In this document: piece by piece, positions 1-64,000 of the stretch
How positions within the stretch are numbered: position 1 is the first letter of the stretch
Layout: every line of letters starts with the position of its first letter
Source of the DNA: Pseudomonadota bacterium
Lineage (GTDB): Bacteria > Pseudomonadota > Gammaproteobacteria > Poriferisulfidales > JAYYZZ01
NCBI GenBank assembly: GCA_036687665.1
Contig: JAYYZZ010000003.1
Span: 68,129-132,128 of the forward strand
Direction: 5' to 3'
Length of the DNA stretch: 64,000 nt
Made by a program: the position numbers and the translations under genes
The notes under the pieces: generated by a model
Databases searched by the model: none
What the model saw: only the letters and a program-made list of their open reading frames with translations
Told to the model about the DNA's origin: nothing

Positions 1-1
1 T

Positions 2-124
2 AACAATAAACATAATGATTTGTTAGCCTATATCAATCGTTTATCAGATTTGCTGTTCGTGTATTGTAGAAAAATCGCAGCGGCAGATTTAGTGGAAGAG
101 AAATACTGGAATCCGTCTATTTAA
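2..124 (+). CDS. 3' end of ATP:cob(I)alamin adenosyltransferase (PduO-type), partial
   Basis: Open frame entering from the window edge, ending TAA at 122..124. Translation is ...LLAYINRLSDLLFVYCRKIAAADLVEEKYWNPSI*; the YINRLSDLLF block is typical of the C-terminal helix of PduO/MMAB-type adenosyltransferases. Only 40 codons are visible. Confidence 0.45.
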   Translation, partial: NNKHNDLLAYINRLSDLLFVYCRKIAAADLVEEKYWNPSI

Positions 125-892
125 TTTTCGTTGTTCCTATAATCACCTCTGCATCTAGAAGTTTCTTGAAAATTGTTCGCCCGCCTTCCACTATTGATTG
201 GTCATTTGTTTTTTTAAGTATTATGGCCATTTCTTTTAAAATTTCCTCACCTGTTTTCTTTTTCTCTTCATGTATTTTTTCTAGCAAAAGAGCAGAGTAG
301 AGATTTATTTCTACAAAATATACTTTTCCATCACTACGTCTATTCACTATAAGATTTGTTGGTTCTTTTTGTATTTCTTTTAAATCAAAATCTTTACTTA
401 TTTTGTGCACAGCGTAGTTGTAGCGTAATAATTTAGCTAATGGTGAAATAACAGGTATGCCGTTATATAAATCGCCGACAGGATCTATTTTGCTCATGTC
501 AACTTGTTCATTAGAGATTAATAATTCCAATTCTATATATTCATAGTGCGCAAGCTCTAATAAAAAGACGGGATCGTTTTCTTGGAATTTGTACTCATTT
601 TGCAAATAGCTTAGGAATTCCTTGGCAATGTTATAAAAAAAAGGGCTTTTGCAATTGTGAGAGGCGTAAAATAGTTTTATTTTCTTTTCCCATTCTATTG
701 GGGTATATAGGCTACGTAAGACAGGGTAAGTTTTATTAATAAAGCCACTTATATTTTTAAAAAAAAGTTTACGATAAATCTCAAGACGCCTCTCTTCGAC
801 TCCGCTAGGAGGCGGAACATTGTCAGGATCTCTTAAATGTGCAGAGAAAGCATGCTGTATATCTTGAAAATTTAAATTTTTTTTTTAGTCAT
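117..892 (-). CDS. DUF2063 RiPP-maturation partner (HvfC/BufC/MbnC-like); reading frame interrupted at an A10 tract near the 5' end
   Basis: The frame is open from 884 to the stop at 117 (255 codons). The N-terminal part reads KKNLNFQDIQHAFSAHLRDPDNVPPPSGVEERRLEIYRKLFF..., and the C-terminal part reads ...PVFLLELAHYEYIELEL.... Both fit the DUF2063 pattern. The first 93 codons contain no ATG, GTG or TTG; the ORF track only picks up a TTG at 605. An ATG at 892..890 overlaps the upstream stop (ATGA) but lies in another frame. One extra A in the A10 run (886..877) would join the two frames. Confidence 0.7.
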
Positions 893-1719
893 TGTTGTGC
901 TTGGGCTTGATACTTTTTTATTGTACTAACTTCAGTTAATAAATCTGTGATTGGCGGGAAATTAAAGTCTCTCTCTAGTAAAGTGGGAATAGGTCCAAAT
1001 TCTTTGTATGCGTGTTTAAGCAAATTCCAAACAGGTTCTATAACATTTGCCCCATGCGTATCGACGATAAGATCCGTATCTTCTTGTGAATGTCCAGCAA
1101 TATGCATGTACGCAATTTTGTCTCTTGGTAGTCCTTCTAAATAGTGCAAAGGGTCATATTTATGATTTATAGAGTTTACATAAACATTATTGATATCAAG
1201 AAGCAGCATACATCCTGATTCCTCAAGTATTCCATTCAAAAAATCTAGCTCACTGATTTCTTGACCGGGAGAGGCGTAATATGAAACGTTCTCTATTGCT
1301 ATTTTGCGTTCTAAAATATTTTGTGTGTCTTGAATCCTGGATGCTACATACTTAATGGCATCATTGGTAAATGGAATTGGCATCAAATCATACAGATGGC
1401 CTGCGTCTGAGCAGTAACTCAAGTGTTCTGTGTAAAAAGCAATATGATGTAAATCAAGAAATTTTTTTATTTTTTCAAGTAAAACATAATCTAATGGAGC
1501 TGGACTACCCAATGACAATGAAAGGCCATGAGTGACAAATGGAAATTTTTCTGTAAATGTATGTAAACGCTGCCCGATAGAACCGCCTACATCTATCCAG
1601 TTCTCTGGCGCTATTTCCATGAAATCTACATTTTTAGGTGTAGTGTTTTCCAAATCATCTATGATATCTCTGCGCAAGCCTAAGCCCGCGCCGCGTATAG
1701 CCGCTAAATTATTGCTCAT
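889..1719 (-). CDS. Multinuclear non-heme iron oxidase (MNIO, DUF692; MbnB/HvfB/BufB-like)
   Basis: 276 aa with the TIM-barrel DUF692 pattern: GLGLRRD...DFMEIAPENW, FPFVTHGLSLSLGS, YTEHLSY, IENVSYY, LLDINNVYVNS, YMHIAGH. Located 30 nt downstream of the Cys-repeat precursor gene and coupled to the DUF2063 gene. Confidence 0.85.
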   Translation of the reverse strand: MSNNLAAIRGAGLGLRRDIIDDLENTTPKNVDFMEIAPENWIDVGGSIGQRLHTFTEKFPFVTHGLSLSLGSPAPLDYVLLEKIKKFLDLHHIAFYTEHLSYCSDAGHLYDLMPIPFTNDAIKYVASRIQDTQNILERKIAIENVSYYASPGQEISELDFLNGILEESGCMLLLDINNVYVNSINHKYDPLHYLEGLPRDKIAYMHIAGHSQEDTDLIVDTHGANVIEPVWNLLKHAYKEFGPIPTLLERDFNFPPITDLLTEVSTIKKYQAQAQQ

Positions 1720-1749
1720 ACAATGGTTAAGACAGGATTGTAGCTAGTT

Positions 1750-2082
1750 TTAGTTGCCGCACGTGCCTTCGCCGCACTTACCTTCACCATCTTTACCTTC
1801 GCCGCACTTACCTTCGCCGCACTTACCTTCGCCGCACTTACCTTCATCATTTTTGTTTTCGCTAGCTTTAGCTCCGCCACAGCCGCACTTACCTTCATCA
1901 TGTTTTTCATCATGTGTTTTCTCATCTTTTTTCTTATGAGAGCCTGCGACCATATAGCCAGAAGATAGTTCCTTCATTGTAAAGGGGTCTTCATGGGCGT
2001 TTACTGCTTGAGAGGTTGTCATTGTTATCGCTACTGTACCTATAGCTATAGCGAGGGGTGTCAGTCTTTCTTTTTTTGCCAT
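1750..2082 (-). CDS. Secreted Cys-repeat RiPP precursor (EGKCG-repeat, HvfA/oxazolin-like)
   Basis: AGGAG lies 7 nt upstream of the ATG at 2082. The Sec signal peptide is MAKKERLTPLAIAIGTVAITMTTSQAVNA|HEDP. A His/Lys/Asp/Glu-rich spacer follows. The C-terminal core is EGKCGCGG...DEGKCGEGKCGEGKCGEGKDGEGKCGEGTCGN, with 7 Cys. The track ORF starts 18 nt earlier at 2100, but the SD favours 2082. Confidence 0.8.
   Translation of the reverse strand: MAKKERLTPLAIAIGTVAITMTTSQAVNAHEDPFTMKELSSGYMVAGSHKKKDEKTHDEKHDEGKCGCGGAKASENKNDEGKCGEGKCGEGKCGEGKDGEGKCGEGTCGN
1756..1845 (-). repeat. Six tandem 15-bp units encoding the EG(K/T)(C/D)G pentapeptides
   Basis: On the plus strand, GCCGCACTTACCTTC is exact at 1771, 1801, 1816 and 1831, with a fifth exact copy at 1882..1896. 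Variant units are at 1756 (EGTCG) and 1786 (EGKDG). Confidence 0.95.
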
Positions 2083-2149
2083 CACCAAATCTCCTAACAT
2101 TTTTAATGTAAATATTAAGTTATCAATATACTCTATTTTTTTTTGTTGT

Positions 2150-2782
2150 CTATAATGCTTTTTTCTTGTAAAGACAAATGTCCTTTAACAGACAATTTGG
2201 GCATTTTGGTGTCCTTGCACTGCAAATATAACGACCATGCAATATAAGCCAGTGATGTGCATTTTTTTTGAATTTCTCGGGAACATGCTTTAATAATTTT
2301 TTTTCTACGATAAGTACATTTTTTCCTGGGGCAAGACCCGTTCTATTACATACCCTAAAAATATGCGTATCGACAGCAATAGTTTTTTTGTTAAATGCCG
2401 TGTTTAAAACGACATTTGCAGTTTTTCTGCCTACCCCGGGTAAAGATTCAAGCTCGCTTCTTATTTCCGGAACTTCACCATTATGCTGCTTAACTAAAAT
2501 CCTACATGTTTTTATTATATTTTTAGCTTTTGTGTTATGAAGCCCTATGTTTTTAATATGTTCTTTAAGGCCTTTCTCTCCTAGATTTAAAATTTTTTCA
2601 GGTGTTATTGATTTAATAAATAGTTTTTTTGTTGCCTTATTAACACTAATGTCTGTAGCTTGCGCGGATAAAATAACTGCAATTAAGAGTTGAAATGGAT
2701 TTTTATATTTGAGTTCAGTTGTCGGGTTTGGGTTTTGTTTTTCAAGCCGAGAAAATAATTTATTTATATTTGCATTATTCAT
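2150..2782 (-). CDS. nth: Endonuclease III
   Basis: HhH-GPD motif [13 protein letters not shown] and a C-terminal 4Fe-4S Cys cluster [17 protein letters not shown]. Confidence 0.95.
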
Positions 2783-2785
2783 TTG

Positions 2786-3190
2786 TTATTCTAAATTCTT
2801 TGCTCTTTTTATAGCATCATTAATTACTTTTTTGTTTATCTTATTTTCGGATATATATAAATTATCTTTTAATTCTTGATGTACTTTTTTTTCAAAATTT
2901 TTATAATTATTTATTCTTTCTTTTCGAGATTTATAGCGTTTTTTTGCAAGGTTTATTTTTTCTTTCTTTTTTGAGTCAGATTTTTCCGTTATTTGAATTA
3001 TTTCAATACAGCTGACAGGGCAAGGAGTAATGCAGATATCACAACCAATGCAGAGGTCTTCAATTATCGTATGCGACATATTTGGTGCTCCAACAATTGC
3101 ATCGAATGGGCATACTTTTAGGCAAATAGCACAACCTACACAATATTCTTCATGTATAAAAGCTCGCTTATTGTTTGGATTGATTTGCAA
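2786..3190 (-). CDS. RnfB-like 2x[4Fe-4S] ferredoxin domain protein with a Lys-rich tail
   Basis: Two CxxCxxCxxxCP motifs ([24 protein letters not shown]) followed by about 65 aa of K/R/N-rich sequence. It sits directly upstream of nth, where rnf/rsx operons end in other gammaproteobacteria. Confidence 0.65.
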
Positions 3191-3198
3191 AGTGAATT

Positions 3199-3543
3199 TT
3201 ATTTAACTTGCATTCCTGGTTGCGCACCGATGTCTGCTGTCAGTAAAAATATTCCTTCATCTTCAGTGCCAACAGCTAGCAGCATGCCTTCTGAGGTTCC
3301 AAATCTCATTTTTCTTGGTTTTAAATTTGCCACTACAATTATATGTCTCCCAATCAGATCTTTCAGTGGGTAGGATTTTTTTATGCCAGCGAGTATTTCT
3401 CGCATATTCTCACCCATGTCAACTGTCAAGCGCACTAGTTTATCTGCATCTTCGATTTCTTCCGCATTTACAATTTTAGCAACACGCAAATCAACTTTTG
3501 AAAAATATTCGAAATCTATCTCACTGTTTTTTTGATTATCCAT
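3199..3543 (-). CDS. MetRS C-terminal tRNA-binding domain (Trbp111/EMAP-like), encoded as a separate ORF
   Basis: The segment [31 protein letters not shown]...[21 protein letters not shown] aligns with the C-terminal domain of E. coli MetG. It is in the same frame as metG, 18 nt after its TAA. Confidence 0.85.
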
Positions 3544-3558
3544 ATACTGATTTTTACT

Positions 3559-5196
3559 TTAATTCGATATTATTTTTGCAACATTTTTTTTGTCTAACCT
3601 CTCAACGAGAGGGGTATATTCTTTAATTTTATGTTTCAAAAGAGGTTTTTCTATATCTGACCAATAAAGAGGTTCTGTTTGTAAAAAATTTTCTGTCGTC
3701 TTTGCAATGTTGGGCATTATAGGTTTTAGATATATTGTTAATACTCTAAACAGGTTAATACCCATTGAGCATACTGCCTGCACGTCTTTTTCTTTGCCTT
3801 CCAGTTTTGCTAATTTCCAAGGCTCCTTATCGTTAATGTATTGGTTAGCGCTATCTGCAAGTTTCATAATTTGTTTTATAGCAGCGGAATATTCTCTATC
3901 TTCAAAATATTTTGCGATTAAATCCTTGGTATTACAAAACTCATCAAAAAGAGGTTGGTTATCTATTTCCTCTGACAACTCTCCCTTAAAATCTTTATTT
4001 ATGAAGCTCGCACATCGGCTTGCGATATTTGCAAATTTTCCAACTAGATCACTATTAATGCGAGCGATAAAATCATCTAAGTTTAAATCAATATCCTCAA
4101 TGTCAGCCCCTAATTTTGCAGCAAAATAATAACGCAAGTATTCTGGTTCTAAATGTTTGATATACGTGCGTGCAGTTATATATGTACCTCGAGACTTTGA
4201 CATCTTTTTACCATTAATTGTTAAAAAGCCATGATAAAAAATATTTGTTGGTAGGCGATAGCCCGAACCTTCAAGCAATGCTGGCCAAAAAAGAGTGTGA
4301 AAATATGCAATATCTTTTCCTATGAAATGGTATAGCTCAGCTTCACTATTTTTTGCCCAATATTCATCAAAATTATATTTTTTGTTATTACAGAGGTTTA
4401 GAAATGAAGCAATATATCCAATAGGAGCATCAAACCAAACATAAAAGTATTTTCCTATTTCTCCTGGTATTTCAAAACCAAAATAAGGTTCATCGCGAGA
4501 AATGTCCCAGTCCCGCAATCCGCTATCAAACCATTCTTGCAGCTTATTTCGCATTTCAGTTTGTGTAATTTTATTATCCACAAAGTTCTTCAAAGATTTT
4601 TGAAAATTGTTCAATAAAAAGAAGTAATGTTCCGATTCTTTTGTAATTGGAGTTGCTCCTGTAAGGGTAGATCTGGGATCTTTTAAATCTGTTGGCGAAT
4701 AAGTTGCCCCGCACTCTTCACAGGCATCTCCATATTGATCGGAAGCGTTGCAATGTGGGCACTCACCTTTAATAAAACGATCTGGTAGAAACATTTCAGC
4801 TTTTTCATCATAAAATTGCGAGATTATTTTTTTTCTAATATGCCCAGCTGAGCTCAATGCCTCATATATATTATTCGAGATTGATTGATTTTCTTTACTA
4901 TGAGTCGAGTGATAATTATCAAATTCAATCAAAAAATCACTAAAATCTTTTTCATGCTCATCCTGTGTTTTTTTTATCAAATCTTCCGGGGTTATCGATT
5001 CTTGCTGAGCGCGCAGCATAATGGGTGTGCCATGAGCATCGTCAGCACACACATATAGGCAATGGTTTTTACAAGACTTCTGAAATCGAACCCATATATC
5101 AGTCTGTATGTACTCTACTAAATGGCCGAGGTGAATGGGCCCATTAGCGTATGGTAGGGCACTAGTTACCAATATCTTGCGTTTTAATGAAGCCAT
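3559..5196 (-). CDS. metG: Methionine--tRNA ligase, catalytic core
   Basis: HIGH-type motif PIHLGHL, KMSKS motif (KMSKSRG) and zinc knuckles CPHC...CEEC. The ATG at 5196 (MASLKRKILVTSALPYANG) is the likelier start; the track ORF begins at a TTG at 5220. Confidence 0.95.
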   Translation of the reverse strand: MASLKRKILVTSALPYANGPIHLGHLVEYIQTDIWVRFQKSCKNHCLYVCADDAHGTPIMLRAQQESITPEDLIKKTQDEHEKDFSDFLIEFDNYHSTHSKENQSISNNIYEALSSAGHIRKKIISQFYDEKAEMFLPDRFIKGECPHCNASDQYGDACEECGATYSPTDLKDPRSTLTGATPITKESEHYFFLLNNFQKSLKNFVDNKITQTEMRNKLQEWFDSGLRDWDISRDEPYFGFEIPGEIGKYFYVWFDAPIGYIASFLNLCNNKKYNFDEYWAKNSEAELYHFIGKDIAYFHTLFWPALLEGSGYRLPTNIFYHGFLTINGKKMSKSRGTYITARTYIKHLEPEYLRYYFAAKLGADIEDIDLNLDDFIARINSDLVGKFANIASRCASFINKDFKGELSEEIDNQPLFDEFCNTKDLIAKYFEDREYSAAIKQIMKLADSANQYINDKEPWKLAKLEGKEKDVQAVCSMGINLFRVLTIYLKPIMPNIAKTTENFLQTEPLYWSDIEKPLLKHKIKEYTPLVERLDKKNVAKIISN

Positions 5197-5299
5197 GTAT
5201 GTCTTATTGGGTATCTGCAATCCTCTCCTAGTATATAATAATCTAATATAAAACCATCTGTGTATGCGTAAAAATTTTAATCTTCAGTAGGTAGCTTCC

Positions 5300-6388
5300 A
5301 TGGAATTGAGTATAGATAATATAAAGGGTGTTTTGAAAGAACTCCACGATCCACATACTGGTGCTGATTTAGTTTCCAGCAAGGCAATTAACGACATTTC
5401 AATTAACAAAAAGGCAGTGAAGGTAGAGGTTTTGTTGGGCTACCCAGCCAAGAGTTATAAGGAGAAATTAGAGGAAGAAATAAAAAACAAGCTTCTGGCA
5501 ACTCAAGGTATTGAGTCAGCTGAGGTATCTGTTGGATGGGAAATTACGTCTCATTCAGTCCAGAAAAACCTTCAACCTATGAAAAATGTTAAGAATGTAA
5601 TTGCTGTGGCTTCAGGAAAGGGTGGCGTAGGAAAATCAACGACAGCAGTCAATCTTGCTTTAGCATTAGCTGCAGAAGGAGCTGTTGCTGGTATATTAGA
5701 TGCTGATATTTATGGTCCAAGCCAACCAAGAATGCTTGGAATCTCGGGACAACCTCATTCTGAAGATGATCAAACTCTGGAGCCTATGGAAAACCATGGT
5801 TTGCAAGCTATGTCGATTGGTTTTCTCATCGAGGAAGAAACTCCAATGATATGGAGAGGTCCAATGGTTACTCAAGCGCTAGAGCAACTATTGAATGATA
5901 CGCAGTGGCGCGAGCTTGATTACTTAATTATTGATTTACCCCCTGGAACCGGGGATGTGCAGTTAACTCTTGCACAAAAAATTCCCGTCAGCGGCGCAAT
6001 AATAGTTACTACACCTCAAGATATCGCATTACTAGATGCTAGAAAAGGGTTGAAAATGTTTGAGAAAGTCGAAGTACCAGTTCTGGGCGTGATTGAAAAC
6101 ATGAGTATTCATATTTGCAGTAAATGTGGGCAAGAAGAGCCAATATTTGGTACTGGCGGTGGTGAAAATCTTGCAAAAGAAAGCTCTGTGCATTTACTTG
6201 GGCAGCTACCATTAGATATGAGCATACGAGAACAAACTGACAGCGGAAAACCAACTGTGATTTCTCATCCCGAAAGCAGGATTACAGATATTTATAAAGA
6301 GATAGCGCGTACCGCTAGCGCAAGATTGGCAATGAAAGCTAAAGATTACAGCGCTAAATTTCCAAAGATTGTTATTCAAAACGATTAA
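5300..6388 (+). CDS. apbC: Fe-S cluster carrier ATPase Mrp/ApbC
   Basis: N-terminal DUF59-like domain, P-loop [11 protein letters not shown] and CSKCG motif. Divergent from metG, as in E. coli and Pseudomonas. Confidence 0.9.
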
Positions 6389-6392
6389 TCTT

Positions 6393-6959
6393 ATGTCAAT
6401 AAAGTCTGATAAGTGGATTGCTGAAATGGTTGCATCACATCACATGATTGACCCTTATGAGCCTAAGCAAGTGAAAAAAAATCAAGGAAATCGCTGCATA
6501 TCATATGGTACTTCAAGTTACGGGTATGATATGAGGTGCTCAAATGAGTTTAAAATATTTACTAATATTAACTCTGCAGTGGTAGACCCTAAAGCTTTTA
6601 GCAATGAAAGTTTTGTTGATTATGTTGGTGATGTTTGCATTGTTCCCCCAAATTCTTTTGCCCTTGCTAGCACTGTTGAGTATTTTCGAATACCACGATC
6701 AGTTTTGACTTTATGTTTAGGTAAATCAACATATGCTCGGTGCGGGATCATAGTCAATGTTACGCCGCTTGAGCCAGAGTGGGAAGGGCATGTGACTCTT
6801 GAGTTTTCTAATACGACTCCACTCCCAGCTAAAATTTATGCAAATGAAGGTGTGGCACAAGTAATTTTCTTAGAGTCAGATGAAGTATGCCAAACGTCGT
6901 ATAAGGATAGGGACGGCAAGTACCAAGGGCAGGAAGGGGTTACTTTACCAAAAACATAG
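6393..6959 (+). CDS. dcd: dCTP deaminase
   Basis: 188 aa starting MSIKSDKWI, Dcd-like throughout. The track ORF starts 24 nt earlier and overlaps apbC. Confidence 0.9.
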
Positions 6960-6967
6960 CAATGTAA

Positions 6968-7207
6968 ATGGAAAACCTTAATGTCATTTACAAATCTGTT
7001 CGCCGTTATGTAATATTTATTATTGGCGCGACAATCATCTTACTAGGTGTGGTGATGATTGCGACACCTGGGCCTGCAATTATAGTAATACCCTTTGGTT
7101 TAGCTATCCTAGCGACAGAGTTCATATGGGCAAGAAAGCTACTAAAGAAATTTAAAAGCAAAGTTTCTGGACTGACCCCTGACAAGAACAATACCAAAAA
7201 AAACTAA
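6968..7207 (+). CDS. Small two-TM membrane protein (PGPGW-like)
   Basis: 79 aa with two hydrophobic helices around TPGPAIIVIPFGLAILATEFIWARKLL and a basic tail. Confidence 0.5.
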   Translation: MENLNVIYKSVRRYVIFIIGATIILLGVVMIATPGPAIIVIPFGLAILATEFIWARKLLKKFKSKVSGLTPDKNNTKKN

Positions 7208-7236
7208 GCGCTTAATTAAAGAAGAAAGCTGCAGCA

Positions 7237-8625
7237 CTAAAGCAACAGCATTGTTCCTAATCCTAGGAAAACAACAAATCCAATCACGTCTGTAAAAGTG
7301 GTTAATAACACATTGCCTGCTAGGGCAGGGTCGACACCAAGCTTTCGTAAAACCATAGGTATGCTGACCCCAGCAATGGCAGCAAAGATTAGGTTAGCTA
7401 TCATCGCCAATGCAATTATTAATCCTATTGTCTTGTCGTTAAACCATACTGCTGCAATGATTGCTACAACAGCACCCCATAAAATACTATTTAGCGCACT
7501 CACAATTACTTCTTTTGACATCAATACTCGGGCGTTGCTTCGAGCAACTTGCCCTAGCGCCAAACCTCGTATTACTAGAGTCAGCGTTTGTCCGCCGGCA
7601 ATTCCCCCCATGCTGGCGACAATTGGCATTAATACTGCCAAAGCAACTACTTTTTGAATTGTCTCTTGGAAAAAACCGATCGCGATAGCAGTAATAATAG
7701 CTGTAAATAAATTAATACCAAGCCAGACACCCCTGCGTTTAGCTGCAGGTATTATTGGGGAAAAGAGATCCTCGTCTTTTGCTAATCCGGCCATATGGTA
7801 TACCGTATTTTCTCCTTCTTCTCTAATAATATCGATCACATCATCTACAGTTATGCGTCCCAGAACACCACCTTCCTCATCAATTACAGCGGCTGACAAT
7901 AGATCCCTGTCTTCAAACAAAGTAGCCACTTGTGCGGCTGGTGTTTCAGCATCCAAGGCTTTTATTCTTGTATCCATTAATTCAGAGACTGGAGTATTTG
8001 CCCCACTAGATAGCAGAGTTGGTAAATGTAAAACACCTAAATAATGCTCATTGTAGTCAACAACAATTAAACTATCTGTGTTACTTGGTATTGCTTCCCT
8101 TATTCTTAAATATCTTAAAACAACCTCTACTGTTAGATTTGCACGGATCGTTATTGCGTCTGTGTTCATAAGACCGCCAGCTGTATCTTCGTCGTAATCT
8201 AATATAGTTTCTATTCGTTGCCGATATTGATAGTCCATTCCATCTAGCACCTGTCGCATGACGGTGTCTGGGAAATCTACTAAAAGATCAGCAAGGTCGT
8301 CAATATCTAGACCTTCTATTGCCAAAAGCAAAGACTCTTCATCCATTTCGCTGATAATTCTTGAGCGCACTTCGTCACCCAACTCAAGCAGTATCTCTCC
8401 ATCTTGATCTCTATCTAGCATTGCCCAGACAATTGAACGTTTATTTTGCGGCAATGATTCGATCAGGTCAGCTATTTCAGAGGGATGTAGGCCATTTATC
8501 ATCAGTTTGGCACGCATGGTTGTGCCAGCCCCCAGAGCACCAGAAATAGCTTCTAGCAACCGTTCTGCTTGCGGATTTTTGTGCAGACGTTCTGTTGGCG
8601 TATTTTTAGGTGGTGTTTTTGGCAT
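7237..8625 (-). CDS. mgtE: Magnesium transporter MgtE
   Basis: 462 aa with an MgtE N-domain, a CBS pair and a C-terminal 5-TM domain. Confidence 0.9.
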   Translation of the reverse strand: MPKTPPKNTPTERLHKNPQAERLLEAISGALGAGTTMRAKLMINGLHPSEIADLIESLPQNKRSIVWAMLDRDQDGEILLELGDEVRSRIISEMDEESLLLAIEGLDIDDLADLLVDFPDTVMRQVLDGMDYQYRQRIETILDYDEDTAGGLMNTDAITIRANLTVEVVLRYLRIREAIPSNTDSLIVVDYNEHYLGVLHLPTLLSSGANTPVSELMDTRIKALDAETPAAQVATLFEDRDLLSAAVIDEEGGVLGRITVDDVIDIIREEGENTVYHMAGLAKDEDLFSPIIPAAKRRGVWLGINLFTAIITAIAIGFFQETIQKVVALAVLMPIVASMGGIAGGQTLTLVIRGLALGQVARSNARVLMSKEVIVSALNSILWGAVVAIIAAVWFNDKTIGLIIALAMIANLIFAAIAGVSIPMVLRKLGVDPALAGNVLLTTFTDVIGFVVFLGLGTMLLL

Positions 8626-8671
8626 ATCACTAAGAAATTATTTAATAATCTTTAGGATATGTAAGTTTAAC

Positions 8672-8690
8672 GGTTTGGGAGGCCCAAACC
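8672..8690 (-). terminator. Hairpin downstream of rapZ (GGTTTGGG-agg-CCCAAACC)
   Basis: Perfect 8-bp GC-rich stem with a 3-nt loop, 25 nt after the rapZ stop. There is no clean U-tract on the minus strand, so its terminator function is uncertain. Confidence 0.35.
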
Positions 8691-8714
8691 CAAGAAAAAA
8701 TTTTTACAAAATAA

Positions 8715-9581
8715 TTACTTACCTAATTCTCTATGCCGCACACTAACCTCTAATTCTGAATTGTTACGAAAATGCTCTACCAATTTTTCAACCAAATAAA
8801 CAGATCTATGATAACCCCCTGTACACCCTATAGAGATATTGATATAGCTCCTATTGCTTTCTATAAAATCAGGTATCCAGCGATCTAAAAAAACTTTTAT
8901 ATTTTCAAACATTTCTTCCACTTCTTTGTGTTTTTTTAAGAATTCAATAACTTTCTCATCTAAGCCAGGTTTCCATCTAAGGTCCGGCTCCCAATGCGGG
9001 TTTGGTAAACATCGGACATCAAAAATAAAATCAGAATCATGGGGAGTGCCATGTTTAAAGCCAAATGATTGGAAAAGCAATGAAACGTTGTCATTTGAAC
9101 CTGTAATCCTGTCTTTTATAAGCTGGCGTAACTGATGAACATTTGTTTGGGTTGTGTCTATTTCGATGTCAGCATAACTAGAAATTGTGCGTAGTCTTTT
9201 TTCCTCTTCGATAATTGCTTCTTTTAAAGGCAGCCCATTTTTTGACAAAGGATGCCTCCTTCTTGTTTCATTAAAGCGCTTTAATAGTGTACCTATATCT
9301 GCTTTTAAAAACACAACAGTTAATTCAACTTCAAACTTTTTCAATTCTCGAAAAACTTTTTTTAAATCTTCTAAATGTTCAATCCCAGATCTCGCATCGA
9401 TCCCAATTGCCGTTTTTTCAAGTGAGCTAAATAAATCATCTGGCTGCGATAAAAGGTCAGCAAAGTTTAAGAGCAAGGATGGCAGTAAATTATCTATACA
9501 GTAGTAACCTTCATCTTCTAAAGTATTTAGAGCAATAGATTTTCCTGAGCCTGATAAACCTGTAACAATAATTAGTTTCAT
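8715..9581 (-). CDS. rapZ: RNase adapter protein RapZ (YhbJ)
   Basis: P-loop GLSGSGKS and a C-terminal CTGGYHRSV-type motif. Its start overlaps the rpoN stop (ATGA). Confidence 0.9.
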   Translation of the reverse strand: MKLIIVTGLSGSGKSIALNTLEDEGYYCIDNLLPSLLLNFADLLSQPDDLFSSLEKTAIGIDARSGIEHLEDLKKVFRELKKFEVELTVVFLKADIGTLLKRFNETRRRHPLSKNGLPLKEAIIEEEKRLRTISSYADIEIDTTQTNVHQLRQLIKDRITGSNDNVSLLFQSFGFKHGTPHDSDFIFDVRCLPNPHWEPDLRWKPGLDEKVIEFLKKHKEVEEMFENIKVFLDRWIPDFIESNRSYINISIGCTGGYHRSVYLVEKLVEHFRNNSELEVSVRHRELGK

Positions 9582-10987
9582 TTAATTTTTTTACGTTCGC
9601 TTACGGGCAAAATATTCATTTCAGAACGGTATTTTGCAACTGTTCTTCTAGCCAATATAATTCCTTGTTTGTTTAAACCCTTTGTTATCTCAATATCACT
9701 CAGGGGTTTCGTTGCAAGCTCTTCATCAACAAGTTTTTTTATTACAGCTTTTATTGATGTTGCAGAGCATGGACTTCCATCTTTAGCATTTACGTAATTT
9801 GAAAAGAAATATTTTAATTCATAAATCCCCTTGGGGGTATGCAAATATTTTTGAGTTGTAGCTCGTGATATTGTTGATTCGTGCATTTTTAATTTTTTTG
9901 CTATGTCCTCTAAAATTAAAGGTCGCATTTGCTCATCTCCATATTCAAGGAATTTTTGCTGAGCTTTAACAATCTCTTCTGTTACTTTCAATAGTGTTTC
10001 ATTTCTGTTTTTCAAATTCTGAAGAAACCACTTAGCGTCTTGCAACTTTTCTTTCATGTATAAATTATCTTTACTTCTATCTGATTTTTGCACTAAAGAT
10101 GCATATTGCTCATTGATATGTACTTTAGGCGCCAGGTCTGGATTTAATGTTATTGCCCACGAGCTATCTATCTTTTTTACATACACATCAGGAATAACAT
10201 ATTTTGGGGCGGCTTTATTTATAGATGCACCTGGTTTTGGGTTAAGAGATTTTATAAGGCTAAAAATATCGTCTAATTGATCTTCAGTTAAATTATAGTT
10301 GCGGGAGAGTTTTTTAGTGTCGTTTTTTGCAACAGACTCAAGGTCATTTTCCACGATAAGGATTGCTTTTTCTGAGCACGGTGAGCTCTTTTGTAATGCT
10401 TTTATTTGTATAGCTAGACACTCGCTTGCAGTTCTTGAGGCACAACCAACAGGATCAAATTCTTGAACTACTCGCAATACTTTATTGACTTGTTTTCTGC
10501 TTAATCCTAGCTCATCAACTGCACTTTTACATAATTCATCATACGGTTCATTTAAATAACCGTCATCATTTATGGCGTCTATTATTGCTATGCCTGCAAC
10601 TTTTTCTTCAGGACTTAGCCCTCCTGCCATATTGAGCTGCCATTGTAAGTGACTTTGCAGAGATTCGCTTGAATGTGCTTGATTCAAAACCAAATCATGT
10701 ATATTAGATTTTTTATATGACCCATCTGAAGATGCTGTAAAAATATTTTCTAAATATCTTGTAATTTCTTCAGCAGCTCGTTCTTTAGTTTTATTTTCCT
10801 CGCCAGTATCCTGAGATTCTTTTATTACAATCTCATCATCCTTTTCTAACATTGGATTAGTTTCGAAATTTTTTTGTATCTCTGCAAGTAACTCTATATT
10901 AGATAATTGCAGTAGCTCAATTGCTTTACGTAATTGTGGCGAAATGCCAAGGCGTTGAACCAGCTGTAAATTTAGTGAAGTTTTCAT
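9578..10987 (-). CDS. rpoN: RNA polymerase sigma-54
   Basis: N-terminal Q/L-rich region, HTH and RpoN box ARRTVAKYR. Confidence 0.95.
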   Translation of the reverse strand: MKTSLNLQLVQRLGISPQLRKAIELLQLSNIELLAEIQKNFETNPMLEKDDEIVIKESQDTGEENKTKERAAEEITRYLENIFTASSDGSYKKSNIHDLVLNQAHSSESLQSHLQWQLNMAGGLSPEEKVAGIAIIDAINDDGYLNEPYDELCKSAVDELGLSRKQVNKVLRVVQEFDPVGCASRTASECLAIQIKALQKSSPCSEKAILIVENDLESVAKNDTKKLSRNYNLTEDQLDDIFSLIKSLNPKPGASINKAAPKYVIPDVYVKKIDSSWAITLNPDLAPKVHINEQYASLVQKSDRSKDNLYMKEKLQDAKWFLQNLKNRNETLLKVTEEIVKAQQKFLEYGDEQMRPLILEDIAKKLKMHESTISRATTQKYLHTPKGIYELKYFFSNYVNAKDGSPCSATSIKAVIKKLVDEELATKPLSDIEITKGLNKQGIILARRTVAKYRSEMNILPVSERKKIK

Positions 10988-11016
10988 TTTTTATATGCGT
11001 TTCTTTCAAAGATATA

Positions 11017-11739
11017 CTATAAGCGGAAATCTTCACCCAGATAAACATCTTTTACCCGTTTATTTTTTAAAATATCTTCTGGAGAACCTTGTGTAATTAT
11101 ACCTCTATCACCTAATATGTATGCTCTGTCACATATTCCTAAGGTCTCTCTAACATTGTGGTCAGTAATTAATATTCCTATTCCCCTTTTTTTCAAATGA
11201 GTAATAAGTGTTTGTATATCTAAAACAGATATAGGGTCGATTCCTGCAAAAGGTTCATCAAGTAGGATGAAAGAAGGTTCTGATGCAAGAGCACGCGCAA
11301 TTTCAACTCGACGTCTCTCTCCTCCTGATAAGCTTATCCCTTGTGAGTGGCGTATGTGAGAGATATTAAACTCTTGCAAAAGTTTTTCGCACTTTTCTTC
11401 ACGCTCATCTCTTTTGATAGCGAGTGTTTCTAATACTGCTAGTATATTGTCTTGGACAGATAGCTTGCGGAAGACAGAAGGTTCTTGGGGTAGGTAGCCA
11501 ATACCTTTTCGGGCCCTCACATCCATTGGGAGTGATGTCAAATCTTCCCCATTCAATATAATTTTTCCACTGTCGCAGGGTATCAAACCTATAATCATAT
11601 AAAAACACGTGGTTTTTCCTGCACCATTAGGACCTAACAATCCTACGATCTCCCCCCGATCTAGATCTAAAGAGACTTCATTAACAATATCTTTTGATTT
11701 ATATGATTTTTTTAGTTTAGAGGCTGATAATTTGCTCAC
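11017..11739 (-). CDS. lptB: LPS export ABC transporter ATPase LptB
   Basis: Walker [10 protein letters not shown], signature LSGGERRR. Sits between lptA and rpoN. Confidence 0.95.
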
Positions 11740-12260
11740 TTATTTTTGCCGTTTTGTTCATTTTTTGGGACAAGTGTCATACGAACGCGTGAGTTTTTGC
11801 CTTTAGTTCCAGCACTTACTTCTTGATTCTTTGTAAAGTAAATAATCTTATTACTAGCTACTTTGTCTTCACCTTGGGTGAGTACTGCATTGTTTGTTAA
11901 GATAATCTTTTCTTGACCTATAAAATGCTCAATCTTTTTTGCTACTGCAGTAATTAACTTTCCTTCGTCATTGATTTGTCTGTATGTGCACCTTTTCCCC
12001 TCTGCACGCATATATTTTACTTTTTTTCCTGGCGCATATACTGTTAGAACATCTCCCGTTATTTCAAGGCTTCCTTGGTTTAATTTTACATTACCCCTGT
12101 AGACACTTGTGCTTGTTTTATCATCCCATTTCGCAGAATCAGATTCGAGCAGTATAGGTTGCTGAGCGTCTGATGATAAAGAGCTAGAAATGCCAGAAAA
12201 GACACTTATATATACAGAAACAAAAAATACCAACAGCCCTTTATTGTTCATAAAACCCAC
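11736..12260 (-). CDS. lptA: LPS transport periplasmic protein LptA
   Basis: Signal peptide plus OstA-like fold, positioned in lptC-lptA-lptB order. The start may be the ATG at 12251. Confidence 0.85.
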
Positions 12261-12807
12261 TTGTATTTTCTAGTAAAATGAATTCACCTTCTTTTAAGCT
12301 TGCTTTCATCCCTTTACCCTTTAGCAGCTGGTTCTTTCTAGAGATCTTTACATCAGTATCTGACAAAGCTAGGCGGTCTTTAAGGTATATATACATTTCT
12401 TCTGTTTTCATTACCACGCTGGCTTTTTTAGCACTTTGTTTATAGTCTATATAAACTTTGCCGTTTAGGCGTATATTTTCTCTCTTATAAGCAAACCGAG
12501 CGCGTTCTGCAACTATAAATGTAGGCGGTTTTTCCGTGTTTTGGGAATACAGTGTAATTTCTGGATAGTCAATATCAATTGTCTCGCTATTTTCATACTG
12601 TTGCATTTTTGGTGTTTTAGTATGGAAATATGGTTTTCCCTGCTCATCCATAGCTATATAAGATACTTGTTCGAAGATATTGTTTGGAACACTTTGCAAT
12701 TGATCTTTTGTTTTAAGTTTTATGTATTCTCTATTTGCTTGAAGTGTTAAAACCAATATTGAAACAGCAATAATTGCAAAAAATATAATAACGTTGCGTA
12801 AATTCAT
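12241..12807 (-). CDS. lptC: LPS export protein LptC
   Basis: N-terminal TM anchor, about 188 aa, located between kdsC and lptA. Confidence 0.8.
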   Translation of the reverse strand: MNLRNVIIFFAIIAVSILVLTLQANREYIKLKTKDQLQSVPNNIFEQVSYIAMDEQGKPYFHTKTPKMQQYENSETIDIDYPEITLYSQNTEKPPTFIVAERARFAYKRENIRLNGKVYIDYKQSAKKASVVMKTEEMYIYLKDRLALSDTDVKISRKNQLLKGKGMKASLKEGEFILLENTSGFYEQ

Positions 12808-13343
12808 TTTTTCTTTTCTTCCAAATAATATGACAAAGCTTGTTCAAGCAGGTTCTTTGATTCTAAAATTAGCTCGCACACCTCTCTCACGGCTCCAGCA
12901 CCACCATTATTTTTTGTGACAAGGTCTGCATGTTTTTTAACAAGAGGGTGCGCATCTGCTACAGCAACCGCAAAACCGACATGAGGCATGATTTGTAGAT
13001 CAACAACATCATCCCCGACGTAACATACTTCTTCTTTTCTCAAGCTTAGCTGATCAAGAGCGTCATTTAGATCCATTAGTTTATCTCGGCTGCCCTGATA
13101 GACTAAATTGATTCCTAGCTCTTTCATTCTTATTGCAACCACATTTGATGTACGACCGCTGATTATTGCTATTTTTGTTCCATAGTGTTGTAACATCTTC
13201 ATACCGTGCCCATCAGCAACATTGAAAGCTTTTGATTCTTGCCCGTTATCATTAAATATTATCTTTCCGTCAGTTAGAACGCCATCAACGTCAAGTACTA
13301 ATAATTCTACTTTGGCTACTTTTTCTTTATTAGTCATTTTCAA
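12804..13343 (-). CDS. kdsC: KDO-8-phosphate phosphatase
   Basis: HAD motif LVLDVDGVLTDG and ...YVGDDVVD. Confidence 0.9.
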   Translation of the reverse strand: MKMTNKEKVAKVELLVLDVDGVLTDGKIIFNDNGQESKAFNVADGHGMKMLQHYGTKIAIISGRTSNVVAIRMKELGINLVYQGSRDKLMDLNDALDQLSLRKEEVCYVGDDVVDLQIMPHVGFAVAVADAHPLVKKHADLVTKNNGGAGAVREVCELILESKNLLEQALSYYLEEKKK

Positions 13344-14314
13344 GTTATCCCGCAGTTTAGTAGATCATGCATGTTTAATGCTCCTACAAGCTGTTTGCTA
13401 TTATCGATCACTGGCGCTGCATTGATTTTTTTCTCATTAAAAATGTGAAGTACTGAAGTTGCAAGCTGCTCACTATCAATTGCGTAACAATTTTTTGTCA
13501 TTACTTCTTCTATTGCAGTTGTTTGAATATCAAAAGCACTATCTAGCGAACGACGTAAATCACCATCAGTATATACGCCTATAATCTTTTGTTTTTCTAG
13601 CACGACAGCCATACCCATACCTTTGGATGAGATTTCAATTAACACATCCTTGAGTTTTGCTCCTTTATGAACGATTGGTATTTGCTGGCCTGTACGCATA
13701 ACATCTTTTGCACGCAGTGTGAGTCTTTTCCCAAGCTGCCCGCTTGGATGTGATCTAGCAAACTCTTCTAGGTTAAAGTCTTTCGTCTGTATTAATGCAA
13801 TTGCGAGCGCGTCACCCATAACTAAGGCAGCTGTTGTGCTCGAAGTCGGAGCAAGGTCTAAAGGGCATGCTTCTTTTGCCACACTAACATCTATACATAC
13901 GTTGGCTTTTTTTGCTAGCTTTGATTTTAAGTTTCCTGTTAACACAATTAATTTGATATTTAGGTTTGATAGTGTTGGTACTATATTAATTAGTTCTTCT
14001 GTTTCCCCTGAATTCGAAAGCATAATGACAACATCTTGGCTGGTAATCATTCCAAGATCTCCATGCCCTGCTTCGGCAGGGTGCACAAAGAACGCCGGAT
14101 TTCCTGTACTGGATAATGTTGCAGCAATTTTTTGACCAATATGTCCAGATTTACCTATCCCTATGATGGCAATGCGTCCCTCACAATTTGTGATTATTTC
14201 GCAAGCTTCAACGAAAGAGTTATCTACCCTGTCCGCTAATGCGGCCACTGCTTCTAGCTCTGTCTGTATCAGTTCTTTTGCTGTTTGAATAATTTGTTTT
14301 TTATCTATGTTCAT
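13340..14314 (-). CDS. kdsD: Arabinose-5-phosphate isomerase
   Basis: SIS domain (GIGKSGHIG) plus a CBS pair. The ATG at 14314 overlaps the yrbG stop (ATGA); the track ORF extends to 14368. Confidence 0.9.
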   Translation of the reverse strand: MNIDKKQIIQTAKELIQTELEAVAALADRVDNSFVEACEIITNCEGRIAIIGIGKSGHIGQKIAATLSSTGNPAFFVHPAEAGHGDLGMITSQDVVIMLSNSGETEELINIVPTLSNLNIKLIVLTGNLKSKLAKKANVCIDVSVAKEACPLDLAPTSSTTAALVMGDALAIALIQTKDFNLEEFARSHPSGQLGKRLTLRAKDVMRTGQQIPIVHKGAKLKDVLIEISSKGMGMAVVLEKQKIIGVYTDGDLRRSLDSAFDIQTTAIEEVMTKNCYAIDSEQLATSVLHIFNEKKINAAPVIDNSKQLVGALNMHDLLNCGIT

Positions 14315-15321
14315 AAGGAAAAATTTGTAAGGAATTCTGGATTGTATGTCCGTAAATAATTGAAGCACATGTACAATGCATATGATATTACCAAGCCAAA
14401 TCCAACAGTCCTGCTAATTACAACATTTTTTTTAGGTTGCAAGCATATTATTAGCAAAATTCCAATTAAAGTTAGCATGAATGGGAAGTCCCCAGTAATA
14501 ACATAATTTGTGACAAAAAATTCTTCCGTGCTTCGAAACGGGTGAATTATAGCAGGCAGCCCTAGCACAGCTGTGATGTTGAATAGACCTGAGCCGATTA
14601 TATTTCCTGTCGCTATTCCATGGTGTCCTTTTATGGCACCTACAACCGACGCTGTAATTTCTGGGAGGCTCGTTCCAATTGCTACAATCGTAAGTCCAAT
14701 CACTAATTCACTGATGCCAAAACTTCTTGCAATAAAGGAACCGCTCTCAATTAGGAGTTGCGAGCCTGCAGTAAGGAGAGCTAATCCAACAAGCAAGTAC
14801 ATAATTGAGTTGGCGAGCGACATCTCTTTTACTAATTGTGTATTAACTGCTTCATCGGGAATAGTTTTTGTTTTCATTGCCACACGAATACTTAAGATCA
14901 ATATAAATGGGAGGAAACCAAACAGCAAGATACCGTTCCACTGATCATGTAGCCCGTCTGATAGCAACCACCACGCTAATATTGAGAGTCCAAGCCAAAT
15001 AGGAAGTTCAGTTTTTCCGAGAGTTTTATCCATTTTTATAGGTATTATCATTGCAGTTAGACCCAACCCTAAAGTGATGTTAGTGATGTTCGAACCGATT
15101 GTTGTCCCTAAAGAGATTTGCGAAGTTCCCTCGAAAGCAGCCATTACAGATACAAAGAGTTCAGGGGATGAGGTTCCAAACCCAACAATTACAATACCTA
15201 TTAAAAGCGGCGGAGCACTGAAATATCGTGCTAGCGCAACAGAGCCATCAATAAAACGATTCGTTCCCCAATACAGAAGAATGAACCCTAGAATTGCAAA
15301 TAAATGATAATATTGATCCAC
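14311..15321 (-). CDS. yrbG: Ca2+/Na+ antiporter family protein (YrbG-like)
   Basis: Two Na_Ca_ex repeats (GTSSPEL, GTSLPE) and about 10 TM helices. Same position as E. coli yrbG, upstream of kdsD. Confidence 0.85.
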   Translation of the reverse strand: MDQYYHLFAILGFILLYWGTNRFIDGSVALARYFSAPPLLIGIVIVGFGTSSPELFVSVMAAFEGTSQISLGTTIGSNITNITLGLGLTAMIIPIKMDKTLGKTELPIWLGLSILAWWLLSDGLHDQWNGILLFGFLPFILILSIRVAMKTKTIPDEAVNTQLVKEMSLANSIMYLLVGLALLTAGSQLLIESGSFIARSFGISELVIGLTIVAIGTSLPEITASVVGAIKGHHGIATGNIIGSGLFNITAVLGLPAIIHPFRSTEEFFVTNYVITGDFPFMLTLIGILLIICLQPKKNVVISRTVGFGLVISYALYMCFNYLRTYNPEFLTNFSL

Positions 15322-15392
15322 AGGCAGCTTGTGTAAAAATTATTTTCTGATTATACACAATGCTTTAATTGACCGACTAAAAAAGGAATCAT

Positions 15393-17894
15393 GTGAGAGC
15401 TTGGATCGTCAAACAATATGACAATTTAGTGATTTCTAGGCCACTAATAACCCTGATTTTGATGTTAATTGTGATCGGGTTTTTTTCAACTTTTGTGCCA
15501 AACTTTAAACTGGATGCATCAGCTGATTCATTGTTATTAGAGAATGATCAGGACTTAAAATATTACCGCCAAACAAGCGCCCGCTATGCCAGCGATGATT
15601 TTCTGGTTATTACATATAAATCAAAGGGCGATTTATTATCTGAAAGCAGCCTATCTGACCTGAATGCTTTACAAAATAAGCTAGAGGCTCTTGACCGCGT
15701 GAGCGACGTTATCACAATTTTAGATGTGCCCCTAATTAATAGCCCGCAAATGACGATGGGAGAGCTTACACAAGGTATTAGAACATTACATCACCCTGAT
15801 GTTAGTAAAATTCTTGCTAAGCAAGAGTTTATAGAAAGCCCGTTTTATAGAAATTTGTTAATGAGCCCAAATGGAGAAACAACAGTACTGCTTGTCAATT
15901 TCAATCGAGACCAAAAGTATTACGATTTATTAAATAGTCGAAACACATTAAGAGAGATTAAACTAGAAAGATCTCTTTCTGATGCAGAAAGTATAGAGCT
16001 AGAAAAGGCTACCTCAGCTTTTAGCGAATACAGTGCTCTAGTGGCCCAAAATCAAAAGAAGGATATCTCTGATGTCCGTCACATCATGAATGAGCATAGA
16101 GCGAATGCCAACATGTTTTTGGGAGGCATTCCCATGATTACTTCAGACATGATTGACTACATCGATAGTGATCTAAAAGTATTTGGAGCAGGGGTATTTA
16201 TATTCTTGCTGCTTATGCTTATAACTATTTATCGTTCAGTACGGTGGGTAGCGCTGCCATTACTTGGGTGTTCTTTAGCAGTAGTCATGATGATAGGCAT
16301 GCTTGGCTTTTTAGACTGGCGTGTTACCGTGATTTCATCTAATTTTGTTTCCTTGCTGCTAATTATTACTATGTCAATGACAATACATCTTGTCGTTCGT
16401 TATCGTGAGATGCATTCTCGTTTCCCAAACGAAAACAAAGAATCTTTGGTGAAGCAAGTTGTGCATTTTATGTTTATCCCTTGCGTTTATACGTCTCTTA
16501 CAACAATTGTTGCTTTTATATCTCTTCTTGTTAGCAATATTCGCCCCGTTATTGATTTTGGATATATGATGACTATGGGAATTACCGCTGCCTTTCTAAT
16601 TACTTTCATTTTATTCCCTTCGGTGTTAATGATTTTAAAACAAGGAAAGAGCCAGAATGAGAACGATTTTACAAAAACACTTACACTGAGTTTTGCATCA
16701 TTTACACAAAAGAATACAAAAAAGATTATTTTGATTGCTTCTTTCATTGCAATTTTCAGTGGTTTTGGTATTGCGCAATTGCAAGTTGAAAATCGTTTTA
16801 TTGACTATTTCCATGAAGACACAGAGATACACCAAGGAATGTTAGAAATTGACCAACAGCTTGGAGGCACAACTCCACTAGATATTATTCTGGATGCAGA
16901 TCCTAATTTCATAGCGCAACAAGAGAGTAATCAAAATTTAGAAACAGAGGAAGATGAGTTTTTAGACGACATGGATGAGCTTTTTGGTGATGAGGATGAT
17001 CAACCCCCGGGTTTCTGGTTCAATAAGCCTAAATTAGCAGAAATACGTAAAGTACATGATTACTTAGATAGCTTGCCAGAGGTAGGAAAAGTTTTATCAC
17101 TCACTACGCTTGTACGTATGGCAGAAATAGTTAATGAGGGAGAATCTTTAGATGACATCCAAGTGGGAGCAATGCGTGAAGCGCTGCCTTCAGATGTGCA
17201 GGATGTTTTAGTCAGGCCGTTTTTATCCGAGGATGCTAATCAGACCCGTTTAACATTGCGAGTTATTGATTCCAACCACTCACTTAAAAGAAAAGATCTT
17301 ATACAAAAGATTAGTCATTTTTTGGAAAATGAAATGGGTTATAGCCAAGATGTTTTTCACATAACTGGCATGCTAGTACTCTACAATAATATGTTACAAA
17401 GTTTGTATGCCTCGCAAATTCAGACTATTGGGTTTGTATTTTTTTCAATATTAATTATGTTTTTAGTGTTGTTCCGCTCTTTTTCTCTGGCCATAATTGC
17501 GATATTGCCAAATATGTTACCAGCTGTACTCGTTCTTGGTTTTATGGGCTGGAAAGGGATACCACTTGATATGATGACTATAACGATCGCGGCAATAAGT
17601 GTTGGTATAGCTGTTGACAACACTATCCATTATATTGTTCGTTTCAGACGAGAATTTCCTGTAGATAGGGACTATCTGGCTACTGTTAGGCGCTGCCATG
17701 GTAGTATTGGAAAGGCAATGTATTATACTTCGATAACTATAATAGTTGGTTTTTCGATTCTTGCACTATCAAATTTTATACCTACTATCTATTTCGGGTT
17801 GCTTACTGGTTTGGCGATGTTTACCGCACTTTTATCGTCTCTCACTTTTTTGCCAGCGCTTTTAATTGCTCTAAAACCCCTTGGTAGGTCATAA
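15393..17894 (+). CDS. RND-superfamily exporter, MMPL/HpnN-like (COG1033-type)
   Basis: 833 aa arranged as TM1, a large periplasmic loop, a 5-TM bundle, TM7, a second large loop with an acidic insert (EEDEFLDDMDELFGDEDD), and a second 5-TM bundle. GTG start. Confidence 0.8.
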   Translation: MRAWIVKQYDNLVISRPLITLILMLIVIGFFSTFVPNFKLDASADSLLLENDQDLKYYRQTSARYASDDFLVITYKSKGDLLSESSLSDLNALQNKLEALDRVSDVITILDVPLINSPQMTMGELTQGIRTLHHPDVSKILAKQEFIESPFYRNLLMSPNGETTVLLVNFNRDQKYYDLLNSRNTLREIKLERSLSDAESIELEKATSAFSEYSALVAQNQKKDISDVRHIMNEHRANANMFLGGIPMITSDMIDYIDSDLKVFGAGVFIFLLLMLITIYRSVRWVALPLLGCSLAVVMMIGMLGFLDWRVTVISSNFVSLLLIITMSMTIHLVVRYREMHSRFPNENKESLVKQVVHFMFIPCVYTSLTTIVAFISLLVSNIRPVIDFGYMMTMGITAAFLITFILFPSVLMILKQGKSQNENDFTKTLTLSFASFTQKNTKKIILIASFIAIFSGFGIAQLQVENRFIDYFHEDTEIHQGMLEIDQQLGGTTPLDIILDADPNFIAQQESNQNLETEEDEFLDDMDELFGDEDDQPPGFWFNKPKLAEIRKVHDYLDSLPEVGKVLSLTTLVRMAEIVNEGESLDDIQVGAMREALPSDVQDVLVRPFLSEDANQTRLTLRVIDSNHSLKRKDLIQKISHFLENEMGYSQDVFHITGMLVLYNNMLQSLYASQIQTIGFVFFSILIMFLVLFRSFSLAIIAILPNMLPAVLVLGFMGWKGIPLDMMTITIAAISVGIAVDNTIHYIVRFRREFPVDRDYLATVRRCHGSIGKAMYYTSITIIVGFSILALSNFIPTIYFGLLTGLAMFTALLSSLTFLPALLIALKPLGRS

Positions 17895-17976
17895 AAAAAA
17901 TTGGTGTAAGTAAATAAATTTGGTACATTGTGCAGTCTAATTTTAGAAAAGTGAAAGGATTTTTACGAATAAAGTT

Positions 17977-18612
17977 ATGTCAAGATTAGCCATATATATA
18001 AAACCTATACATTTTGCATTTATATGCATATTCCTCTTTGGATTAGGTTACTTCGGTAATAGCTTTGCAGCTGAGCAACCTCAAGAGCGAATTAAGGCTA
18101 CTGCTGATAAATTGTTGATATCAATACACGAGAATAAATCTACTTATGAAAAAAATGAGGATCTTCTGTTTAACTTTGTTGATCAAACACTATCGCCAAT
18201 CCTTGATTTTGATGCTTTGACCAAGCAAATTCTGGGGAGAAAGCATTACAGTCAAGCAACCCCAGAACAAAGACTCAAATTTGCCGATGCACTGAAATGG
18301 CAATTAATACGACTTTATTCAAAAACAATTTTGCAGCATTCGCACGCGAAGGTCGGTTATTTACCAGAGAACAAAAAAGGTACCGGCAAGATTCGTTTTG
18401 TGCGTACCGAGCTTTATCTTGGAGGCGGGCAACGTCCATTCAAGGTTGATTACGCTATGAGGCAAACTCATGGAGAATGGAAAATAGTGGAAGTAGTGGC
18501 CAATGGTATACGTTTGGTAAAAAGCTTGCGTAACACTTTCCAGCCTGAAATTGAACAAACAGGTATAGCCGCGGTTATAAAACGTTTGAATGAAACACAG
18601 GCAATTGATTAG
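17977..18612 (+). CDS. mlaC: Periplasmic lipid-binding protein MlaC/Ttg2D family
   Basis: Signal peptide ...GNSFA|AEQP. MlaC-like blocks ILDFDALTKQILGRKHY, TPEQRLKFADALKWQLIRLYS and GEWKIVEVVANGIRLVKSLRNTF. Lies upstream of murA, as in the mla operon. Confidence 0.8.
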   Translation: MSRLAIYIKPIHFAFICIFLFGLGYFGNSFAAEQPQERIKATADKLLISIHENKSTYEKNEDLLFNFVDQTLSPILDFDALTKQILGRKHYSQATPEQRLKFADALKWQLIRLYSKTILQHSHAKVGYLPENKKGTGKIRFVRTELYLGGGQRPFKVDYAMRQTHGEWKIVEVVANGIRLVKSLRNTFQPEIEQTGIAAVIKRLNETQAID

Positions 18613-18663
18613 AGCTTATTTTATTATTTTAAAAATAAGTACAAATAAATCTTGTCTCAATAG

Positions 18664-20573
<1,910 letters not shown>

Positions 20574-20585
20574 ATAAAACAAACA

Positions 20586-21635
20586 ATGTACGTAACTGAT
20601 GATATAAGAATTAAGGAAATGATGGAGCTCAGCACTCCACAGGAAGTTCATAATGAGCTTCCTATTACTGAGCAAGCATCAAAGACTGTATTTGATGCAA
20701 GGAATCAAGCCCAGAAAATACTTTCCAAAGAAGATAATCGCCTTTTGGTAATCGTGGGGCCATGCTCAATACATGATCCTAGTGCTGCTCTGGATTATGC
20801 GCAAAAATTAAAAGAACAAGCCCATGTGTTCCAAAAAGAATTACTTATATTTATGCGTGTTTATTTTGAAAAACCACGCACGACTGTAGGGTGGAAGGGG
20901 CTTATCAATGATCCTAATTTAGACGGAAGTTTTGAGATTAACAAAGGAATGCGAATGGCGCGTGGGTTGCTTCTCCAGTTAGCTGAGATGAGTGTCCCAG
21001 CTGGAACGGAATATTTGGATCTTATAAGTCCGCAATATGTAGCAGATCTTGTGAGCTGGGGGGCAATTGGTGCAAGAACTACAGAAAGCCAATGTCACAG
21101 GGAGCTAGCTTCGGGATTATCGTGCCCAGTCGGTTTTAAAAATGGTACTGATGGGAATATTCAAATTGCGGTAGACGCTATTGGCTCTGCATGCCGACCC
21201 CATCACTTCCTATCTGTTACAAAGGATGGTCGTTCAGCTATTTTTTCTACTTCAGGCAATGAGCATTGCCACATAATTATGCGTGGCGGTAGTAAGAATA
21301 TTAATTACGATTCAGAAAGTGTCGAAGGAACTGCAAGTCGCTTGGAAAGAGCCAGCTTGCCAGTAAGAGTAATGATTGACTGTAGTCATGCTAATAGCGA
21401 AAAAATGCCTGAAAAACAATTAAATGTGGCTGCAGCTATATCTTCTCAAATTGCGCAAGGAGACAAGCGTATTATAGGAGTTATGATAGAAAGCAATTTA
21501 GTTGGAGGGCGTCAAGATATTTTAGAAGGGGAGCAGCTGACTTATGGCCAGAGTATTACTGACCCATGCGTTGGTTGGGATGATACTTGTAAGATATTGT
21601 CTAGCTTGTCAGAAGCAGTTGCTAAAAGAAGCTAA
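20586..21635 (+). CDS. DAHP synthase, class I (AroF/G/H type)
   Basis: 349 aa with the motifs LLVIVGPCSIHD, KPRTTVGWKGL and IDCSHANS. Confidence 0.9.
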   Translation: MYVTDDIRIKEMMELSTPQEVHNELPITEQASKTVFDARNQAQKILSKEDNRLLVIVGPCSIHDPSAALDYAQKLKEQAHVFQKELLIFMRVYFEKPRTTVGWKGLINDPNLDGSFEINKGMRMARGLLLQLAEMSVPAGTEYLDLISPQYVADLVSWGAIGARTTESQCHRELASGLSCPVGFKNGTDGNIQIAVDAIGSACRPHHFLSVTKDGRSAIFSTSGNEHCHIIMRGGSKNINYDSESVEGTASRLERASLPVRVMIDCSHANSEKMPEKQLNVAAAISSQIAQGDKRIIGVMIESNLVGGRQDILEGEQLTYGQSITDPCVGWDDTCKILSSLSEAVAKRS

Positions 21636-21655
21636 CATAATAGTGGCTACATCAA

Positions 21656-22960
21656 ATGACTGAAATTCAATTTTTAGAGACTTCTCAAAAAAACTTTTAT
21701 CCAGAACTGAAGAAGCTGCTATCGGTCAAAGAAACTAAAGCGGAAGAGACCGAGCGAGTCGTTCTTGAGATTCTGGAAGCCGTAAAGTCACAAGGTGATG
21801 CTGCAGTTTTAAAGTATACGAAGCGTTTTGACAAAAATGATGCCAGCACTGTTAAAAAATTAGCTTTAGGCCACGATGAATTTCACTCAGCTCTGAAACA
21901 AATTCCACAAGAAAGGCGCAATGCTCTGGAGCATTCTGCTGAGCGTATTCGAGATTATGCGGAACATCAAAAGCTACACTCATGGGAGTATGAGGACGCT
22001 AACGGAAATAAACTAGGCCAAAAGATAACACCTGTAGACTCGGTTGGCATTTATGTGCCCGGAGGGCGAGCTGCTTATGCATCTTCAGTTCTCATGAATG
22101 CAATTCCAGCAAAGGTCGCTGGTGTTGAAAATTTGATTATGGTTTCTCCTGCCACAAGCGGCAAACTTAACGAGATGGTTTTAGCTGCGGCTGCTATAGC
22201 AGGTGTTGATATTGCTTACCAAATTGGCGGTGCTCAAGCTATTGCCGCTCTGGCTTATGGCACTTCAACAATTTCTGCTGTTGATAAGATAGTTGGCCCC
22301 GGAAATACTTACGTTGCTATTGCAAAACAAAAAGTTTTTGGAGATGTTGGTATTGATATGATTGCAGGGCCGTCGGAGGTAGTTGTAGTTTGCGATGGAA
22401 TAACTAACCCAGATTGGGTAGCAATGGATTTGCTTTCACAGGCAGAGCATGACGAAAATGCTAGAGCAATCCTGATAGCAACTAAACAACCTTATATACA
22501 GCAAGTGCAAAAGAGTATTGAAAAATTCATTAATAAGCTTCCTCGGGCGGAAATTATTAAGAAATCATTGAGCAGTAATGGTATTTTTATTAAGGTGGAA
22601 AATCTGCAAGAAGCTTCAGAAGTAGTCAATTTTTTAGCACCTGAGCATCTTGAGTTATTTCTTGAAGATGCTGATTCTATCTTGCCTTTAATTCGTCATG
22701 CGGGAGCGATTTTCTTGGGAGAATATACCCCAGAAGTTTTTGGAGATTATTGCGCAGGGCCAAACCATGTGCTTCCAACGATGGGAACTTCGCGATTTTC
22801 TTCACCCTTAGGTGTGTATGAGTTTCAAAAGCGCACAAGCATAATAAAATGTTCCTCGTTAGGCGCGCAGGCACTTGCAGATACTGCTGCAACAATGGCT
22901 GAGAGCGAAGGCCTAGATGCTCATGCTCTCGCAGCAAAATTTCGTATAGAAGAAAAATAA
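21656..22960 (+). CDS. hisD: Histidinol dehydrogenase
   Basis: 434 aa with the blocks IAGPSEV, SQAEHD and APEHLEL. Confidence 0.95.
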   Translation: MTEIQFLETSQKNFYPELKKLLSVKETKAEETERVVLEILEAVKSQGDAAVLKYTKRFDKNDASTVKKLALGHDEFHSALKQIPQERRNALEHSAERIRDYAEHQKLHSWEYEDANGNKLGQKITPVDSVGIYVPGGRAAYASSVLMNAIPAKVAGVENLIMVSPATSGKLNEMVLAAAAIAGVDIAYQIGGAQAIAALAYGTSTISAVDKIVGPGNTYVAIAKQKVFGDVGIDMIAGPSEVVVVCDGITNPDWVAMDLLSQAEHDENARAILIATKQPYIQQVQKSIEKFINKLPRAEIIKKSLSSNGIFIKVENLQEASEVVNFLAPEHLELFLEDADSILPLIRHAGAIFLGEYTPEVFGDYCAGPNHVLPTMGTSRFSSPLGVYEFQKRTSIIKCSSLGAQALADTAATMAESEGLDAHALAAKFRIEEK

Positions 22961-22992
22961 GGTTGTTGTGCTAGGTATTTGTAGCACTAGAA

Positions 22993-23001
22993 AAAGAAGG
23001 C
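22993..23001 (+). promoter_or_regulatory. Candidate extended -10 element (TGcTACAAT) upstream of petA
   Basis: TGnTACAAT lies about 100 nt upstream of the petA start in the only sizeable gap after hisD. There is no convincing -35. Confidence 0.25.
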
Positions 23002-23102
23002 ATGCTACAATGCGGCACTGTGTATTTTTTGAATCTCACAAAACCAAGAAAGCAAATATCTAATAAACCTCATTTTTAATACTTTAGCAGCTGAGTGCCT
23101 AG

Positions 23103-23705
23103 ATGGTTGAAAAGAAAGTTGACAAAAACCGCCGTAAGTTTTTGACAAATAGTGTCACTTTTGTTGGAGGCGCTGGTGCCGCTATTGCTATGTGGCCTTT
23201 TTTGGCTTCAATGAAACCAAGCGCGCGAGCGCGTGCTGCAGGAGGCCCTGTTGAAATTGATATAAGCAAGATGGAGCCAGGACAAAAAATAGATCTAATT
23301 TGGAGAAAGAAACCGATTTGGATAATTCGTAGAACTTCAGAGATGGTAAGAGGTCTTGAAGATAATCATGTCAAATTCCGAGATACAAATTCGGACAATG
23401 AAGCCCAACAACCTGATTTTGCAAAAAACAGACACCGTTCCATCAATCCTGAATATTTGGTTCTTGAAGGAATTTGTACTCATCTAGGTTGCAACCCGAG
23501 CTATAGACCAGAAATTGCTCCAGCTGATTTAGGTAAAGATTGGAGCGGTGGTTTTTTCTGTGCTTGCCACGGCTCACGGTTTGATTTAGCAGGGCGTGTA
23601 TACAGAGGAGTCCCCGCTGGGTCAAATCTAAAGGTCCCGCCACACAAATACCTGAGTGCAACTAGAATCATTATTGGTGTCATGCCGGATCAAGAGGTTG
23701 CTTGA
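23103..23705 (+). CDS. petA: Ubiquinol-cytochrome c reductase Rieske Fe-S subunit
   Basis: Tat-like RRKFL motif and Rieske boxes CTHLGC and CACHGSRF. Confidence 0.95.
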   Translation: MVEKKVDKNRRKFLTNSVTFVGGAGAAIAMWPFLASMKPSARARAAGGPVEIDISKMEPGQKIDLIWRKKPIWIIRRTSEMVRGLEDNHVKFRDTNSDNEAQQPDFAKNRHRSINPEYLVLEGICTHLGCNPSYRPEIAPADLGKDWSGGFFCACHGSRFDLAGRVYRGVPAGSNLKVPPHKYLSATRIIIGVMPDQEVA

Positions 23706-25093
23706 TGAGCAGCAAGCTCCAAGGATTGCTCGGTTGGATCGATGCAAGATTTCCACTTCTTAAAGTCTGGGAAGAACATTTTGCTAAGTATTACGCACCT
23801 AAAAATTTTAATTTTTGGTATTTTTTTGGTTCCTTAGCCCTAGTAGTTCTTGTAATACAAATTTTTACCGGTATTTTTCTGACAATGCATTACAAGCCAG
23901 ATGCTAACTTAGCGTTTGCTTCAATTGAATATATTATGAGAGATGTTGAGTTTGGCTGGTTAATTAGATACATGCATGCTACAGGTGCCTCAGCTTTTTT
24001 CGTTGTTATTTATTTACATATGTTTCGGGCTTTGCTTTACGGATCTTTTAAAAAGCCCCGTGAGCTATTATGGCTTTTTGGTATGGTTATATATGTAGTT
24101 TTGATGGCTGAAGCATTCATGGGTTATCTTTTACCTTGGGGACAGATGTCATATTGGGGTGCTCAAGTTATCGTAAACCTTTTCAGCACAATACCTTATG
24201 TTGGAGAAGATCTAGCAATTTGGATACGTGGTGATTTTGCGGTATCAGATTCAACTTTGACGCGCTTTTTTGCATTTCATGTTGCGGCCGTACCTTTGTT
24301 TTTAGTTTTTCTAGTTTTCTTGCACATTGTTTCCCTTCATGCTGTTGGATCTAATAATCCTGACGGCATCGAGATAAAAGAAAATAAAAATGCTGACGGA
24401 GTTCCTTTAGATGGTATCCCTTTTCATCCTTATTACACTGTCAAAGATATAGTAGGGCTCGCTGTCTTTTTATTTTTCTTCTCTTTAGTTGTGTTCTATA
24501 TGCCGGAATTAGGGGGTTATTTTCTAGAGCATTCAAATTTCATACCAGCTAACCCGTTAGTTACGCCAGACCATATTGCGCCCTTATGGTATTTCACTCC
24601 ATTTTATTCAATATTGCGCGCAATTCCTGATACTGGAGGAGGTGCTTTTGCGATGCTATTGGCCTTGGGTATATTATTTTTTCTCCCCTGGATAGATCAG
24701 AATCCAATTAAATCTATACGATACCGGAGTGTTTTATTCAAAGTTAACTTATTTGTATTTGTTCTATCCTTTTTTGTACTCGGGTGGCTAGGTATGAGGG
24801 CACCAGTACCTGTCTATAGCGAAATGGCTTTAAGATTTAGTGAGTTATACTTTTTATATTTTGTTATTTTATGGTTTCTTAGCAGACCAAGACCAAAATT
24901 GATTTCTTACATATATTTTGTTTCTCTTCTTGGTGTTATCACTTTGTATGATTTCATTCGTGTTAGCGAAGACACCCAAGTTTTAGTTTTAATTGGGTGG
25001 TTGCTGCCATTTTTCTTTCTTGCATTTATGTTTTTACTTCCTATGTTTGCAAATATCAGCGAAGATAAGACTGTCCCCGAAAGACTCACATGA
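23705..25093 (+). CDS. petB: Cytochrome b
   Basis: About 460 aa with multiple TM helices and bc1 cytochrome b blocks (RYMHATGAS, PEWYF-like LWYFTPFY). Confidence 0.95.
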   Translation: MSSKLQGLLGWIDARFPLLKVWEEHFAKYYAPKNFNFWYFFGSLALVVLVIQIFTGIFLTMHYKPDANLAFASIEYIMRDVEFGWLIRYMHATGASAFFVVIYLHMFRALLYGSFKKPRELLWLFGMVIYVVLMAEAFMGYLLPWGQMSYWGAQVIVNLFSTIPYVGEDLAIWIRGDFAVSDSTLTRFFAFHVAAVPLFLVFLVFLHIVSLHAVGSNNPDGIEIKENKNADGVPLDGIPFHPYYTVKDIVGLAVFLFFFSLVVFYMPELGGYFLEHSNFIPANPLVTPDHIAPLWYFTPFYSILRAIPDTGGGAFAMLLALGILFFLPWIDQNPIKSIRYRSVLFKVNLFVFVLSFFVLGWLGMRAPVPVYSEMALRFSELYFLYFVILWFLSRPRPKLISYIYFVSLLGVITLYDFIRVSEDTQVLVLIGWLLPFFFLAFMFLLPMFANISEDKTVPERLT

Positions 25094-25839
25094 ACAAGTA
25101 CATAACTGCAATTTTTTTTATAGTTTTTAGCAGCCAAGTTATGGCAGCTAGCAAGACATCACCAGAGCTTGCCAAATATGTAGCATATACTGATATTTCT
25201 GACCAAGCTTCTTTGCAACGAGGAGCAAAATATTTTGTAAATTATTGCTTAGGTTGCCATTCATTGGAGCATGCTAGTTACGAAAGAACGGGTCGTGACA
25301 TAGGGTTAACTAATGATTTAATCGAAAAAAACCTGATTTTTACTAAAAACAAAATCACAGATAAAATCATATCTGCGATGGACCAGCAGGAGGCTGAGCA
25401 GTGGCTGCTTGCCAAACCCCCAGATCTTACTCTCGTAGCGCGCGCCAGGGGTACTGATTGGGTGTACTCATATTTGATGACTTTCTATAAGGATGAAAAT
25501 CGTCCCACTGGCGTAAATAATTGGCGTTATCCAAATACTGCTATGCCACATGTGCTCTTGTCTTTGCAAGGCATGCAAGCTGCTAATTTTGTCAATACTA
25601 CTGATGAGGATGGTATAACGCGCAAAGAGATTCAGTCTTTATCTTTGATTCAGGACGGATCACTAACTAGCCAAGAGTATTCAATAGCTGTTCAAGATAT
25701 TACTAATTTTCTTTCTTATACTGCTGAGCCCATGCAGTTAGAGAGAAAATCTATAGGTTTTTGGGTGCTTTTATTCTTTATAATATTTGGTTTGTTAGGT
25801 TACTTTTTAAAACGCGAGTTTTGGAAGGATCTTCACTAG
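25090..25839 (+). CDS. petC: Cytochrome c1
   Basis: Signal peptide, heme motif CLGCHS and a C-terminal TM anchor. Confidence 0.9.
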   Translation: MNKYITAIFFIVFSSQVMAASKTSPELAKYVAYTDISDQASLQRGAKYFVNYCLGCHSLEHASYERTGRDIGLTNDLIEKNLIFTKNKITDKIISAMDQQEAEQWLLAKPPDLTLVARARGTDWVYSYLMTFYKDENRPTGVNNWRYPNTAMPHVLLSLQGMQAANFVNTTDEDGITRKEIQSLSLIQDGSLTSQEYSIAVQDITNFLSYTAEPMQLERKSIGFWVLLFFIIFGLLGYFLKREFWKDLH

Positions 25840-25890
25840 CAAAATCACAGAATGGCCTTACTTCATAATTAATTTTAGGATTGGAAAATA

Positions 25891-26499
25891 ATGTTAACTT
25901 TGTATTCAAACCCAAGATGTCCGCAGTGCCACAGAGTGCGTATTGTGCTTGCTGAAAAAGATATCGCAACAAAAATTGAGAGTATCGATACTAATGTAAA
26001 ATCCGAGGATCTTGCCGCATTAAATCCATACAACACAACTCCGACATTAGCCGACAGGGATTTAGTGTTGTATGAAACTAGGGTGATTTTGGAATACCTC
26101 GATGAACGCTACCCACACCCCCCATTAATGCCTGTTGATCCAGTTGCGCGAGCTCATGCACGCATGGTTTTGCAGTATATACACCGTGATTTGTATAGCT
26201 TGGTGCCAGATTTAAATTCGACTGGAGCAAAAAAATCTAACACAGCAAGAAAAAAAATGAGAGAAAGCCTCATTGCTTCTGTTGAGCTTTTTTCAACAAA
26301 AAAATATTTTTTGGGTGAGGAATTTACGCTTGTTGATTGCAGTCTCGCCCCAATACTATGGCGTTTACCTCACTATTCTATTACCTTGCCTACTTCTGCA
26401 AGCGTAATTTTAGATTACGCAGAGAGGGTTGCAGAGCGCCCTTCTTTTCAAGAAAGTCTTAGTGAGTTTGAGACTGAGATTAGACTACCCGATTTCTAG
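25891..26499 (+). CDS. sspA: Stringent starvation protein A
   Basis: GST-fold, 202 aa, directly after petABC as in Pseudomonas. No sspB follows. Confidence 0.85.
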   Translation: MLTLYSNPRCPQCHRVRIVLAEKDIATKIESIDTNVKSEDLAALNPYNTTPTLADRDLVLYETRVILEYLDERYPHPPLMPVDPVARAHARMVLQYIHRDLYSLVPDLNSTGAKKSNTARKKMRESLIASVELFSTKKYFLGEEFTLVDCSLAPILWRLPHYSITLPTSASVILDYAERVAERPSFQESLSEFETEIRLPDF

Positions 26500-26508
26500 G
26501 TAATAATG

Positions 26509-27882
26509 CTATTCCGCTGGAAGAGATTTCCCAGGATTTAGTATATTATTCGGATCAAATTCCTCCTTTATAGATCGCATTATCTTGAGCGCATTCGAGT
26601 CTAATTCTTTTTCTATGTAGTCACGTTTTACAATTCCGATGCCATGTTCTCCTGATAAAGTTCCATTTAATTTCAGCACTAGATCAAAGACATCTAAAAG
26701 ACACTTTTGTAAATTACTATCCTCATAGCTAGAAGCGCTAGTTAATAGATTTACATGTATATTTCCATTCCCAGCATGCCCAAAGTTCACTATATTGATT
26801 GTATGTTTTTCACTAATATCTTTTAGGCCAGAGATTAATTTTGTGAGATTAGCTATCGGCACGACAACATCCTCATTAATTTTTTTTGGGGCTACTTTTT
26901 TCAAAGCAGGGGAGAGCGCTTTACGTGTTTTCCATATTTCTTGCATTTTTTCAGCACTACTCGCTTTTTTTATCTCTATGCAACCTGCATTATTTGCAGT
27001 TTTTTCTAATGTTGATAAAAGATCAGCAATTTGCTTTTCTTGCCCATCTACCTCAATTATTAACATAGACCTTGTTTTTTTTGGAAATCTTATATTCGAA
27101 AATGACTGAATTAATTCTATTGATGTGTCATCTATAAATTCTAGTGTATAAGGGACAACCGATTGCCCCATTATGTTTATGACTGCCATGACAGCAGAGT
27201 CAATGTCTGCATAGAAAGCCTGCAGCATTCCTATTGCTTCATTTTTTGGGAGAATCTTAAGCGTTGCTTCTGTGATTATTGCTAACGTTCCCTCTGATCC
27301 AATTAATAAACGAGTTAAATCTAAACCAACTACACTTTTCGTTGTAGTTGCTCCTGTTTTTAGCAACTCTCCTGACCCTGTTATTGCGCTTAAAGCAAGG
27401 GTGTTTTCGCGCGGTGTTCCGTATTTTATAGCTCTTGGGCCTGCAGAATTGTTTGCCAAGTTCCCCCCAATAGTGCAGTAATTAGAGCTTGAAGGATCTG
27501 GCGGCCAGAAAAGATTATATTCGCCAATAGAATCCTGCAATGTTTGGTTAATTACCCCTGGTTGAACACAGGCAAGCCTGTTTTTTGCATCTATCTCGAG
27601 AATTTTGTCCATTTTTTCTAAACTTAAAACAATCCCGCCTTTTGTGGGGACGCTGCCTCCTGTTGTCCCAGTTCCTCTCCCTCTTGTTGTTAAAGGAATA
27701 TGAAAATCATTACAAAATCTTACTAAACTTTGTATTTGCTCTTGGGATTCTGCAAATACAACAGCATCAGGAGCTACGCGTATATTGCTGTTGTCATAAG
27801 AGTAGGCCCAGCAGCTGCTTTTTTCTGTTAGCAAGTGATCAGGGGAAATTAACTTTTTTAACGGGTCAATCCATTTTTCCAT
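26509..27882 (-). CDS. FAD-linked oxidase (GlcD/D-lactate dehydrogenase family)
   Basis: 457 aa with an FAD-binding PCMH domain (RGRGTGTTGGSVP) and a C-terminal FAD-oxidase domain. No glcE or glcF is nearby. Confidence 0.8.
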   Translation of the reverse strand: MEKWIDPLKKLISPDHLLTEKSSCWAYSYDNSNIRVAPDAVVFAESQEQIQSLVRFCNDFHIPLTTRGRGTGTTGGSVPTKGGIVLSLEKMDKILEIDAKNRLACVQPGVINQTLQDSIGEYNLFWPPDPSSSNYCTIGGNLANNSAGPRAIKYGTPRENTLALSAITGSGELLKTGATTTKSVVGLDLTRLLIGSEGTLAIITEATLKILPKNEAIGMLQAFYADIDSAVMAVINIMGQSVVPYTLEFIDDTSIELIQSFSNIRFPKKTRSMLIIEVDGQEKQIADLLSTLEKTANNAGCIEIKKASSAEKMQEIWKTRKALSPALKKVAPKKINEDVVVPIANLTKLISGLKDISEKHTINIVNFGHAGNGNIHVNLLTSASSYEDSNLQKCLLDVFDLVLKLNGTLSGEHGIGIVKRDYIEKELDSNALKIMRSIKEEFDPNNILNPGKSLPAE

Positions 27883-27898
27883 TTGGACGCAATTCTCT

Positions 27899-28486
27899 TC
27901 ACGTAACTAGATTATCAACTAATGAACATAAGCAATGTATTATTACGGCATGCACCTCTTGAATCCTAGCTGTTGAATCTGAAGCTACTCTCAACTCTAT
28001 ATCACTAGAACTTAGGATTTTGGGTATTTCCCCTCCTTTGTTTCCTGTTAGAGCAATAACACCCATACTACCTTCATGCGCTGCATTAACTGCAGAAATT
28101 ATATTTAATGAATTCCCGCTTGTACTTATTGCTATAAGTATGTCTCCTGGTTTTGAAAGCGCTGCAATTTGTCTAGAGAAGACTTCATTGTAATTGCTGT
28201 CGTTTGCTATCGAAGTAATAGTTGATGAGTCAGTTGTGAGCGCAATAGCAGCAAGTGCGCGGCGATCTTTTTCAAATTTATTTACTAATTCAGATGAAAA
28301 ATGTTGGGCATCGCTTGCAGACCCTCCGTTTCCGCAAACTAATATTTTGTTTCCTTGATTTAGAGATTGAGAAAGTAGTTTTCCAGCTTCCATGATTTTA
28401 CTCGAAAGCTCTTCGCATGTTTTATTTTGCAAGGAAATACTTTCCTCGAAAATATTTTCAATTTGTTTAATCATATCCATGGCCAA
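27899..28486 (-). CDS. SIS-domain protein, DiaA/GmhA (phosphoheptose isomerase) family
   Basis: 195 aa with the motifs CGNGGSASDAQHF and ISTSGNS. Adjacent to lpoA, like E. coli diaA. Confidence 0.8.
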   Translation of the reverse strand: MAMDMIKQIENIFEESISLQNKTCEELSSKIMEAGKLLSQSLNQGNKILVCGNGGSASDAQHFSSELVNKFEKDRRALAAIALTTDSSTITSIANDSNYNEVFSRQIAALSKPGDILIAISTSGNSLNIISAVNAAHEGSMGVIALTGNKGGEIPKILSSSDIELRVASDSTARIQEVHAVIIHCLCSLVDNLVT

Positions 28487-28523
28487 TTATATATACCTTT
28501 CTCTGTTTAAATATAGCGTATTT

Positions 28524-30380
28524 TTAATTTAATAAGCGGGGCTGTCCTTTTAAGAATTTTGCCCAATACAGTTCTCTGTGGACACGTTGGAACTCGTCGA
28601 CTGATAGTTTTCCCGTGAACCCGTAGAGTCTTTGTCTTTTTTTTATTTGCAGTCTATTTAGATAAGGGATTAGCTTATATGTATCGATACCGAGAGCTAC
28701 AAGACGCGGGTAGGCGTGTGGCTGCTCTGGATCTCTTAGCTCGCTCATTACCTCTGTTTGATCTATGTACTCAGTTGCGTCTAAGGTCCATGGCATATCG
28801 CAGAATAGAACACCATTGAGATCTTTGTCTTTTGCAGCATCGGGGGTTCCAGAATATATATGTGAAGTCGCATAAGTTGGTAAGTTCTTTGCATAAAAGT
28901 AGTCAAGTTGTGGTTTCAATTGTCTTGCTTCTTGGGGGAAAGCTGCAAAAAATACCATGTCAATATCCTGCCTCCTCTTTGGTCTAGCTATTAACTTTAA
29001 GCTCAAAATATTTTTTAAGCTTTTTATTCTTTTTTCACTTTCTTCTATTTTTAAAACTTTTTTAATTACCTCTGAATAGTTTTTCTCTTCAGTGGAATAT
29101 TGCCCATAAGCGGCCACTTTTCCTTCGAGCTCATTGAATCTAATTTTAAAAGTATTAAAAAATCTTTTACCCCAATCTGTGTCTGGCGTGATCACGATTG
29201 CAGATTTTTTCCCATCTAATGCAGCTTTTTCAGCAACAACTTTAGCTTCATCTTCAGGTAGTAAGCCGAATTGATACAAATGCTGAGGAGCGATTAGATA
29301 TTCGTCTGCATAGTTTAAAGTTAGCATACCTATCTTATTTTCAATATTTTTCACTAAAGTTTCGACACGCTTTTTATCTAAAGGACCAACTATAAAATCC
29401 GCCCCTTCTTGAATCGCCAATGCATAGGTTTCCTCGATATTTATTGAATCTTCCCCTGTATCATAGATTTGTAAACTAGGTTTTTCTTTAGAGGATGATT
29501 CTTTGTGCGCGACTTCTATTCCAGAGAAAATTGCTTTAGCAAATTTTGCATTTGGACCTGTCATCGGCAATAAAATTGCTATTTTTCTTGGTTGGTACAT
29601 TAAGCTATCAAGCTCTTGATATACTTTTTCGTATAGATTTTCACTAGCATAATGAGATTCATTTTTTTCTTTCCATTCCAGCAATAGCTCTTTAATGCTT
29701 GATGCTGGGAAAACTGTACTTTTGCTTAAGTATGCGAATTCTAGCCATGCTTTTAACTCTGTATCTTCGACTGAATATAGCCATTTCTTTAATTGCCTTT
29801 CATCTTCGAGTTGAATATTTTCCCAAAGTAATTGATATGCAGTGTGTTTTTCTTCTTGAGCCATTACTCTACCAAGTTGCAGTTGTGCTTTTATGGACAT
29901 TAAGTTTTGTCTGTTTGCTTTTAACACCTTTGCTCTTGTCAGTAGGATATTTTTTTGCAGATTGATTTCAAAACTAAAATTATGGCTAGGCAACACATCC
30001 AAGGCTTTTTTTGGGTAACCTTCTAAGATGAGCAGCCTGGAAAGAAGAAGGTCTATCTTTATATTTTGATTATTGTTTAGATTGTTTTTGGGCACTTGAT
30101 CTATATAGTTTCTAGATAACTCTATATTTTTTGATTCGATCAATATCTTGATAGCTTCTAACTGCAGCTCTTCTTTAAGCGGCGAGTCGGAATTGGCAGC
30201 TGTTTCCCAGTATTTTTGAGCAGATTCTATTGCTTGAGTTTGAGTCTTTAATTCACGAGAAATGGATTCTTCAGCCTCGTAACCCTCAAAAGACATTTGG
30301 CATGATGCTGTTATAAAGCCCATAGCTATTGCCAGGAAAAAAGCATGCAGCCTAATAGTATTTTTTAACTTGTTTTGCAT
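28524..30380 (-). CDS. lpoA: Penicillin-binding protein activator LpoA
   Basis: 618 aa lipoprotein (…ITASC) with an N-terminal TPR-like region and a C-terminal periplasmic-binding-protein-like domain. Divergent from rsmI. Confidence 0.85.
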   Translation of the reverse strand: MQNKLKNTIRLHAFFLAIAMGFITASCQMSFEGYEAEESISRELKTQTQAIESAQKYWETAANSDSPLKEELQLEAIKILIESKNIELSRNYIDQVPKNNLNNNQNIKIDLLLSRLLILEGYPKKALDVLPSHNFSFEINLQKNILLTRAKVLKANRQNLMSIKAQLQLGRVMAQEEKHTAYQLLWENIQLEDERQLKKWLYSVEDTELKAWLEFAYLSKSTVFPASSIKELLLEWKEKNESHYASENLYEKVYQELDSLMYQPRKIAILLPMTGPNAKFAKAIFSGIEVAHKESSSKEKPSLQIYDTGEDSINIEETYALAIQEGADFIVGPLDKKRVETLVKNIENKIGMLTLNYADEYLIAPQHLYQFGLLPEDEAKVVAEKAALDGKKSAIVITPDTDWGKRFFNTFKIRFNELEGKVAAYGQYSTEEKNYSEVIKKVLKIEESEKRIKSLKNILSLKLIARPKRRQDIDMVFFAAFPQEARQLKPQLDYFYAKNLPTYATSHIYSGTPDAAKDKDLNGVLFCDMPWTLDATEYIDQTEVMSELRDPEQPHAYPRLVALGIDTYKLIPYLNRLQIKKRQRLYGFTGKLSVDEFQRVHRELYWAKFLKGQPRLLN

Positions 30381-30388
30381 TAGGGCTT

Positions 30389-31279
30389 TTGTATGATGAA
30401 CATTGTAAAAATTTATTCATTGTTGAAAAAGTGCCAGACCTCGCTAGCAGACTGTACATTGTAGCAACTCCGATTGGAAATCTTTCTGATTTTAGCAGCC
30501 GTGCTGCAGAAGTGCTGAAAACCGTTGATATCATAGTCACTGAAAACTCTCACCACAGTAAGAAGCTTTTGGCCCATTTTGGGATTAGTGGCAGAAGGTG
30601 TCACAACCTTAATAATCAAAATGAAGAGAAGAAAAGCAATGAATTGCTCAAATATTTGAAAAAAGGAAAAAAAATAGCATTAATATCTGACGCAGGGACC
30701 CCTCTTGTGAGTGACCCGGGTTATCGCCTTGTTTCGCTTGCACATCAAAATGGTATTTCCGTATCTCCAATACCTGGCGCAAGTGCAGCGCTTGCTGCAT
30801 TGTGCGTATCAGGACTGCCTGCAAACAGGTTTGTATTTGAAGGTTTTCTGCCAGCAAAAAGTGGAGCTAGGCGAAAAAAATTGCAAGAACTACAAAAAGA
30901 AGACAGGACTCTTGTTTTTTTTGAAGCACCCCACAGACTTTGTAAGTCACTTGAAGATATGCAAGACATACTAGGGGGTGATCGCGAAGCTACGCTTGCT
31001 CGCGAACTTACAAAACTGCATGAAGAGGTTTGCCTATCTACTGTGGCTGGATTGCTTGAGAAGTGCAACAGTTCTGAAAAAGTTAGGGGGGAGATTGTCC
31101 TGATAGTTAGAGGGTATTTAGGTAAATTACATAGTGATAATATGCCTATTGAGGATACAATCAGGATACTATTGGAGCAGTCCTTTTCAGTAAAGAGCAT
31201 TTCAGAGATTATTTCAAAAGAGACGGGGTCCCCAAAAAGCAAGATATATGATCTAGCACTCAAGTTGCACAAGGAGTAG
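30389..31279 (+). CDS. rsmI: 16S rRNA 2'-O-methyltransferase RsmI
   Basis: Motifs LYIVATPIGNLSD, SDAGTPLVSDPG and FEGFLPAK. The start is uncertain, as it lies only 8 nt from the lpoA start; a GTG at 30431 is an alternative. Confidence 0.9.
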   Translation: MYDEHCKNLFIVEKVPDLASRLYIVATPIGNLSDFSSRAAEVLKTVDIIVTENSHHSKKLLAHFGISGRRCHNLNNQNEEKKSNELLKYLKKGKKIALISDAGTPLVSDPGYRLVSLAHQNGISVSPIPGASAALAALCVSGLPANRFVFEGFLPAKSGARRKKLQELQKEDRTLVFFEAPHRLCKSLEDMQDILGGDREATLARELTKLHEEVCLSTVAGLLEKCNSSEKVRGEIVLIVRGYLGKLHSDNMPIEDTIRILLEQSFSVKSISEIISKETGSPKSKIYDLALKLHKE

Positions 31280-31315
31280 CCAGAGTCCCTTGTGTCTGGT
31301 ATCTTTGCTCCCGGA

Positions 31316-31670
31316 GTTAACCGAACAGTCGCTGCATGTATGTGCAGAGGAAAGTCCGGGCTTCAATAGGGCAAGGTGCCAGGTAACACCTGGGAGGCGT
31401 GAGCCAACGGCAAGTGCCACAGAAAATATACCGCCTCATAGTTTTTAGCTCGAGCAAATATTATGCGGTAAGGGTGAAATGGTGTGGTAAGAGCACACCG
31501 CGTTGTTGGTAACAGCAATGGCAAGGTAAACCCCACCTGAAGCAAGACCAAATAGAGGGATAGATACATGTGGCCCACATGATCCCTGGGTAGGTCGCTA
31601 GAAGTTCATGGTGACATGAACTCAAGAGGAATGACTGTTCAAGACAGAACCCGGCTTATAGGTTAACTCC
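31316..31670 (+). ncRNA. rnpB: RNase P RNA, bacterial type A
   Basis: The P1 helix pairs GGAGTTAACC (31316) with GGTTAACTCC (31661..31670). Conserved blocks present: GAGGAAAGTCCGGGC, GGGTGCCAGGTAACACCTGGG, GGTAAGGGTGAAA, GTAAGAGCACACC and ACAGAACCCGGCTTA. Same position as in Pseudomonas, between rsmI and mraZ. Confidence 0.95.
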
Positions 31671-31852
31671 ACATTTTTATCCACTTTTTTCCACAACAGC
31701 ACAAGATTCCTATAATTTTCGTTGTTTTCTAGCAACAATTACACACATAAACTTAATGTAATTTATTAGGAATATACCCTAATAATCTGAATAAGAATGA
31801 TTGTTTAAATATATAAACATTATCTAAGTTATTGTGAAATAAAGGAAAAATC

Positions 31853-31880
31853 TTGACTTAATGTCAATTCTAACAATAAT
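31853..31880 (+). promoter_or_regulatory. Candidate sigma-70 promoter of the dcw cluster (Pmra): TTGACT-16 nt-AATAAT
   Basis: -35 TTGACT at 31853..31858 and -10 AATAAT at 31875..31880, 60 nt upstream of mraZ. Confidence 0.4.
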
Positions 31881-31890
31881 AGTGCCCTTA

Positions 31891-31917
31891 AGTGGTCAAA
31901 AGTGGTCTCTTGTGGAA
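31891..31917 (+). promoter_or_regulatory. MraZ-operator-like triple direct repeat (aGTGGTc / aGTGGTc / tGTGGAa, 10-bp period)
   Basis: GTGGT at 31892 and 31902 and GTGGA at 31912, each followed by a 5-nt spacer. They lie between the candidate -10 and the mraZ ATG. Confidence 0.5.
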
Positions 31918-31940
31918 AATTTTGAATATAACTGAAAAAT

Positions 31941-32399
31941 ATGATCAGAGGTATAAGCCAATTAGTCATCGACGACAAAGGTCGAGTCAAGATTCCTTCA
32001 CGCTACAGGGATATATTTCTTCGTGCGCCAGAACCAGTCTATCGCGTAGTGATAACTGTCGATCGGGATGGTTGTTTGCTTTTATACCCAGTCTCAGAGT
32101 GGGAGCGTGTCGAGAAGAACATAATGGAATTACCTAACTTAAATAAACAGGTTCGCAGAATTCAGCGTTTACTCTTTGGTCATGCTTGTGAGTTGGAGCT
32201 TGATGGGCAGGGGCGTGTAGTTATACCGCCTCCACTGCGGGAGTTTGCCGGTCTCGAGAAACAAGCTGTTTTGTGCGGGCAAGGAAATAAATTTGAATTG
32301 TGGTCAGAAGAAGTTTGGCTTGCTCAACGAGCAGCTTGGTTAAAAGAAGAGGAAGGAACGAACGAAATTAACAAAATTTTAGAATCTATAAAACTTTAA
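31941..32399 (+). CDS. mraZ: Transcriptional regulator MraZ
   Basis: 152 aa with two MraZ/SpoVT-AbrB repeats (DDKGRVKIP, DGQGRVVIP). Confidence 0.95.
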   Translation: MIRGISQLVIDDKGRVKIPSRYRDIFLRAPEPVYRVVITVDRDGCLLLYPVSEWERVEKNIMELPNLNKQVRRIQRLLFGHACELELDGQGRVVIPPPLREFAGLEKQAVLCGQGNKFELWSEEVWLAQRAAWLKEEEGTNEINKILESIKL

Positions 32400-32402
32400 T
32401 AG

Positions 32403-33341
32403 ATGGAGGGAACCATGTTGCGCCAACATACTTCGGTATTACTTAAGGAGTCCGTTAGTTCCTTGAATATAAAGAGGGATGGAATTTATGTCGACGCAAC
32501 GTTTGGGCGCGGAGGACATACTCAAGCCATACTAGAAAAGTTAGATTTGAACGGAAAGGTGATTGCATTTGACTGTGATCATGAGGCTAAAGATTTTGCA
32601 AAAGGGCATTTTGCACAAGATAAAAGATTTTTTTTTATTTCAAAACCTTTCTTATCCTTAAATCAATCTCTAGAGGAGATTGGTGCTAGTAAAAAAGTAG
32701 ATGGTGTCCTTTTAGATTTAGGTGTTTCTTCGCCGCAATTAGATAACCCAGAAAGAGGTTTTAGCTTTTTAGAAGACGGCCCCCTTGATATGCGCATGGA
32801 CACTAATGGCGGAGTAACCGCAGCTCAATGGCTATCGGATGCAAGCCCAGATGACATTAAGATGGTTCTAAAAGATTACGGAGAAGAAAGGTATTTTTCC
32901 CAAATATCAAACGCTATAATTAAGTTCCGTCAGACTGAGGCAATAAAGACTACCAAACAATTATCTGATCTTGTCTGCCGCGTTATTCCAAAAAAGGAAA
33001 GAAATAAACACCCGGCTACTCGCACCTTCCTTGCGATTCGTATCCACATAAATAACGAGCTAGATGCACTAACTAATGTACTCGAACAAACTTTGTCATG
33101 TTTAATTAAAGGAGGAAGGGTCGTAGTAATTAGTTTTCATTCATTAGAAGACAGGATTGTTAAAAGATTTTTCCGTCAATATAGTAAGCCTGAACCTACA
33201 TCTAAAAATTTACCACCCCCTTTGAAAGATTTTGTACCTCAGCTTGTTCAAGTTGGCAGCTTAACGAGGCCAACAGAAGAGGAGTGCGCAAGTAATCCGC
33301 GTGCTAGAAGCGCAAAAATGCGTGTTGCCGAAAAAATATGA
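32403..33341 (+). CDS. rsmH: 16S rRNA m4C1402 methyltransferase
   Basis: Motifs DATFGRGGH and DLGVSSPQLD. The start could be the ATG at 32415. Confidence 0.95.
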   Translation: MEGTMLRQHTSVLLKESVSSLNIKRDGIYVDATFGRGGHTQAILEKLDLNGKVIAFDCDHEAKDFAKGHFAQDKRFFFISKPFLSLNQSLEEIGASKKVDGVLLDLGVSSPQLDNPERGFSFLEDGPLDMRMDTNGGVTAAQWLSDASPDDIKMVLKDYGEERYFSQISNAIIKFRQTEAIKTTKQLSDLVCRVIPKKERNKHPATRTFLAIRIHINNELDALTNVLEQTLSCLIKGGRVVVISFHSLEDRIVKRFFRQYSKPEPTSKNLPPPLKDFVPQLVQVGSLTRPTEEECASNPRARSAKMRVAEKI

Positions 33342-33613
33342 ATATGAAAAATATTCTTATCGTTAGTTTGCTTGTTTTTTTAAATGTTATTAGCGCAATA
33401 AGCGTTATATTTTTTAAGCATGAGAATAAAGAACTATATAAAGATTTAGAGCAGCTGAATGACGAGTTTTATTCATTGCAAACAACTTATGGTCGCTTAC
33501 AGCTTGAGCAAAGCGCATATATTGCACCAGGAAGAATTGAGGGGTTGGCAAGAGAAAAATTAGAAATGGTAAAACCAAGTGAAAAACAAACTAGAAGAGT
33601 GATTGTTCCATGA
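33338..33613 (+). CDS. ftsL: Cell division protein FtsL
   Basis: 91 aa with a single TM helix plus a coiled coil, located between rsmH and ftsI. Confidence 0.85.
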   Translation: MNMKNILIVSLLVFLNVISAISVIFFKHENKELYKDLEQLNDEFYSLQTTYGRLQLEQSAYIAPGRIEGLAREKLEMVKPSEKQTRRVIVP

Positions 33614-35331
33614 AGAAAAGACAGACAAAAAAAACTTGTTGTTGGCAGCAAAATACTGTTTTTGTTTTTGTCATTTTCTCGATGCTGACTTTATTGTTTA
33701 AAATCTCTCACATAATTTTCTTTGATAAGCATGATTACAAAACCGAAGCACGTAAAAGACAAATCACTACGGTCAGTATCCCAGCACATAGAGGAAATAT
33801 AGTTGACAGGCATGGTGAGCCGATAGCTATTAGCACACCAGTAGACACTATAGGTGCAGTTCCAAAACAAGCTATTGGGTCTGCGACAGATCTGTCACAG
33901 CTAGCTCAACTACTAGGAAAAACAGAAGATAAATTAAAGCGCGATTTAAAAAATAAATCGCACAAGAAGTATATTATTTTAAAAAGACAGGTGAACCCGA
34001 CCATTGCGCAGAAAATAAAAGAATTAAAAATAAGCGGCATACATTTTAAGAAAGAATACAAGCGTTATTATCTAGGAGGAGAAACGGCATCACAACTTGT
34101 AGGAATAACAGATAAAGACGATGAAGGGCAGGAAGGGTTAGAGAAACTTTATAATGCTTTACTTAGAGGGGAGCCAGGAAAAAAACGCATATTAAAAGAT
34201 AACCTTCGCCATACTTTAAAAAATATTTCAATCTTAAAAAAACCAAAAGAAGGCCAGGATATAATTCTTAGCATTGATCGGCAGTTGCAGTACCAAGCTT
34301 ACCGAGATTTAAAATCTCAAGTTATTCGACATGGTGCATTGTCTGGATCTATAGTGGTGCTCGACCCATACAATGGACAAATTTTAGCTATGGCGAGCGT
34401 CCCAGCATTTAACCCAAACAAAAGAAGCGATTATTTTCCTGCTGGGATGAGAAATCGTGCAATGACAGATTTAATGGAACCAGGTTCAGTTATTAAACCA
34501 TTTACAGTTATTGCAGCTCTTGCCTCTGACCGTTTTAATTTAAGTACTACAATAGATACATCTCCTGGTACTTTCAAAGTTTCAAATTATGTAATTAAAG
34601 ATATACATGATAATGGGCAAACAAGTGTCGAAAATGTTCTCATAAAATCAAGCAACATTGGTTCTGCAAAAATAGCATTGGATCTTGAACCAAACGCAAT
34701 TAATACAATATTACATAAAGTTGGCTTTGGGCAAAACACTCAGTCAGGGTTCCCAGGAGAGATGAGTGGCACCTTGAAAGATTCAGAAAAACTTAGCAAG
34801 CACGAACTTGCAACACTTAGTTTTGGATATAATATGCAGGCAACATTGCTACAAGTCGCAAGAGCATATAGCGTTATTGCAACCGGTGGTTATTTACCCA
34901 CTATTAGCTTTCTGAAAAAAAATACAAAACCTGCCCGCGTACTCCCTGCAACACACACAAATGCTGTTTTAAGGGTATTGGAAAAGGTTGTTAGCAGTGA
35001 AGAGGGAACAGGTAAAAAAGCTAGAATTGCCGGATATACTGTGGCGGGTAAAACAGGAACTATAAAAAAATACAGTAGTAGCGGTGGTTATTCGGAAAAC
35101 AAATATATTTCTGCTTTTGCAGGGATAGCGCCCGCTTCCAACCCAAAATTGGTCTGCGTGGTTGTGATACATGAACCAAGCAAAGGTGTTTATTTTGGCG
35201 GTGAAATTGCTGCACCAGTTTTCTCAAAAGTTATGGAAGTTGCTCTCAGAAAATTTAATATATCTCCAGACATGTTCAAGCATAAAGATATACATATGGA
35301 TGGCAGCCAAGTTGCATGGAGCAGAAAATGA
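33610..35331 (+). CDS. ftsI: Peptidoglycan D,D-transpeptidase FtsI (PBP3)
   Basis: TM anchor and the motifs SVIK (SxxK), SSN and KTGT. Confidence 0.95.
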   Translation: MKKRQTKKTCCWQQNTVFVFVIFSMLTLLFKISHIIFFDKHDYKTEARKRQITTVSIPAHRGNIVDRHGEPIAISTPVDTIGAVPKQAIGSATDLSQLAQLLGKTEDKLKRDLKNKSHKKYIILKRQVNPTIAQKIKELKISGIHFKKEYKRYYLGGETASQLVGITDKDDEGQEGLEKLYNALLRGEPGKKRILKDNLRHTLKNISILKKPKEGQDIILSIDRQLQYQAYRDLKSQVIRHGALSGSIVVLDPYNGQILAMASVPAFNPNKRSDYFPAGMRNRAMTDLMEPGSVIKPFTVIAALASDRFNLSTTIDTSPGTFKVSNYVIKDIHDNGQTSVENVLIKSSNIGSAKIALDLEPNAINTILHKVGFGQNTQSGFPGEMSGTLKDSEKLSKHELATLSFGYNMQATLLQVARAYSVIATGGYLPTISFLKKNTKPARVLPATHTNAVLRVLEKVVSSEEGTGKKARIAGYTVAGKTGTIKKYSSSGGYSENKYISAFAGIAPASNPKLVCVVVIHEPSKGVYFGGEIAAPVFSKVMEVALRKFNISPDMFKHKDIHMDGSQVAWSRK

Positions 35332-36833
35332 TAGAAAATTTATCATCTGATAATGCAAAGCAAAAGCTATCTTTTTTACTAGAAGGTTTAGTGAACATTC
35401 AAAAAGACCATGATGTTTTAATAACAGGGATCCATCAGAACAGCAATGCAATAAAAAAAGGGGATCTTTTTATAGCAATCCCAGGCATTCGCACTCACGG
35501 TTTGAAATATGCAGATCAGGCAGTAAGTCAAGGCGCGGCCGCGATTGCATGGGAGCCAACAGAAGAAATATCTGATGACCCTATCTTTAAAATTCCATGC
35601 ATCAAAGTTGCAGGTTTACGCAAACAAACAGGTTTCATTGCCAGCAGATTTTATTCACATCCCTCTGAGCATTTGAAAGTTGTTGGCATTACAGGAACAG
35701 ATGGAAAAACTTCTGTTGCTGGGTTTGTAGCTCAGATATTAGATAACTTGGATAGAAAGTGCGGTCTTATTGGGACCTTAGGTTATGGTCACCTTTCTGC
35801 CCTCGAAAAATCAGTGCACACCACTCCTGAAGCAAATATTATTCAGAATGTTTTGTATAACATGGTGCAGTCGGGAGATATGTTCGCAGTATTAGAAGCG
35901 TCGTCTCATGGTCTTTCCCAGCACAGACTAAATGGTGTTTCATTTGATATTGCGGTATTAACTAATATTGGGAATGATCATTCCGATTACCACCCAAGCA
36001 AAGAAGATTATGTAAAAGCTAAACAAAAATTATTTGAAATTTCGTCACTACAAACTGCTATTTTAAATATTGACGATCTTTTTGGAGAGCAGCTCAGCAA
36101 ACGTTTATCTAATTCTGGCATTGAGGTCCATACTTGCAGCTCTTCAAACAAAAAAGCGGATGTTTTTTCTAAGAATATTCAATATACCAGCGAGGGTTTA
36201 GAATTTGATGTAGTAACCCCATGGGGTAGCAGCACGGTAAAAAGTCCGCTGTTTGGTGAATTTAATATTCAGAATTTACTTTTATCAATAGCTACCCTAT
36301 GTAGCCTTAAAGTTGATTATAAAAGTGTAATTAGGGTGCTCCCTTTGCTAATACCCGTGCATGGGCGGATGAACAAACTTGCTTCGAAAAAGCAAGCAAC
36401 AATATTTGTAGATTATGCACACACCCCCCAAGCTCTCGAAAACGCACTACATTCTATAAAACAACATTTCAGGTCACCTGTTTGCTGTGTATTTGGTTGT
36501 GGTGGGGATAGGGATGCAAAAAAACGTCCATTAATGGCAAAAGTTGCTGAACAATATTCACAGAGCATAATTGTTACTGATGATAATCCCAGGACTGAAG
36601 ACCCAAAAGGCATTGTGAAAGATATTATTTCGGGTTTTACTAACACACAAGAAGTTTCTGTGGTACATGATCGCGCGACTGCCATTAGGCAAGCTATTTC
36701 CAAGACAGCCGCATCAGAAGTTGTATTAGTGGCAGGGAAAGGGCATGAGGAAGAACAAATAGTCGGCGAAGAAAAACACCCTTTTGATGATATGAAATTT
36801 ATCCAAGAGTTCTTGCAGGAGATTGGGCAATGA
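35316..36833 (+). CDS. murE: UDP-MurNAc-tripeptide synthetase (meso-DAP adding)
   Basis: Mur ligase P-loop GITGTDGKTS and the DNPR motif (DDNPRTEDP). Confidence 0.95.
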   Translation: MEQKMIENLSSDNAKQKLSFLLEGLVNIQKDHDVLITGIHQNSNAIKKGDLFIAIPGIRTHGLKYADQAVSQGAAAIAWEPTEEISDDPIFKIPCIKVAGLRKQTGFIASRFYSHPSEHLKVVGITGTDGKTSVAGFVAQILDNLDRKCGLIGTLGYGHLSALEKSVHTTPEANIIQNVLYNMVQSGDMFAVLEASSHGLSQHRLNGVSFDIAVLTNIGNDHSDYHPSKEDYVKAKQKLFEISSLQTAILNIDDLFGEQLSKRLSNSGIEVHTCSSSNKKADVFSKNIQYTSEGLEFDVVTPWGSSTVKSPLFGEFNIQNLLLSIATLCSLKVDYKSVIRVLPLLIPVHGRMNKLASKKQATIFVDYAHTPQALENALHSIKQHFRSPVCCVFGCGGDRDAKKRPLMAKVAEQYSQSIIVTDDNPRTEDPKGIVKDIISGFTNTQEVSVVHDRATAIRQAISKTAASEVVLVAGKGHEEEQIVGEEKHPFDDMKFIQEFLQEIGQ

Positions 36834-38161
36834 GCTGGATTACGCTAGCAGAATTTTCCGAGATGGCAGGAGGGGAGCTCCTAGGAAGTGATAGAAATAT
36901 TGATTCTATTTCAATAGATACTAGGACAATTAAGGAAGGGCAATTATTTGTTGCCTTGCAAGGAGAAAATTTTGATGGACACGATTTTATAACACAGTGT
37001 GAGGATATTGCGGCAGGCGCGATGTTATCTAAAAAGATGGACGTAAATTGCTCACAAGTAATAGTGGACAACACATTCAGCGGGTTAAACAGCGCGGCTT
37101 TATGTTGGCGTAAGACACTGAATCTGCCAATAGTTGCACTGACGGGTAGCAACGGAAAGACAACTGTAAAAGAGATGATCACATCTATTCTGAGCGTGTC
37201 GGCTAATGTTTCGGCTACTGTAGGTAATCTTAATAACCATATTGGTGTTCCTTTAACACTTCTTTCGATAAGAAAGAAGCATGACTACGCAGTAATCGAA
37301 CTTGGTGCAAATCACCCAGGGGAAATAACAATGCTTTCTAAGCTTGCTAGCCCTGATGTCGCATTAATTACGAATGCCGCATCCGCGCATCTAGAAGGTT
37401 TTGGGGATATACAAGGTGTTGCAAAAGCTAAAGCTGAGATATTTAAATTTTTGAATCCCAATGGCGTTGCAGTCATCAATTCCGATGATAAGTTTGCAAA
37501 CTATTGGTCAGATATAGTGAGCGATATAAATCAAATTTCCTTTGGTATGGAAAAAAATGCAGATGTTTCTGCAGTTGAATTACCTCAGAGTAGAATAAAG
37601 ATTGTTCATAAAAACAAAAGTATTACTCTTTCTCTTCCTTTGCGAGGCAAGCACAATATTTATAATGCTTTAGCAGCATCAGCAGTATGTTTAGCATTGG
37701 GAATTTCTCTAGAAAACATTAAGCCGGGTTTAGAAAGCATAAAAACAACGGAAGGGCGCCTGAATTTTAAAAAAGGTATTCAGGGTTCATGTGTAATTGA
37801 TGATACATATAATGCAAACCCAGATTCTTTGAAAGCTGGCATTGATGTATTAAAAAGCTGTTCGGGAAGGCACTGGCTTGTTCTTGGAGATATGGCGGAA
37901 TTAGGAGATAAAACTAAAGATATGCATTATGTCTTAGGTGAACACCTGAAGAAAGAGGGAATTGAGAAAGTTTTTGCAATAGGAGATGCAAGTGCTGAGA
38001 CAATTCGTGCGTTTGGCGAAGGCGGGCAGCATTTTGAAGACCCTGACTCACTTTTTGACGAAATTCTTTTACATATAGACCCAACTGTAAACGTTTTAGT
38101 AAAAGGTTCTCGATTCATGCACTTAGAAAATATTGTTCAATTGTTAGTAGAGAGAAATTAG
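36830..38161 (+). CDS. murF: UDP-MurNAc-pentapeptide synthetase
   Basis: P-loop LTGSNGKTT, Mur ligase domains. Confidence 0.95.
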
Positions 38162-38174
38162 GCAGAGGGTAATC

Positions 38175-39254
38175 ATGTTATTAGAATTTTTTGAATATTT
38201 ATCAAATTACTATAGCGGGTTCAGCGTGTTTCAATATATAACGCTAAGAAGCATTTTGAGCGCTCTTACTGCAATCGTCATATCATTCTTAATAGGCCCT
38301 ATTGTGATCGAAAAACTTGCCTTAAGAAAAGTAGGAGAAGTAATTAGAGAAGAAGGACCTGAATCTCACTACAATAAAGCTGGCACTCCAACTATGGGTG
38401 GCATGTTGATTTTAATTTCTGTATTAACGGGAACATTGTTATGGACTGATTTATCAAATAGATACATATATATAGTTTTATTTGTAATGGTCTCGTTTGC
38501 AATTCTGGGAGGCTTTGATGATTACAAGAAAATCAAACTGAACAGCAAAGGGATGGCGGCTATTACAAAATTCTTTTGGCAGTCTGCAATATCATTTGTC
38601 GCTGTGTATATATTATATAAAACAGCACAAACTACTCCAGAAACACAATTAATTATCCCATTTTGGAAATCAATCGTTGTTGATCTTGGCGTATGGTTTA
38701 TTCCACTTTCATATTTAGTAATAGTTGCTACCAGTAACGCTGTCAACATAACTGACGGTCTTGACGGGTTAGCAATTATGCCCGCTATATTAATTTCTGG
38801 CGCACTGGCAATCTTTGCTTATGCTTCTGGCAATATAAATTTCTCGCATTATTTAGCTATTCCTTATTTGCCTTTAGCAGGTGAGCTAGTGGTTTTCTGC
38901 AGCAGTTTAGTGGGGGCTGGGCTCGGGTTTCTTTGGTTTAATACATACCCCGCGCAAATTTTTATGGGTAATTTGGGAGCTTTATCAATTGGTGCGGCTA
39001 TTGGTGTTATTGCTGTCTTGGTGCGACAAGAGATAGTTCTTATCATTATGGGTGGTGTCTTTGTTGTTGAAACCCTATCTGTAATTGGCCAAGTTGTATC
39101 TTACAAGCTTACAGGAAAAAGAATTTTTTTAATGGCTCCATTGCATCATCACTTTGAATTAAAAGGTTGGCCAGAGCCTAGGGTTATCGTGAGATTTTGG
39201 ATTATAACCGTAATTCTGGTTTTAGTTAGTTTAGCTACATTGAAAGTGCGTTAA
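38175..39254 (+). CDS. mraY: Phospho-MurNAc-pentapeptide translocase
   Basis: 359 aa polytopic protein with the motifs [13 protein letters not shown] and PLHHHFE. Confidence 0.95.
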
Positions 39255-39302
39255 TTTAAAAAGTATGTTTGTTTTTCCATTTAAACAAGGGGGGACCTAA
39301 AT

Positions 39303-40613
39303 ATGGCAAACACAACTGATAGAGGTAATGACCTTTTTGAACTCATGGATACTCATGAGCAAACTGCGGTCATCAAAGTAATGGGTATCGGCGGTGGCGG
39401 AGGTAATGCCGTCCAACACATGGTGAATTCATGTGTAGAGGGCGTTGACTTTGTTTGCGCAAATACTGATGCTCAGGCCCTGAAAAATTGTACTGCTAAA
39501 ACTTTGTTACAGCTAGGTGGTGGCATTACTAAAGGGTTAGGAGCAGGAGCAGATCCAGAAATAGGAAAGCAGGCAGCATTAGAGGATCGAGACATCATTA
39601 AAGAAGTTATACAAGATACGGATATGCTGTTCATTACCGCTGGTATGGGAGGAGGCACAGGTACGGGCGCTGCTCCTGAGATTGCTAAAATTGCTAGAGA
39701 AATGGATGTTTTAACTGTTGCCGTTGTAACTAAGCCTTTTAAATTTGAAGGAGATAGGCGGATGAAGGCTGCAGTCAAAGGTATTGAAGAACTTGGGCAA
39801 CATGTAGATTCTTTAATTACAATTCCAAACGAGAAGTTAGTAACATGTTTGGGCGAAAACGTCACACTTCTAAATGGTTTTAAAGAGGCAGATAATATTT
39901 TATTTGGAGCAGTTCAGGGTATAGCTGAGCTTATAACACGCCCTGGGCTAATCAATGTTGATTTTGCTGATGTTAAAACTGTTATGGCTGAAACGGGAGT
40001 AGCAATGATGGGTACAGGCTCAGCATCAGGTTCTAATCGGGCGGTGGAAGCAGCAGAAAATGCTATTAACAGTCCTCTGCTGGAGGATATAAATGTTGTA
40101 GGAGCTGCTGGCGTATTGGTAAATGTTACTGCAGGTCCTGATTTGCAAATCTCTGAGTATGAGGCGGTTGGGGCTACTATAAGTTCTATAATGCGCGACA
40201 ATGCAACAGTAGTAATTGGTAATGTCATTGATCCTGCAATGATTGATGACTTGCGTGTTACATTAGTAGCTACAGGTCTTGATGCTAGTGCTTCTTCTTC
40301 GCAAGGAGAGCAGGAGACGGAAGCAACACATCTAGAAGAAGCTGCACCTGATGTTTCGGATCAAAATATTGCTGTTGAGGCACAACCAGAATTTGAGGTT
40401 GCGCATGAAGAAGAAACTCAAGAGCTTATTTTTGAAGAATCTGAGGATCAATACATTGAATCTGAGATGACCGTCAGCGGAGACACTATAAGCGAAGACA
40501 CTATAAGCGAAGATACTGTAAGTGTTACTGAAGCAGATCCAGATCCCGACGATGCAGATTATGAGCGAAAGGATCTAGATGTGCCTGCTTTTTTAAGGAG
40601 ACAAGCTGACTGA
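39303..40613 (+). CDS. ftsZ: Cell division GTPase FtsZ (non-canonical position in the dcw cluster)
   Basis: Tubulin signature GGGTGTGAAP, an acidic linker and the C-terminal peptide DLDVPAFLRRQAD. SD AAGGGGGGA upstream. Confidence 0.95.
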   Translation: MANTTDRGNDLFELMDTHEQTAVIKVMGIGGGGGNAVQHMVNSCVEGVDFVCANTDAQALKNCTAKTLLQLGGGITKGLGAGADPEIGKQAALEDRDIIKEVIQDTDMLFITAGMGGGTGTGAAPEIAKIAREMDVLTVAVVTKPFKFEGDRRMKAAVKGIEELGQHVDSLITIPNEKLVTCLGENVTLLNGFKEADNILFGAVQGIAELITRPGLINVDFADVKTVMAETGVAMMGTGSASGSNRAVEAAENAINSPLLEDINVVGAAGVLVNVTAGPDLQISEYEAVGATISSIMRDNATVVIGNVIDPAMIDDLRVTLVATGLDASASSSQGEQETEATHLEEAAPDVSDQNIAVEAQPEFEVAHEEETQELIFEESEDQYIESEMTVSGDTISEDTISEDTVSVTEADPDPDDADYERKDLDVPAFLRRQAD

Positions 40614-40681
40614 TTAATTTTCTAATATAACCAAGAACTGCAAGGTATTCTTGTAATAGTGGCGTTATGCTATAGGGCTAT

Positions 40682-42016
40682 ATGACACAAAAAACATATA
40701 AAACCGTCATTATAGGTCTCGGTGAAACGGGTCTTTCGGTTGCTAGATATTTAGCAAAAAAAGATGTAACTTTTGCAGTCTTTGATACTCGGGATTCCCC
40801 CCCTAAATTAGATGATTTCAAATCTGAAATGCCTGATGTCGAAATAGCTCTGGGATCTTTTAATGATGATTTGCTAAACGGAACTAACAGTATCATCGTA
40901 AGCCCAGGAGTACCGTTATCACACCCCCTATTGTTACAAGCAAAAAAACAAGGAATTAAAATTGACAGCGATATAGGAATTTTTTGCGAGGCAGCAGCGG
41001 CTCCTATAATAGGTGTCACTGGTTCCAATGGAAAAACCACAGTAATCACTTTATTAAAAGCAATGCTTGGAGATTCAGCATTAGAAATTTCGACCGGGGG
41101 CAACATAGGAGACCCTGCGCTTGGTTTGTTATGTGACAAGAGCCCTGATTACTATCTTCTTGAATTATCGAGCTTTCAGTTAGAGGCAACCCAACACTTG
41201 AAAACAAAAATTTCTTCTATTCTAAATATTACTCCTGACCATATAGATCGGCACACAGATTTTGATGCATATGTAAAAGCTAAACAACGCTTGTATGAGG
41301 ATACAGAAATTGTAGTTTTTAATAGGCATGATCAAAATACATATTCAAATTCTATAAGCAGAAAAGTAAGTTTTGGTTTAGATGAACCAAACAATGATAG
41401 TGAGTATGGCATTAGGAGTAATCGCGGAGCCGCCTGGTTATGCAGAGGCAAAGAGAGGTTAGTAGCTGCGAGTGATTTACATTTTTATGGACAGCATAAC
41501 TTGCTCAATGCGTTAGCTACGCTTGCAATTATAGAATGTTTAGAAATTCCACTGGATAATCTTATTCCGACCCTAAAAAACTTTCAGGGGTTGCCTCATA
41601 GGACGAATCTAATTTTTAGCAAGGATGACATAAATTGGTACGATGACTCTAAAGCTACTAATGTTGGCGCTACTTTAGCAGCATTACAGAGTTTTTCACG
41701 AAAGAATATTTTAATTTTAGGAGGTCAGTCAAAAGGGGCTGATTTTTCGATATTACGTGAAGCCATTTTGTTGCATACAAATGCAGTAATACTTCTTGGG
41801 GAGGCGGCACAAGAAATCGAAGAAGCATTGTCTGATACTGTTCCATTTTTCCATGCCCAAGACATGCGGTCTGCAGTATCAAAAGCACGCGAATTAGTTA
41901 GACCCGGCGAGAATGTTCTCCTATCTCCCGCCTGCGCGAGTTTAGATATGTACCAAGATTATATACATCGAGGTAATACTTTTATTAAACATGTTGCAGA
42001 GCAGAGTGATGGGTAA
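40682..42016 (+). CDS. murD: UDP-MurNAc-L-Ala--D-Glu ligase
   Basis: N-terminal Rossmann motif GLGETGLS and P-loop VTGSNGKTT. Confidence 0.95.
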   Translation: MTQKTYKTVIIGLGETGLSVARYLAKKDVTFAVFDTRDSPPKLDDFKSEMPDVEIALGSFNDDLLNGTNSIIVSPGVPLSHPLLLQAKKQGIKIDSDIGIFCEAAAAPIIGVTGSNGKTTVITLLKAMLGDSALEISTGGNIGDPALGLLCDKSPDYYLLELSSFQLEATQHLKTKISSILNITPDHIDRHTDFDAYVKAKQRLYEDTEIVVFNRHDQNTYSNSISRKVSFGLDEPNNDSEYGIRSNRGAAWLCRGKERLVAASDLHFYGQHNLLNALATLAIIECLEIPLDNLIPTLKNFQGLPHRTNLIFSKDDINWYDDSKATNVGATLAALQSFSRKNILILGGQSKGADFSILREAILLHTNAVILLGEAAQEIEEALSDTVPFFHAQDMRSAVSKARELVRPGENVLLSPACASLDMYQDYIHRGNTFIKHVAEQSDG

Positions 42017-43187
42017 GAGAACTTCACAGAAAAAGCCACTGGCATATCAGCTCAAACCATACGTTAATCTCAGAATATTATTGACTGTATTTTTTTTGAT
42101 TGCGATAGGTTTAATTATGATGACGTCTGCTTCAATGGATGTTGCAGAGACTAAGAATGCGAGCGACTCACTGTTTTATTTGAAAAGACAGCTAGTTTTT
42201 TTTCTTATAGGGATTACTCTGGTTATATTTATCTATCAAATAAAACTTGAATATATAGAAAGAAATGCGCTGTTAATGTTATTTCTAAGTATTTTCTTAT
42301 TGGTAATTGTGTTATTACCAGGTATTGGGAAAAGCGCAAATAATGCACAAAGATGGTTAAGCCTCGGACCTTATTCTTTCCAACCTTCTGAGTTAGTCAA
42401 AATCTTTTTTATTATTTATCTTTCTAGTTATATTTCTAGATATAAAGAAAATATTCAGCAGCATTTTTCAGCTTTTATAAAACCTATTTTGTTGGTTTCT
42501 ATATTGGCGCTTTTGTTACTTCTAGAGCCTGATTTTGGAACAATGATACTTATATTGTGTATCACTACTGGAATGCTTTTTTTAGCTGGAGCAAAAGTGT
42601 GGCATTTTTTGATATTGTTTTCTATAGGCACACCTATAATTTTATATATGATTCAAGCCCCATACCGCTGGAATAGATTAACCGCCTTTTTAGATCCTTG
42701 GCAGGATCAATATGATACTGGTTATCAGCTTGTGAATTCTTTGATTGCTATCGGTAGCGGTGGAATCTTTGGCCTTGGTCTCGGAAACAGCATACAAAAA
42801 TTAGGTTTTTTACCTGAACCTCATACAGATTTTATTTTCGCTATTACAGCTGAAGAATTAGGATTGCTGGGAGCTATATTTGTTATATTGCTTTATTTAA
42901 TATTCTTTTTTGAATCTTTTAAATTAGCAAAAGAGGCGCAAAGGCTAGAAAAACATTTTGCTAGTTTTTTAGCATTTGGTATCAGCATCTGGTTTGTATT
43001 GCAGGCTTTCATAAATATAGGAGTAAATATAGGACTTTTGCCAACTAAAGGGCTTACTCTCCCATTAATGAGCTATGGTGGTAGCAGCTTCGTCGTTGCT
43101 TTATGTGCAATTGGTTTTTTATTACGCATACATAGAGAGAACTATTTAACATATTTATCGAGGCCTGTTTCTAGGAGGAGGAATTAG
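41991..43187 (+). CDS. ftsW: SEDS peptidoglycan polymerase FtsW
   Basis: About 10 TM helices, with PSE..K and PTKGLTLPLMSYGGSS blocks. The start may be 42009. Confidence 0.9.
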   Translation: MLQSRVMGKRTSQKKPLAYQLKPYVNLRILLTVFFLIAIGLIMMTSASMDVAETKNASDSLFYLKRQLVFFLIGITLVIFIYQIKLEYIERNALLMLFLSIFLLVIVLLPGIGKSANNAQRWLSLGPYSFQPSELVKIFFIIYLSSYISRYKENIQQHFSAFIKPILLVSILALLLLLEPDFGTMILILCITTGMLFLAGAKVWHFLILFSIGTPIILYMIQAPYRWNRLTAFLDPWQDQYDTGYQLVNSLIAIGSGGIFGLGLGNSIQKLGFLPEPHTDFIFAITAEELGLLGAIFVILLYLIFFFESFKLAKEAQRLEKHFASFLAFGISIWFVLQAFINIGVNIGLLPTKGLTLPLMSYGGSSFVVALCAIGFLLRIHRENYLTYLSRPVSRRRN

Positions 43188-43196
43188 GAGTGTTCG

Positions 43197-44291
43197 TTGA
43201 GAAATAGCAATAAACCAGTAATGCTTTTAGCTGGTGGCACCGGCGGTCACGTCTTCCCAGCCCTTGCAGTTGCAAATTATTTATCAAGCAAGGATGTTCC
43301 CATAGTATGGGTTGGCACAAAAGGTGGGGTGGAGGCAAAGCTTGTAAATCATCCAAATATAGAAATGGAATGGTTATTTGTCAGCGGGCTAAGAGGGAAA
43401 AAATTTGTAAGTTGGATTAAAGCTCCTATTTTTCTTTTTATAGCAGCTTTGCAGTCCGCATTCATGCTTTTAAAATACAGGCCTTGTATTGTACTAGGTA
43501 TGGGGGGATTTGTTTCAGGCCCTACAGGGATTATCGCCGCGTTATTCGGCGTGCCATTATTTATACACGAGCAAAATACAATACCTGGTTTAACGAATCG
43601 AATCTTAAAAATATTTAGTAAAAAAATATTCCTTGGCTTCCCTGACAGTATAAACAGCAAGAAAGCAGTTTATACCGGTAACCCGCTTAGACAAGATATA
43701 TGTGATATTGAAGAACCCCCTAATAGATTATCGAGAGATGGGGCACAATTGCACTTATTAGTTGTAGGAGGCAGCCTTGGGGCTAAGATTTTTAATGAAG
43801 TAGTCCCGCACGCGTTAAGCCTAATACCTGAAGATCAAAGGCCTGCAGTGCAGCACCAAGCTGGGAAGACTTTAGGTGTTGCCCAAGCAAACTACAACCA
43901 ATATGGTGTTCAAGCCAATATTATTGAGTTTATAAATGATATGTCAGACGCATATGTGTGGGCTGATATTGTGCTTTGCAGAGCTGGCGCTTTAACAGTT
44001 TCAGAGCTAACAGCAGCAGGCGTGGCATCAATATTAGTTCCTTACCCTTATTCAGTTGATAATCATCAGCATCATAATGCGTCTTTTTTAGTACGCGCCG
44101 AAGCAGCTATTTTAATGTTAGAGGAAAATTTCTATGCAAAAGAGCTTGCTGCAAAACTACAAATGTTTTCAACTAATAAAGAGCGCATATTAACTATGTC
44201 AACCAATGCGCGTAATTTATTTAATACAAATGCTGTTTTTTCTATATGTGAATCTATTTTAGAAGCAAGAAGAGAAGCCTTTGAAAAATAA
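43197..44291 (+). CDS. murG: Lipid II synthase MurG
   Basis: Motif GGTGGHVFPALAVA. TTG start with AGGAG 6 nt upstream; an ATG at 43221 is an alternative. Confidence 0.95.
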   Translation: MRNSNKPVMLLAGGTGGHVFPALAVANYLSSKDVPIVWVGTKGGVEAKLVNHPNIEMEWLFVSGLRGKKFVSWIKAPIFLFIAALQSAFMLLKYRPCIVLGMGGFVSGPTGIIAALFGVPLFIHEQNTIPGLTNRILKIFSKKIFLGFPDSINSKKAVYTGNPLRQDICDIEEPPNRLSRDGAQLHLLVVGGSLGAKIFNEVVPHALSLIPEDQRPAVQHQAGKTLGVAQANYNQYGVQANIIEFINDMSDAYVWADIVLCRAGALTVSELTAAGVASILVPYPYSVDNHQHHNASFLVRAEAAILMLEENFYAKELAAKLQMFSTNKERILTMSTNARNLFNTNAVFSICESILEARREAFEK

Positions 44292-44319
44292 GTTAAATAC
44301 AGTATCTGATTCAAGTCTC

Positions 44320-45705
44320 ATGCAGAGAGTTTCGAAGATCCATTTAATTGGAGTTGGAGGGGCAGGCATGTGTGGGATAGCTGAAATTTTATACAACCTT
44401 GGTTATGAAGTTTCTGGCAGTGATATAAAAAGCACTAAAACAATTGAGAGACTTCAGAAAATTGGCGTTAAGACTTATGTGAGACACGATAAAAAACATG
44501 TAGATAAAAAAGATTTAGTAATTGTATCTGCTGCAATACCTTCTGATAACGTAGAGCTCATTGAATCAAAAAAGAGAAAAATACCAATAATGAAGCGAGC
44601 AGAGATGCTTGCTGAGCTCATGCGTTTAAGATTTGGCATCGCGGTTGCAGGTACGCATGGAAAAACATCAACTACAGGTTTAATCGCTCATATAATGGAA
44701 CACGCAGGCATGGATCCAACTATCATAGTAGGAGGGCGCATAAATGAGATAAAAACAAACGCTCGCTTGGGTGATAGCAAATATTTGGTTGCTGAAGCAG
44801 ATGAGAGTGATGGGTCTTTTTTGCATTTGCATCCCACCATGTCTGTGATAACCAATATTGATACTGATCATCTCAGTAGCTATAAGGATGATTTTTCATT
44901 GTTAAGAAAAGCTTTCCTTGATTTTATACACAATCTTCCTTTCTACGGGCTTGTAGCATTATGCATTGATGACAAGACATTACAGGAACTGTTGCCTGAG
45001 ATTAAAAGATCATTTGTTACTTGTGCGATTAATTTCGACGCAGACTATCGTGCGGTGAATATCAGATATGAAGGTCTTAGTTCTATTTTTGATATTGTGG
45101 TAAAAGCAACAAATGAAAGATTCACAGTGGAACTAAGTTTGCCCGGTGAGCACAATGTCCTCAATGCTTTAGCTGCTATTGCAATTACGACAGAGCTAGG
45201 TATAGATAAAGAGCATATCAAAACCGCTTTACAAGAATTTCAAGGAACGGGCAGGCGTTTTGAGTTAAACGGGGAGCTTCAGTTGCAAAAAAAGAAGGTA
45301 GTATGGGTGGACGATTATGGCCATCACCCTACAGAAATTTTAGCAACGATAAAAACTGCAAGAATAGTCTGGCCAGAAAAGAGACTGATCGTAGTTTTTC
45401 AGCCCCATAGATATTCTCGAACTTGTGAAATGTTTGAAAATTTTGTTGATGTTTTAAATCAAGCTGACATATTAATCTTGTTAGAAATATACTCAGCAGG
45501 TGAGGATCGTATAGCTGGAATAAATAGTTTATCTTTATGTAATGCAATAAAAGAGAGAAAAGGCGCGCAAGTTATTTTTGAGGAGAATGAAGAAAAATTA
45601 CTGGGCACGCTTGAGAATCTGGCAAGCACGAACGATTTGCTTTTAACCATGGGGGCGGGGAGTATCAGTTCTATAGTGAAACAATTATCAAGTAGATTAA
45701 TATAA
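44320..45705 (+). CDS. murC: UDP-MurNAc--L-Ala ligase
   Basis: Motifs IHLIGVGGAGMCGIAEIL and VAGTHGKTSTT. The track ORF starts at a TTG at 44281, overlapping murG. Confidence 0.95.
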   Translation: MQRVSKIHLIGVGGAGMCGIAEILYNLGYEVSGSDIKSTKTIERLQKIGVKTYVRHDKKHVDKKDLVIVSAAIPSDNVELIESKKRKIPIMKRAEMLAELMRLRFGIAVAGTHGKTSTTGLIAHIMEHAGMDPTIIVGGRINEIKTNARLGDSKYLVAEADESDGSFLHLHPTMSVITNIDTDHLSSYKDDFSLLRKAFLDFIHNLPFYGLVALCIDDKTLQELLPEIKRSFVTCAINFDADYRAVNIRYEGLSSIFDIVVKATNERFTVELSLPGEHNVLNALAAIAITTELGIDKEHIKTALQEFQGTGRRFELNGELQLQKKKVVWVDDYGHHPTEILATIKTARIVWPEKRLIVVFQPHRYSRTCEMFENFVDVLNQADILILLEIYSAGEDRIAGINSLSLCNAIKERKGAQVIFEENEEKLLGTLENLASTNDLLLTMGAGSISSIVKQLSSRLI

Positions 45706-45712
45706 ATTAATT

Positions 45713-46624
45713 ATGAAAAACACGATTGATAATTTACTTAAATCAGAAAAAATTAGAGGAGTTCTAGCTAAAGATGTGTCAATGAAGAAATATAATTCAT
45801 GGCGCGTAGGGGGCTTTGCTGAATATCTATATAAACCCTATGATGCCGATGACCTAAGCATTTTTTTACAATTAATAAAAGAGAAGAAAAAAATTACATG
45901 GATAGGGTTAGGCAGCAACATTTTAGTTCGCGACCAAGGAATTGAAGGTGTTGTTATTGTGTTACATCCATCGTTAGGAAAAATTATATTTTTACAAAAC
46001 AATACAGTTTATGTAGAAGCAGGAGTTTCATGTGTAAAACTTTCACAAAGATGTGCAGAAAAGAATCTCACAGGTATTGAATTTCTATCAGGAATACCCG
46101 GGACAGTCGGAGGTGCACTCGCAATGAATGCTGGCGCTTATGGTAGCGAGATATGGGATTTTGTTCATGATGTTAAAATATTAGATTCAAATGGGGTTAT
46201 GTATCAGCGCACAAAAAAAGATTTTGATATAAATTACAGAGAAGTTTCATTATCCCAAAACGAGTGTTTTGTCGCTGCACATCTAAGTTTAGAAAAAGCA
46301 GGAAATGATTTGCAGCCGATTGAGAAAATCAAAGTCTTCAAAAAAGAGAGGAGTAGTGTCCAGCCCGTCGGGGCGCCTAGCTGCGGTTCTGTTTTTAAAA
46401 ATCCAGCTGACACTTCAGCAGGTACTTTAATTGAACGTGCAGGATTAAAGGGATATAAGGTTGGTAGAGCCGAAATTTCTAAAAAACATGCTAATTTTAT
46501 AATTAATACTGGGGAAGCTAAGGCTGCAGATATAGAGTCTCTTATTTTACATATTCAAAGTACAGTAGAAAAAAAGTTTAGAATTAAGTTAGAAACAGAA
46601 GTTAAATTTATTGGTACACGTTAA
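45713..46624 (+). CDS. murB: UDP-N-acetylenolpyruvoylglucosamine reductase
   Basis: FAD-binding PCMH domain and a GSVFKNP block. Confidence 0.9.
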   Translation: MKNTIDNLLKSEKIRGVLAKDVSMKKYNSWRVGGFAEYLYKPYDADDLSIFLQLIKEKKKITWIGLGSNILVRDQGIEGVVIVLHPSLGKIIFLQNNTVYVEAGVSCVKLSQRCAEKNLTGIEFLSGIPGTVGGALAMNAGAYGSEIWDFVHDVKILDSNGVMYQRTKKDFDINYREVSLSQNECFVAAHLSLEKAGNDLQPIEKIKVFKKERSSVQPVGAPSCGSVFKNPADTSAGTLIERAGLKGYKVGRAEISKKHANFIINTGEAKAADIESLILHIQSTVEKKFRIKLETEVKFIGTR

Positions 46625-47577
46625 TGACAGAAGTAAAAGCAAAAGACTTTGGCAAGGTGCTTGTATTGATGGGGGGGTGGTCCGCTGAACGAGAGATTTC
46701 GCTCAATACTGGAAAGGCTGTCTTAAAAGCCTTAAAAGAGAGTAATGTTGATTCTGAAGGTTTCGATTTAACAGCCGATAACCTAGAAACATTGAAAAGT
46801 ATCGAGTTTGATAGAGCTTTTATAGCTCTGCATGGAATGGGCGGTGAAGATGGTTTTATACAAACTTTTTTGGAGACCTTAAATATCCCCTATACCGGGA
46901 GCGATGCAAATGCATCTGCAGTATGCATCAATAAAGCTAAAACGAAGTCGATATGGAAAGACATGGGTATATCCACGCCAGATTATGTAATAGTTGATAG
47001 TAATACGCTAGAAGATGCTGTCATTGAAACGATTCAGCTGCCTGCTGTTATAAAGCCTGTTTTCGAGGGTTCTAGTCTAGGTATAAGCATTGTTCACAAT
47101 CACGACCAGATTTCTCCAGCTATTAAGAATGCAATGAGCTACGGGCAGCAAGTTTTAGTTGAGTCTTTTGTCCAAGGTTCCGAATATACTGTAGGCATAC
47201 TGCGGGGCAACGCATTGCCAATGATAAGGTTAGAGCCAAGTAATGAATTTTATGATTATGACGCAAAATACCACTCACATGAAACGCTGTATCATTGTCC
47301 TTGTGGTTTGGAAGCAGAAGTTGAAGAAAGTATTTCAAAAATCGCACTGAAAAGTTTTTCACTGACTGGAGCAGCAGGGTGGGGAAGAGTGGATTTGATA
47401 ATAGATAAGTTTGGACAGCCTTGGTTTATAGAAGTTAATACGGTGCCTGGCATGACAGACCATAGCCTCGTTCCTATGGCTGCAAAACACGCAGGCATTA
47501 ATTTTCAAGAACTTGTTCTTGAGATACTAGCAACTTCTTTAAATAAGAATATAAGGAAAGAAAGTGAAACAACTTAG
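46624..47577 (+). CDS. ddl: D-alanine--D-alanine ligase
   Basis: ATP-grasp fold with the motifs ALHGMGGEDG and EVNTVPGMT. Confidence 0.95.
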   Translation: MTEVKAKDFGKVLVLMGGWSAEREISLNTGKAVLKALKESNVDSEGFDLTADNLETLKSIEFDRAFIALHGMGGEDGFIQTFLETLNIPYTGSDANASAVCINKAKTKSIWKDMGISTPDYVIVDSNTLEDAVIETIQLPAVIKPVFEGSSLGISIVHNHDQISPAIKNAMSYGQQVLVESFVQGSEYTVGILRGNALPMIRLEPSNEFYDYDAKYHSHETLYHCPCGLEAEVEESISKIALKSFSLTGAAGWGRVDLIIDKFGQPWFIEVNTVPGMTDHSLVPMAAKHAGINFQELVLEILATSLNKNIRKESETT

Positions 47578-48280
47578 CCGCTTACAAAAAAATAAAATAT
47601 TTTCTTCATTTATTCAGGTATTTGCTGTAATTGTTATCCCTATCTCAGTTTTACTTACGTACGAAAGAATTAATGATTCTCACTCTTTTCCAATTGATAC
47701 CGTACGAGTCTCTGGTAGCTTAAGTAATATTAAGACTGATGATATAGAAAAATTAATTAATCCAGTTCTAAAAAATAACGGTTATTTCACTTTAAATTTA
47801 TTTGATCTTCAAAATGTATTAAACAAACTAGTTTGGGTAAAAGAGGTGAATGTCAGAAAAGTATGGCCATCGGAAGTGCAAATTTCCATTGTAGAAAATC
47901 AAGCAATAGCTAATTGGAATGAGAATAGTTTATTAAATAGTGATGGCGAGATCTTTAAACCCCTTTATCTAACACCTGATCTGCCTGTAATCCATGGAAA
48001 CGATGGGCGTGAAAAAAAACTATTAGCCACATATATTCATGCTAATAACATTATTGAAAAAAGTGGGTCGAGCATTAGAAGAATTGAAGAAAACAATAGG
48101 AGATCTATAAAGCTTTATTTAGATAATCATATTGTGATTTATTCTGGAGATACTAAGGAGCTTAATAGCAATTTACAGAGTTTTGTAGTTGCATATAATT
48201 TATTTGATACTACACTTAAGCATAATATATCGTATATTGATTTACGCTATCCTAATGGTTTTTCCGTTGGGTGGAAATAA
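47564..48280 (+). CDS. ftsQ: Cell division protein FtsQ
   Basis: 238 aa with a TM anchor and a POTRA-like domain. GTG start, located between ddl and ftsA. Confidence 0.85.
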   Translation: MKQLSRLQKNKIFSSFIQVFAVIVIPISVLLTYERINDSHSFPIDTVRVSGSLSNIKTDDIEKLINPVLKNNGYFTLNLFDLQNVLNKLVWVKEVNVRKVWPSEVQISIVENQAIANWNENSLLNSDGEIFKPLYLTPDLPVIHGNDGREKKLLATYIHANNIIEKSGSSIRRIEENNRRSIKLYLDNHIVIYSGDTKELNSNLQSFVVAYNLFDTTLKHNISYIDLRYPNGFSVGWK

Positions 48281-48295
48281 AAGAAGAAATATAAT

Positions 48296-49534
48296 ATGGC
48301 ACGCAAACAAGATAAAAATATTTTAGTTGGACTCGACATTGGGACCTCAAAAGTCACAGCTATTGTTGGCGAAATGAGCCCTGATGGTGAAATTGAAATT
48401 ATAGGTGTTGGCTCTCGTATTTCCACAGGTTTAAAAAGAGGCGTGGTAGTGAATATTGAACTGACTGTTCAGTCAATACAACGAGCCATAGAGGAAGCAG
48501 AATTAATGGCTGGATGTGACATTACCTCAGTAGTTGCTGGAGTCGCTGGCAGTCATATACAAAGTTTAAATTCCCATGGCGTTGCAGCAGTAAAAGAAAA
48601 TGAAATAACACGCAATGAAGTTGAAAAAGTTATTGAATCGGCGCGCGCAATGGCCATTCCTGCAGAACATAAAATATTGCATGTTCTTCCACAAGAATAT
48701 GTAATCGATGGGCAGGCAGGCGTGAAAGTGCCAGAAGGTATGTCTGGAATACGCCTAGAAGCAAAAGTTCATATCATCACTGGAGCTCTCAGTGCAGTAG
48801 AGAATATTATCAGATGTGTTACAAGGTGTGGTTTAGAAGTTGAAAATGTAGTGCTTGAGCAATTAGCTTCAAGCCATTCAGTTTTAACAGAGGATGAGAA
48901 AGAACTTGGCGTGTGCTTGGTTGATATTGGTGGCGGTACAACTGATATAGCAGTTTTTACAGATGGCGCATTACATCATACATCTGTTATCCCAATTGCC
49001 GGCGACCAAGTTACCAATGATATTGCTGTTGCGTTTAGAACACCCACAAAAGATGCAGAAGATATTAAAATTCAATATGCATGCTCGTCTGCGCAGCTTG
49101 TTAATAGCGACGAAACAATTGAAGTTCCAAGCGTTGGGGATCGCCCACCAAGAAAACTTTCCAGACAGCGACTAGCAGATATAGTTCAGCCACGCTATGA
49201 AGAACTTTTAACTTTTGTATTAAAAGAACTAAGACGCAGTGGTTATGAAGATAGAATTCCTGCAGGAGTAGTTTTAACAGGCGGGAGTTCTAATATGGAA
49301 GGTTTAGCTGATCTTGCTGAAGAAATATTTCATTTGCAAGTTCGTGTTGGGTCCCCACAATATGTTTCCGGTTTAGTTGACATTGTAAAAAATCCTATTC
49401 ATGCAACTGGGGTAGGTTTATTGTTATTTAGTCGTGATGATAATAAATCTTTGACGCTGAATGCCAATGGCGGAAGCATGCAATTAAATTCCATTTGGGA
49501 AAGCATGAAGAGCTGGTTTCAGCAAAATTTGTAA
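48296..49534 (+). CDS. ftsA: Cell division protein FtsA
   Basis: Actin-fold protein with the motifs LDIGTSKV and VDIGGGTTD, plus a C-terminal amphipathic helix. Confidence 0.95.
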   Translation: MARKQDKNILVGLDIGTSKVTAIVGEMSPDGEIEIIGVGSRISTGLKRGVVVNIELTVQSIQRAIEEAELMAGCDITSVVAGVAGSHIQSLNSHGVAAVKENEITRNEVEKVIESARAMAIPAEHKILHVLPQEYVIDGQAGVKVPEGMSGIRLEAKVHIITGALSAVENIIRCVTRCGLEVENVVLEQLASSHSVLTEDEKELGVCLVDIGGGTTDIAVFTDGALHHTSVIPIAGDQVTNDIAVAFRTPTKDAEDIKIQYACSSAQLVNSDETIEVPSVGDRPPRKLSRQRLADIVQPRYEELLTFVLKELRRSGYEDRIPAGVVLTGGSSNMEGLADLAEEIFHLQVRVGSPQYVSGLVDIVKNPIHATGVGLLLFSRDDNKSLTLNANGGSMQLNSIWESMKSWFQQNL

Positions 49535-49689
49535 AGTTTAGTCATTTTTCCACACAATTGACTACTTTTAGTCCGTGATTCAGTCTGTATTTGCCTAATT
49601 AAGCTTTCTAAAATATAAGGTCTTTACTATAATATCTCTACGTGATCTGTATTTTTACAGACAAGTCAAAAATATAACAAGAATAAAAC

Positions 49690-50601
49690 ATGATAAGGCA
49701 ACGCACTTTAAAGAATAGTATTCGAGCTACTGGGATAGGTCTGCACTCTGGAGAAAAGATTTATTTGAAGCTTAGCCCAGCACCAGAAAACACAGGAGTT
49801 GTTTTAAGACGCATAGATGTAAATCCCCCAGTACCAATAAAAGCACACCCAGAAAATGTTGCCGACACCAGAATGTCAACCACACTTGCATCTGGTAATG
49901 TAAAAATATCAACTGTTGAACATCTTTTATCAGCCGTTGCAGGTTTAGGAATCGATAATTTGTATGTAGACTTAAATGCTCCAGAAGTTCCGATTATGGA
50001 TGGAAGCGCCGGGCCTTTTGTATTTTTACTCCAATCTGCCGGTATTGTTGAGCAAGATGCCCCGAAGAAATTTATTCGTATACTAAAGACTGTTTCCGTG
50101 AAGGAAGAAAGAAAATGGGTACGATTGGATCCCTTTGAAGGATTCAAAGTTGCTTTTACAATAGATTTTGATCACCCTCAATTTACTGAGCGTTCACAAA
50201 AAGCTATTTTAGATTTTTCAACCACTTCTTTTGTAAAAGAAGTAAGTCGCGCAAGGACATTTGGTTTTATGCGCGATGTCGAGATGCTGCGTTCTCGCAA
50301 CCTAGCTCTTGGCGGCAGCTTAGAGAATGCCATTGTTGTTGATGATCACCGTATTCTCAATGAGGATGGCTTGCGTTATGACGATGAATTCGTGAAGCAT
50401 AAGATTCTAGATGCCGTTGGTGATTTATATCTTTTAGGAAGAAGTTTAATTGGTTCTTTTGAAGGCTATAAATCAGGACATGCGTTAAATAATAGACTTT
50501 TAATCAAGCTTCTTAGCACACAAGGTGCGTGGGAAGAAATTACATTTGAGGACGGCGAAGAAGCACCAATAACGTATATGACAACAGGCAGTTTAGCTTA
50601 G
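49690..50601 (+). CDS. lpxC: UDP-3-O-acyl-GlcNAc deacetylase
   Basis: Opens [21 protein letters not shown], with the blocks TVEHLLSA and HKILD. Confidence 0.95.
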
Positions 50602-50897
50602 ATTTTCCCCTCAAAGCCCGGAGCCACTTTATACCTAATTTTTTTGAGCTTTACCTCTAAGGTATCAGCATATTCAGTGTTTAGCTTTTTTAAGATTTCA
50701 TGTTGTTGGTAGCGTATAATTGATACCTTAGCACTTTGGTCAACAAGAATAGTGATTTGGTTGTCTTTGAGATCTGAGACCCAGCATCCAGAAGCAATAT
50801 TTTCTGGCAAGAGAGATCTTATGACCTTAGTTAGCTGATTATAATAATGAGCTCGTTCAATTAGATCAGAGCTTAAATGATGTTTAAAAAGTTTCAT
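50598..50897 (-). CDS. DUF721 protein (DciA-like candidate helicase operator)
   Basis: About 100 aa, lying between lpxC and the M23 peptidase/secA, which is the position of the DUF721 gene in Pseudomonas and Vibrio. The start at MKLFKHH (50897) avoids overlap with the divergent gene; the track ORF runs to 50948. Confidence 0.55.
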
Positions 50898-50912
50898 ATA
50901 TGGTAGGTAATT

Positions 50913-51851
50913 GTGAATATTATTTTTTATCGTCGTAAAAAAGGCCATAAAGCCAGTGTCCAGCTATCATCATGGTGGCATTATACAGTAGCTGGGTTGG
51001 TGGTAGTGTCTGCCTCCGCAGTGGTTATCGTGATAGGGTATTTATTAGGTGTCACATGGGGCCATGCTCCAATCATTACATTATGGGAAGAGGATCTAGC
51101 TTATCAATACCGACAGCTGGAGATTATAGAAAATCACCATACAGCAGAAATAGATAGTTTATCTCATAAGATTGGATTGCTTGAAGGGCAGGTGACCCAG
51201 TTGAGTGCTTTAGGTAACAAATTAGTTGCTTTAGCTAAAATTAAAGATAGTGAATTTAATTTTAAGAAAAAGACTATATCGACAGGAGGAAGGAGCCCGC
51301 AAAAAGATGTAGTGAAAGAACATTTTAGTATTCAGGAGCTTAAAAATGATTTATCACATTTACAAAGCGTTATCAGAGAAAGAGAGAACCAATTAGTGTT
51401 ACTTGATAATCTGTATACTAGGGTAGGTGCGGAATTAGCAACTCTACCTATGGGCCGCCCAGTTAAATCTGGCTGGATATCATCTTACTATGGAACAAGA
51501 AAAGATCCATTTACAGGACGACGTCAATTTCATCACGGCATGGATTTTGCTACGAAAAAAAATAGTAGTATTTTTGCAGTAGCGGGCGGCATAGTGACTT
51601 ATGCTGGATCAAAATCAGGTTTCGGGAAGATGGTAGAAGTTGATCATAGGAATGGTTACAAAACTCGTTATGCACATTGCACTAAAGTAACTGTAAAAAA
51701 GGGTGATGCAGTTAAAAGAGGTGATGTTGTCGCCGTGGTAGGTTCCACTGGCCGTTCAACTGGACCCCATGTGCATTTTGAGATAGTAAAAGGCGAAAAC
51801 ACAAGCGTAAACCCGTTAAAATATACAAAAAAGACACCCCCCAAAGACTAA
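50913..51851 (+). CDS. M23 family metallopeptidase
   Basis: N-terminal TM helix, a coiled coil, and the LytM motifs HHGMDF and GSTGRSTGPHVHFE. Confidence 0.9.
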   Translation: MNIIFYRRKKGHKASVQLSSWWHYTVAGLVVVSASAVVIVIGYLLGVTWGHAPIITLWEEDLAYQYRQLEIIENHHTAEIDSLSHKIGLLEGQVTQLSALGNKLVALAKIKDSEFNFKKKTISTGGRSPQKDVVKEHFSIQELKNDLSHLQSVIRERENQLVLLDNLYTRVGAELATLPMGRPVKSGWISSYYGTRKDPFTGRRQFHHGMDFATKKNSSIFAVAGGIVTYAGSKSGFGKMVEVDHRNGYKTRYAHCTKVTVKKGDAVKRGDVVAVVGSTGRSTGPHVHFEIVKGENTSVNPLKYTKKTPPKD

Positions 51852-51916
51852 GTTCTTTTTATTCCGCTTACATACAAAGTATAATCTGAGCTCTTTTAGC
51901 TCTAGATCTACAACGT

Positions 51917-54610
51917 ATGTTTTTATCAATGTTTAAAAAATTTTTTGGCAGCCGCAATGAGCGTTTATTAAAGCGTTATTCAGGTATTGTTTCTGAAATT
52001 AATAACTTAGAGCCAAAGTATTCAAGCCTCAGCGACGATTCATTAAAAGCACTAACATTAGAATTTAAAGATAGGTATCAGAAAGGAGAAACGCTAGAAG
52101 ATCTGTTGCCAGAAGCTTTTGCAGTAGTCAGAGAATCTGCTAAAAGGACACTAGATATGCGTCACTTTGATGTTCAATTAATTGGCGGCATAGTCCTTCA
52201 TGAAGGCAGGATTGCTGAAATGCGTACAGGTGAGGGTAAAACACTTGTCGCGACATTAGCAGCATACTTGAATGCCTTATCAGGAGACAGCGTACATATA
52301 ATCACTGTGAATGATTATTTAGCGACAAGAGATGCTGCCTGGATGGGAAAGATATACCAACATCTTGGGCTTGAAACAGGAGCCATTGTTTCAAACATGC
52401 AGTCAGAGAAAAAATTGTCTATATATCAAAAAGACATAGTATATGGAACAAATAATGAGTTCGGTTTTGATTATTTGCGTGACAATATGGCTTTCAGGCC
52501 AGAAGATAGATTCCAGAGAGACCTTGGTTTTGCAATAGTTGATGAGGTCGATTCCATCTTAATTGACGAGTCGCGCACACCGCTTATTATTTCTGGCCCT
52601 ACAGAGGAAAGTTCAGAGTTATATATTGCAATTAATAAACTTGTCTCAAAACTTAATGTACAAAAGGATGAAGATGGGCCAGGTGACTACAGCGTTGATG
52701 AAAAAACAAAACAAATACATTTGACTGAAGAAGGGCATCAGAGCGTTGAAGATTTATTAATAAACAGTGGTCTTATTGATTCTTCTGCAAGCCTTTATGA
52801 GGCTTCAAACATAAAGTTCCTGCATCATATTACTTCTGCATTGCGTGCCAATGTTTTATTCCAAAAAGATGTAGATTACATAGTCCAAGATGGGCAAATA
52901 ATTATTGTGGACGAGTTCACAGGGCGCACAATGCCCGGGAGACGTTGGGGTGATGGGTTGCATCAATCAATCGAAGCTAAAGAAAATGTGTCTATTGAAA
53001 ATGAAAATCAAACTCTAGCTTCCATAACATTCCAGAATTATTTTAGGCTATATAAAAAATTATCAGGTATGACGGGTACAGCAGACACTGAGGCTTATGA
53101 GTTCCAAGAAATTTATGGTCTTGAAGTTGCTGTTATTCCAACACACATGGAAATGATTCGTGATGATAAAGCAGACCTTGTTTATCTTACTATTAATGAA
53201 AAATTTAAAGCTATTGTCGAAGACATTAAAGAGTCTGTAAATAAAAGACAGCCAGTACTTGTAGGTACTGCATCGATAGAAGCATCCGAGCATTTATCAG
53301 CTTTATTGGAGAAATTAGGTATAGCTCATAGTGTTTTAAATGCAAAACATCATCAAAAAGAGTCAGAAATCATTTCAAACGCTGGCAGACCATCGACAGT
53401 AACAATTGCGACTAACATGGCTGGACGCGGTACTGATATTGTGTTGGGTGGGAATCTTGAGGCAGAGTTGTCTTCTCAAGAAGAAACTGAAGAGCAGGTA
53501 ATACAGAATATCAAAGATGACTGGCAAGAGAGGCACCAAAAAGTTGTAGATGCAGGTGGTTTACATGTCATAGGAACCGAGCGTCATGAATCTCGTAGAA
53601 TAGATAATCAATTAAGAGGTCGTTCTGGAAGACAGGGTGACCCTGGGAGTAGTCGGTTTTATGTGTCATTAGAAGATAACTTAATGCGTATATTTGCTTC
53701 AGAAAAGATGACATCATTAATGCAGAGAATAGGCATGGAGGAGGGAGACTCAATTGAGCATCCTTTAGTAACTAAAGCAATTAGTAATGCTCAACGTAAG
53801 GTTGAAGCACATAATTTTGATATAAGAAAACATTTGCTGGAATATGATGACGTTGCAAATGATCAGCGTAAGGTAGTGTACGAACAAAGAAAGGAAATTA
53901 TGGATGCTGATAATGTGCATGAGAATGTTACAAGCATGAAGGCGAGCGTCGTTGATATGATGATAAGTCAATATATCCCAGAAAATACTAACGCTCACGA
54001 ATGGGATATTGAGGGCTTGGAGAAAGACTTGGAAAGTAATTTTGGATTAAAAATTACTACAGGAGAGCTGCAAAAAATTGCAGAAAAAGATAACCCCGGC
54101 CTTCTTCAAAGCGTTATAGAACAGAATTTAGATGAGCTTTTTACCACAAAAGAAGAGGAAATCGGAAGTGAAAATATAAGGGGCATAGAAAAAGATCTAA
54201 TGCTGCAAGTATTAGATGCTCACTGGAAGGAACATTTGATTATGATGGAACATTTAAGGCAAGGGATTGGCTTGAGGAGTTACGCACAAAAGAACCCGAA
54301 ACAAGAATATAAAAAAGAGGCGTTCTCTTTGTTTCAAGAAATGCTAGATAGAATCAAACAAGATTTCGTAACTATTTTGGCAAAAATTGATTTATCTCCA
54401 AATGATATTAGCACTCAACCCGAAAAAGAACCAAGTGCGGAACTTGAGTACCATCATAAGGATGCTGAGGATACACTGCATCCTGATAAGACAGCAACCC
54501 AGCCTTCAGAAGAGAAAGCGCCGTATGTCAGAAAAAATAAAAAAATTGGCAGAAATGAGCCATGCTGGTGTGACTCAGGTAAGAAATACAAGCATTGTCA
54601 TGGCAAGTGA
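51917..54610 (+). CDS. secA: Preprotein translocase ATPase SecA
   Basis: 897 aa with the motifs MRTGEGKT and DEVDSILIDE and the C-terminal zinc site CWCDSGKKYKHCHG. Confidence 0.97.
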   Translation: MFLSMFKKFFGSRNERLLKRYSGIVSEINNLEPKYSSLSDDSLKALTLEFKDRYQKGETLEDLLPEAFAVVRESAKRTLDMRHFDVQLIGGIVLHEGRIAEMRTGEGKTLVATLAAYLNALSGDSVHIITVNDYLATRDAAWMGKIYQHLGLETGAIVSNMQSEKKLSIYQKDIVYGTNNEFGFDYLRDNMAFRPEDRFQRDLGFAIVDEVDSILIDESRTPLIISGPTEESSELYIAINKLVSKLNVQKDEDGPGDYSVDEKTKQIHLTEEGHQSVEDLLINSGLIDSSASLYEASNIKFLHHITSALRANVLFQKDVDYIVQDGQIIIVDEFTGRTMPGRRWGDGLHQSIEAKENVSIENENQTLASITFQNYFRLYKKLSGMTGTADTEAYEFQEIYGLEVAVIPTHMEMIRDDKADLVYLTINEKFKAIVEDIKESVNKRQPVLVGTASIEASEHLSALLEKLGIAHSVLNAKHHQKESEIISNAGRPSTVTIATNMAGRGTDIVLGGNLEAELSSQEETEEQVIQNIKDDWQERHQKVVDAGGLHVIGTERHESRRIDNQLRGRSGRQGDPGSSRFYVSLEDNLMRIFASEKMTSLMQRIGMEEGDSIEHPLVTKAISNAQRKVEAHNFDIRKHLLEYDDVANDQRKVVYEQRKEIMDADNVHENVTSMKASVVDMMISQYIPENTNAHEWDIEGLEKDLESNFGLKITTGELQKIAEKDNPGLLQSVIEQNLDELFTTKEEEIGSENIRGIEKDLMLQVLDAHWKEHLIMMEHLRQGIGLRSYAQKNPKQEYKKEAFSLFQEMLDRIKQDFVTILAKIDLSPNDISTQPEKEPSAELEYHHKDAEDTLHPDKTATQPSEEKAPYVRKNKKIGRNEPCWCDSGKKYKHCHGK

Positions 54611-54675
54611 CCATGATATAAGATTCTGTTAAGTGTGTTTAAAAAAGGTTTAATCCATGTTTCTAGTTCTAGATT

Positions 54676-55863
54676 ATGAAAAAGTTACTAAGCATTAAAG
54701 GCGTCAAGCTTGCAGCCTGTGCTTCAGGTATTAAACAGTCAAATAAAAAAGACTTAGCTATTATAGAGCTACCACCTAAAAGTCATGTGTCTGCTGCTTT
54801 TACTCAAAATACTGCTTGTGCGGCACCTGTAGAAGTAGCTCGTTCACATCACTCCAATGCGCCTGCGCGTTTGCTGATTATAAATTCTGGCAATGCAAAT
54901 GCTGGGACAGGAAGACAAGGTATGGAAGATGCAATTTCTTACTGTAAAAAGGCGTCAGAATTATTTGCGTTCAAAATCGAACAAGTTTTGCCCTTTTCAA
55001 CTGGAGTAATAGGTGAAATTTTACCGGTTGAGCGTTTATCTAATAGCTTTAAGCAACTTAAAGATAATTTGCATGAAGATAATTGGGAAAGTGTTGCAGA
55101 GGCAATAATGACCACAGATACCAAACCAAAAGGTATTTCCAAGAAAATAACACTCAATGGAGGCGAGAGCATTACTATCACTGGTATCGCTAAGGGGGCC
55201 GGCATGATTCAGCCAAATATGGCGACAATGTTAGCTTTTATAGCAACAGATATTTCTGTAGATCAAGATGATTTAGATAAACTTTTAAAAATAAATATTG
55301 ATGAGTCTTTCAATTGTATTACCGTAGATGGAGAAACATCTACAAATGATGCATGCGTATTAATGTCTACCTCTGCATCTAGCCATAAGTTTTCTGACTT
55401 AGATAAAAAAGATAAAGAAAATTTTTGTTCTTTATTAAGAGAAGTTTTTATTTATCTTGCACAGTCTATTGTGCGTGATGGCGAAGGCGCAACAAAGTTT
55501 ATTACAGTTGAAGTTCTGGGAGCACAAAGTAAAGAGCAGGCAGACACCGTTGCCTATTCGATAGCAAATTCTCCATTAGTGAAAACAGCTTTTTTTGCTC
55601 AAGATCCTAACTGGGGAAGGATTTTATCCGCCGCAGGCAAAAATCAATATGATATGGGGTCTTTGAAAATATACATCTGTGACATGTGTGTTTATGATTC
55701 ATTAGGATCTCAGACTTATGACGAAAGCGCTCTCCAAAAATTAATGCTCAAGACAGATATAATGATTAGACTTGATTTAGGTTGCGGTAAAAATAATTCG
55801 AGAATATGGACAACGGATCTTTCTTATGATTACATCAAAATAAATGCAGAATATCGTAACTAA
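54676..55863 (+). CDS. argJ: Bifunctional ornithine acetyltransferase/N-acetylglutamate synthase
   Basis: Motif TTDT and the autoprocessing-site region PNMATMLAFIATD. Confidence 0.9.
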   Translation: MKKLLSIKGVKLAACASGIKQSNKKDLAIIELPPKSHVSAAFTQNTACAAPVEVARSHHSNAPARLLIINSGNANAGTGRQGMEDAISYCKKASELFAFKIEQVLPFSTGVIGEILPVERLSNSFKQLKDNLHEDNWESVAEAIMTTDTKPKGISKKITLNGGESITITGIAKGAGMIQPNMATMLAFIATDISVDQDDLDKLLKINIDESFNCITVDGETSTNDACVLMSTSASSHKFSDLDKKDKENFCSLLREVFIYLAQSIVRDGEGATKFITVEVLGAQSKEQADTVAYSIANSPLVKTAFFAQDPNWGRILSAAGKNQYDMGSLKIYICDMCVYDSLGSQTYDESALQKLMLKTDIMIRLDLGCGKNNSRIWTTDLSYDYIKINAEYRN

Positions 55864-56425
55864 GAGTCTTCCAGAAAAATATTTAATAACACCTGATCCA
55901 TATAATTATGGGGATTCATTTCTTTTGCAATTGGAAAAAAATGTTGAATCATATTATAAGTTCGTTTTACTAAGATCGAAGCATTTGAATCAATTAGAAT
56001 ACATATCATTATGTAAAGTTGTTATTAAAATATGCCACAAATACAATTCTCTAATATTATTAAACCAGATGCCTGAAACAGTCACAGAATTAGGGGCTGA
56101 TGGGATACACTTGAGTGCAAAAGATATGTTTTTATATAACACTAGAGCCTTGCCCGACAATCTTCTCGTCGGCGCTTCATGTCACTCTCAAGCAGAAATC
56201 TCTCAAGCAGAAAAAATATCTGCTGATTTTTCCGTATTATCTCCTATTCAATCTTCCACAAAAGGTGGTCACAGAGAAGTAATGGGATGGAAGGGCTTAT
56301 CTGAGCATTGCAGTAAAACGAAAATACCTATATATGCTCTTGGCGGGGTATCTTGTGATGATCTTGCTTTAGCAAAAAAAAATGGAGCTTATGGGGTTTC
56401 AGGTATTAGTAAGTTCTGGAAGTGA
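55844..56425 (+). CDS. Thiamine-phosphate synthase family protein (ThiE/TenI-like)
   Basis: TMP-TENI pattern: LRSKHL, ADGIHLS, GASCHS, ADF.VLSPI and IPIYALGG. It corresponds to the C-terminal half of the Pseudomonas MutT-ThiE fusion gene found after argJ. Confidence 0.7.
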   Translation: MQNIVTKSLPEKYLITPDPYNYGDSFLLQLEKNVESYYKFVLLRSKHLNQLEYISLCKVVIKICHKYNSLILLNQMPETVTELGADGIHLSAKDMFLYNTRALPDNLLVGASCHSQAEISQAEKISADFSVLSPIQSSTKGGHREVMGWKGLSEHCSKTKIPIYALGGVSCDDLALAKKNGAYGVSGISKFWK

Positions 56426-56440
56426 TATAGTTTTTAAAAG

Positions 56441-57223
56441 TTAAAAAGTACCAACTGAAAGCTCAAAATCTATTGTGTCCTTAATCTGTTTTGATTTCTT
56501 TTCAAGCATTTCGTAGGAACAAAAATTGATAAAAAACTTTTGTCTCGATGCACTGATCTCTGGAAAAACTTTTTTTGCGTTTGGTAATCTTATTCGGATC
56601 ATCTGGTAAACATAGTCAGAAGTAAGTTTTTGCTCGTAATAACCACTTTCTGCTTCTTTATTCTCAAAGTCTGAGCTTTCTCTTATCAGAATAAGGATAT
56701 CGTTTGTTGCTTCTTTAACAGGGATGAAAGGTTTGAACCACTCCTCAATCATTCCGGTTTGATTGATCCGCGGGTTATTAAGCCAACTATTATAAGCTGG
56801 GATATCAAAATTAGACTGCCCACCAGGCAGTGCTTCGCGTAGTTTTATAGAATTTAAAAGATCATGATTGCGTAAATGTGTTTTTAATTTATTTTCTAGA
56901 GCATTTATCTTTTCAAGGTGTGTATTGTGTGATTCTATAATAGAGTTTAGCTTGTCATTGTTTATTTCTGAAACTTTACTTATAGATTGTAAATGTCTTA
57001 GTTGTCTTTCTAGTTCTTTTAATAATTCATTTTTTATATTTTTACGCGAAAAAAGTTCTAATATTTCTAGCAATGTGTCTATAGAACAGCGAACACCCCA
57101 TTGATCTTCATTCTCTTTAAAAAAATAAAATTGATTCATCAGGTGTTCTACTCTTAGCAAGGTTCTAATTCGCTCATTTAGTGGTGTTTCATATATTATT
57201 TTTGAGCTTATATTTTTACTCAT
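56441..57223 (-). CDS. zapD: Cell division protein ZapD
   Basis: 260 aa opening YETPLNERIRTLLRVEHL. Lies immediately downstream of coaE, as in E. coli (yacF). Confidence 0.8.
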   Translation of the reverse strand: MSKNISSKIIYETPLNERIRTLLRVEHLMNQFYFFKENEDQWGVRCSIDTLLEILELFSRKNIKNELLKELERQLRHLQSISKVSEINNDKLNSIIESHNTHLEKINALENKLKTHLRNHDLLNSIKLREALPGGQSNFDIPAYNSWLNNPRINQTGMIEEWFKPFIPVKEATNDILILIRESSDFENKEAESGYYEQKLTSDYVYQMIRIRLPNAKKVFPEISASRQKFFINFCSYEMLEKKSKQIKDTIDFELSVGTF

Positions 57224-57229
57224 AATGAT

Positions 57230-57826
57230 TTATTCACTTGAAAGTATTTTATTTATCTTTTCAGTTTCTCTATTCAAAAATTCGATAGAGTCATTATTCT
57301 CAATCACATGATCAGAAAATTTAATTCTATCTTTCCTGTTAGCTTGGCTGCTTATGATTTTTTTTACGTCACTTGCAGTGCAATTATCGCGGTTAATAAC
57401 TCTCTGTATTTGATATTTTTCTTTACATTCGACCGTTATGATTTTGTCAAATTCTGCCTGTAAATTAGCTTCTATCAGAAGAGGCACAACAGCAACAGCA
57501 GATTTTTGATTTAATTGCTTTTGTTCTTTAAACCATAGCCTGATTTCTTTCATTATTTTTGGATGCAGTATTGATTCAACTGTTTTTCTTGAATCTTCAT
57601 TAGTAAATATTTCTTGTCTTAATTTTTCTCGATTGATTTCGCCAGAGTCAGACAAAATATCATGTCCAAATCGTTCTTTTATCTCCTCGAAAGCTATTTT
57701 TCCAGGCATTGTTAAGTTTTTTGCTAAATTATCAGCCTCTATGACAGGAATTTGCATTCCCCTAAATAACTTAGCAACTAAGGATTTTCCTGACCCGATG
57801 CCTCCAGTAAGACCTACACGTAACAT
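57230..57826 (-). CDS. coaE: Dephospho-CoA kinase
   Basis: P-loop GLTGGIGSGKS, 198 aa. Confidence 0.9.
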   Translation of the reverse strand: MLRVGLTGGIGSGKSLVAKLFRGMQIPVIEADNLAKNLTMPGKIAFEEIKERFGHDILSDSGEINREKLRQEIFTNEDSRKTVESILHPKIMKEIRLWFKEQKQLNQKSAVAVVPLLIEANLQAEFDKIITVECKEKYQIQRVINRDNCTASDVKKIISSQANRKDRIKFSDHVIENNDSIEFLNRETEKINKILSSE

Positions 57827-57880
57827 TATTTTTCTATATCTCCTGTACTTCTACTTCAGCTAATAGTAATTTAATGAATC

Positions 57881-59536
57881 ATGAGCAAATCACAAAATAT
57901 ACAATTAGTTCAGTTTAACCCACAAGTGGGTCATATTCATGAGAATTCTCAACGCATTTTAGAGATTATCAATGCTAATAAAATGAAAGATCCTGTCCTT
58001 TGGGTGTTTCCTGAACTTTGTATTACTGGGTATCCACCAGAAGACTTGTTGATGAGAGATGATTTTTTGTTATCTGTAGAGAACTCAGTTCAAGATATCG
58101 CATCTAATATTGATAAAGATTATGTTGTATTGGGGACGCCTATTAGGTCAGAGGAAAAAATATATAATTCTGCCGTTGTTTTACATAATAGAAGTATTCT
58201 AACCAAGTATCACAAGCAAATTTTACCTAACTATGATGTTTTTGATGAGAAGCGATATTTTTCTAGTGGGACAGAGCCCTGTGTTTTTACAATAAATGAT
58301 ATAAATTTTGGATTAACTATTTGCGAAGATATTTGGCAAACTGAGCCAGCACAAGAAGCTTGCGATGCAGGAGCAAACATAATAATAAATATTAACGCCT
58401 CTCCTTATGATATAGCAAAATATGATCTCAGGCGTAATGTAGCCGGGAATAGGGTATCGGAAACAAATTTACCTATAATTTACATCAATCAGGTCGGCGG
58501 GCAGGATGAGCTGGTATTTGATGGATCATCTTTTGTGCTCGATTCTAAGAATAAACTAGTAACAGCAATGCCGTCATTTGAAGAAGCAATTGAAAATGTA
58601 CAGTTTTCAAAAGATTCTGGGTTCGCTGAATACAAAAACAAAAAATATCCTGAATCTACGGAGAAGCAATTATACGAAGCGCTTATTTGTGGCACACGTG
58701 ATTATGTTGTCAAAAATGGATTTTCAAAAGCTATTATAGGGTTATCTGGAGGAATTGATTCAGCACTAACTTTGTTGATAGCCGTGGATGCACTAGGGGC
58801 AAAAAACGTTACAGCTGTCATGATGCCATCCAAATACACATCTAATGTAAGCAAAGAAGATGCAGAGAAGCTAGCCAAGCGGCTTAATGTAAGTTACGAA
58901 GTGGTGCCAATTGAAAACATTAATAAAGAGTATCTTTCATCACTGGGTCAGCATTTTGCAAATTTGCCGACAGACATAACCGAAGAAAATATACAAGCAA
59001 GAATTAGAGGCTCACTACTCATGGCATTTTCTAATAAGTTCGGCAGCATGTTATTAGCAACAGGCAATAAGAGTGAATATGCAGTGGGTTACGCTACGCT
59101 CTATGGCGATATGGCTGGTGCATTTGCACCACTGAAAGATGTTTACAAAACAGATGTGTATCGTTTAGCAAAGTATAGAAATTCCATAAGCGATATTATT
59201 CCTCAGAGAACTATCGAACGAGAACCTACAGCAGAGTTGTCTTTTGACCAAAAAGATACTGATGCTTTGCCTACTTACAGTGAGCTAGATGCTATATTAA
59301 AAAGGTTTATTGAGGAGGATGCCTCGATTCAGACAATTATTTCGGATGGATACTCAGAGGATATTGTACGTCATATTACAAGCTTGGTTTTAAGTAACGA
59401 ACACAAGCGTAGGCAATCACCACCAGGAATCAAAATAAGCGAGCGAGCGTTCGGAAAAGACCGCCGCTATCCTATTACATCAAAGTTCAAGGGTTCTGAT
59501 CCTAATTCAGAAGAGAATCAATCGCATCCTGAGTAA
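57881..59536 (+). CDS. nadE: Glutamine-dependent NAD+ synthetase
   Basis: N-terminal CN-hydrolase domain (FPEL, ICED) plus a PP-loop SGGIDS synthetase domain. Confidence 0.9.
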   Translation: MSKSQNIQLVQFNPQVGHIHENSQRILEIINANKMKDPVLWVFPELCITGYPPEDLLMRDDFLLSVENSVQDIASNIDKDYVVLGTPIRSEEKIYNSAVVLHNRSILTKYHKQILPNYDVFDEKRYFSSGTEPCVFTINDINFGLTICEDIWQTEPAQEACDAGANIIININASPYDIAKYDLRRNVAGNRVSETNLPIIYINQVGGQDELVFDGSSFVLDSKNKLVTAMPSFEEAIENVQFSKDSGFAEYKNKKYPESTEKQLYEALICGTRDYVVKNGFSKAIIGLSGGIDSALTLLIAVDALGAKNVTAVMMPSKYTSNVSKEDAEKLAKRLNVSYEVVPIENINKEYLSSLGQHFANLPTDITEENIQARIRGSLLMAFSNKFGSMLLATGNKSEYAVGYATLYGDMAGAFAPLKDVYKTDVYRLAKYRNSISDIIPQRTIEREPTAELSFDQKDTDALPTYSELDAILKRFIEEDASIQTIISDGYSEDIVRHITSLVLSNEHKRRQSPPGIKISERAFGKDRRYPITSKFKGSDPNSEENQSHPE

Positions 59537-60851
59537 TCGCATCTATTTCGCTATCTGTATTTTCAGTTGTTAGATCTTCTATATTCGTAGATAGGTCTTC
59601 GGTATTTTCTGCTGTCATGGTTTCATCATCACCGCTAGCTTCCCCAGTTAGGTCTCTAATATCAATATTCATGCTGTCATTAGCATCATTCTCAGGAGTT
59701 TTACTTAAAAGATCTTCTTCTGGTTCTAGAAGTCTAATTTCTTTGAGAGAAGTATTAATGTTTGTGGAGCTAGGTTTAATTTCTGGATATTTAGGTGATG
59801 GCTTTGTCCAGTCGTAGAGGGCTGAAAAAAAAGATTTTTTCTTTTTTTTCCTTTCTCTTGGTGGTCCTGCATCAGGATTTTTTTTGCTTACAATGATCTT
59901 TTGCGTATTTTTATCTAAAATTATTGCTTCTTCGAATGATTCCACTTCAATTTGCTTCATGCCTGCTTTCCAGTCACCCATAGGAACTGGTCTAATTTCT
60001 AGTATAACGGAGGCTAGGTTGTCCGCCAATTCTGCTAACGCTGTACTTTTTTTCTTGAAGTACCCAGGCGTATCTTCTTTTAATTTTTCTTCTTCATGGC
60101 CTGGAAAGTTCTCTTCAAAGACTCGCCTCGTATCTTTTGCTAGATCTACCATATCCATTTTTATGTAGGCATCTTCCATCAAAAGTAACGCGTCTGCTAC
60201 TGCAGGAGCACCTTTATAATTTTCAATTGCATATTTGCACCTATTCGCAGCCGCTACATACGCATTACGCCGCAAATAAAAGCCTGCAACATGTAGCTCA
60301 TATTCAGCCATTGCATTTCTCAAAAAGACCATTCTTTTTCTTGCATCTTTAGTATAAATACTTCCTGGGTAAGTTTTAATCAAATAACTATAATCATTGA
60401 AGGCAATTCTTAATGGCGTCGGGTCTTTGTCTGAAACCTCTCTTGGTAATACCATATTCAAAAAAGTTTTACCTTTATAAAAGTTTATAGTGCCACGTAA
60501 ATAGTAAGCGTATGGCATATTCTTATGTACAGGATTTTGTCTTATAAATCTATCTAGTACACCGAGTGCTTCATCAGGTTGATTATCCATGTAATATGCG
60601 TAAGCAAGCTCCAGCTGCCCTTGTTGAGTGTATATTTCAAATGGGTATCGTGCTTCTAAAGCCTTGAGCTCTTTTATAGCTTCAGTCATGTCTCCCCCTC
60701 TTATTAAGTTTCGGCCAGCTGCATACATTTGCTCAGGGGGGCGAGTAGTATCTGTTGCTACATGTTCTTGAAAAAAACCGCATCCAGGGAGAGTTTGAGA
60801 GCACAAACCTACTAAAATGCATTGCACAATTCTGTATCTGTAATTTTTCAT
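59502..60851 (-). CDS. bamD: Outer membrane assembly lipoprotein BamD with a long acidic C-terminal extension
   Basis: Lipobox-like LPGC and a TPR-like BamD core of about 255 aa, followed by about 190 aa of low-complexity K-rich then D/E/T/N-rich tail. Divergent from rluD, as in E. coli. Confidence 0.85.
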   Translation of the reverse strand: MKNYRYRIVQCILVGLCSQTLPGCGFFQEHVATDTTRPPEQMYAAGRNLIRGGDMTEAIKELKALEARYPFEIYTQQGQLELAYAYYMDNQPDEALGVLDRFIRQNPVHKNMPYAYYLRGTINFYKGKTFLNMVLPREVSDKDPTPLRIAFNDYSYLIKTYPGSIYTKDARKRMVFLRNAMAEYELHVAGFYLRRNAYVAAANRCKYAIENYKGAPAVADALLLMEDAYIKMDMVDLAKDTRRVFEENFPGHEEEKLKEDTPGYFKKKSTALAELADNLASVILEIRPVPMGDWKAGMKQIEVESFEEAIILDKNTQKIIVSKKNPDAGPPRERKKKKKSFFSALYDWTKPSPKYPEIKPSSTNINTSLKEIRLLEPEEDLLSKTPENDANDSMNIDIRDLTGEASGDDETMTAENTEDLSTNIEDLTTENTDSEIDAITQDAIDSLLN

Positions 60852-60909
60852 ATATGCAAGTATATAACTAAGAACACACAGAGTGTCAGGATTTTAGTAA
60901 TATTAGATT

Positions 60910-61887
60910 ATGGCGAATAAATTAAGCAATAACCAGCATCAAAAAAGCTTTGAATGCTATCTTCCTGAGTTATCATCTGGCAGTAGAATAGATATTGTTC
61001 TCACAGAGTTGCTGAAAGATTTTTCTCGTTCAACAATACAAAAATGGATTACTTCTGGGAATATAACAGTTGACGGCGAGACACCACGTAGCCGCGATAT
61101 TGTTTATGGCGGAGAACATGTATTTGTATTTTTTAAAGAAGACATAGAAACAGAATATTCCCCTGAGGATCTTCCTCTAAATATTGTTTATGAAGATGAG
61201 CATGTCCTTGTTTTAAATAAACCAGATGGGTTTGTAATGCACCCGGGTGCAGGGAATCAAAATGGTACACTACTGAATGGTTTGCTATTTCATTTTCCAG
61301 ATTTAAAGATGTTGCCTAGAGCAGGCATAGTTCATAGGTTAGATAAAGATACATCAGGTTTGGTAGTTGTGGCTAAAACAAGTAGCGCGAGAAAAAATTT
61401 AGTCGAGCAGTTGCAAGAGCATAAAATAAAGAGAGAATACGTGGCGCTTATTTGGGGAGACCTCTTGTCAGGAGGAACGATTGATTTTCCAATAAGCAGA
61501 CACAAGGTGAACCGCAAAAAAATGTCTATACAGGCGCAGGGTAAGCCGGCTATAACACACTATTCCATCAATAAAAGATACCGTACTTGTACTTTATTAA
61601 ACGTTAAGCTTGAAACAGGGCGTACACACCAAATTAGAGTACATATGCTTCACAATGAGACGCCGATAGTTGGAGATAGAGTTTATAAGAGAAAGCAAAA
61701 AATCATAAAACATTACAATAATGACATTATCAAGCAACTTACAGGGTTCCATAGGCAGGCACTACATGCTAAAAAGATCAGTTTTCAGCATCCTAAAAAA
61801 TTAGACTTTATGACATTTGAGTCACGGCTACCCGATGATTTCCAAACATTACTACAATTATTGAACTCTGGCAGCCTTGAAAAATGA
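60910..61887 (+). CDS. rluD: 23S rRNA pseudouridine synthase RluD
   Basis: S4 domain plus the catalytic motif HRLDKDTSGL. Confidence 0.9.
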   Translation: MANKLSNNQHQKSFECYLPELSSGSRIDIVLTELLKDFSRSTIQKWITSGNITVDGETPRSRDIVYGGEHVFVFFKEDIETEYSPEDLPLNIVYEDEHVLVLNKPDGFVMHPGAGNQNGTLLNGLLFHFPDLKMLPRAGIVHRLDKDTSGLVVVAKTSSARKNLVEQLQEHKIKREYVALIWGDLLSGGTIDFPISRHKVNRKKMSIQAQGKPAITHYSINKRYRTCTLLNVKLETGRTHQIRVHMLHNETPIVGDRVYKRKQKIIKHYNNDIIKQLTGFHRQALHAKKISFQHPKKLDFMTFESRLPDDFQTLLQLLNSGSLEK

Positions 61888-62627
61888 ATCTCTCTGAACC
61901 CATGTGTATTACTCCCGAATGGGACGCTCCAACTAATGTCAAAGCTTGTTGCACAACAAGATTGGGTGGTGTTAGCACCCAACCATTCGATTGTATGAAC
62001 CTCTCATCTAATGTTGGAGATGATTACAATAATGTAAAAGAGAATAGAGACAGAATAAGTAATTACTTGGGTTTGCCGGGTGAACCATTTTGGTTACAGC
62101 AGGTGCATGGTTGTGATATAGCAGATACAAGCGGCGGAGAACCTAATATTCGCGCTGATGCCTCATTTTCAAATAAAGCTAACAATATTTGCACAGTTTT
62201 GACGGCAGATTGTTTGCCAGTTTTATTTTCTCATTGCACAGGCAAGCAGGTAGCTATTGCTCATGGAGGGTGGAGAGGTATTTATGCCGGGATTATAGAG
62301 AAAACAGCTGAACGTTTTAGAGTGCCAGGTTCAGAACTAAGTGCTTGGTTAGGCCCAGGCATCAGCCGTCAACACTATGTTGTTGGGAATGCCTTGATGA
62401 GTAAATTCTTAGATAAATTTCCTGAATCTGAATCCGCGTTTACAGAGAAGGGTGACAATTTGGTTTATTTGGATCTATATAAACTTGCAGAACAAAGATT
62501 GCAGTCTGCTGGTGTACAAAAAATATTTAGGACATCGCATTGTACATACTCACGTGATGACTTATTTTTCTCATATAGACGAAGCCATCAAACGGGGCGT
62601 ATGGCAAGTTTTATCTGGTTTGAATAA
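61884..62627 (+). CDS. pgeF: Peptidoglycan editing factor PgeF (YfiH/DUF152)
   Basis: Motifs QVHG, TADCLPV and AHGGWRG. Follows rluD, as in E. coli. Confidence 0.85.
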   Translation: MNLSEPMCITPEWDAPTNVKACCTTRLGGVSTQPFDCMNLSSNVGDDYNNVKENRDRISNYLGLPGEPFWLQQVHGCDIADTSGGEPNIRADASFSNKANNICTVLTADCLPVLFSHCTGKQVAIAHGGWRGIYAGIIEKTAERFRVPGSELSAWLGPGISRQHYVVGNALMSKFLDKFPESESAFTEKGDNLVYLDLYKLAEQRLQSAGVQKIFRTSHCTYSRDDLFFSYRRSHQTGRMASFIWFE

Positions 62628-62644
62628 AGCATTGATCAAAGAAA

Positions 62645-62667
62645 AAGGGCGGTGAATCACCGCCCTT
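62645..62667. terminator. Bidirectional rho-independent terminator
   Basis: AAGGGCGGTG-aat-CACCGCCCTT forms a perfect 10-bp stem. It is flanked by an A-run upstream and ATTTCTTT downstream, between two convergent genes. Confidence 0.75.
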
Positions 62668-62694
62668 ATTTCTTTATGACTTTACAAGATCGAC

Positions 62695-64000
62695 TTATAA
62701 ATCAAAGTCGTCACGGCTTGCTGGATCGTTGCAATCGCGTTTTGCGATTCCATTATCAACAGCATACTTCTCAGCACCAGCATCGATGATAGCTTGTGAC
62801 AATGGTACGTCACCTTCTATCCAGTCACTAGCAACATTCCATTGGCGTTTGTTAGCATCCCATTGCTGGAACTTAGCCAAGTGACCACCTACGTGGTCCA
62901 TACATGTAATGTTGATTTCAGGTACAAGACCTGTAGCGCCTAGTTCATCTAATCTAGCTGTATCAAGTTTAAGGTTTTCAAAACCCCAACGAGTTTGTGC
63001 GCTGTTTACTTGAGGACCGAAACGTTCTTGTGCTATACGAAGTGCTTCCGTATGGAAAACACCCGCTAAAATACCGAGGTTCCAATATACTGAACCAATA
63101 CGGCTTTTATCGTCTAAGTCACCTTTACCAGCTTTATAAACAGTGTCAACGATGTCTTCAATTACTTTCGCTACACGTCCAGCTGGGTGAGTTGTAATCG
63201 CATAATAACCATGCGCTGCATCACCTGCAGGGATAACGTCTTCGTCAGAGTTACTCCAAATGTTACCGATTAAACGGCCCACTGAGTAACCTGTACGTAC
63301 CGCAGTCTGCATAGCAACGGGATTCATAACACCCCATCCGCGAAGCAATACATAATCAGGTTTACCTTTACGAATTTTCAGCCACTGAGACTGTTGTTCG
63401 TTACCTGGATGCGGAATTTCAATTGGATTGTGTGAACAACCATGTTTTTCACACATGCTGTTCATGAAGTCAATCGCTTCACGACCATATGGTGAACCAT
63501 GGAATAACATCCAAATTTTCTTACCCTTCAAGTTAGCTCTATCTTTTTCAAGATAGTCACCAATGAAATGCACCATAATTGAGTGCTCATCATAAGTGTT
63601 AATGCCTGGCATGAAGTAATAAGGGAAGACGTCCCCACGTTGGCCGGCAGTTTTACCGTGGTTTACAGCGATGATAGGCATCTTGTCTTTACGACCAGTT
63701 TCTATTAAAGCTGTTGAAATACCTACACTTAATGGATCAAAGAATACTGCTCCGCCTTCTTTGTCTTTTAAGCGCTTATAGCACTCAACTCCACGTTCAA
63801 CCGAATATTCAGTTTCACACTCAGACCAGATCAATTTCATGCCGCCAACGCCACCGTCGCGCATGTTAAGCAATTGATAGTAGTCTATGATTCCACCGAA
63901 ATAACCGGTTCCACCCGCAGCGTATGGACCTACTCGATAACTAGGAATTGGAACATATAGTTCGCCTTCTCCAGCTTGAGCAATTGGCGCTGTTACTGCT
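62695..64000 (-). CDS. ABC transporter periplasmic substrate-binding protein (type I PBP, Leu/Ile/Val-binding-like), 5' end outside the window
   Basis: The frame stays open to the window edge. Upstream of the track's TTG it reads AVTAPIAQAGEGELYVPIPSYRVGPYAAGGTGYFGG..., which looks like the end of a signal peptide followed by the mature N-terminus. Confidence 0.75.
   Translation of the reverse strand, partial: AVTAPIAQAGEGELYVPIPSYRVGPYAAGGTGYFGGIIDYYQLLNMRDGGVGGMKLIWSECETEYSVERGVECYKRLKDKEGGAVFFDPLSVGISTALIETGRKDKMPIIAVNHGKTAGQRGDVFPYYFMPGINTYDEHSIMVHFIGDYLEKDRANLKGKKIWMLFHGSPYGREAIDFMNSMCEKHGCSHNPIEIPHPGNEQQSQWLKIRKGKPDYVLLRGWGVMNPVAMQTAVRTGYSVGRLIGNIWSNSDEDVIPAGDAAHGYYAITTHPAGRVAKVIEDIVDTVYKAGKGDLDDKSRIGSVYWNLGILAGVFHTEALRIAQERFGPQVNSAQTRWGFENLKLDTARLDELGATGLVPEINITCMDHVGGHLAKFQQWDANKRQWNVASDWIEGDVPLSQAIIDAGAEKYAVDNGIAKRDCNDPASRDDFDL

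Follow-up and report, generated by a model that had tools for sequence, protein, structure and literature searches.

The closest described relative of the operon reported here is HvfABC of nontypeable Haemophilus influenzae (NTHI1441, 1443 and 1444; PMC11252979), in which a precursor gene, an MNIO gene and a gene for a DUF2063 partner follow one another in the same order. The wider Buf_EGKCG/oxazolin family has been surveyed through about 2,000 precursors of 31-506 aa, mostly from Pseudomonadota, and its clusters hold RiPP, MNIO, DUF2063 and DoxX genes "in various combinations" (PMC12452194), with Sec signal peptides as a hallmark (PMC11252979, PMC12452194). The modification of the HvfA cysteines, first assigned as oxazolone/thioamide, is now taken to be 5-thiooxazole (bioRxiv 10.64898/2026.07.17.739211), and this supersedes the oxazolone/thioamide chemistry that an earlier note on the present DNA had given for EGKCG cysteines. 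The same study reports that site-3 residues N175, D242 and H244 are essential for HvfB activity and that HvfC is required, no product being formed without it and the HvfB-HvfC complex being obtained only on co-expression. The bufferins (BufABC, with Buf1/DUF2282 and Buf2; PMC11626156) share the common logic of a Sec-exported precursor, an MNIO and a DUF2063 partner; there, cysteines become 5-thiooxazoles and the role is periplasmic copper buffering.

An HvfABC-type operon

In the 64-kb stretch of DNA that was analysed, which we call the window, hvfA, hvfB and hvfC are three minus-strand genes at the positions given in the earlier note. Its placing of a three-gene operon between nth and a cobalamin adenosyltransferase gene agrees with the sequence and with the Pfam labels of the neighbours, which were identified on a 99.98%-identical contig and by a separate scan: nth (HhH-GPD, by Pfam label) occupies 2150..2782, and the 3' end of a convergent plus-strand PF01923 cob(I)alamin adenosyltransferase gene (about 1..124) overlaps the 3' end of hvfC. 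The operon is syntenic across three related species, namely the host and two sister species. As the note had also said, the operon has no DoxX, exporter, TonB receptor or regulator gene beside it, and a tblastn search seeded with DoxX was negative for DoxX (HvfX) across the whole 64 kb; unlike the bufferin operons, this one has no sigma or anti-sigma genes next to it. A promoter-like site in the nth-hvfA spacer (TAGACA-16-TATATT, 2125..2152, minus strand, 10/12 matches) is weak evidence of a promoter; it is the single such site upstream of hvfA, and the promoter scan returned no more sites in the region than in shuffled controls. A terminator scan found no terminator.

The precursor gene, hvfA (1750..2082, minus strand; ATG 2080..2082, stop TAA 1750..1752), encodes 110 aa with 7 Cys. 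Read from the sequence, a Shine-Dalgarno AGGAG (2091..2095, minus strand) stands 8 nt before the ATG, and residues 1-29 (1996..2082, minus strand) make a putative Sec-type signal peptide, in which MAKKER, a hydrophobic stretch and SQAVNA lead to a predicted cleavage between VNA and HE; the N-terminus is thus MAKKERLTPLAIAIGTVAITMTTSQAVNA followed by HEDP. Shortly after the signal peptide comes the motif DPFTMKELSSGYM (residues 32-44; 1951..1989, minus strand), which is conserved in the sister species and is a candidate HvfC recognition element; of the 55 precursors that adjoin related HvfB genes, 39 have a PF...L..GY motif. The core (residues 63-110; 1753..1896, minus strand) runs EGKCGCGG, a spacer, three contiguous EGKCG units, EGKDG, EGKCG, EGTCG and a closing N, with six EG[KT]CG motifs in all, and is where the polymorphism of the population is concentrated (a 15-nt indel, D79G, E75K, N78D and G96C). 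The Shine-Dalgarno sequence, signal peptide, EGKCG-type core and seven cysteines of the earlier description were all found again, and the KCGExKCG repeat model of the HvfA family (NF050137) is passed at 33.3 bits against a cut-off of 19.5, while the HvfA equivalog NF050188 is failed at 25.7 against 95. Judged by these models, the precursor belongs to the HvfA family without being orthologous to the Haemophilus peptide. It has no Pfam match, DUF2282 included, and its length and Cys count are mid-range among the 55 related precursors. Haemophilus HvfA carries three spaced AEGKCGEGKCG units, whereas the window precursor has a contiguous five-residue array with the Cys-less EGKDG within it, and in place of the disulfide-forming N-terminal Cys pair of the Haemophilus peptide it has the CGCGG pair. 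Directly tandem pentapeptides occur in 7/55 related precursors and are a minor variation within Buf_EGKCG.

The maturase gene hvfB (889..1719, minus strand; TGA stop 889..891) is intact, encodes 276 aa and starts 30 nt past the precursor stop, as had been noted. The earlier proposal was to stand or fall with the scoring of this protein as DUF692/MNIO and of the 117..884 protein as DUF2063, and both do so score. HvfB reaches 341 bits with PF05114 and 420.8 with the HvfB equivalog NF003818 (cut-off 360), and its closest structure match is the H. somni MNIO 3BWW (E 2e-73). The expected motifs are all present, namely HGLSLSLG(64), TEHLS(97), IENVS(142), LDINN(174), HIAGH(206), VDTHG(219) and LERD(248), and, by sequence alignment only, LDINN(174) and VDTHG(219) fall on the 3BWW regions that match N175, D242 and H244; conservation of the MNIO metal-site residues, including the site-3 Asn, Asp and His, is thereby supported at the level of alignment. 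The third protein, HvfC (body 117..884, minus strand; a DUF2063 N-domain and an NGO1945-type C-domain), scores 76 bits with PF09836, 72.7 bits with PF22106 and 264.8 with the HvfC equivalog NF050145 (cut-off 142, profile positions 1-237 of 237), and has NGO1945 (3DEE) as its closest structure match.

By these models the operon is an ordinary member of the HvfABC/Buf_EGKCG-oxazolin family, and the label of an oxazolin/bufferin-type metallophore operon was right, because the DUF692, DUF2063 and HvfA-family repeat models, including those for HvfB and HvfC, are all passed. Two neighbouring identities were tried and rejected. A bufferin (BufABC) operon is not indicated, the MNIO scoring 261.7 with the BufB model NF050167, under its cut-off of 310, and the precursor having neither a DUF2282 nor a Buf_6/12Cys character; a methanobactin MbnB-type MNIO would have to pass TIGR04159, where the score is 39.7 against 325. 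With Haemophilus HvfABC the operon shares a Sec signal peptide, repeated EGKCG, HvfB and HvfC scores above the equivalog cut-offs and the site-3 motifs; it differs in lacking DoxX (HvfX) and in its hvfC, which is shifted out of frame by a single nucleotide. DoxX adjoins at least 23 of 80 related loci, the remaining loci being negative by the same screen, and is thus frequent in Hvf clusters, not obligatory. Since the core genes of the family are found both beside DoxX and without it, neither the gene content nor the layout is new.

The A10 tract at the start of hvfC

The start codon of hvfC (ATG 890..892, minus strand) overlaps the hvfB TGA as ATGA, an arrangement of the translational-coupling kind, and the same ATG opens the genes of the sister species. 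The earlier note had the start of the DUF2063 gene overlapping the DUF692 stop. This is true of the ATG, but the frame that the ATG opens differs from that of the 117..884 body. The note's mention of a "frame-corrected partner" had hinted at a frameshift that it left undescribed, and we locate it at an A10 homopolymer (877..886, minus strand), three codons past the ATG. Read from this ATG, the sequence as it stands encodes just 6 aa, MTKKKI-stop (TAA 872..874), whereas a tract of A11 or A8 would be in frame. One A added at the tract yields a full 258-aa HvfC, MTKKKNLNFQDIQHAFSA... (MTKKKNLNFQ...), collinear with the sister-species protein. The body itself comprises 255 open codons and ends at TAG 117..119; there is no in-frame ATG, GTG or TTG from TAA 885..887 as far as TTG 605, and TTG 605 was rejected as an alternative start, as the whole DUF2063 N-domain would be lost. 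No further copy of hvfC, hvfB or DoxX that could complement was found in the window or in the added flank of one of the contigs described below (L001).

Every other homopolymer in the 64 kb is shorter than A10. The other runs of at least nine (A/T9 at 2136..2144, 32628..32636 and 56374..56382) are one intergenic T9 and two 9-mers inside long ORFs, and a genome-wide habit of poly(A) frameshifts was therefore rejected for the 64-kb window. The A10 allele is found in all nine contigs, assembled separately and from several samples: the window and eight more (L001-L006, L089 and L096). Their sources are the ENA LUOE20 and ZHAN22 sets, Logan DRR68387x runs, JGI 3300009104, ENA UPTF01 and an NCBI MAG, and at 99.5% identity or more to the window they represent a near-clonal population. 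Each of the nine reads MTKKKI-stop, so an intact translatable partner ORF, which a working system needs, is lacking. Two sister species, traced by way of a protein database and by looking up contigs that carry the exact proteins (87–89% identical in nucleotides and syntenic with the window), have hvfC in frame with A8 or G+A10 and encode intact HvfC of 257 and 258 aa; in one of them G+A10 is in frame in six contigs. The species-representative genomes gave best HvfB matches of just 58-60% identity, and that scan could therefore not date the frameshift. A variable-gap DNA pattern run against a metagenome collection yielded a further A10 contig and a single sister contig with G+A10; neither an A9 nor an A11 (ON) allele turned up.

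Leaky expression, recent loss and other readings

The family mechanism is established for the Haemophilus system, and we infer it for the window operon. HvfA would be synthesised with its Sec signal peptide and, before export, the HvfB-HvfC heterodimer, consisting of an MNIO with a mixed-valent di-iron cofactor and its DUF2063 partner, would use O2 to convert each EGKCG-type Cys to 5-thiooxazole (-4 Da per Cys, absorbance near 302 nm). The probable docking site of HvfC is the conserved DPFxMxxLSSGY segment directly after the signal peptide. The modified HvfA would then be exported, cut after VNA, and bind Cu(I) through pairs of heterocycles in the periplasm or outside, and its 7 Cys could hold about three Cu. 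The earlier claim that the operon makes a modified Cu-binding peptide does not hold for this organism in its present state, as hvfC is out of frame in nine contigs and HvfB needs HvfC; for the same reasons the output of the operon would depend on slippage at A10, or else the system has recently been switched off.

Our leading reading, to which we give an even chance, is an HvfABC-type RiPP operon that obtains HvfC only by slippage at A10 and has a low, leaky output. Full-length HvfC would arise only from transcripts to whose tract RNA polymerase has added one A, or through a -1 ribosomal slip on A_AAA_AAA, and A10 is a slippery homopolymer of the right kind, in that either shift (+1 nt, or -1 on the ribosome) restores the ORF. 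Operation would therefore be leaky and below full strength. That slippage at this tract yields HvfC is plausible by analogy: transcription errors at A/T runs are predominantly insertions of a single A, which become exponentially more frequent as the run lengthens (PMC5574713), and an A11 tract restores tssM1 of Citrobacter rodentium in ~20-25% of products (PMC4256274). The hvfC arrangement resembles these rescues (tssM1, PMC4256274; E. coli and Buchnera, PMC5574713) in having a run of at least ten A just before a premature stop and in that one added A restores the frame, slippage at hvfC being a prediction. Unlike them, it is not conserved in the sister species, and its tract lies at codons 3-6 instead of mid-gene, so that no second functional product is expected from hvfC.

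Outright recent inactivation is almost as likely as leaky expression, the two likelihoods being close, and taken singly it is a serious possibility that falls short of even. According to this alternative hvfC is a young pseudogene made by the loss of one base from a homopolymer, HvfB is inactive, HvfA is exported unmodified if made at all, and the operon is heading to deletion. It is favoured by a frameshift so early in the gene that a 6-aa product is left, by the dependence of HvfB activity on HvfC, by the restriction of the lesion to a single near-clonal population at species level, both sister species having an intact gene, and by the annotation of the NCBI MAG, which gives for hvfC only a 162-aa "hypothetical protein" (MEG3592142.1), a C-terminal fragment. 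Reversion from A10 to A11 should also be easy, yet no A11 was seen in the nine contigs or the metagenome pattern scan, which suggests that there is little selection to restore hvfC. Against this, A10-length runs slip measurably in other bacteria (PMC4256274, PMC5574713), so that complete absence of HvfC is not guaranteed, and hvfA, hvfB and the hvfC body are otherwise intact.

The substitution pattern bears on both readings. Between species the dN/dS of the operon genes is 0.06-0.14; for hvfC against the sister species it is 0.14, or 0.12 for the part without a start codon. Amino-acid changes in HvfC are balanced on the two branches (about 9-11 against 9), with no rate acceleration on the window branch, and every residue identical in all 14 aligned HvfC sequences is also in the window protein, as it must be by construction. 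From its full-length profile match, low dN/dS and balanced branches, the hvfC body appears not to have decayed, which speaks against a loss. Within the population hvfC shows 4 non-synonymous and 2 synonymous changes and hvfB 1 and 3, numbers too small to test; the excess in hvfC, together with P161A, where 12/12 outgroups and the sister species have Pro, points the other way. Relaxed selection on the window branch was considered and set aside on the balanced changes and low dN/dS, a test that is non-discriminating in a population at least 99.5% identical. The absence of further decay in hvfC says little in any case, because the lesion is young and the A10 population near-clonal.

It is unlikely that A10 is a selected throttle, which would keep HvfC and the thiooxazole formation on HvfA that depends on it at a low level, or make them a cell-to-cell switch, through obligatory slippage or -1 frameshifting. 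If true, this would be a case of recoding-controlled RiPP maturation. Such recoding would be recognised by a conserved arrangement or by stimulatory signals; we found no stimulatory RNA structure past A10 (fold z-score -0.35) and saw no Shine-Dalgarno-like stimulator upstream of it, and because both sister species are in frame there is no sign of a selected recoding signal. These results count against the leaky reading as well.

Still less probable is a phase-variable (contingency) switch, in which replication slippage between A10 (OFF) and A11 (ON) would leave the peptide to be made by a subpopulation only. Homopolymer tracts are a familiar basis of phase variation in Haemophilus and Neisseria, two genera that also have Hvf-type loci, and hvfC does have a 10-11 nt homopolymer at its very 5' end, a long A run being kept there in all three related species (A8, A10 and G+A10). 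Against it stand the nine A10 contigs from several samples and a pattern scan that gave A10 and the sister G+A10 without A9 or A11. Phase variation thus has no support at the level of assemblies, which show the majority allele and would leave minority ON cells undetected. An assembly or sequencing artefact, with a true genome of A11 and an intact hvfC, is the least probable of all even though homopolymers are error-prone on some sequencing platforms, as the same A10 comes from ENA, Logan, JGI and NCBI MAG assemblies of several samples, and the six in-frame assemblies of the equal-length G+A10 tract in the sister species show that A10 runs are not systematically mis-assembled.

What the locus offers

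As a system the operon adds nothing new, HvfABC/oxazolin having been biochemically characterised, curated in NCBIfam and surveyed over thousands of genomes. What it does offer is a natural comparison, in which an essential partner is out of frame at A10 in one species and in frame in two sisters. Two questions could be put to this comparison, namely what amount of HvfC suffices for an MNIO system, and whether genes are rescued by poly(A) slippage in AT-rich, free-living marine bacteria. The locus also flags an annotation problem, as gene callers give only the "hypothetical" C-terminal fragment of HvfC. The HvfABC family is now placed in a deep-branching, low-GC, uncultured marine gammaproteobacterium, whose SecA shares at most ~64% identity with any other protein found. 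The same host has serine-cycle and H4MPT C1 genes near the operon.

Family membership of the operon

The operon belongs to a known, curated family as one of its routine members, and its gene content brings no novelty. The earlier note had proposed a three-gene minus-strand operon of the oxazolin/bufferin type, and reading of the sequence bears out its layout: the precursor gene hvfA (1750..2082), the MNIO (DUF692) gene hvfB (889..1719) and the frame of its DUF2063 partner hvfC (117..884; 255 open codons) lie tightly packed. A Shine-Dalgarno-type AGGAG stands 8 nt ahead of the hvfA ATG, and hvfB, a 276-codon ORF, begins 30 nt past the hvfA stop. The system had also been correctly identified, as the HvfA-, HvfB- and HvfC-family models proposed as tests were all passed. 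Against the NCBIfam model NF003818 ('HvfB family MNIO-type RiPP peptide maturase'; cut-off 360) HvfB reaches 420.8 bits, and against PF05114 341 bits; it falls short of the cut-offs set for BufB (261.7, cut-off 310), ApyH, ChrH and MbnB. For the 117..884 frame, NF050145 ('HvfC family RiPP maturation protein'; cut-off 142) gives 264.8 bits with the whole profile covered, and PF09836 and PF22106 match as well. Structure searches agree with these assignments: the closest structure to HvfB is PDB 3BWW (E 2e-73), the model structure in a 2026 HvfB preprint (bioRxiv 10.64898/2026.07.17.739211), and HvfC matches NGO1945 (3DEE). The metal-site residue motifs are complete in HvfB, among them LDINN and VDTHG, which align to 3BWW regions matching, by sequence position, the essential site-3 Asn, Asp and His.

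The N-terminus of HvfA (110 aa) is MAKKERLTPLAIAIGTVAITMTTSQAVNA followed by HEDP, with n-, h- and c-regions arranged as in a Sec signal peptide. Right after it HvfA carries DPFTMKELSSGY as a PF...L..GY motif. A spacer rich in His, Lys, Asp and Glu follows the N-terminus, and the core consists of EGKCGCGG, a short spacer, three EGKCG, then EGKDG, EGKCG and EGTCG, for seven Cys in total. The precursor passes the HvfA-family KCGExKCG repeat model NF050137 (33.3, cut-off 19.5) and fails the strict HvfA equivalog (25.7, cut-off 95). The Haemophilus HvfA, characterised in 2024, is 95 aa long; it too begins with a Sec signal peptide, and its repeats are three AEGKCGEGKCG units (PMC11252979). The repeat core (1753..1896, minus strand) is a polymorphism hot spot in a population elsewhere at least 99.5% identical: comparison of L002, L003 and L006 (same species) and L090-L094 (sister species) revealed a 15-nt indel, equal to one pentapeptide, and D79G, E75K, N78D and G96C, some of these differences lying near contig ends where they could be repeat-assembly artefacts. 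Sister-species precursors have 103 or 108 aa and include the Cys-less repeats EGKDG, EGKRG and EGKDA.

The 'Buf_EGKCG/oxazolin' family comprises about 2,000 precursors, mostly from Pseudomonadota, with RiPP, MNIO, DUF2063 and DoxX genes 'in various combinations' (PMC12452194). Of 80 loci centred on the closest relatives of HvfB among species-representative genomes, 55 show an upstream precursor recognisable as EGKCG-type; these precursors span 74-189 aa and 3-12 Cys, placing ours mid-range, and 39 carry the PF...L..GY motif straight after the signal peptide, while 7 have at least three directly tandem pentapeptides, as in the window. A DoxX gene adjoins at least 23 of the 80 loci (PF07681 confirmed for two representatives). 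As the earlier note stated, genes for DoxX, a transporter, a TonB receptor or a regulator are absent next to the operon, and tblastn with seeds from related loci found no DoxX match anywhere in the 64 kb; an arrangement of three genes lacking DoxX is among those normal for the family. Upstream lie the co-oriented nth (HhH-GPD), 4Fe-4S ferredoxin and metG genes. On the downstream side, the 3' end of a cob(I)alamin adenosyltransferase gene (PF01923), convergent with the operon, overlaps the end of hvfC.

In Haemophilus, HvfB and HvfC act jointly on the repeat cysteines; all six become modified, with a change of -4 Da each, to give the copper-binding 'oxazolin' (PMC11252979). The modification, which the earlier note gave as oxazolone/thioamide for Haemophilus HvfA and as unknown for this operon, has been reassigned in 2025-2026 preprints to 5-thiooxazole, as in bufferins, which makes the former outdated and the latter no longer true at family level. 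By analogy with what is established for the family, HvfB-HvfC would convert each motif Cys to 5-thiooxazole in an O2-dependent cytoplasmic reaction, and the peptide would then be exported by Sec, cleaved by signal peptidase and bind Cu(I). We further infer that the DPFxMxxLSSGY segment may be recognised by HvfC and that capacity may be about three Cu per peptide.

The A10 tract at the start of hvfC

Only one feature of the operon is unusual: its essential partner gene is frameshifted at an A10 tract, a species-specific change. The HvfC-encoding frame has a TAA at 885..887 and then no ATG, GTG or TTG before TTG 605, a start that would strip the entire DUF2063 N-domain. The natural start, ATG 890..892, overlaps the stop codon of hvfB in an ATGA. 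After it come ACT and ten A's (877..886, minus strand); from this ATG the sequence as written reads MTKKKI-stop and with one A added reads MTKKKNLNFQDIQHAFSA... This tract, the longest homopolymer within the 64 kb, recurs in eight other contigs (L001-L006, L089 and L096), assembled separately from several different samples and all at least 99.5% identical to the window. Gene callers overlook the DUF2063 N-domain and the frameshift, and the public annotation of the corresponding MAG (NCBI MEG3592142.1) lists only a 162-aa 'hypothetical protein' from TTG 605 (117..605, minus strand).

Two sister species share the gene order at 87-89% nucleotide identity and have an intact hvfC, one with ATGACT-A8-TTTAAT (257 aa) and the other with ATGACT-G-A10-TTTAAA (258 aa, MTEKKNLNFQ), indicating that a stretch once 11 nt long has become one nucleotide shorter in the window species. 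All three species have a long A run at the hvfC start; the in-frame G-A10 gene (L090-L095; near 10000 in L090) should likewise be slippage-prone in transcription, there cutting yield.

Activity of the operon

Without HvfC no product forms in vitro, the HvfBC complex is obtained only on co-expression, and HvfB needs HvfC to attain its active mixed-valent state (bioRxiv 10.64898/2026.07.17.739211). Since hvfC is one nucleotide short in the tract, one added A in the mRNA would repair it. Among transcription errors at A/T runs, single A insertion dominates, its frequency climbing exponentially with run length (PMC5574713), and in Citrobacter rodentium an A11 tract restores tssM1 in ~20-25% of products (PMC4256274). 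We see about an even chance that the operon is active at low level through such slippage, on which HvfC synthesis would then depend. Ribosomes slipping by -1 on A_AAA_AAA would also make the identical protein; no stimulatory RNA structure was found at the tract (z = -0.35).

Recent inactivation of hvfC, and so of the operon, is a serious possibility that we rate somewhat short of even. Within the population hvfC shows four non-synonymous and two synonymous differences (hvfB, one and three), counts far too small to test that hint at relaxation, and one Pro conserved across all outgroups is Ala in the window HvfC. Against this stand the full-length HMM match, a dN/dS versus the sister species of 0.14 (0.12 in the start-less stretch; hvfB, 0.06) and polarised amino-acid changes that are even between the two branches (~9-11 versus 9). 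Together these are weak evidence of continued constraint, because the A10 population is almost clonal and the lesion may be too young to show decay. Phase variation through tract length is improbable, as the assemblies yielded no A9 or A11 alleles. The frameshift is not an error: A10 stands in nine separately assembled contigs, and in six contigs the sister G-A10 assembles in frame, evidence against a systematic artefact at homopolymers; we leave an artefact only a very slight chance.

Host and other window features

The host is an uncultured, deep-branching marine gammaproteobacterium. Outside its own cluster, its SecA (51917..54610, plus strand) shares no more than ~64% identity with any relative, and the matches that carry names are Gammaproteobacteria (Thiohalobacter, Thiohalophilus, Nitrosococcus); related contigs all come from marine metagenomes, and 2-kb windows have 32-42% GC, most of them 36-40%. 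Just beyond the window, the same-species contig L001 (12700..20831) carries H4MPT and serine-cycle genes, with Pfam labels for formyltransferase (FTR), methylene-THF dehydrogenase/cyclohydrolase, a class-V aminotransferase (Aminotran_5), an HpcH/HpaI-family lyase and two succinyl-CoA-synthetase-like (ATP-grasp_2/CoA-ligase) subunits; the serine-cycle enzymes would probably be serine-glyoxylate aminotransferase, malyl-CoA lyase and malate thiokinase. This flank, with the SecA distance, suggests a low-GC, C1-utilising organism.

In E. coli MetG the tRNA-binding domain is fused to the C-terminus. Here a lone in-frame TAA (3559..3561) divides metG (3199..5220, minus strand), and ATG 3543, five codons past it, opens a same-frame 114-aa ORF that is the tRNA-binding domain (PF01588, 95.7 bits). 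The sister species (L090-L092) has metG called with the identical 545 + 114 split, which points to an old, conserved split or else a readthrough arrangement. The only Rfam match at gathering threshold in the window is a bacterial class A RNase P RNA (RF00010, 337.6 bits) at 31313..31674 (plus strand).

Follow-up and report, generated by a model that had tools for sequence, protein, structure and literature searches.

We found that hvfC, the partner gene in the HvfABC-type RiPP metallophore operon of a streamlined (~1 Mb) pelagic marine gammaproteobacterium without detectable mismatch repair, is thrown out of register with its start codon by an A10 homopolymer, and that this A10 allele is almost certainly genuine and fixed in the sampled population. 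With about even confidence, we read hvfC as a fixed hypomorphic allele, which would be translated only after slippage on the tract and kept under purifying selection through its residual expression.

Reading frames at the hvfB-hvfC junction

The window, which is the whole 64,000-nt stretch of DNA analysed here, contains three co-oriented genes that HMM matches assign to an HvfABC-type operon in the order hvfA-hvfB-hvfC (Table 1). The precursor gene hvfA matches NF050137 (KCGExKCG; 32.4 bits, cut-off 19.5); its ORF begins at ATG 2100, and ATG 2082, preceded by AGGAG, is the likelier start. The maturase gene hvfB matches PF05114 (341 bits) and NF003818 (420.8 bits, cut-off 360). The hvfC frame covers NF050145 completely (264.8 bits, cut-off 142, profile positions 1-237 of 237) and also matches PF09836 (76 bits) and PF22106 (72.7 bits), with HvfC_N/DUF2063 at residues 9-94 and HvfC_C at residues 147-242, so that the MNIO and DUF2063 identities proposed in a preliminary description of this DNA hold. 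Genome-wide search returned this one HvfC homologue and no paralogue, and no DoxX (hvfX) gene was found within the operon. The hvfC gene has both the HMM match of its family (NF050145) and the expected neighbourhood of hvfB and an EGKCG precursor, and it lacks a continuous start-to-stop ORF. At its other end, hvfC and a convergent cobalamin adenosyltransferase gene share 8 nt at their 3' ends (window 117-124, with the hvfC stop TAG at 119..117).

On the minus strand the junction reads ...CAACA ATG ACT AAAAAAAAAA TTT AAA TTTTCAAGAT, and the hvfB stop TGA at 891..889 shares bases with the hvfC ATG at 892..890. No Shine-Dalgarno sequence was seen 5' of this ATG when the sequence was read directly. 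Translation from the ATG yields MTKKKI, 6 codons, and then the TAA at 874..872. The hvfC frame, in which a TAA at 887..885 stands just before the opening at 884, contains no ATG, GTG or TTG for 93 codons, the first being the TTG at 605..603. One extra A, or a -1 slip, gives a continuous 258-aa protein (MTKKKNLNF...) that begins MTKKKNLNFQDIQH, and a predicted peptide of the HvfC N-terminal region (residues 1-93) in this lineage is NLNFQDIQHAFSAHLR. Every element of the preliminary description of these frames was confirmed on the minus strand by translation. The A10 tract is the sole place where transcriptional slippage or ribosome sliding can restore the hvfC frame.

Table 1. Features of the hvfABC operon and of the hvfB-hvfC junction (window coordinates).
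Feature	Position	Strand	Basis or remark
hvfA, secreted EGKCG-repeat RiPP precursor	1750..2100	-	ORF and NF050137
hvfB, MNIO maturase, 276 aa	889..1719	-	PF05114 and NF003818
Ancestral hvfC start codon, ATG in ATGA	890..892	-	Sequence; in-frame start of S1 and S2
A10 homopolymer, hvfC codons 3-6	877..886	-	Sequence; frameshift site
TAA ending the ATG frame	872..874	-	Translation
hvfC reading frame, 255 codons and TAG	117..884	-	ORF scan, HMMs
TTG, first canonical start in the hvfC frame	603..605	-	93 codons in; heads a 162-aa ORF

The A10 allele and its relatives

Independent assemblies of the locus from the window's lineage (hereafter W) were fetched through exact-protein look-ups. Tara Oceans samples are among them, together with samples from one study (four), a second study (two) and several more, and with another NCBI MAG, one JGI metagenome and assemblies of five Logan runs, and the metagenomes span different oceans, depths and years. 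W contigs from ~21 distinct assemblies, belonging to at least 8 studies, all read ATGACT-A10-TTTAAAT. Gene callers reported the 162-aa ORF from TTG 605 in every case, and a homology search of 5.8 billion protein clusters (a 15-billion-protein collection) found no in-frame W-type HvfC, only the 162-aa fragment. The preliminary description had offered a homopolymer sequencing error as one explanation, to be recognised by A11 in other sequencing; because ~21 independent assemblies all carry A10, such an error is excluded. A true tract of A11 or A8, misread in sequencing or assembly, can practically be dismissed: homopolymers are error-prone on some platforms and the genome itself comes from a metagenome assembly, but the tract is the same whichever study, sample or assembler an assembly comes from, the same pipelines give other tracts (A8 and G+A10) for the sister lineages, and elsewhere in the genome there are no homopolymer-linked frame breaks. 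In one W contig (L031, ERZ23495620 scaffold_6461) the cobalamin adenosyltransferase gene and cysG are both cut short by premature stops, and there are several singleton changes; this is either a low-coverage contig prone to error or a strain in decay.

Comparison of tract length across relatives, which the preliminary description had called for, identified two sister lineages, both found in metagenomes only and both in frame. In S1 (2 contigs, mutually identical) ATGACT is followed by A8, and hvfC encodes 257 aa, MTKKNLIFQDIQ... (MTKKNL...). In S2 (7 contigs, identical 7/7) it is followed by G+A10 (11 nt), and hvfC encodes 258 aa, MTEKKNLNFQDIQ... (MTEKKNL...). The W tract would need one more base to reach the 11-nt state of S2 and is two bases longer than the A8 of S1; tract lengths in the three related lineages are thus 8, 10 and 11 nt, and the in-frame states are 3 nt apart. 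Because S1 and S2 both begin at the same ATGA, the ATG at 892..890 is the ancestral hvfC start, predicted to be translationally coupled to the hvfB stop, and 606..884 is coding. This bears out the view that the one plausible start of hvfC lies in another frame than the gene, and the alternative that orthologues start elsewhere and leave 606..884 untranslated falls, since both sisters translate this segment from the ATGA. The comparison suggests that over evolutionary time the length of the tract performs a random walk that includes out-of-frame states; such intermediates would be easier to survive if slippage buffers them.

Among the hvfB-hvfC junctions of 79 diverse orthologues, an NTGA overlap was found in 26, the hvfC start lay -35 to +16 nt from the hvfB stop in about 70, and a homopolymer occurred at none. 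Judged from these junctions, ATGA or near-overlap coupling is the norm of the HvfC family, and the tract is peculiar to the small W/S1/S2 clade. No close relative was found among genome contigs, where the best HvfB identity was 60%. In an unrelated gammaproteobacterial MAG (L142, JAURHQ010000108.1, coverage ~3x) the hvfC ATG (MSEPEFIQLQR...) is seemingly out of register with the long downstream frame, which may reflect a further frameshift or an error due to low coverage.

Substitutions were assigned by parsimony to three branches (W, S1 and S2), of which the W branch is long (dS ~0.3). On this branch dN/dS is 0.154 for the whole of hvfC and likewise 0.154 for both the start-less N-terminal 93 codons and the C-terminal 162 codons, compared with 0.159 and 0.148 for the neighbouring cobAT and ahpC and 0.068 for hvfB, all of these values being taken over a long branch, the greater part of which may lie before the frameshift. 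Of the residues that 63 HvfC homologues share without exception, W keeps all (28/28), and at columns conserved in at least 90% it deviates at 6 of 57, compared with 8 and 7 in the intact sisters. Its NF050145 score is also the highest of the three (264.8 bits against 263.9 and 260.0). Neither stops nor indels were found inside the hvfC frame in 21 W contigs, and no polymorphism was found in the N-terminal 93 codons among W contigs.

The W population consists of two haplotypes, W1 and W2 (13 and 7 assemblies), which are 8 of 1,603 nt apart and both A10, and its diversity is ~0.1-0.5%. The frameshift is accordingly older than the W1/W2 split, though it need not be much older. Between the haplotypes hvfC differs by three non-synonymous changes and one synonymous change and hvfB by one and three (Fisher P-value ~0.5, non-significant); the three non-synonymous changes in hvfC sit at positions that vary within the family. 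Counted over all W contigs, which are very similar and give a test no power, hvfC has 2 synonymous and 3-4 non-synonymous sites and hvfB has 4 and 1. The haplotype ratio in hvfC leans towards relaxed constraint without reaching significance.

The hvfA gene is intact across all W contigs, and its repeat number differs between them. Around the EGKCG repeat region (window 1750-1900) the lengths are 116, 115 and 111 aa in W and 103-108 aa in S2, and the differences include a 15-nt indel (loci L028, L060 and L043-L046). They reflect either repeat-number variation or assembly collapse of perfect 15-bp repeats.

Mismatch repair, homopolymers and frameshifts in the genome

The assembly comprises 918 kb in 4 contigs, with 38% G+C and 86% completeness, and has no relative in the same family. 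Profile models gave no match to mutS or mutL in the genome. In the same order, mutS is present in every genome of 1.4-2.5 Mb and absent from all those of ~1 Mb, and mutL and mutS are likewise undetected in all of the ~1 Mb genomes. Because the absence of mutS follows this division between small and larger genomes, the loss of mismatch repair looks real. When mismatch repair is lost, single-base indels in homopolymers become much more frequent, and the increase is proportional to the length of the run (PMC5854121).

Across the whole genome, 6-9-nt homopolymers occur 2.4-4 times as often as an iid model predicts, whereas there is a single tract of at least 10 nt, the A10 of hvfC, against ~10.7 expected. 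This depletion suggests selection against slippage-prone runs after the loss of mismatch repair. A genome scan for A8 and A9 tracts between two long ORFs returned ordinary gene junctions in all cases. Among 1,043 long ORFs, the only non-antisense ones with a start-less open stretch of at least 45 codons are hvfC and infC, and every other ORF with a long start-less stretch is an antisense shadow. The infC gene (IF3; C2:149746-150346, plus strand, outside the window) starts with ATC, 6 nt after GGAGGA, the classical autoregulatory non-AUG start. The hvfC gene is the only frameshifted gene found in the genome, and because the case is isolated, neither general assembly error nor genome-wide pseudogenisation explains it. 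For tRNA-Lys, only Lys(CTT) was found, which in an assembly that is 86% complete is uninformative.

Possible explanations of the out-of-frame hvfC

If hvfC is a leaky, hypomorphic allele, ribosomes coupled from the hvfB stop would initiate at ATG 892 and, unshifted, would stop after MTKKKI. Full-length HvfC would arise by two routes, either through RNA polymerase adding one A while copying A10 or through the ribosome slipping -1 on A_AAA_AAA, both of which would be generic, unprogrammed behaviour of tracts of 9-11 A. Expression of hvfC would then amount to a fraction of that of hvfB, which would make the gene a hypomorph and not a dead gene, and this residual expression would maintain purifying selection on it. 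Runs of 9-11 A or T are described as sites of RNA polymerase slippage in bacteria (PMC6260861, PMC5009743), the examples being lacZ A11, Shigella spa13 A10, Buchnera mur genes A10 and Thermus dnaX. In frameshifted endosymbiont genes ~30% of transcripts are full-length (PMC3017870). On this analogy some full-length HvfC would be hard to avoid, and we infer both that slippage takes place in this organism and that the resulting amount of HvfC is functionally sufficient.

The requirement for the protein bears on the same question. In Haemophilus, HvfB cannot modify HvfA without HvfC, a strict requirement (PMC11252979; bioRxiv 10.64898/2026.07.17.739211), and the activity of HvfB scales with the amount of HvfC bound, a 1:1 fusion being the most active form (bioRxiv 10.64898/2026.07.17.739211). 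Given this requirement and the single HvfC homologue in the genome, the pathway would be disabled if hvfC were left untranslated. The W operon resembles the HvfABC/oxazolin (Buf_EGKCG) system of nontypeable Haemophilus influenzae (PMC11252979; bioRxiv 10.64898/2026.07.17.739211; PMC12452194) in its combination of a signal-peptide EGKCG precursor with HvfB and HvfC, in its NCBIfam equivalog matches and in the predicted translational coupling of the partner gene to the MNIO gene. It lacks DoxX (hvfX), unlike most Buf_EGKCG clusters, and its hvfC is out of frame with its start, while in the characterised H. influenzae system activity scales with the amount of the HvfBC complex.

The closest likeness is to the poly(A) frameshifts of Buchnera and Blochmannia. 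These (PMC3017870, PMC5009743) are single-base indels in A tracts of at least 9 nt in otherwise intact genes of AT-rich reduced genomes, they are kept across geographically separate populations with no detectable degradation, and the genes show no raised evolutionary rate compared with others. The same features are seen in W: a single indel (A10, compared with A8 and G+A10) in an otherwise intact gene, retained without degradation in ~21 assemblies and two haplotypes. The W-branch dN/dS of hvfC equals that of the neighbouring cobAT and ahpC, but much of this branch may be older than the shift. However, W comes from open-ocean water-column metagenomes and not from insects; its genome contains one case, compared with 8-11 per Blochmannia genome, and otherwise avoids tracts of at least 10 nt; and the shift lies at codons 3-6 after a coupled start, whereas endosymbiont shifts lie in the gene body, slippage in W being presumed. 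A second group comprises the Shigella type III genes mxiE (T9) and spa13 (A10) and Thermus dnaX (A9), which share with W a coding run of 9-10 A or T and in which RNA polymerase slippage joins two frames with no need of RNA structure (PMC6260861, PMC5009743). In those genes the out-of-frame layout is conserved and used for regulation or for two products, whereas the relatives of W are in frame and the unshifted W product is a 6-residue peptide of no evident use.

Two points temper the hypomorph reading. The frameshift is absent from the sister lineages, which counts against it, and the intact ORF is a weak discriminator because the W population is shallow and the frameshift may barely predate the haplotype split. 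If HvfC is made by slippage, the buffering of frameshifts by polymerase infidelity, a phenomenon of insect endosymbionts, would also operate in a marine lineage that is abundant and free-living, and in a pathway for a natural product, and annotation pipelines would be wrongly truncating or discarding such genes.

A less probable but still credible explanation is that a 1-nt contraction of the tract recently inactivated hvfC, and hence the hvfABC pathway, leaving a young and undecayed pseudogene for which any slippage product is irrelevant, spread by drift or by hitch-hiking in a recent genome-wide sweep. Gene loss in reduced genomes classically begins with an indel in a homopolymer (PMC3017870), and since mismatch repair genes were not found, tract mutations should be frequent. 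The shift is specific to W, at the low diversity of the W population decay is not yet expected, so that a very recent null allele would show the same intact frame, and the excess of non-synonymous differences between the haplotypes points the same way. Against a null allele stand the lack of erosion in 21 contigs and two haplotypes and the intact state of hvfA and hvfB, with hvfB polymorphism mostly synonymous. Furthermore, given so mutable a tract and the size of an ocean population, A11 or A8 revertants would be expected constantly, yet A10 is the consensus everywhere, which fits a useless gene and a sufficient A10 equally well, and on such a tract some slippage product would physically be hard to avoid. 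If the allele is a fresh null, the first step in the loss of a metallophore pathway would have been caught in a streamlined ocean genome, with intact sisters for comparison. The case in addition connects the loss of mismatch repair with genome-wide avoidance of homopolymers of at least 10 nt.

We regard as doubtful a stronger form of the hypomorph reading, in which selection would hold the tract at exactly A10 and the homopolymer would act as an attenuator or bet-hedging valve on maturation of the copper-binding RiPP. If the indel-to-substitution rate ratio is taken as 100-1000, a plausible range, the probability of zero tract change is ~0.6 to 0.007, and the stability of the tract against its expected mutability is no more than a suggestion of such selection. 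If it is so, hvfC would stand as the first example of such a slippage-dependent gene that does not come from an endosymbiont, a pathogen or a mobile element, and long homopolymers would be purged after mismatch-repair loss except where slippage is used.

Phase variation, also named in the preliminary description, is unlikely. It would switch hvfC between OFF (A10, A9) and ON (A11, A8) through replication slippage, with an ON minority hidden by consensus assemblies. The tract is mutable and lies in the 5' coding region, neither mutS nor mutL was found, a loss that raises homopolymer indels (PMC5854121), and the three lengths with in-frame states 3 nt apart imply out-of-frame intermediates. However, at the consensus level all W assemblies are OFF (21/21, both haplotypes) and an ON state was not seen among them, no ON W-type protein occurs in the 15-billion-protein collection, and within each sister lineage the contigs do not vary. 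True contingency loci normally display both states among isolates. With the contingency loci of Neisseria, Haemophilus and Campylobacter (PMC5084427) W shares a mutable mononucleotide run that sets the frame early in the coding sequence and varies in length among relatives. It differs from them in the lack of ON/OFF polymorphism within the lineage, in its poly(A) tract, since contingency loci are more usually poly(G/C), and in belonging to a free-living ocean bacterium and not to a host-adapted pathogen.

The preliminary description had further proposed programmed slippage or -1 frameshifting that tunes the ratio of partner to enzyme. Unprogrammed slippage is retained above as a candidate, whereas a dedicated signal, evolved to fix a low HvfC:HvfB ratio, is very improbable because there is no structure, no SD-like element and no conservation of the arrangement. 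A_AAA_AAA is indeed a correctly phased slippery heptamer in the ATG frame, the zero-frame stop lies one codon past the tract, and tract length is invariant in the W population despite its expected hypermutability. But the fold of 900..790 reveals no downstream RNA structure (z = 0.19), no SD-like or GGAG-like motif occurs in the 20 nt upstream, the out-of-frame layout is found neither in S1 and S2 nor, as a homopolymer, at any of the 79 junctions, and the scaling of HvfB activity with HvfC argues against a benefit of scarce HvfC.

Other ways of producing an HvfC protein were considered and rejected. A fusion of HvfB to HvfC by frameshifting would need readthrough of TGA 891..889, and the hvfC frame has TAA at 887..885. 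The only near-cognate codon near the HvfC N-terminus, ATA (Ile9), corresponds to a conserved Ile in the sisters, which are in frame, and lacks an SD sequence. The TTG at 605 is probably not a real start: both sisters have TTA at that codon, the AAGGA 13 nt upstream is poorly spaced, and the 162-aa ORF would lose the whole conserved N-terminal domain, which shows the same constraint as the rest. The synonymous change from the TTA of the sisters to TTG at 603-605 is specific to W and created the only canonical start of the frame, probably by coincidence.

Follow-up and report, generated by a model that had tools for sequence, protein, structure and literature searches.

An RND-family transporter in the mlaFEDB position beside a retained mlaC, and a possible MlaFEDB-independent lipid shuttle in Gammaproteobacteria

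Gene organization of the locus

The window, that is, the whole stretch of 64,000 nucleotides that was analysed, contains a gene for an RND transporter that is followed on the same strand by mlaC and murA (Table 1). Profile searches identified hisG, a DAHP synthase gene and hisD 3' of murA, while the divergent arm carries yrbG, kdsD, kdsC, lptC, lptA, lptB, rpoN and rapZ. These matches bear out the synteny described in the original prediction, in which RND, MlaC and murA are divergent from yrbG-kdsD-kdsC-lptCAB-rpoN, and an ORF check found its reading frame coordinates to be exact. A sequence scan of the intergenic region between the two arms returned weak promoter-like matches, on the minus strand only. 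The spacer between the RND gene and mlaC was scanned for terminator-like and promoter-like sites and none were detected, which is consistent with co-transcription of the two genes; across 12 related loci this spacer measures 32-65 bp. The gap between mlaC and murA is only 60 bp, and mlaB and ibaG therefore cannot fit between them.

Table 1. Features of the RND-mlaC locus (positions within the window)
Feature	Position	Strand	Evidence or remark
yrbG-type Na+/Ca2+ exchanger	14311..15321	-	PF01699 190 bits, TIGR00367 203 bits; locus anchor
Intergenic region between divergent yrbG (-) and RND gene (+)	15322..15392	.	presumed site of both promoters
RND gene, MMPL/HpnN-fold lipid-type transporter (predicted), 833 aa	15393..17894	+	PF03176
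Disordered acidic loop of RND periplasmic domain 2, aa ~505-540	16905..17012	+	...EEDEFLDDMDELFGDEDD...
RND-mlaC spacer, 82 bp	17895..17976	+	
mlaC, MlaC-family periplasmic lipid carrier, 211 aa	17977..18612	+	PF05494
murA, conserved 3' anchor for canonical mla loci	18673..19932	+	TIGR01072 600 bits

The RND transporter

The RND protein matches the MMPL family with 113.5 bits (cutoff 20.5), and the Sterol-sensing and Patched profiles weakly. Its best NCBIfam matches are to HAE3, MMPL and HpnN models, each under its cutoff: 164.7 bits for the HAE3 subfamily TIGR00921 (cutoff 351.9), and 93 and 109 bits for the HpnN models NF052374 (cutoff 1100) and TIGR03480 (cutoff 752). Hydropathy and an AF2 model (pLDDT 85.9, pTM 0.81) indicate 12 TM helices with periplasmic loops at approximately aa 41-255 and 466-670. 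The top Foldseek matches of the model are MmpL5, MmpL4, MmpL3, HpnN and NPC1 (TM 0.64-0.70, E 1e-25 to 1e-19), and HpnN is the solved structure closest to the protein by sequence. The predicted fold is thus of the lipid type as opposed to the drug type. Profile, topology and structural matches agree with the initial description of an HpnN-like RND/MMPL protein with two large periplasmic domains.

Translation would begin at a GTG codon, a start supported by an SD-like AAGGA 6 nt upstream and by Y9, which is invariant among 49 orthologues. The same set of orthologues has invariant polar residues within the membrane, S315/N317/H332 in TM4 and D726/D742/H746 in TM10. All 49 also carry the acidic loop of periplasmic domain 2, which varies in length and features a D-x-[FLY]-x-[DE] core immediately N-terminal to the invariant W542; the pLDDT of the model falls below 50 at residues 527-536.

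MlaC and MlaA

The product of mlaC matches PF05494 with 130.2 bits (cutoff 26) over profile positions 2-166 of 166, and its N-terminus, read by eye from the sequence, is hydrophobic and signal-peptide-like, ending ...GNSFA/AEQ. It scores 52 bits against the E. coli-type equivalog NF011697, below the cutoff of 195, and its best NCBIfam match, HpnM TIGR03481, is likewise below cutoff (66 bits against 160). The nearest solved structure is the Pseudomonas Ttg2D/MlaC (6HSY, 4FCZ; 78 bits). Both mlaC and mlaA are single-copy in the genome by profile search. The mlaA gene (PF04333, 233 bits; G000:C3:197515-198087, where G000 is this genome) is an ORF with the lipobox LTSC that is surrounded by housekeeping genes ~111 kb from RND-mlaC; its product has no obvious acidic-Phe motif.

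In the MlaC tree the protein nests within canonical gammaproteobacterial MlaCs. For this lineage the trees of MlaC and RND agree with each other and with vertical descent, with a long MlaC stem after the loss of MlaFED. The trees thus show that mlaC was inherited vertically and in situ, and its co-acquisition with the RND gene by transfer was rejected because the MlaC tree tracks the organismal lineage.

Loss of MlaFEDB from the genome

This marine bacterium has a small genome of 0.92 Mb, with a completeness of ~86%. Across the whole genome there are no matches to the MlaE profile PF02405 and none to the MlaD/MCE profile PF02470, which cannot tell MlaD from PqiB/LetB-type MCE proteins. A tblastn search of the genome with MlaE, MlaD and MlaB of Sedimenticola and a Chromatiaceae MAG gave nothing with E < ~0.7, and MlaF probes matched generic ABC ATPases alone, at ~33% identity.

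In relatives whose genomes are larger, this site is occupied by mlaF-E-D-C-B-murA-hisG-hisD, and the order kdsD / RND-mlaC-murA-hisG is common to 12 related marine MAGs, 11 of which have no MCE protein, one MlaC and one MlaA. The sister family Oxydemutatoraceae, for which complete chromosomes are available, retains mlaC by itself at this locus, has no mlaFED, and carries its RND gene ~500 kb away. The comparison supports the view that mlaC is a remnant of the original mla operon, with the RND gene in the mlaFEDB slot. This lineage has lost mlaF, mlaE, mlaD, mlaB and ibaG while keeping the ancestral mlaC in place along with mlaA. The original prediction had named all five as absent from the window, which the genome-wide searches and the lack of room for ibaG at the locus confirm. 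Three findings that it said would speak against the pairing were not made: the genome has no complete mlaFEDB elsewhere with its own mlaC, the RND-mlaC pair is kept in the 12 related genomes, and the small protein does score as MlaC.

Association of the RND transporter with MCE loss and with mlaC

The position of the RND gene next to mlaC may reflect a partnership, or the RND protein may export another hydrophobic compound independently, its proximity to mlaC being a product of streamlining or rearrangement. According to the latter reading, MlaC and MlaA would either have no energised inner-membrane partner devoted to them or rely on a different one, such as an AsmA-like protein. An AsmA-family protein is indeed encoded in this genome and could carry the bulk of the lipid flow.

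In a sample of 400 Gammaproteobacteria, drawn evenly across families with no further phylogenetic correction, the RND orthologue is present in 24/34 MCE-less and 39/366 MCE-positive genomes (71% versus 11%; OR 20.1, Fisher p 3e-14). This 20-fold enrichment, in MCE-less genomes distributed over ~20 families, argues against an independent exporter. The 39 genomes that have both argue for one, and they also indicate that the RND transporter cannot be described just as a substitute for MlaFEDB. When 48 RND-bearing genomes were examined, 22 were without MCE proteins and all 48 had MlaC; among the 22, MlaA was found in 20/20 tested.

The evidence from gene neighbourhoods is similarly divided. MlaC is the commonest neighbour family of the RND gene, at 44 of ~134 loci, and mlaC occurs in four orientations relative to it (co-directional downstream, co-directional upstream, divergent and convergent). 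On the RND tree, the MCE-less state undergoes at least 18 changes and mlaC adjacency at least 15, at least 8 of them forced by supported branches. Judged by this tree, the adjacency arose repeatedly and independently, which argues against an independent exporter, as do the lipid-type fold predicted for the RND protein and the translational coupling of mlaC and RND in C. jejuni (bioRxiv 10.64898/2026.08.28.747810). On the other side, approximately two-thirds of the loci that carry an RND orthologue lack an mlaC within 3 kb. Because of this, and because the two genes are separated in Oxydemutatoraceae, adjacency is evidently not required and is perhaps partly fortuitous in a streamlined genome. 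Loci that lack mlaC were searched for another conserved partner gene of the RND and none was found, the neighbours being lineage-specific only. Adjacency to mlaC was also considered as a tracker of MCE loss and rejected, since the genes are adjacent in 3/20 MCE-less and 7/40 MCE-positive flanks; adjacency and MCE loss are therefore separate signals. Weighing both sides, we regard an independent exporter as rather improbable, yet it is the strongest of the competing explanations.

A possible RND-MlaC-MlaA lipid shuttle

The explanation that we favour, with moderate confidence, is that the operon-like RND-MlaC pair and MlaA together form a lipid shuttle that is driven by the proton-motive force and independent of MlaFEDB. 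The RND protein would pass lipid to MlaC, perhaps with the acidic loop of its periplasmic domain 2 as a candidate docking element for MlaC. MlaC would then deliver its load to outer-membrane MlaA, and energy would be supplied by the proton-motive force instead of ATP. The direction of transport is most likely anterograde, from the inner to the outer membrane, because RND proteins of that fold are exporters, and retrograde transport is possible. A glycerophospholipid or lysophospholipid is the likeliest substrate. A hopanoid is presumably not transported, as a search for hopene cyclase (TIGR01507) found none in this genome or in any of its 11 close relatives.

The original suggestion that MlaC works with an RND-type machine has held in its first element, the retained mlaC in the mlaFEDB slot. 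For its second, the partnership itself, comparative genomics points to the RND protein as the inner-membrane partner of MlaC through the enrichment and the repeated adjacency described above, together with the presence of MlaA and MlaC in all genomes tested for them. A physical hand-off from RND to MlaC is what such a partnership would entail, and no experiment on this interaction or on lipid hand-off was found in the literature searched.

A different possibility is that the pair exports a hopanoid or other polycyclic triterpenoid in the manner of HpnN-HpnM. The NCBIfam matches of the two proteins to HpnM and HpnN are in keeping with this, as is the closeness of the RND protein to the solved HpnN structure by sequence, and so is the presence of hopene cyclase in the RND-mlaC carriers Nitrospinales and genome G048. 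The scores nevertheless fall far under the respective cutoffs, TIGR01507 is also missing in Oxydemutatoraceae and several larger RND-bearing gammaproteobacteria, and MlaC groups with the canonical gammaproteobacterial proteins. An HpnN/HpnM identity was rejected on the sub-cutoff scores and the lack of hopene cyclase, and we consider triterpenoid export highly improbable. Equally hard to credit is a MlaFEDB hidden in the ~14% of the genome that the assembly does not cover, with nothing replaced, which the completeness estimate would allow but which conflicts with the RND gene filling the canonical slot 5' of mlaC-murA, the lack of MCE in 11 related MAGs (one with a 1.06-Mb contig) and in three complete sister-family chromosomes, and the additional absence of MlaE; an assembly gap as the cause of the missing mlaFED was rejected on the relatives, the tblastn searches and the class sample.

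The RND-MlaC-MlaA shuttle can be taken a step further. The RND orthogroup may be a general non-orthologous replacement of MlaFEDB, such that Gammaproteobacteria (and Nitrospinota) lose all MCE proteins only if they carry it, with MlaC and MlaA then run by the proton-motive force and probably exporting phospholipid. We offer this broader proposal tentatively and think it doubtful on present evidence. If true, the trio would be the main phospholipid route of known type to the outer membrane where TamB and detectable AsmA-type proteins are missing, as in the 11 small-genome relatives, for which the survey covered the two profiles PF05170 and PF04357.

The movement of phospholipids between the inner and outer membranes of Gram-negative bacteria remains a matter of debate, and this includes the direction in which MlaC operates. 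A lineage that has discarded MlaFEDB, kept MlaC and MlaA and placed a lipid-type RND gene in the vacated slot amounts to a natural experiment, one that predicts a second, ATPase-free inner-membrane partner for MlaC. The class-wide association of the RND transporter extends this beyond one locus to a general rule that can be tested. Should the prediction prove true, it would lend direct comparative-genomic support to the proposals made for C. jejuni and for HpnN/HpnM/HpnS, and establish what a minimal envelope-lipid machinery looks like in streamlined marine bacteria.

Comparison with known systems

The original prediction described the pairing as not known to have been characterised. That remains accurate, but the idea itself is not new, as it has been proposed in two preprints, both of which present hypotheses. 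In C. jejuni, Cj1371 (mlaA), Cj1372 (mlaC) and Cj1373 (RND) are proposed to form a module in which MlaC receives its cargo from a lipid/H+ RND and takes it to MlaA, transport probably being anterograde (bioRxiv 10.64898/2026.08.28.747810). HpnN-HpnM-HpnS is proposed to export hopanoids and was likened by its authors to MlaC-MlaA-MlaBDEF (bioRxiv 10.1101/2025.07.29.667474). What is new here is the class-wide RND association together with the complete loss of MlaFEDB with an RND gene in its slot.

Judged by gene arrangement, the present locus resembles the C. jejuni module in that an MmpL-like RND gene adjoins mlaC on the same strand and MlaA is present. The two differ in that C. jejuni keeps MlaFED elsewhere, whereas MlaFEDB is absent from the whole genome here. 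The gene order is also reversed, with mlaC preceding and translationally coupled to RND in C. jejuni, and RND preceding mlaC here with a spacer in between; moreover, mlaA is part of the operon in C. jejuni and is distant in this genome. With HpnN-HpnM-HpnS (HpnN structures 5KHN, 5KHS, 6WU0), the locus shares the combination of an MMPL-fold RND, a MlaC-family periplasmic protein and a MlaA-family lipoprotein. Genomes with that system produce hopanoids and retain a canonical Mla with its own MlaC, in contrast to this one, which has no hopene cyclase and a single MlaC of the canonical lineage.

The Mla systems of E. coli and Pseudomonas (Ttg2) occupy the same locus, with kdsD/lptCAB divergent and murA downstream, and have orthologous MlaC and MlaA. 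Unlike these, the present system lacks the ABC ATPase MlaF, the permease MlaE, the MCE hexamer MlaD, the STAS protein MlaB and IbaG. The docking surface of MlaC cannot be an MCE ring here, and the energy would come from the proton-motive force and not from ATP. The best structural matches of the RND protein (TM 0.65-0.70) are the mycobacterial lipid/siderophore exporters MmpL3, MmpL4 and MmpL5, which are monomeric lipid-type RNDs that hand cargo to periplasmic acceptors. Despite this likeness, they share only 12-15% identity with the RND protein, work with the accessory proteins MmpS and AcpM in place of a MlaC-family partner, and reside in a different envelope.

The RND-mlaC Locus and Its Genome

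The locus layout of the original prediction, an RND gene followed by mlaC and murA and divergent from yrbG-kdsD-kdsC-lptCAB-rpoN, is accurate by the ORF list and by Pfam and NCBIfam searches, and its central observation, an RND transporter in the mlaFEDB position beside a retained mlaC, is confirmed. The small protein, named MlaC from the outset, is a full-length member of that family (PF05494, 130 bits) with a signal-peptide-like N-terminus, and its closest solved structure is Pseudomonas Ttg2D/MlaC (6HSY and 4FCZ, 78 bits). Because the mlaC-murA gap is only 60 bp, neither mlaB nor ibaG lies between the two genes.

Features of the RND-mlaC locus (window coordinates)
Feature	Position	Strand	Source
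RND transporter, 833 aa, GTG start	15393-17894	+	ORF list; Pfam, NCBIfam
Helical hairpin of RND periplasmic domain 1, aa ~174-235	15912-16097		AF2 model
Acidic loop of RND periplasmic domain 2, aa ~505-540	16905-17012		
MlaC, 211 aa	17977-18612	+	ORF list; Pfam
murA, then hisG, class I DAHP synthase (20586-21635), hisD	downstream of mlaC	+	Pfam, NCBIfam
yrbG-type exchanger, kdsD, kdsC, lptC, lptA, lptB, rpoN, rapZ		opposite	Pfam, NCBIfam

The absence of mlaFEDB noted at the locus extends to the whole source assembly (918 kb, 4 contigs, ~86% complete), in which neither MlaD/MCE (PF02470) nor MlaE (PF02405) has a match. When the MlaF, E, D, C and B proteins encoded by canonical mla operons in one Sedimenticola and one Chromatiaceae MAG were used as tblastn queries against this assembly, MlaC recovered the window gene, MlaF matched just generic ABC ATPases (about 33% identity), and MlaE, MlaD and MlaB found nothing (best E about 0.7). 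MlaC is single-copy, and one MlaA lipoprotein is encoded ~111 kb away amid housekeeping genes. TamB (PF04357) was not found in this assembly, in 11 small-genome relatives with the same arrangement, in the sister family Oxydemutatoraceae or in three of four complete Nitrospinales. One AsmA-family protein (PF05170, 727 aa) is encoded beside mutY (contig C2:226-2064); a survey by PF05170 and PF04357 found no PF05170 AsmA in the 11 relatives.

Conservation and Origin of the Arrangement

RND relatives at 57-60% identity number in the thousands in marine metagenomes. A scan of species-representative genomes gave 80 RND loci, 12 of which share the order kdsD / RND-mlaC-murA-hisG with RND-mlaC spacers of 32-65 bp, all in marine gammaproteobacterial MAGs (0.8-1.2 Mb); the pair is thus co-conserved. 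Eleven of these genomes have zero MCE domains, exactly one MlaC, one MlaA and no hopene cyclase, while the twelfth, 1.8 Mb in size, labelled Flavobacteriaceae and carrying one MCE match, is probably a mixed bin. An assembly gap as the cause of the missing MlaFEDB is rejected, since MCE domains are also absent from 11 of the 12 relatives; the loss belongs to the lineage as a whole. In two 1.1-Mb genomes that have no MCE (L128 and L129, in G395 and G235), the same chromosomal site is laid out differently: both genes stand between murA and yrbG, but rearranged and convergent, as murA(-) / RND(+) mlaC(-) / yrbG(+).

The canonical order mlaF-E-D-C-B-murA-hisG-hisD is found in Sedimenticola and the Chromatiaceae MAG. 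Three complete Oxydemutatoraceae chromosomes read kdsD, yrbG / mlaC-murA-hisG-DAHP synthase-hisD, with neither mlaFED nor RND at the mlaC site and no MCE anywhere; the RND orthologue of these chromosomes (53-57% identity) is found about 500 kb from that site. In a tree of 60 MlaC sequences (LG+C20), the window protein and 12 relatives form a single clade (100/100), the lone Oxydemutatoraceae MlaCs are its sister (93/96), and both fall within a gammaproteobacterial group of MlaD-adjacent MlaCs (100/99), with the Nitrospinota MlaCs in a group of their own. The RND tree likewise places the window clade and Oxydemutatoraceae as sisters (SH-aLRT 100). Hence mlaC is the ancestral gene, kept in situ, and the RND gene was also vertically inherited and placed next to mlaC within the window clade. 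These MlaCs sit on long stem branches (0.92 and 1.91), which fits adaptation to a new partner or, alternatively, relaxed constraint.

The DAHP synthase between hisG and hisD, seen also at L117-L119 and L128-L129, is common to the window, the three Oxydemutatoraceae chromosomes and another, distinct family (f189) with genomes of 1.1 Mb. It is an old lineage marker as opposed to a local oddity.

RND, MlaC and MCE Proteins Across Genomes

Among 48 RND-bearing genomes examined, MlaC is present in all 48 and an MCE domain is missing in 22, including four complete Nitrospinales chromosomes and two gammaproteobacterial genomes of 3-4 Mb (G035, and G045, a complete chromosome); MlaA is present in all 20 of the MCE-less genomes scored. 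A class sample of 400 genomes, drawn evenly, was then scored for RND orthologues (E at most 1e-100) and for PF02470, which captures MlaD and other MCE proteins alike. The MCE domain is present in 366 and absent from 34, and 63 carry the RND orthologue: 24 are RND+/MCE-, 39 RND+/MCE+, 10 RND-/MCE- (two of them 0.3-0.4-Mb endosymbionts) and 327 RND-/MCE+. RND is therefore enriched among MCE-less genomes, with an odds ratio of 20.1 (Fisher p 3e-14, genomes counted as independent). The 24 RND+/MCE- genomes span about 20 GTDB families, and at least 18 changes on the RND tree are needed to account for the MCE-less state. As far as could be found, this enrichment is a new observation, and it makes the RND-MlaC hypothesis a testable rule.

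Adjacency is a different matter. Clustering of all ORFs within 2.5 kb of RND at about 134 loci gave MlaC as the biggest neighbour family (44 loci), the remaining recurrent neighbours all being lineage-specific synteny. Relative to RND, mlaC is placed in four ways: downstream in the same direction, upstream in the same direction (L082, L167, L169), divergent (L022, L044) and, in Nitrospinota, convergent with a GHMP kinase between mlaC and RND. Adjacency does not follow MCE loss, with mlaC in 3/20 MCE-less flanks versus 7/40 MCE-positive flanks, and three MCE-positive genomes (L156, L158, L165) share exactly the order RND-mlaC-murA-hisG-hisD. On the RND tree, adjacency requires at least 15 changes, at least 8 of them forced by supported branches.

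Several loci deserve separate mention. Nitrospinota genomes with the mlaC-GHMP kinase pair (L020 12717-14446 and ~20 other loci) encode a hopene cyclase as well as 2-4 MlaC paralogues; among the complete ones, several have no MCE protein. In G045 (3.9 Mb, no MCE), a 407-aa ORF (L092 787-2010) ends in the MlaC domain, and its ~230-aa N-terminal extension, which has no Pfam match, could reflect a wrongly called start or a fusion. Two RND paralogues occur in some of the larger Gammaproteobacteria, and each copy has an MlaC of its own next to it (L082 and L090 in G048; L158/L167 in G374; L165/L169 in G209); G048 encodes a hopene cyclase together with five MlaC and two MlaA proteins.

The RND Transporter

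The large protein matches MMPL (PF03176, 113.5 bits), as anticipated, with weak sterol-sensing and Patched matches, and its NCBIfam scores (HAE3 165 bits, MMPL 121, HpnN 109) all fall far under their cutoffs. Among solved structures, sequence comparison alone puts HpnN closest, at just 37 bits. An AF2 model built from a 49-sequence orthologue alignment (mean pLDDT 85.9, pTM 0.81) matches MmpL5, MmpL4, MmpL3, HpnN, NPC1-type and Patched structures by Foldseek against the PDB (E 1e-25 to 1e-18, TM 0.64-0.70, 12-15% identity), and the predicted fold places the protein in the lipid/sterol branch of the RND superfamily. All 49 orthologues keep intramembrane S315, N317 and H332 (TM4) and D726, D742 and H746 (TM10) without exception, a set that resembles a proton relay. 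The disordered acidic loop of periplasmic domain 2 varies in length and keeps a D-x-[FLY]-x-[DE] core, just ahead of invariant W542, in 49/49 orthologues, with or without a neighbouring mlaC; it is flagged as a candidate docking element. The long hairpin predicted right before TM2 (H174-192, H197-235) recalls the periplasmic coiled-coil extensions of MmpL4/5.

Comparison With Known Systems

The proposed interpretation is partly supported. For a genomic inference, the comparative case that RND would act as the alternative inner-membrane partner of MlaC, in place of the ABC/MCE complex, is strong; the mechanism is one that we infer, and the idea has precedents. The AsmA-family protein of this genome tempers that case. 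In C. jejuni, mlaA (Cj1371), mlaC (Cj1372) and an MmpL3-like RND (Cj1373) share an operon, mlaC and RND are translationally coupled, MlaFED is also retained, and the authors hypothesize that MlaC, once loaded by RND, delivers to MlaA in the anterograde direction (10.64898/2026.08.28.747810). HpnN (RND), HpnM (MlaC-like) and HpnS (MlaA-like) form a proposed hopanoid export route, "analogous to MlaC-MlaA-MlaBDEF", in genomes with a separate canonical Mla system (10.1101/2025.07.29.667474, citing Tripathi et al., Arch Microbiol 2025). Both preprints propose essentially the same mechanism at the hypothesis stage; the pairing is thus still uncharacterised, as originally stated, although not unprecedented. 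Our literature search found no paper on MlaC with RND in the absence of MlaFEDB. Unlike either example, the present genome has no detected squalene-hopene cyclase and hence no hopanoid synthesis, MlaFEDB is gone from the whole genome, and RND occupies the vacated canonical slot beside an mlaC kept by vertical descent.

Follow-up and report, generated by a model that had tools for sequence, protein, structure and literature searches.

The dcw cluster is a textbook case of extreme gene-order conservation. Its canonical proteobacterial form, as in E. coli and Pseudomonas, is mraZ-rsmH-ftsL-ftsI-murE-murF-mraY-murD-ftsW-murG-murC-(murB)-ddl-ftsQ-ftsA-ftsZ-lpxC, and in model bacteria division depends critically on the FtsZ:FtsA ratio. 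The dcw literature stresses the conserved order and describes gene loss or fragmentation (PMC8871954, PMC8136486). No report of an ftsZ relocation within the operon was found in the literature searched, and a rearrangement of this kind tied to small genomes is apparently unpublished. Among published clusters, the nearest analogue is the minimal one for division in Mycoplasma genitalium, mraZ-mraW-MG_223-ftsZ, in which ftsZ of a reduced genome lies a few genes from an MraZ-controlled promoter (PMC8475190). There, ftsZ came near the promoter because the cell-wall genes in between were lost, whereas the locus described here keeps all cell-wall genes and ftsZ itself has moved.

Gene order of the locus

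The stretch of 64,000 nucleotides analysed (the window) comes from a marine, uncultured gammaproteobacterium whose genome is reduced (~0.9-1.1 Mb, 38% GC). ORF mapping and NCBIfam profile scans gave the dcw order mraZ-rsmH-ftsL-ftsI-murE-murF-mraY-ftsZ-murD-ftsW-murG-murC-murB-ddl-ftsQ-ftsA-lpxC. From mraZ to ftsA there are 16 genes, ftsZ among them; together with lpxC behind them they are contiguous and lie on the + strand throughout (31941-50601; Table 1), with an M23 peptidase gene and secA further downstream. All genes of this run scored above the curated cut-off of their NCBIfam equivalogs. The cluster shares with the canonical one of E. coli and Pseudomonas the gene set, the single strand, the tight packing and the downstream series of lpxC, M23 peptidase gene and secA; in front of it are sequences that resemble Pmra and MraZ boxes. 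It differs in that ftsZ lies between mraY and murD, ~8.9 kb nearer Pmra, and in that ftsA abuts lpxC: ftsZ is not the last gene, directly after ftsA and before lpxC, since ftsA ends at 49534 and lpxC starts at 49690. Within the mraZ-ftsA block, no gap is as large as the spacers of 48 and 68 bp on either side of ftsZ; all others measure -26 to +15 bp.

Table 1. Features of the dcw region and their positions in the window.
Feature	Position	Strand	Description and evidence
Pmra-like sigma-70 promoter, upstream of mraZ	31853..31880	+	TTGACT-16-AATAAT; consensus scan, 10/12 matches
Three GTGG repeats	31892..31915	+	10-11 nt period, just 3' of the -10 box; direct reading; unique in the window
mraZ, rsmH, ftsL, ftsI, murE, murF, mraY	31941..39254	+	in canonical order; -16 to +13 bp between genes; ORFs, NCBIfam equivalogs
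mraY	38175..39254	+	TIGR00445, 426 bits, full profile covered
Weak promoter-like site, overlapping the mraY-ftsZ spacer	39240..39269	+	TTGAAA-18-TATGTT; 9/12 matches
mraY-ftsZ spacer, 48 bp	39255..39302	+	strong Shine-Dalgarno AAGGGGGG
ftsZ	39303..40613	+	intact, 436 aa; TIGR00065, 405 bits (cut-off 295)
ftsZ-murD spacer, 68 bp	40614..40681	+	weak 5-6 bp hairpin alone, without terminator-like site
murD, ftsW, murG, murC, murB, ddl, ftsQ, ftsA	40682..49534	+	in canonical order; -26 to +15 bp between genes; ORFs, NCBIfam
murD	40682..42016	+	TIGR01087, 389 bits
Best promoter-like site of the region	48172..48199		in the 3' end of ftsQ, upstream of ftsA
ftsA	48296..49534	+	TIGR01174, 507 bits
ftsA-lpxC spacer, 155 bp	49535..49689	+	vacated canonical ftsZ site; sequence
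lpxC	49690..50601	+	TIGR00325, 398 bits

An earlier, sequence-only reading had described a complete ftsZ with spacers of 48 and 68 bp, an ftsA stop followed by 155 bp and then lpxC, and a cluster that was canonical except for ftsZ. The ORF coordinates of ftsZ and its spacers agreed with this to the base, those of the ftsA-lpxC gap were the same, and gene order and equivalog matches bore out the remainder. The FtsZ signature and C-terminal peptide named there were both present in a protein scoring above the TIGR00065 cut-off, which carries the GGGTGTG motif, the domains PF00091 and PF12327 (FtsZ_C) and the C-terminal peptide DLDVPAFLRRQAD. The shift of about 9 kb toward Pmra given there corresponds to ~8.9 kb when measured to the Pmra-like site. 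Neither gene flanking ftsZ is truncated, as MraY and MurD both matched their profiles over the entire length. One ftsZ copy was found in the genome (918,116 bp, 4 contigs, 86% complete); at this completeness, a second copy elsewhere is unlikely.

The arrangement is best read as a real, fixed relocation of the native single-copy ftsZ within its operon, where it would now be an internal gene of the Pmra transcript and its ratio to FtsA would be set by position and ribosome-binding site. A probability of about 0.7 is assigned to this reading as a whole.

Host lineage and related families

The order to which the host belongs counts 53 species genomes. Its family (f1) consists of this one species and is represented in the databases by one species-level population, which occurs in open-ocean samples such as those of Station ALOHA and DRR6838xx. 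Among 5.8 billion proteins, no FtsZ relatives were found between its own 90% cluster and about 59-60% identity, so the mraY|murD slot can be traced within this one population only. A scan of genome contigs gave only distant Gammaproteobacteria, with full-length identities of 56% or below. Two further families of the order, f2 and f4, are GC-rich (46-67% GC, genomes of 1.2-3.0 Mb). Here, ftsA was directly upstream of ftsZ in 18/18 loci, and the dcw cluster was fully canonical in all 7 that were recovered in full. The remaining family, f3, comprises abundant marine plankton with 28-30% GC, genomes of 0.7-1.2 Mb, many species and great microdiversity. Its cluster read mraZ-rsmH-ftsL-ftsI-ftsZ-murE-murF-mraY-murD-...-ftsQ-ftsA-lpxC in 13/13 genomes from three genera.

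The f3 locus resembles that of the window in that ftsZ, and no other gene, has moved from the ftsA|lpxC site to one upstream in the same operon, with ftsA then followed by lpxC; both also have reduced genomes and a long FtsZ linker. The f3 slot (ftsI|murE) is three genes further upstream than mraY|murD, and in f3 ftsI and ftsZ share 11-20 nt, with a spacer of 117-160 nt behind ftsZ, unlike the spacers of 48 and 68 bp in the window.

Phylogeny was calculated from eight dcw proteins (MraY, MurD, FtsW, MurG, MurC, Ddl, FtsA, LpxC; 3,035 columns, 43 taxa) under LG+C20 PMSF. The resulting tree was (f4,(f2,(f1,f3))), with SH-aLRT values of 100 for f1+f3 and 99 for the order, and f1 stayed within the order when f3 was removed. 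On these alignments f1 and f3 are likely sister families; they are likely rather than proven sisters because the tree search was quick, the eight genes are linked and composition is heterogeneous. These two reduced, AT-rich sisters have both lost the ftsA-ftsZ adjacency and use different ftsZ slots. Two histories, each of two events, would account for this. Either ftsZ departed once in the f1/f3 ancestor and then made a short hop across murE-murF-mraY, or it moved independently in f1 and in f3.

Recurrence in small genomes

In a background set of 80 other Gammaproteobacteria, ftsA was directly upstream of ftsZ in 74. Four further loci were cut by a contig edge, and two Myxococcota loci had no neighbour gene recognised by the query set. 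ftsZ occupied a lone upstream slot in none of the 80. Two SAR86 background genomes (L103/L104) had the order mraZ-rsmH-ftsQ-ftsA-ftsZ-ftsI-murE..., in which the whole ftsQAZ block has moved.

For the class survey, an even sample of 250 Gammaproteobacteria genomes with completeness >=90% was searched with a concatenated FtsA+FtsZ query and in three follow-up searches. Among genomes > 1.5 Mb, ftsA and ftsZ were adjacent in 222, ftsZ was relocated within the operon in none and detached in 4 (G113, G278, G206, G285; all 1.9-2.3 Mb), and one genome was unresolved. Among those ≤ 1.5 Mb, the two genes were adjacent in 12, relocation within the operon was seen in 3, plus the window genome, none was detached and one was unresolved. 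Two genomes of 0.3-0.4 Mb had neither ftsA nor ftsZ. In-operon relocation thus occurred in 3/15 genomes ≤1.5 Mb (4/16 with the window genome) versus 0/226 larger ones. A Fisher test excluding the window genome gave p = 5e-4 with partial denominators and ~2e-4 when calculated by hand on 3/15 versus 0/226; the boundary of 1.5 Mb coincides with the largest relocated genome, and the association rests on few events.

The three surveyed cases were G250 (1.5 Mb; ftsZ-mraZ-rsmH-...-ftsA), G210 (1.1 Mb; mraZ-rsmH-ftsZ-ftsI-...-ftsA-lpxC) and G090 (0.9 Mb; ftsZ-rsmH-ftsI-...-ftsA). The family-mate of G250, G060 (2.4 Mb), is canonical. These genomes and the two of SAR86 resemble the window in an otherwise intact dcw cluster, an ftsZ shifted toward the 5' end and genome sizes of 0.9-1.5 Mb; they differ in that they belong to other lineages and their slots are all at the very head of the operon. 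The window locus itself fits the pattern of the small genomes, with a single ftsZ upstream in an intact dcw cluster, ftsA abutting lpxC and 918 kb of sequence at 86% completeness. The slot is different in each relocated case, and mraY|murD was found in the window lineage only, so the window represents a new slot in a recurrent rearrangement. The dcw tree required at least 3 origins of the relocated state. G210 was supported inside the f1+f3 clade with f3 present but jumped to the long SAR86 branch without f3, as in long-branch attraction, and its placement was not relied on because of this instability.

In-operon ftsZ relocation therefore recurs in Gammaproteobacteria ≤1.5 Mb and was not found in larger ones. 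The sequence-only reading had allowed for a local anomaly; this framing did not hold, since both the sister family f3 and unrelated small-genome lineages have ftsZ moved upstream, and the window is one instance of a recurrent lineage-level trait. Loss of rod shape, on a Tamames-type link between shape and gene order, was ruled out as the cause: MreB was above cut-off in all rearranged genomes tested, and shape loss thus does not explain the relaxed order.

Signals for transcription and translation

Promoter-like sites in the region were no commoner than chance (60 versus 59.6 expected from shuffles), so that the Pmra-like site is a positional assignment; terminators likewise were not above chance. 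The GTGG repeats behind it resemble MraZ operator sequences (MraZ boxes) and are putative sites of this kind. No + strand terminator was found flanking ftsZ. RNA folding of the spacers did not differ significantly from shuffles (z = +0.98 for mraY-ftsZ, +0.87 for ftsZ-murD and -0.81 for ftsA-lpxC). The ftsZ Shine-Dalgarno sequence (AAGGGGGG) had a duplex energy of -11.0 kcal/mol, the strongest among ATG-start dcw genes; that of ftsA, at -1.8 kcal/mol, was one of the weakest. A changed expression relationship between FtsA and FtsZ is plausible, and these calculated strengths are consistent with it. Promoters in ddl, ftsQ or ftsA cannot feed ftsZ in the window, because it lies upstream of ftsQ and ftsA.

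Evaluation of alternative explanations

The source of the window is a metagenome-assembled genome of 4 contigs and 86% completeness, in which a chimeric join during assembly or binning could have misplaced ftsZ. However, 8 contigs, found in at least 7 samples, encode an identical FtsZ protein. Seven of them, from ENA (three metagenome assemblies) and Logan (four assemblies) and from several studies, were compared. In these seven, which stem from two assembly pipelines, ftsZ had the same neighbours, and the contigs were colinear with the window over 2.9-21.3 kb at 99.906-100% identity (0-16 SNPs). Every contig reaching a junction had it exactly as in the window (mraY|ftsZ 7/7, ftsZ|murD 6/6, ftsA|lpxC 3/3), and the genes flanking ftsZ are full length. 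The probability of an artefact is accordingly negligible. Misassembly, which the sequence-only reading had named as a possible refutation, is excluded by the independent assemblies with identical junctions; the other possibility raised there, a second ftsZ copy or a pseudogene remnant after ftsA, found no counterpart in the 86%-complete genome. A real rearrangement could also have arisen by xenologous replacement, in which a foreign ftsZ entered the mraY-murD junction and the native gene behind ftsA was deleted afterwards. The conserved core of the window FtsZ was 68-70% identical to that of Chromatiales and Ectothiorhodospiraceae versus 59-62% to FtsZ from its own order, and a single-gene tree of 100 FtsZ sequences did not group it with this order. 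The lower identities within the order can be attributed to relatives that are fast-evolving or compositionally extreme (28-30% or 60-67% GC), and in the tree the window FtsZ lay on a long branch of unresolved placement, without a supported donor clade. AU tests on the FtsZ alignment rejected neither an f1+f3 clade (p-AU 0.30) nor monophyly of the order (0.57). The GC3 of ftsZ (0.277) is inside the range of its neighbours (0.22-0.33), its overall composition also fits them, and its long C-terminal linker aligned end to end with that of f3, not with those of f2/f4. Direct or inverted repeats linking the junctions were absent from 38900-49900, where short chance repeats alone occurred, in agreement with the earlier statement that the junctions carry neither repeats nor mobile-element scars. 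Flanking repeats, a transposase, a target-site duplication or extra ORFs were likewise not seen. No ftsZ remnant was detectable in the 155-bp ftsA-lpxC spacer with 101 FtsZ queries, and no similarity was found between this spacer and the ftsZ flanks. Because GC3 fits the neighbours, repeats, remnant and donor clade are missing and the AU tests allow vertical descent, relocation of the native gene is preferred, and a foreign origin is judged highly improbable.

Given a relocated native gene, ftsZ might have kept autonomous regulation as an independent transcription unit, driven from a promoter located across the mraY 3' end and the 48-bp spacer. The TTGAAA-18-TATGTT site lies in this position, and the two comparatively large spacers could hold signals. 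Its 9/12 matches are of a quality found as frequently in shuffles, however, and neither side of ftsZ has a terminator-like structure. The overlap of ftsZ with ftsI in f3 moreover leaves no room for a promoter before the gene there. Such a unit is therefore considered unlikely, if much less so than a foreign origin. It is somewhat easier to envisage, though still doubtful, that the move was neutral. Regulators or internal promoters behind the ftsA-ftsZ adjacency would then have been lost in reduced genomes, and rare block swaps would have drifted to fixation without any benefit for expression. The confinement of relocations to small genomes and the different slot each time are as relaxed constraint predicts, and 12/16 small genomes are still canonical. 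Against drift, ftsZ of small genomes has kept to the operon and to its strand in every case, the four detached cases all being from genomes of 1.9-2.3 Mb; the f3 arrangement is stable family-wide (13/13); and the presence of the strongest Shine-Dalgarno sequence among ATG-start genes at the new ftsZ site suggests tuning.

Proposed history and consequences

On the preferred reading, a native relocation with expression set by position and ribosome-binding site, the move would have been a swap of adjacent blocks. Most plausibly, the segment murD..ftsZ would first have been duplicated in tandem, and the first copy of murD..ftsA and the second of ftsZ would then have been lost. Essential genes would have been present throughout, because one copy of each is kept after the duplication. 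Spacer remnants predicted by this route were not detected. ftsZ would then be co-transcribed from Pmra as an internal gene ~7.4 kb from the promoter instead of ~16 kb. An excess of FtsZ over FtsA would be hard-wired by the promoter-proximal position together with a very strong ftsZ and a weak ftsA ribosome-binding site. Such wiring would stand in for the ftsQAZ region with its multiple promoters in E. coli-type bacteria; being simpler, it may be tolerated or favoured in streamlined genomes with few regulators.

As a tentative extension, ftsZ may be wandering within the dcw clusters of streamlined bacteria. After loss of the regulators acting on the ftsQAZ promoters, selection would repeatedly draw ftsZ toward Pmra, and the FtsZ:FtsA ratio would result from position and ribosome-binding site alone; f1 and f3 would represent two successive hops or two independent moves. 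This extension is possible, at somewhat less than even odds. If it is true, operon position is a device through which the dosage of an essential gene can evolve, in connection with genome streamlining.

The relocated genomes are natural experiments in which ftsZ has been freed from ftsA and the ftsQAZ promoters with the other genes in place, and they show which architecture is dispensable. The confinement of relocations to genomes ≤1.5 Mb links operon architecture to genome streamlining. With their different slots, the sisters f1 and f3 offer a compact system for position effects on protein stoichiometry in long operons. Growth of marine bacteria in situ is indexed by the abundance of their ftsZ transcripts (PMC13349992), and lineages with different ftsZ operon positions may not be comparable by such an index.

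Displaced ftsZ in small genomes

In family f3, the sister family of the window lineage with AT-rich genomes of about 1 Mb and the order ftsI-ftsZ-murE, the 3' end of ftsI and the start of ftsZ share 11-20 nt in two loci (L118, 4998-5017; L123, 4995-5005). This overlap suggests that the two genes are translationally coupled. A spacer of 117-160 nt separates ftsZ from murE in the same loci.

A SAR86 cluster MAG and SAG (loci L103 and L104, 6400-21100) had the order rsmH-[ftsQ-ftsA-ftsZ]-ftsI, the block being moved as a whole. In survey genome G250 (1.5 Mb, 49% GC; locus L138, G250:C5:41500-61499), mraZ lies directly downstream of ftsZ with a gap of ~34 bp (2166-3785), which places ftsZ ahead of the usual position of Pmra. 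The order is canonical in its family-mate G060.

Detached, duplicated and fragmented genes

Genomes of 1.9-2.3 Mb with ftsZ detached from the dcw cluster were G113, G285 (family f65), G278/G106 (family f58) and G206, the distance from the cluster ranging from 24 kb to 1.3 Mb. The ftsZ of family f58 was either highly divergent (33% identity) or not found. Two tandem ftsZ genes immediately 3' of ftsA (ftsA-ftsZ-ftsZ) were present in one surveyed genome (G239:C4:24068-27451). In an f3 MAG, ftsZ was broken into two open frames covering residues 10-171 and 181-383 (G011:C5:62170-63308); the gene is frameshifted or the MAG is misassembled at this point. The majority of dcw genes in locus L119 (G038:C2:534660-554659) showed up as two or three fragments; these look like indel errors of long-read assembly rather than true pseudogenes.

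Minor features of the window

A 15-nt tandem repeat (AGCGGAGACACTATA / AGCGAAGACACTATA) is located at 40476-40505, within the linker region of ftsZ. In one independent metagenome contig (L031, 1282-1977), a single-base indel shortens the TP_methylase/rsmI-like ORF to 231 aa, by either strain variation or assembly error. The DciA-family gene is convergent with the end of lpxC and overlaps the lpxC stop by a few bases.

Coordinates of two further genes in the window
Feature	Position	Strand	Length
TP_methylase/rsmI-like ORF	30389-31279		296 aa
Small DciA-family gene (PF05258)	50598-50948	-
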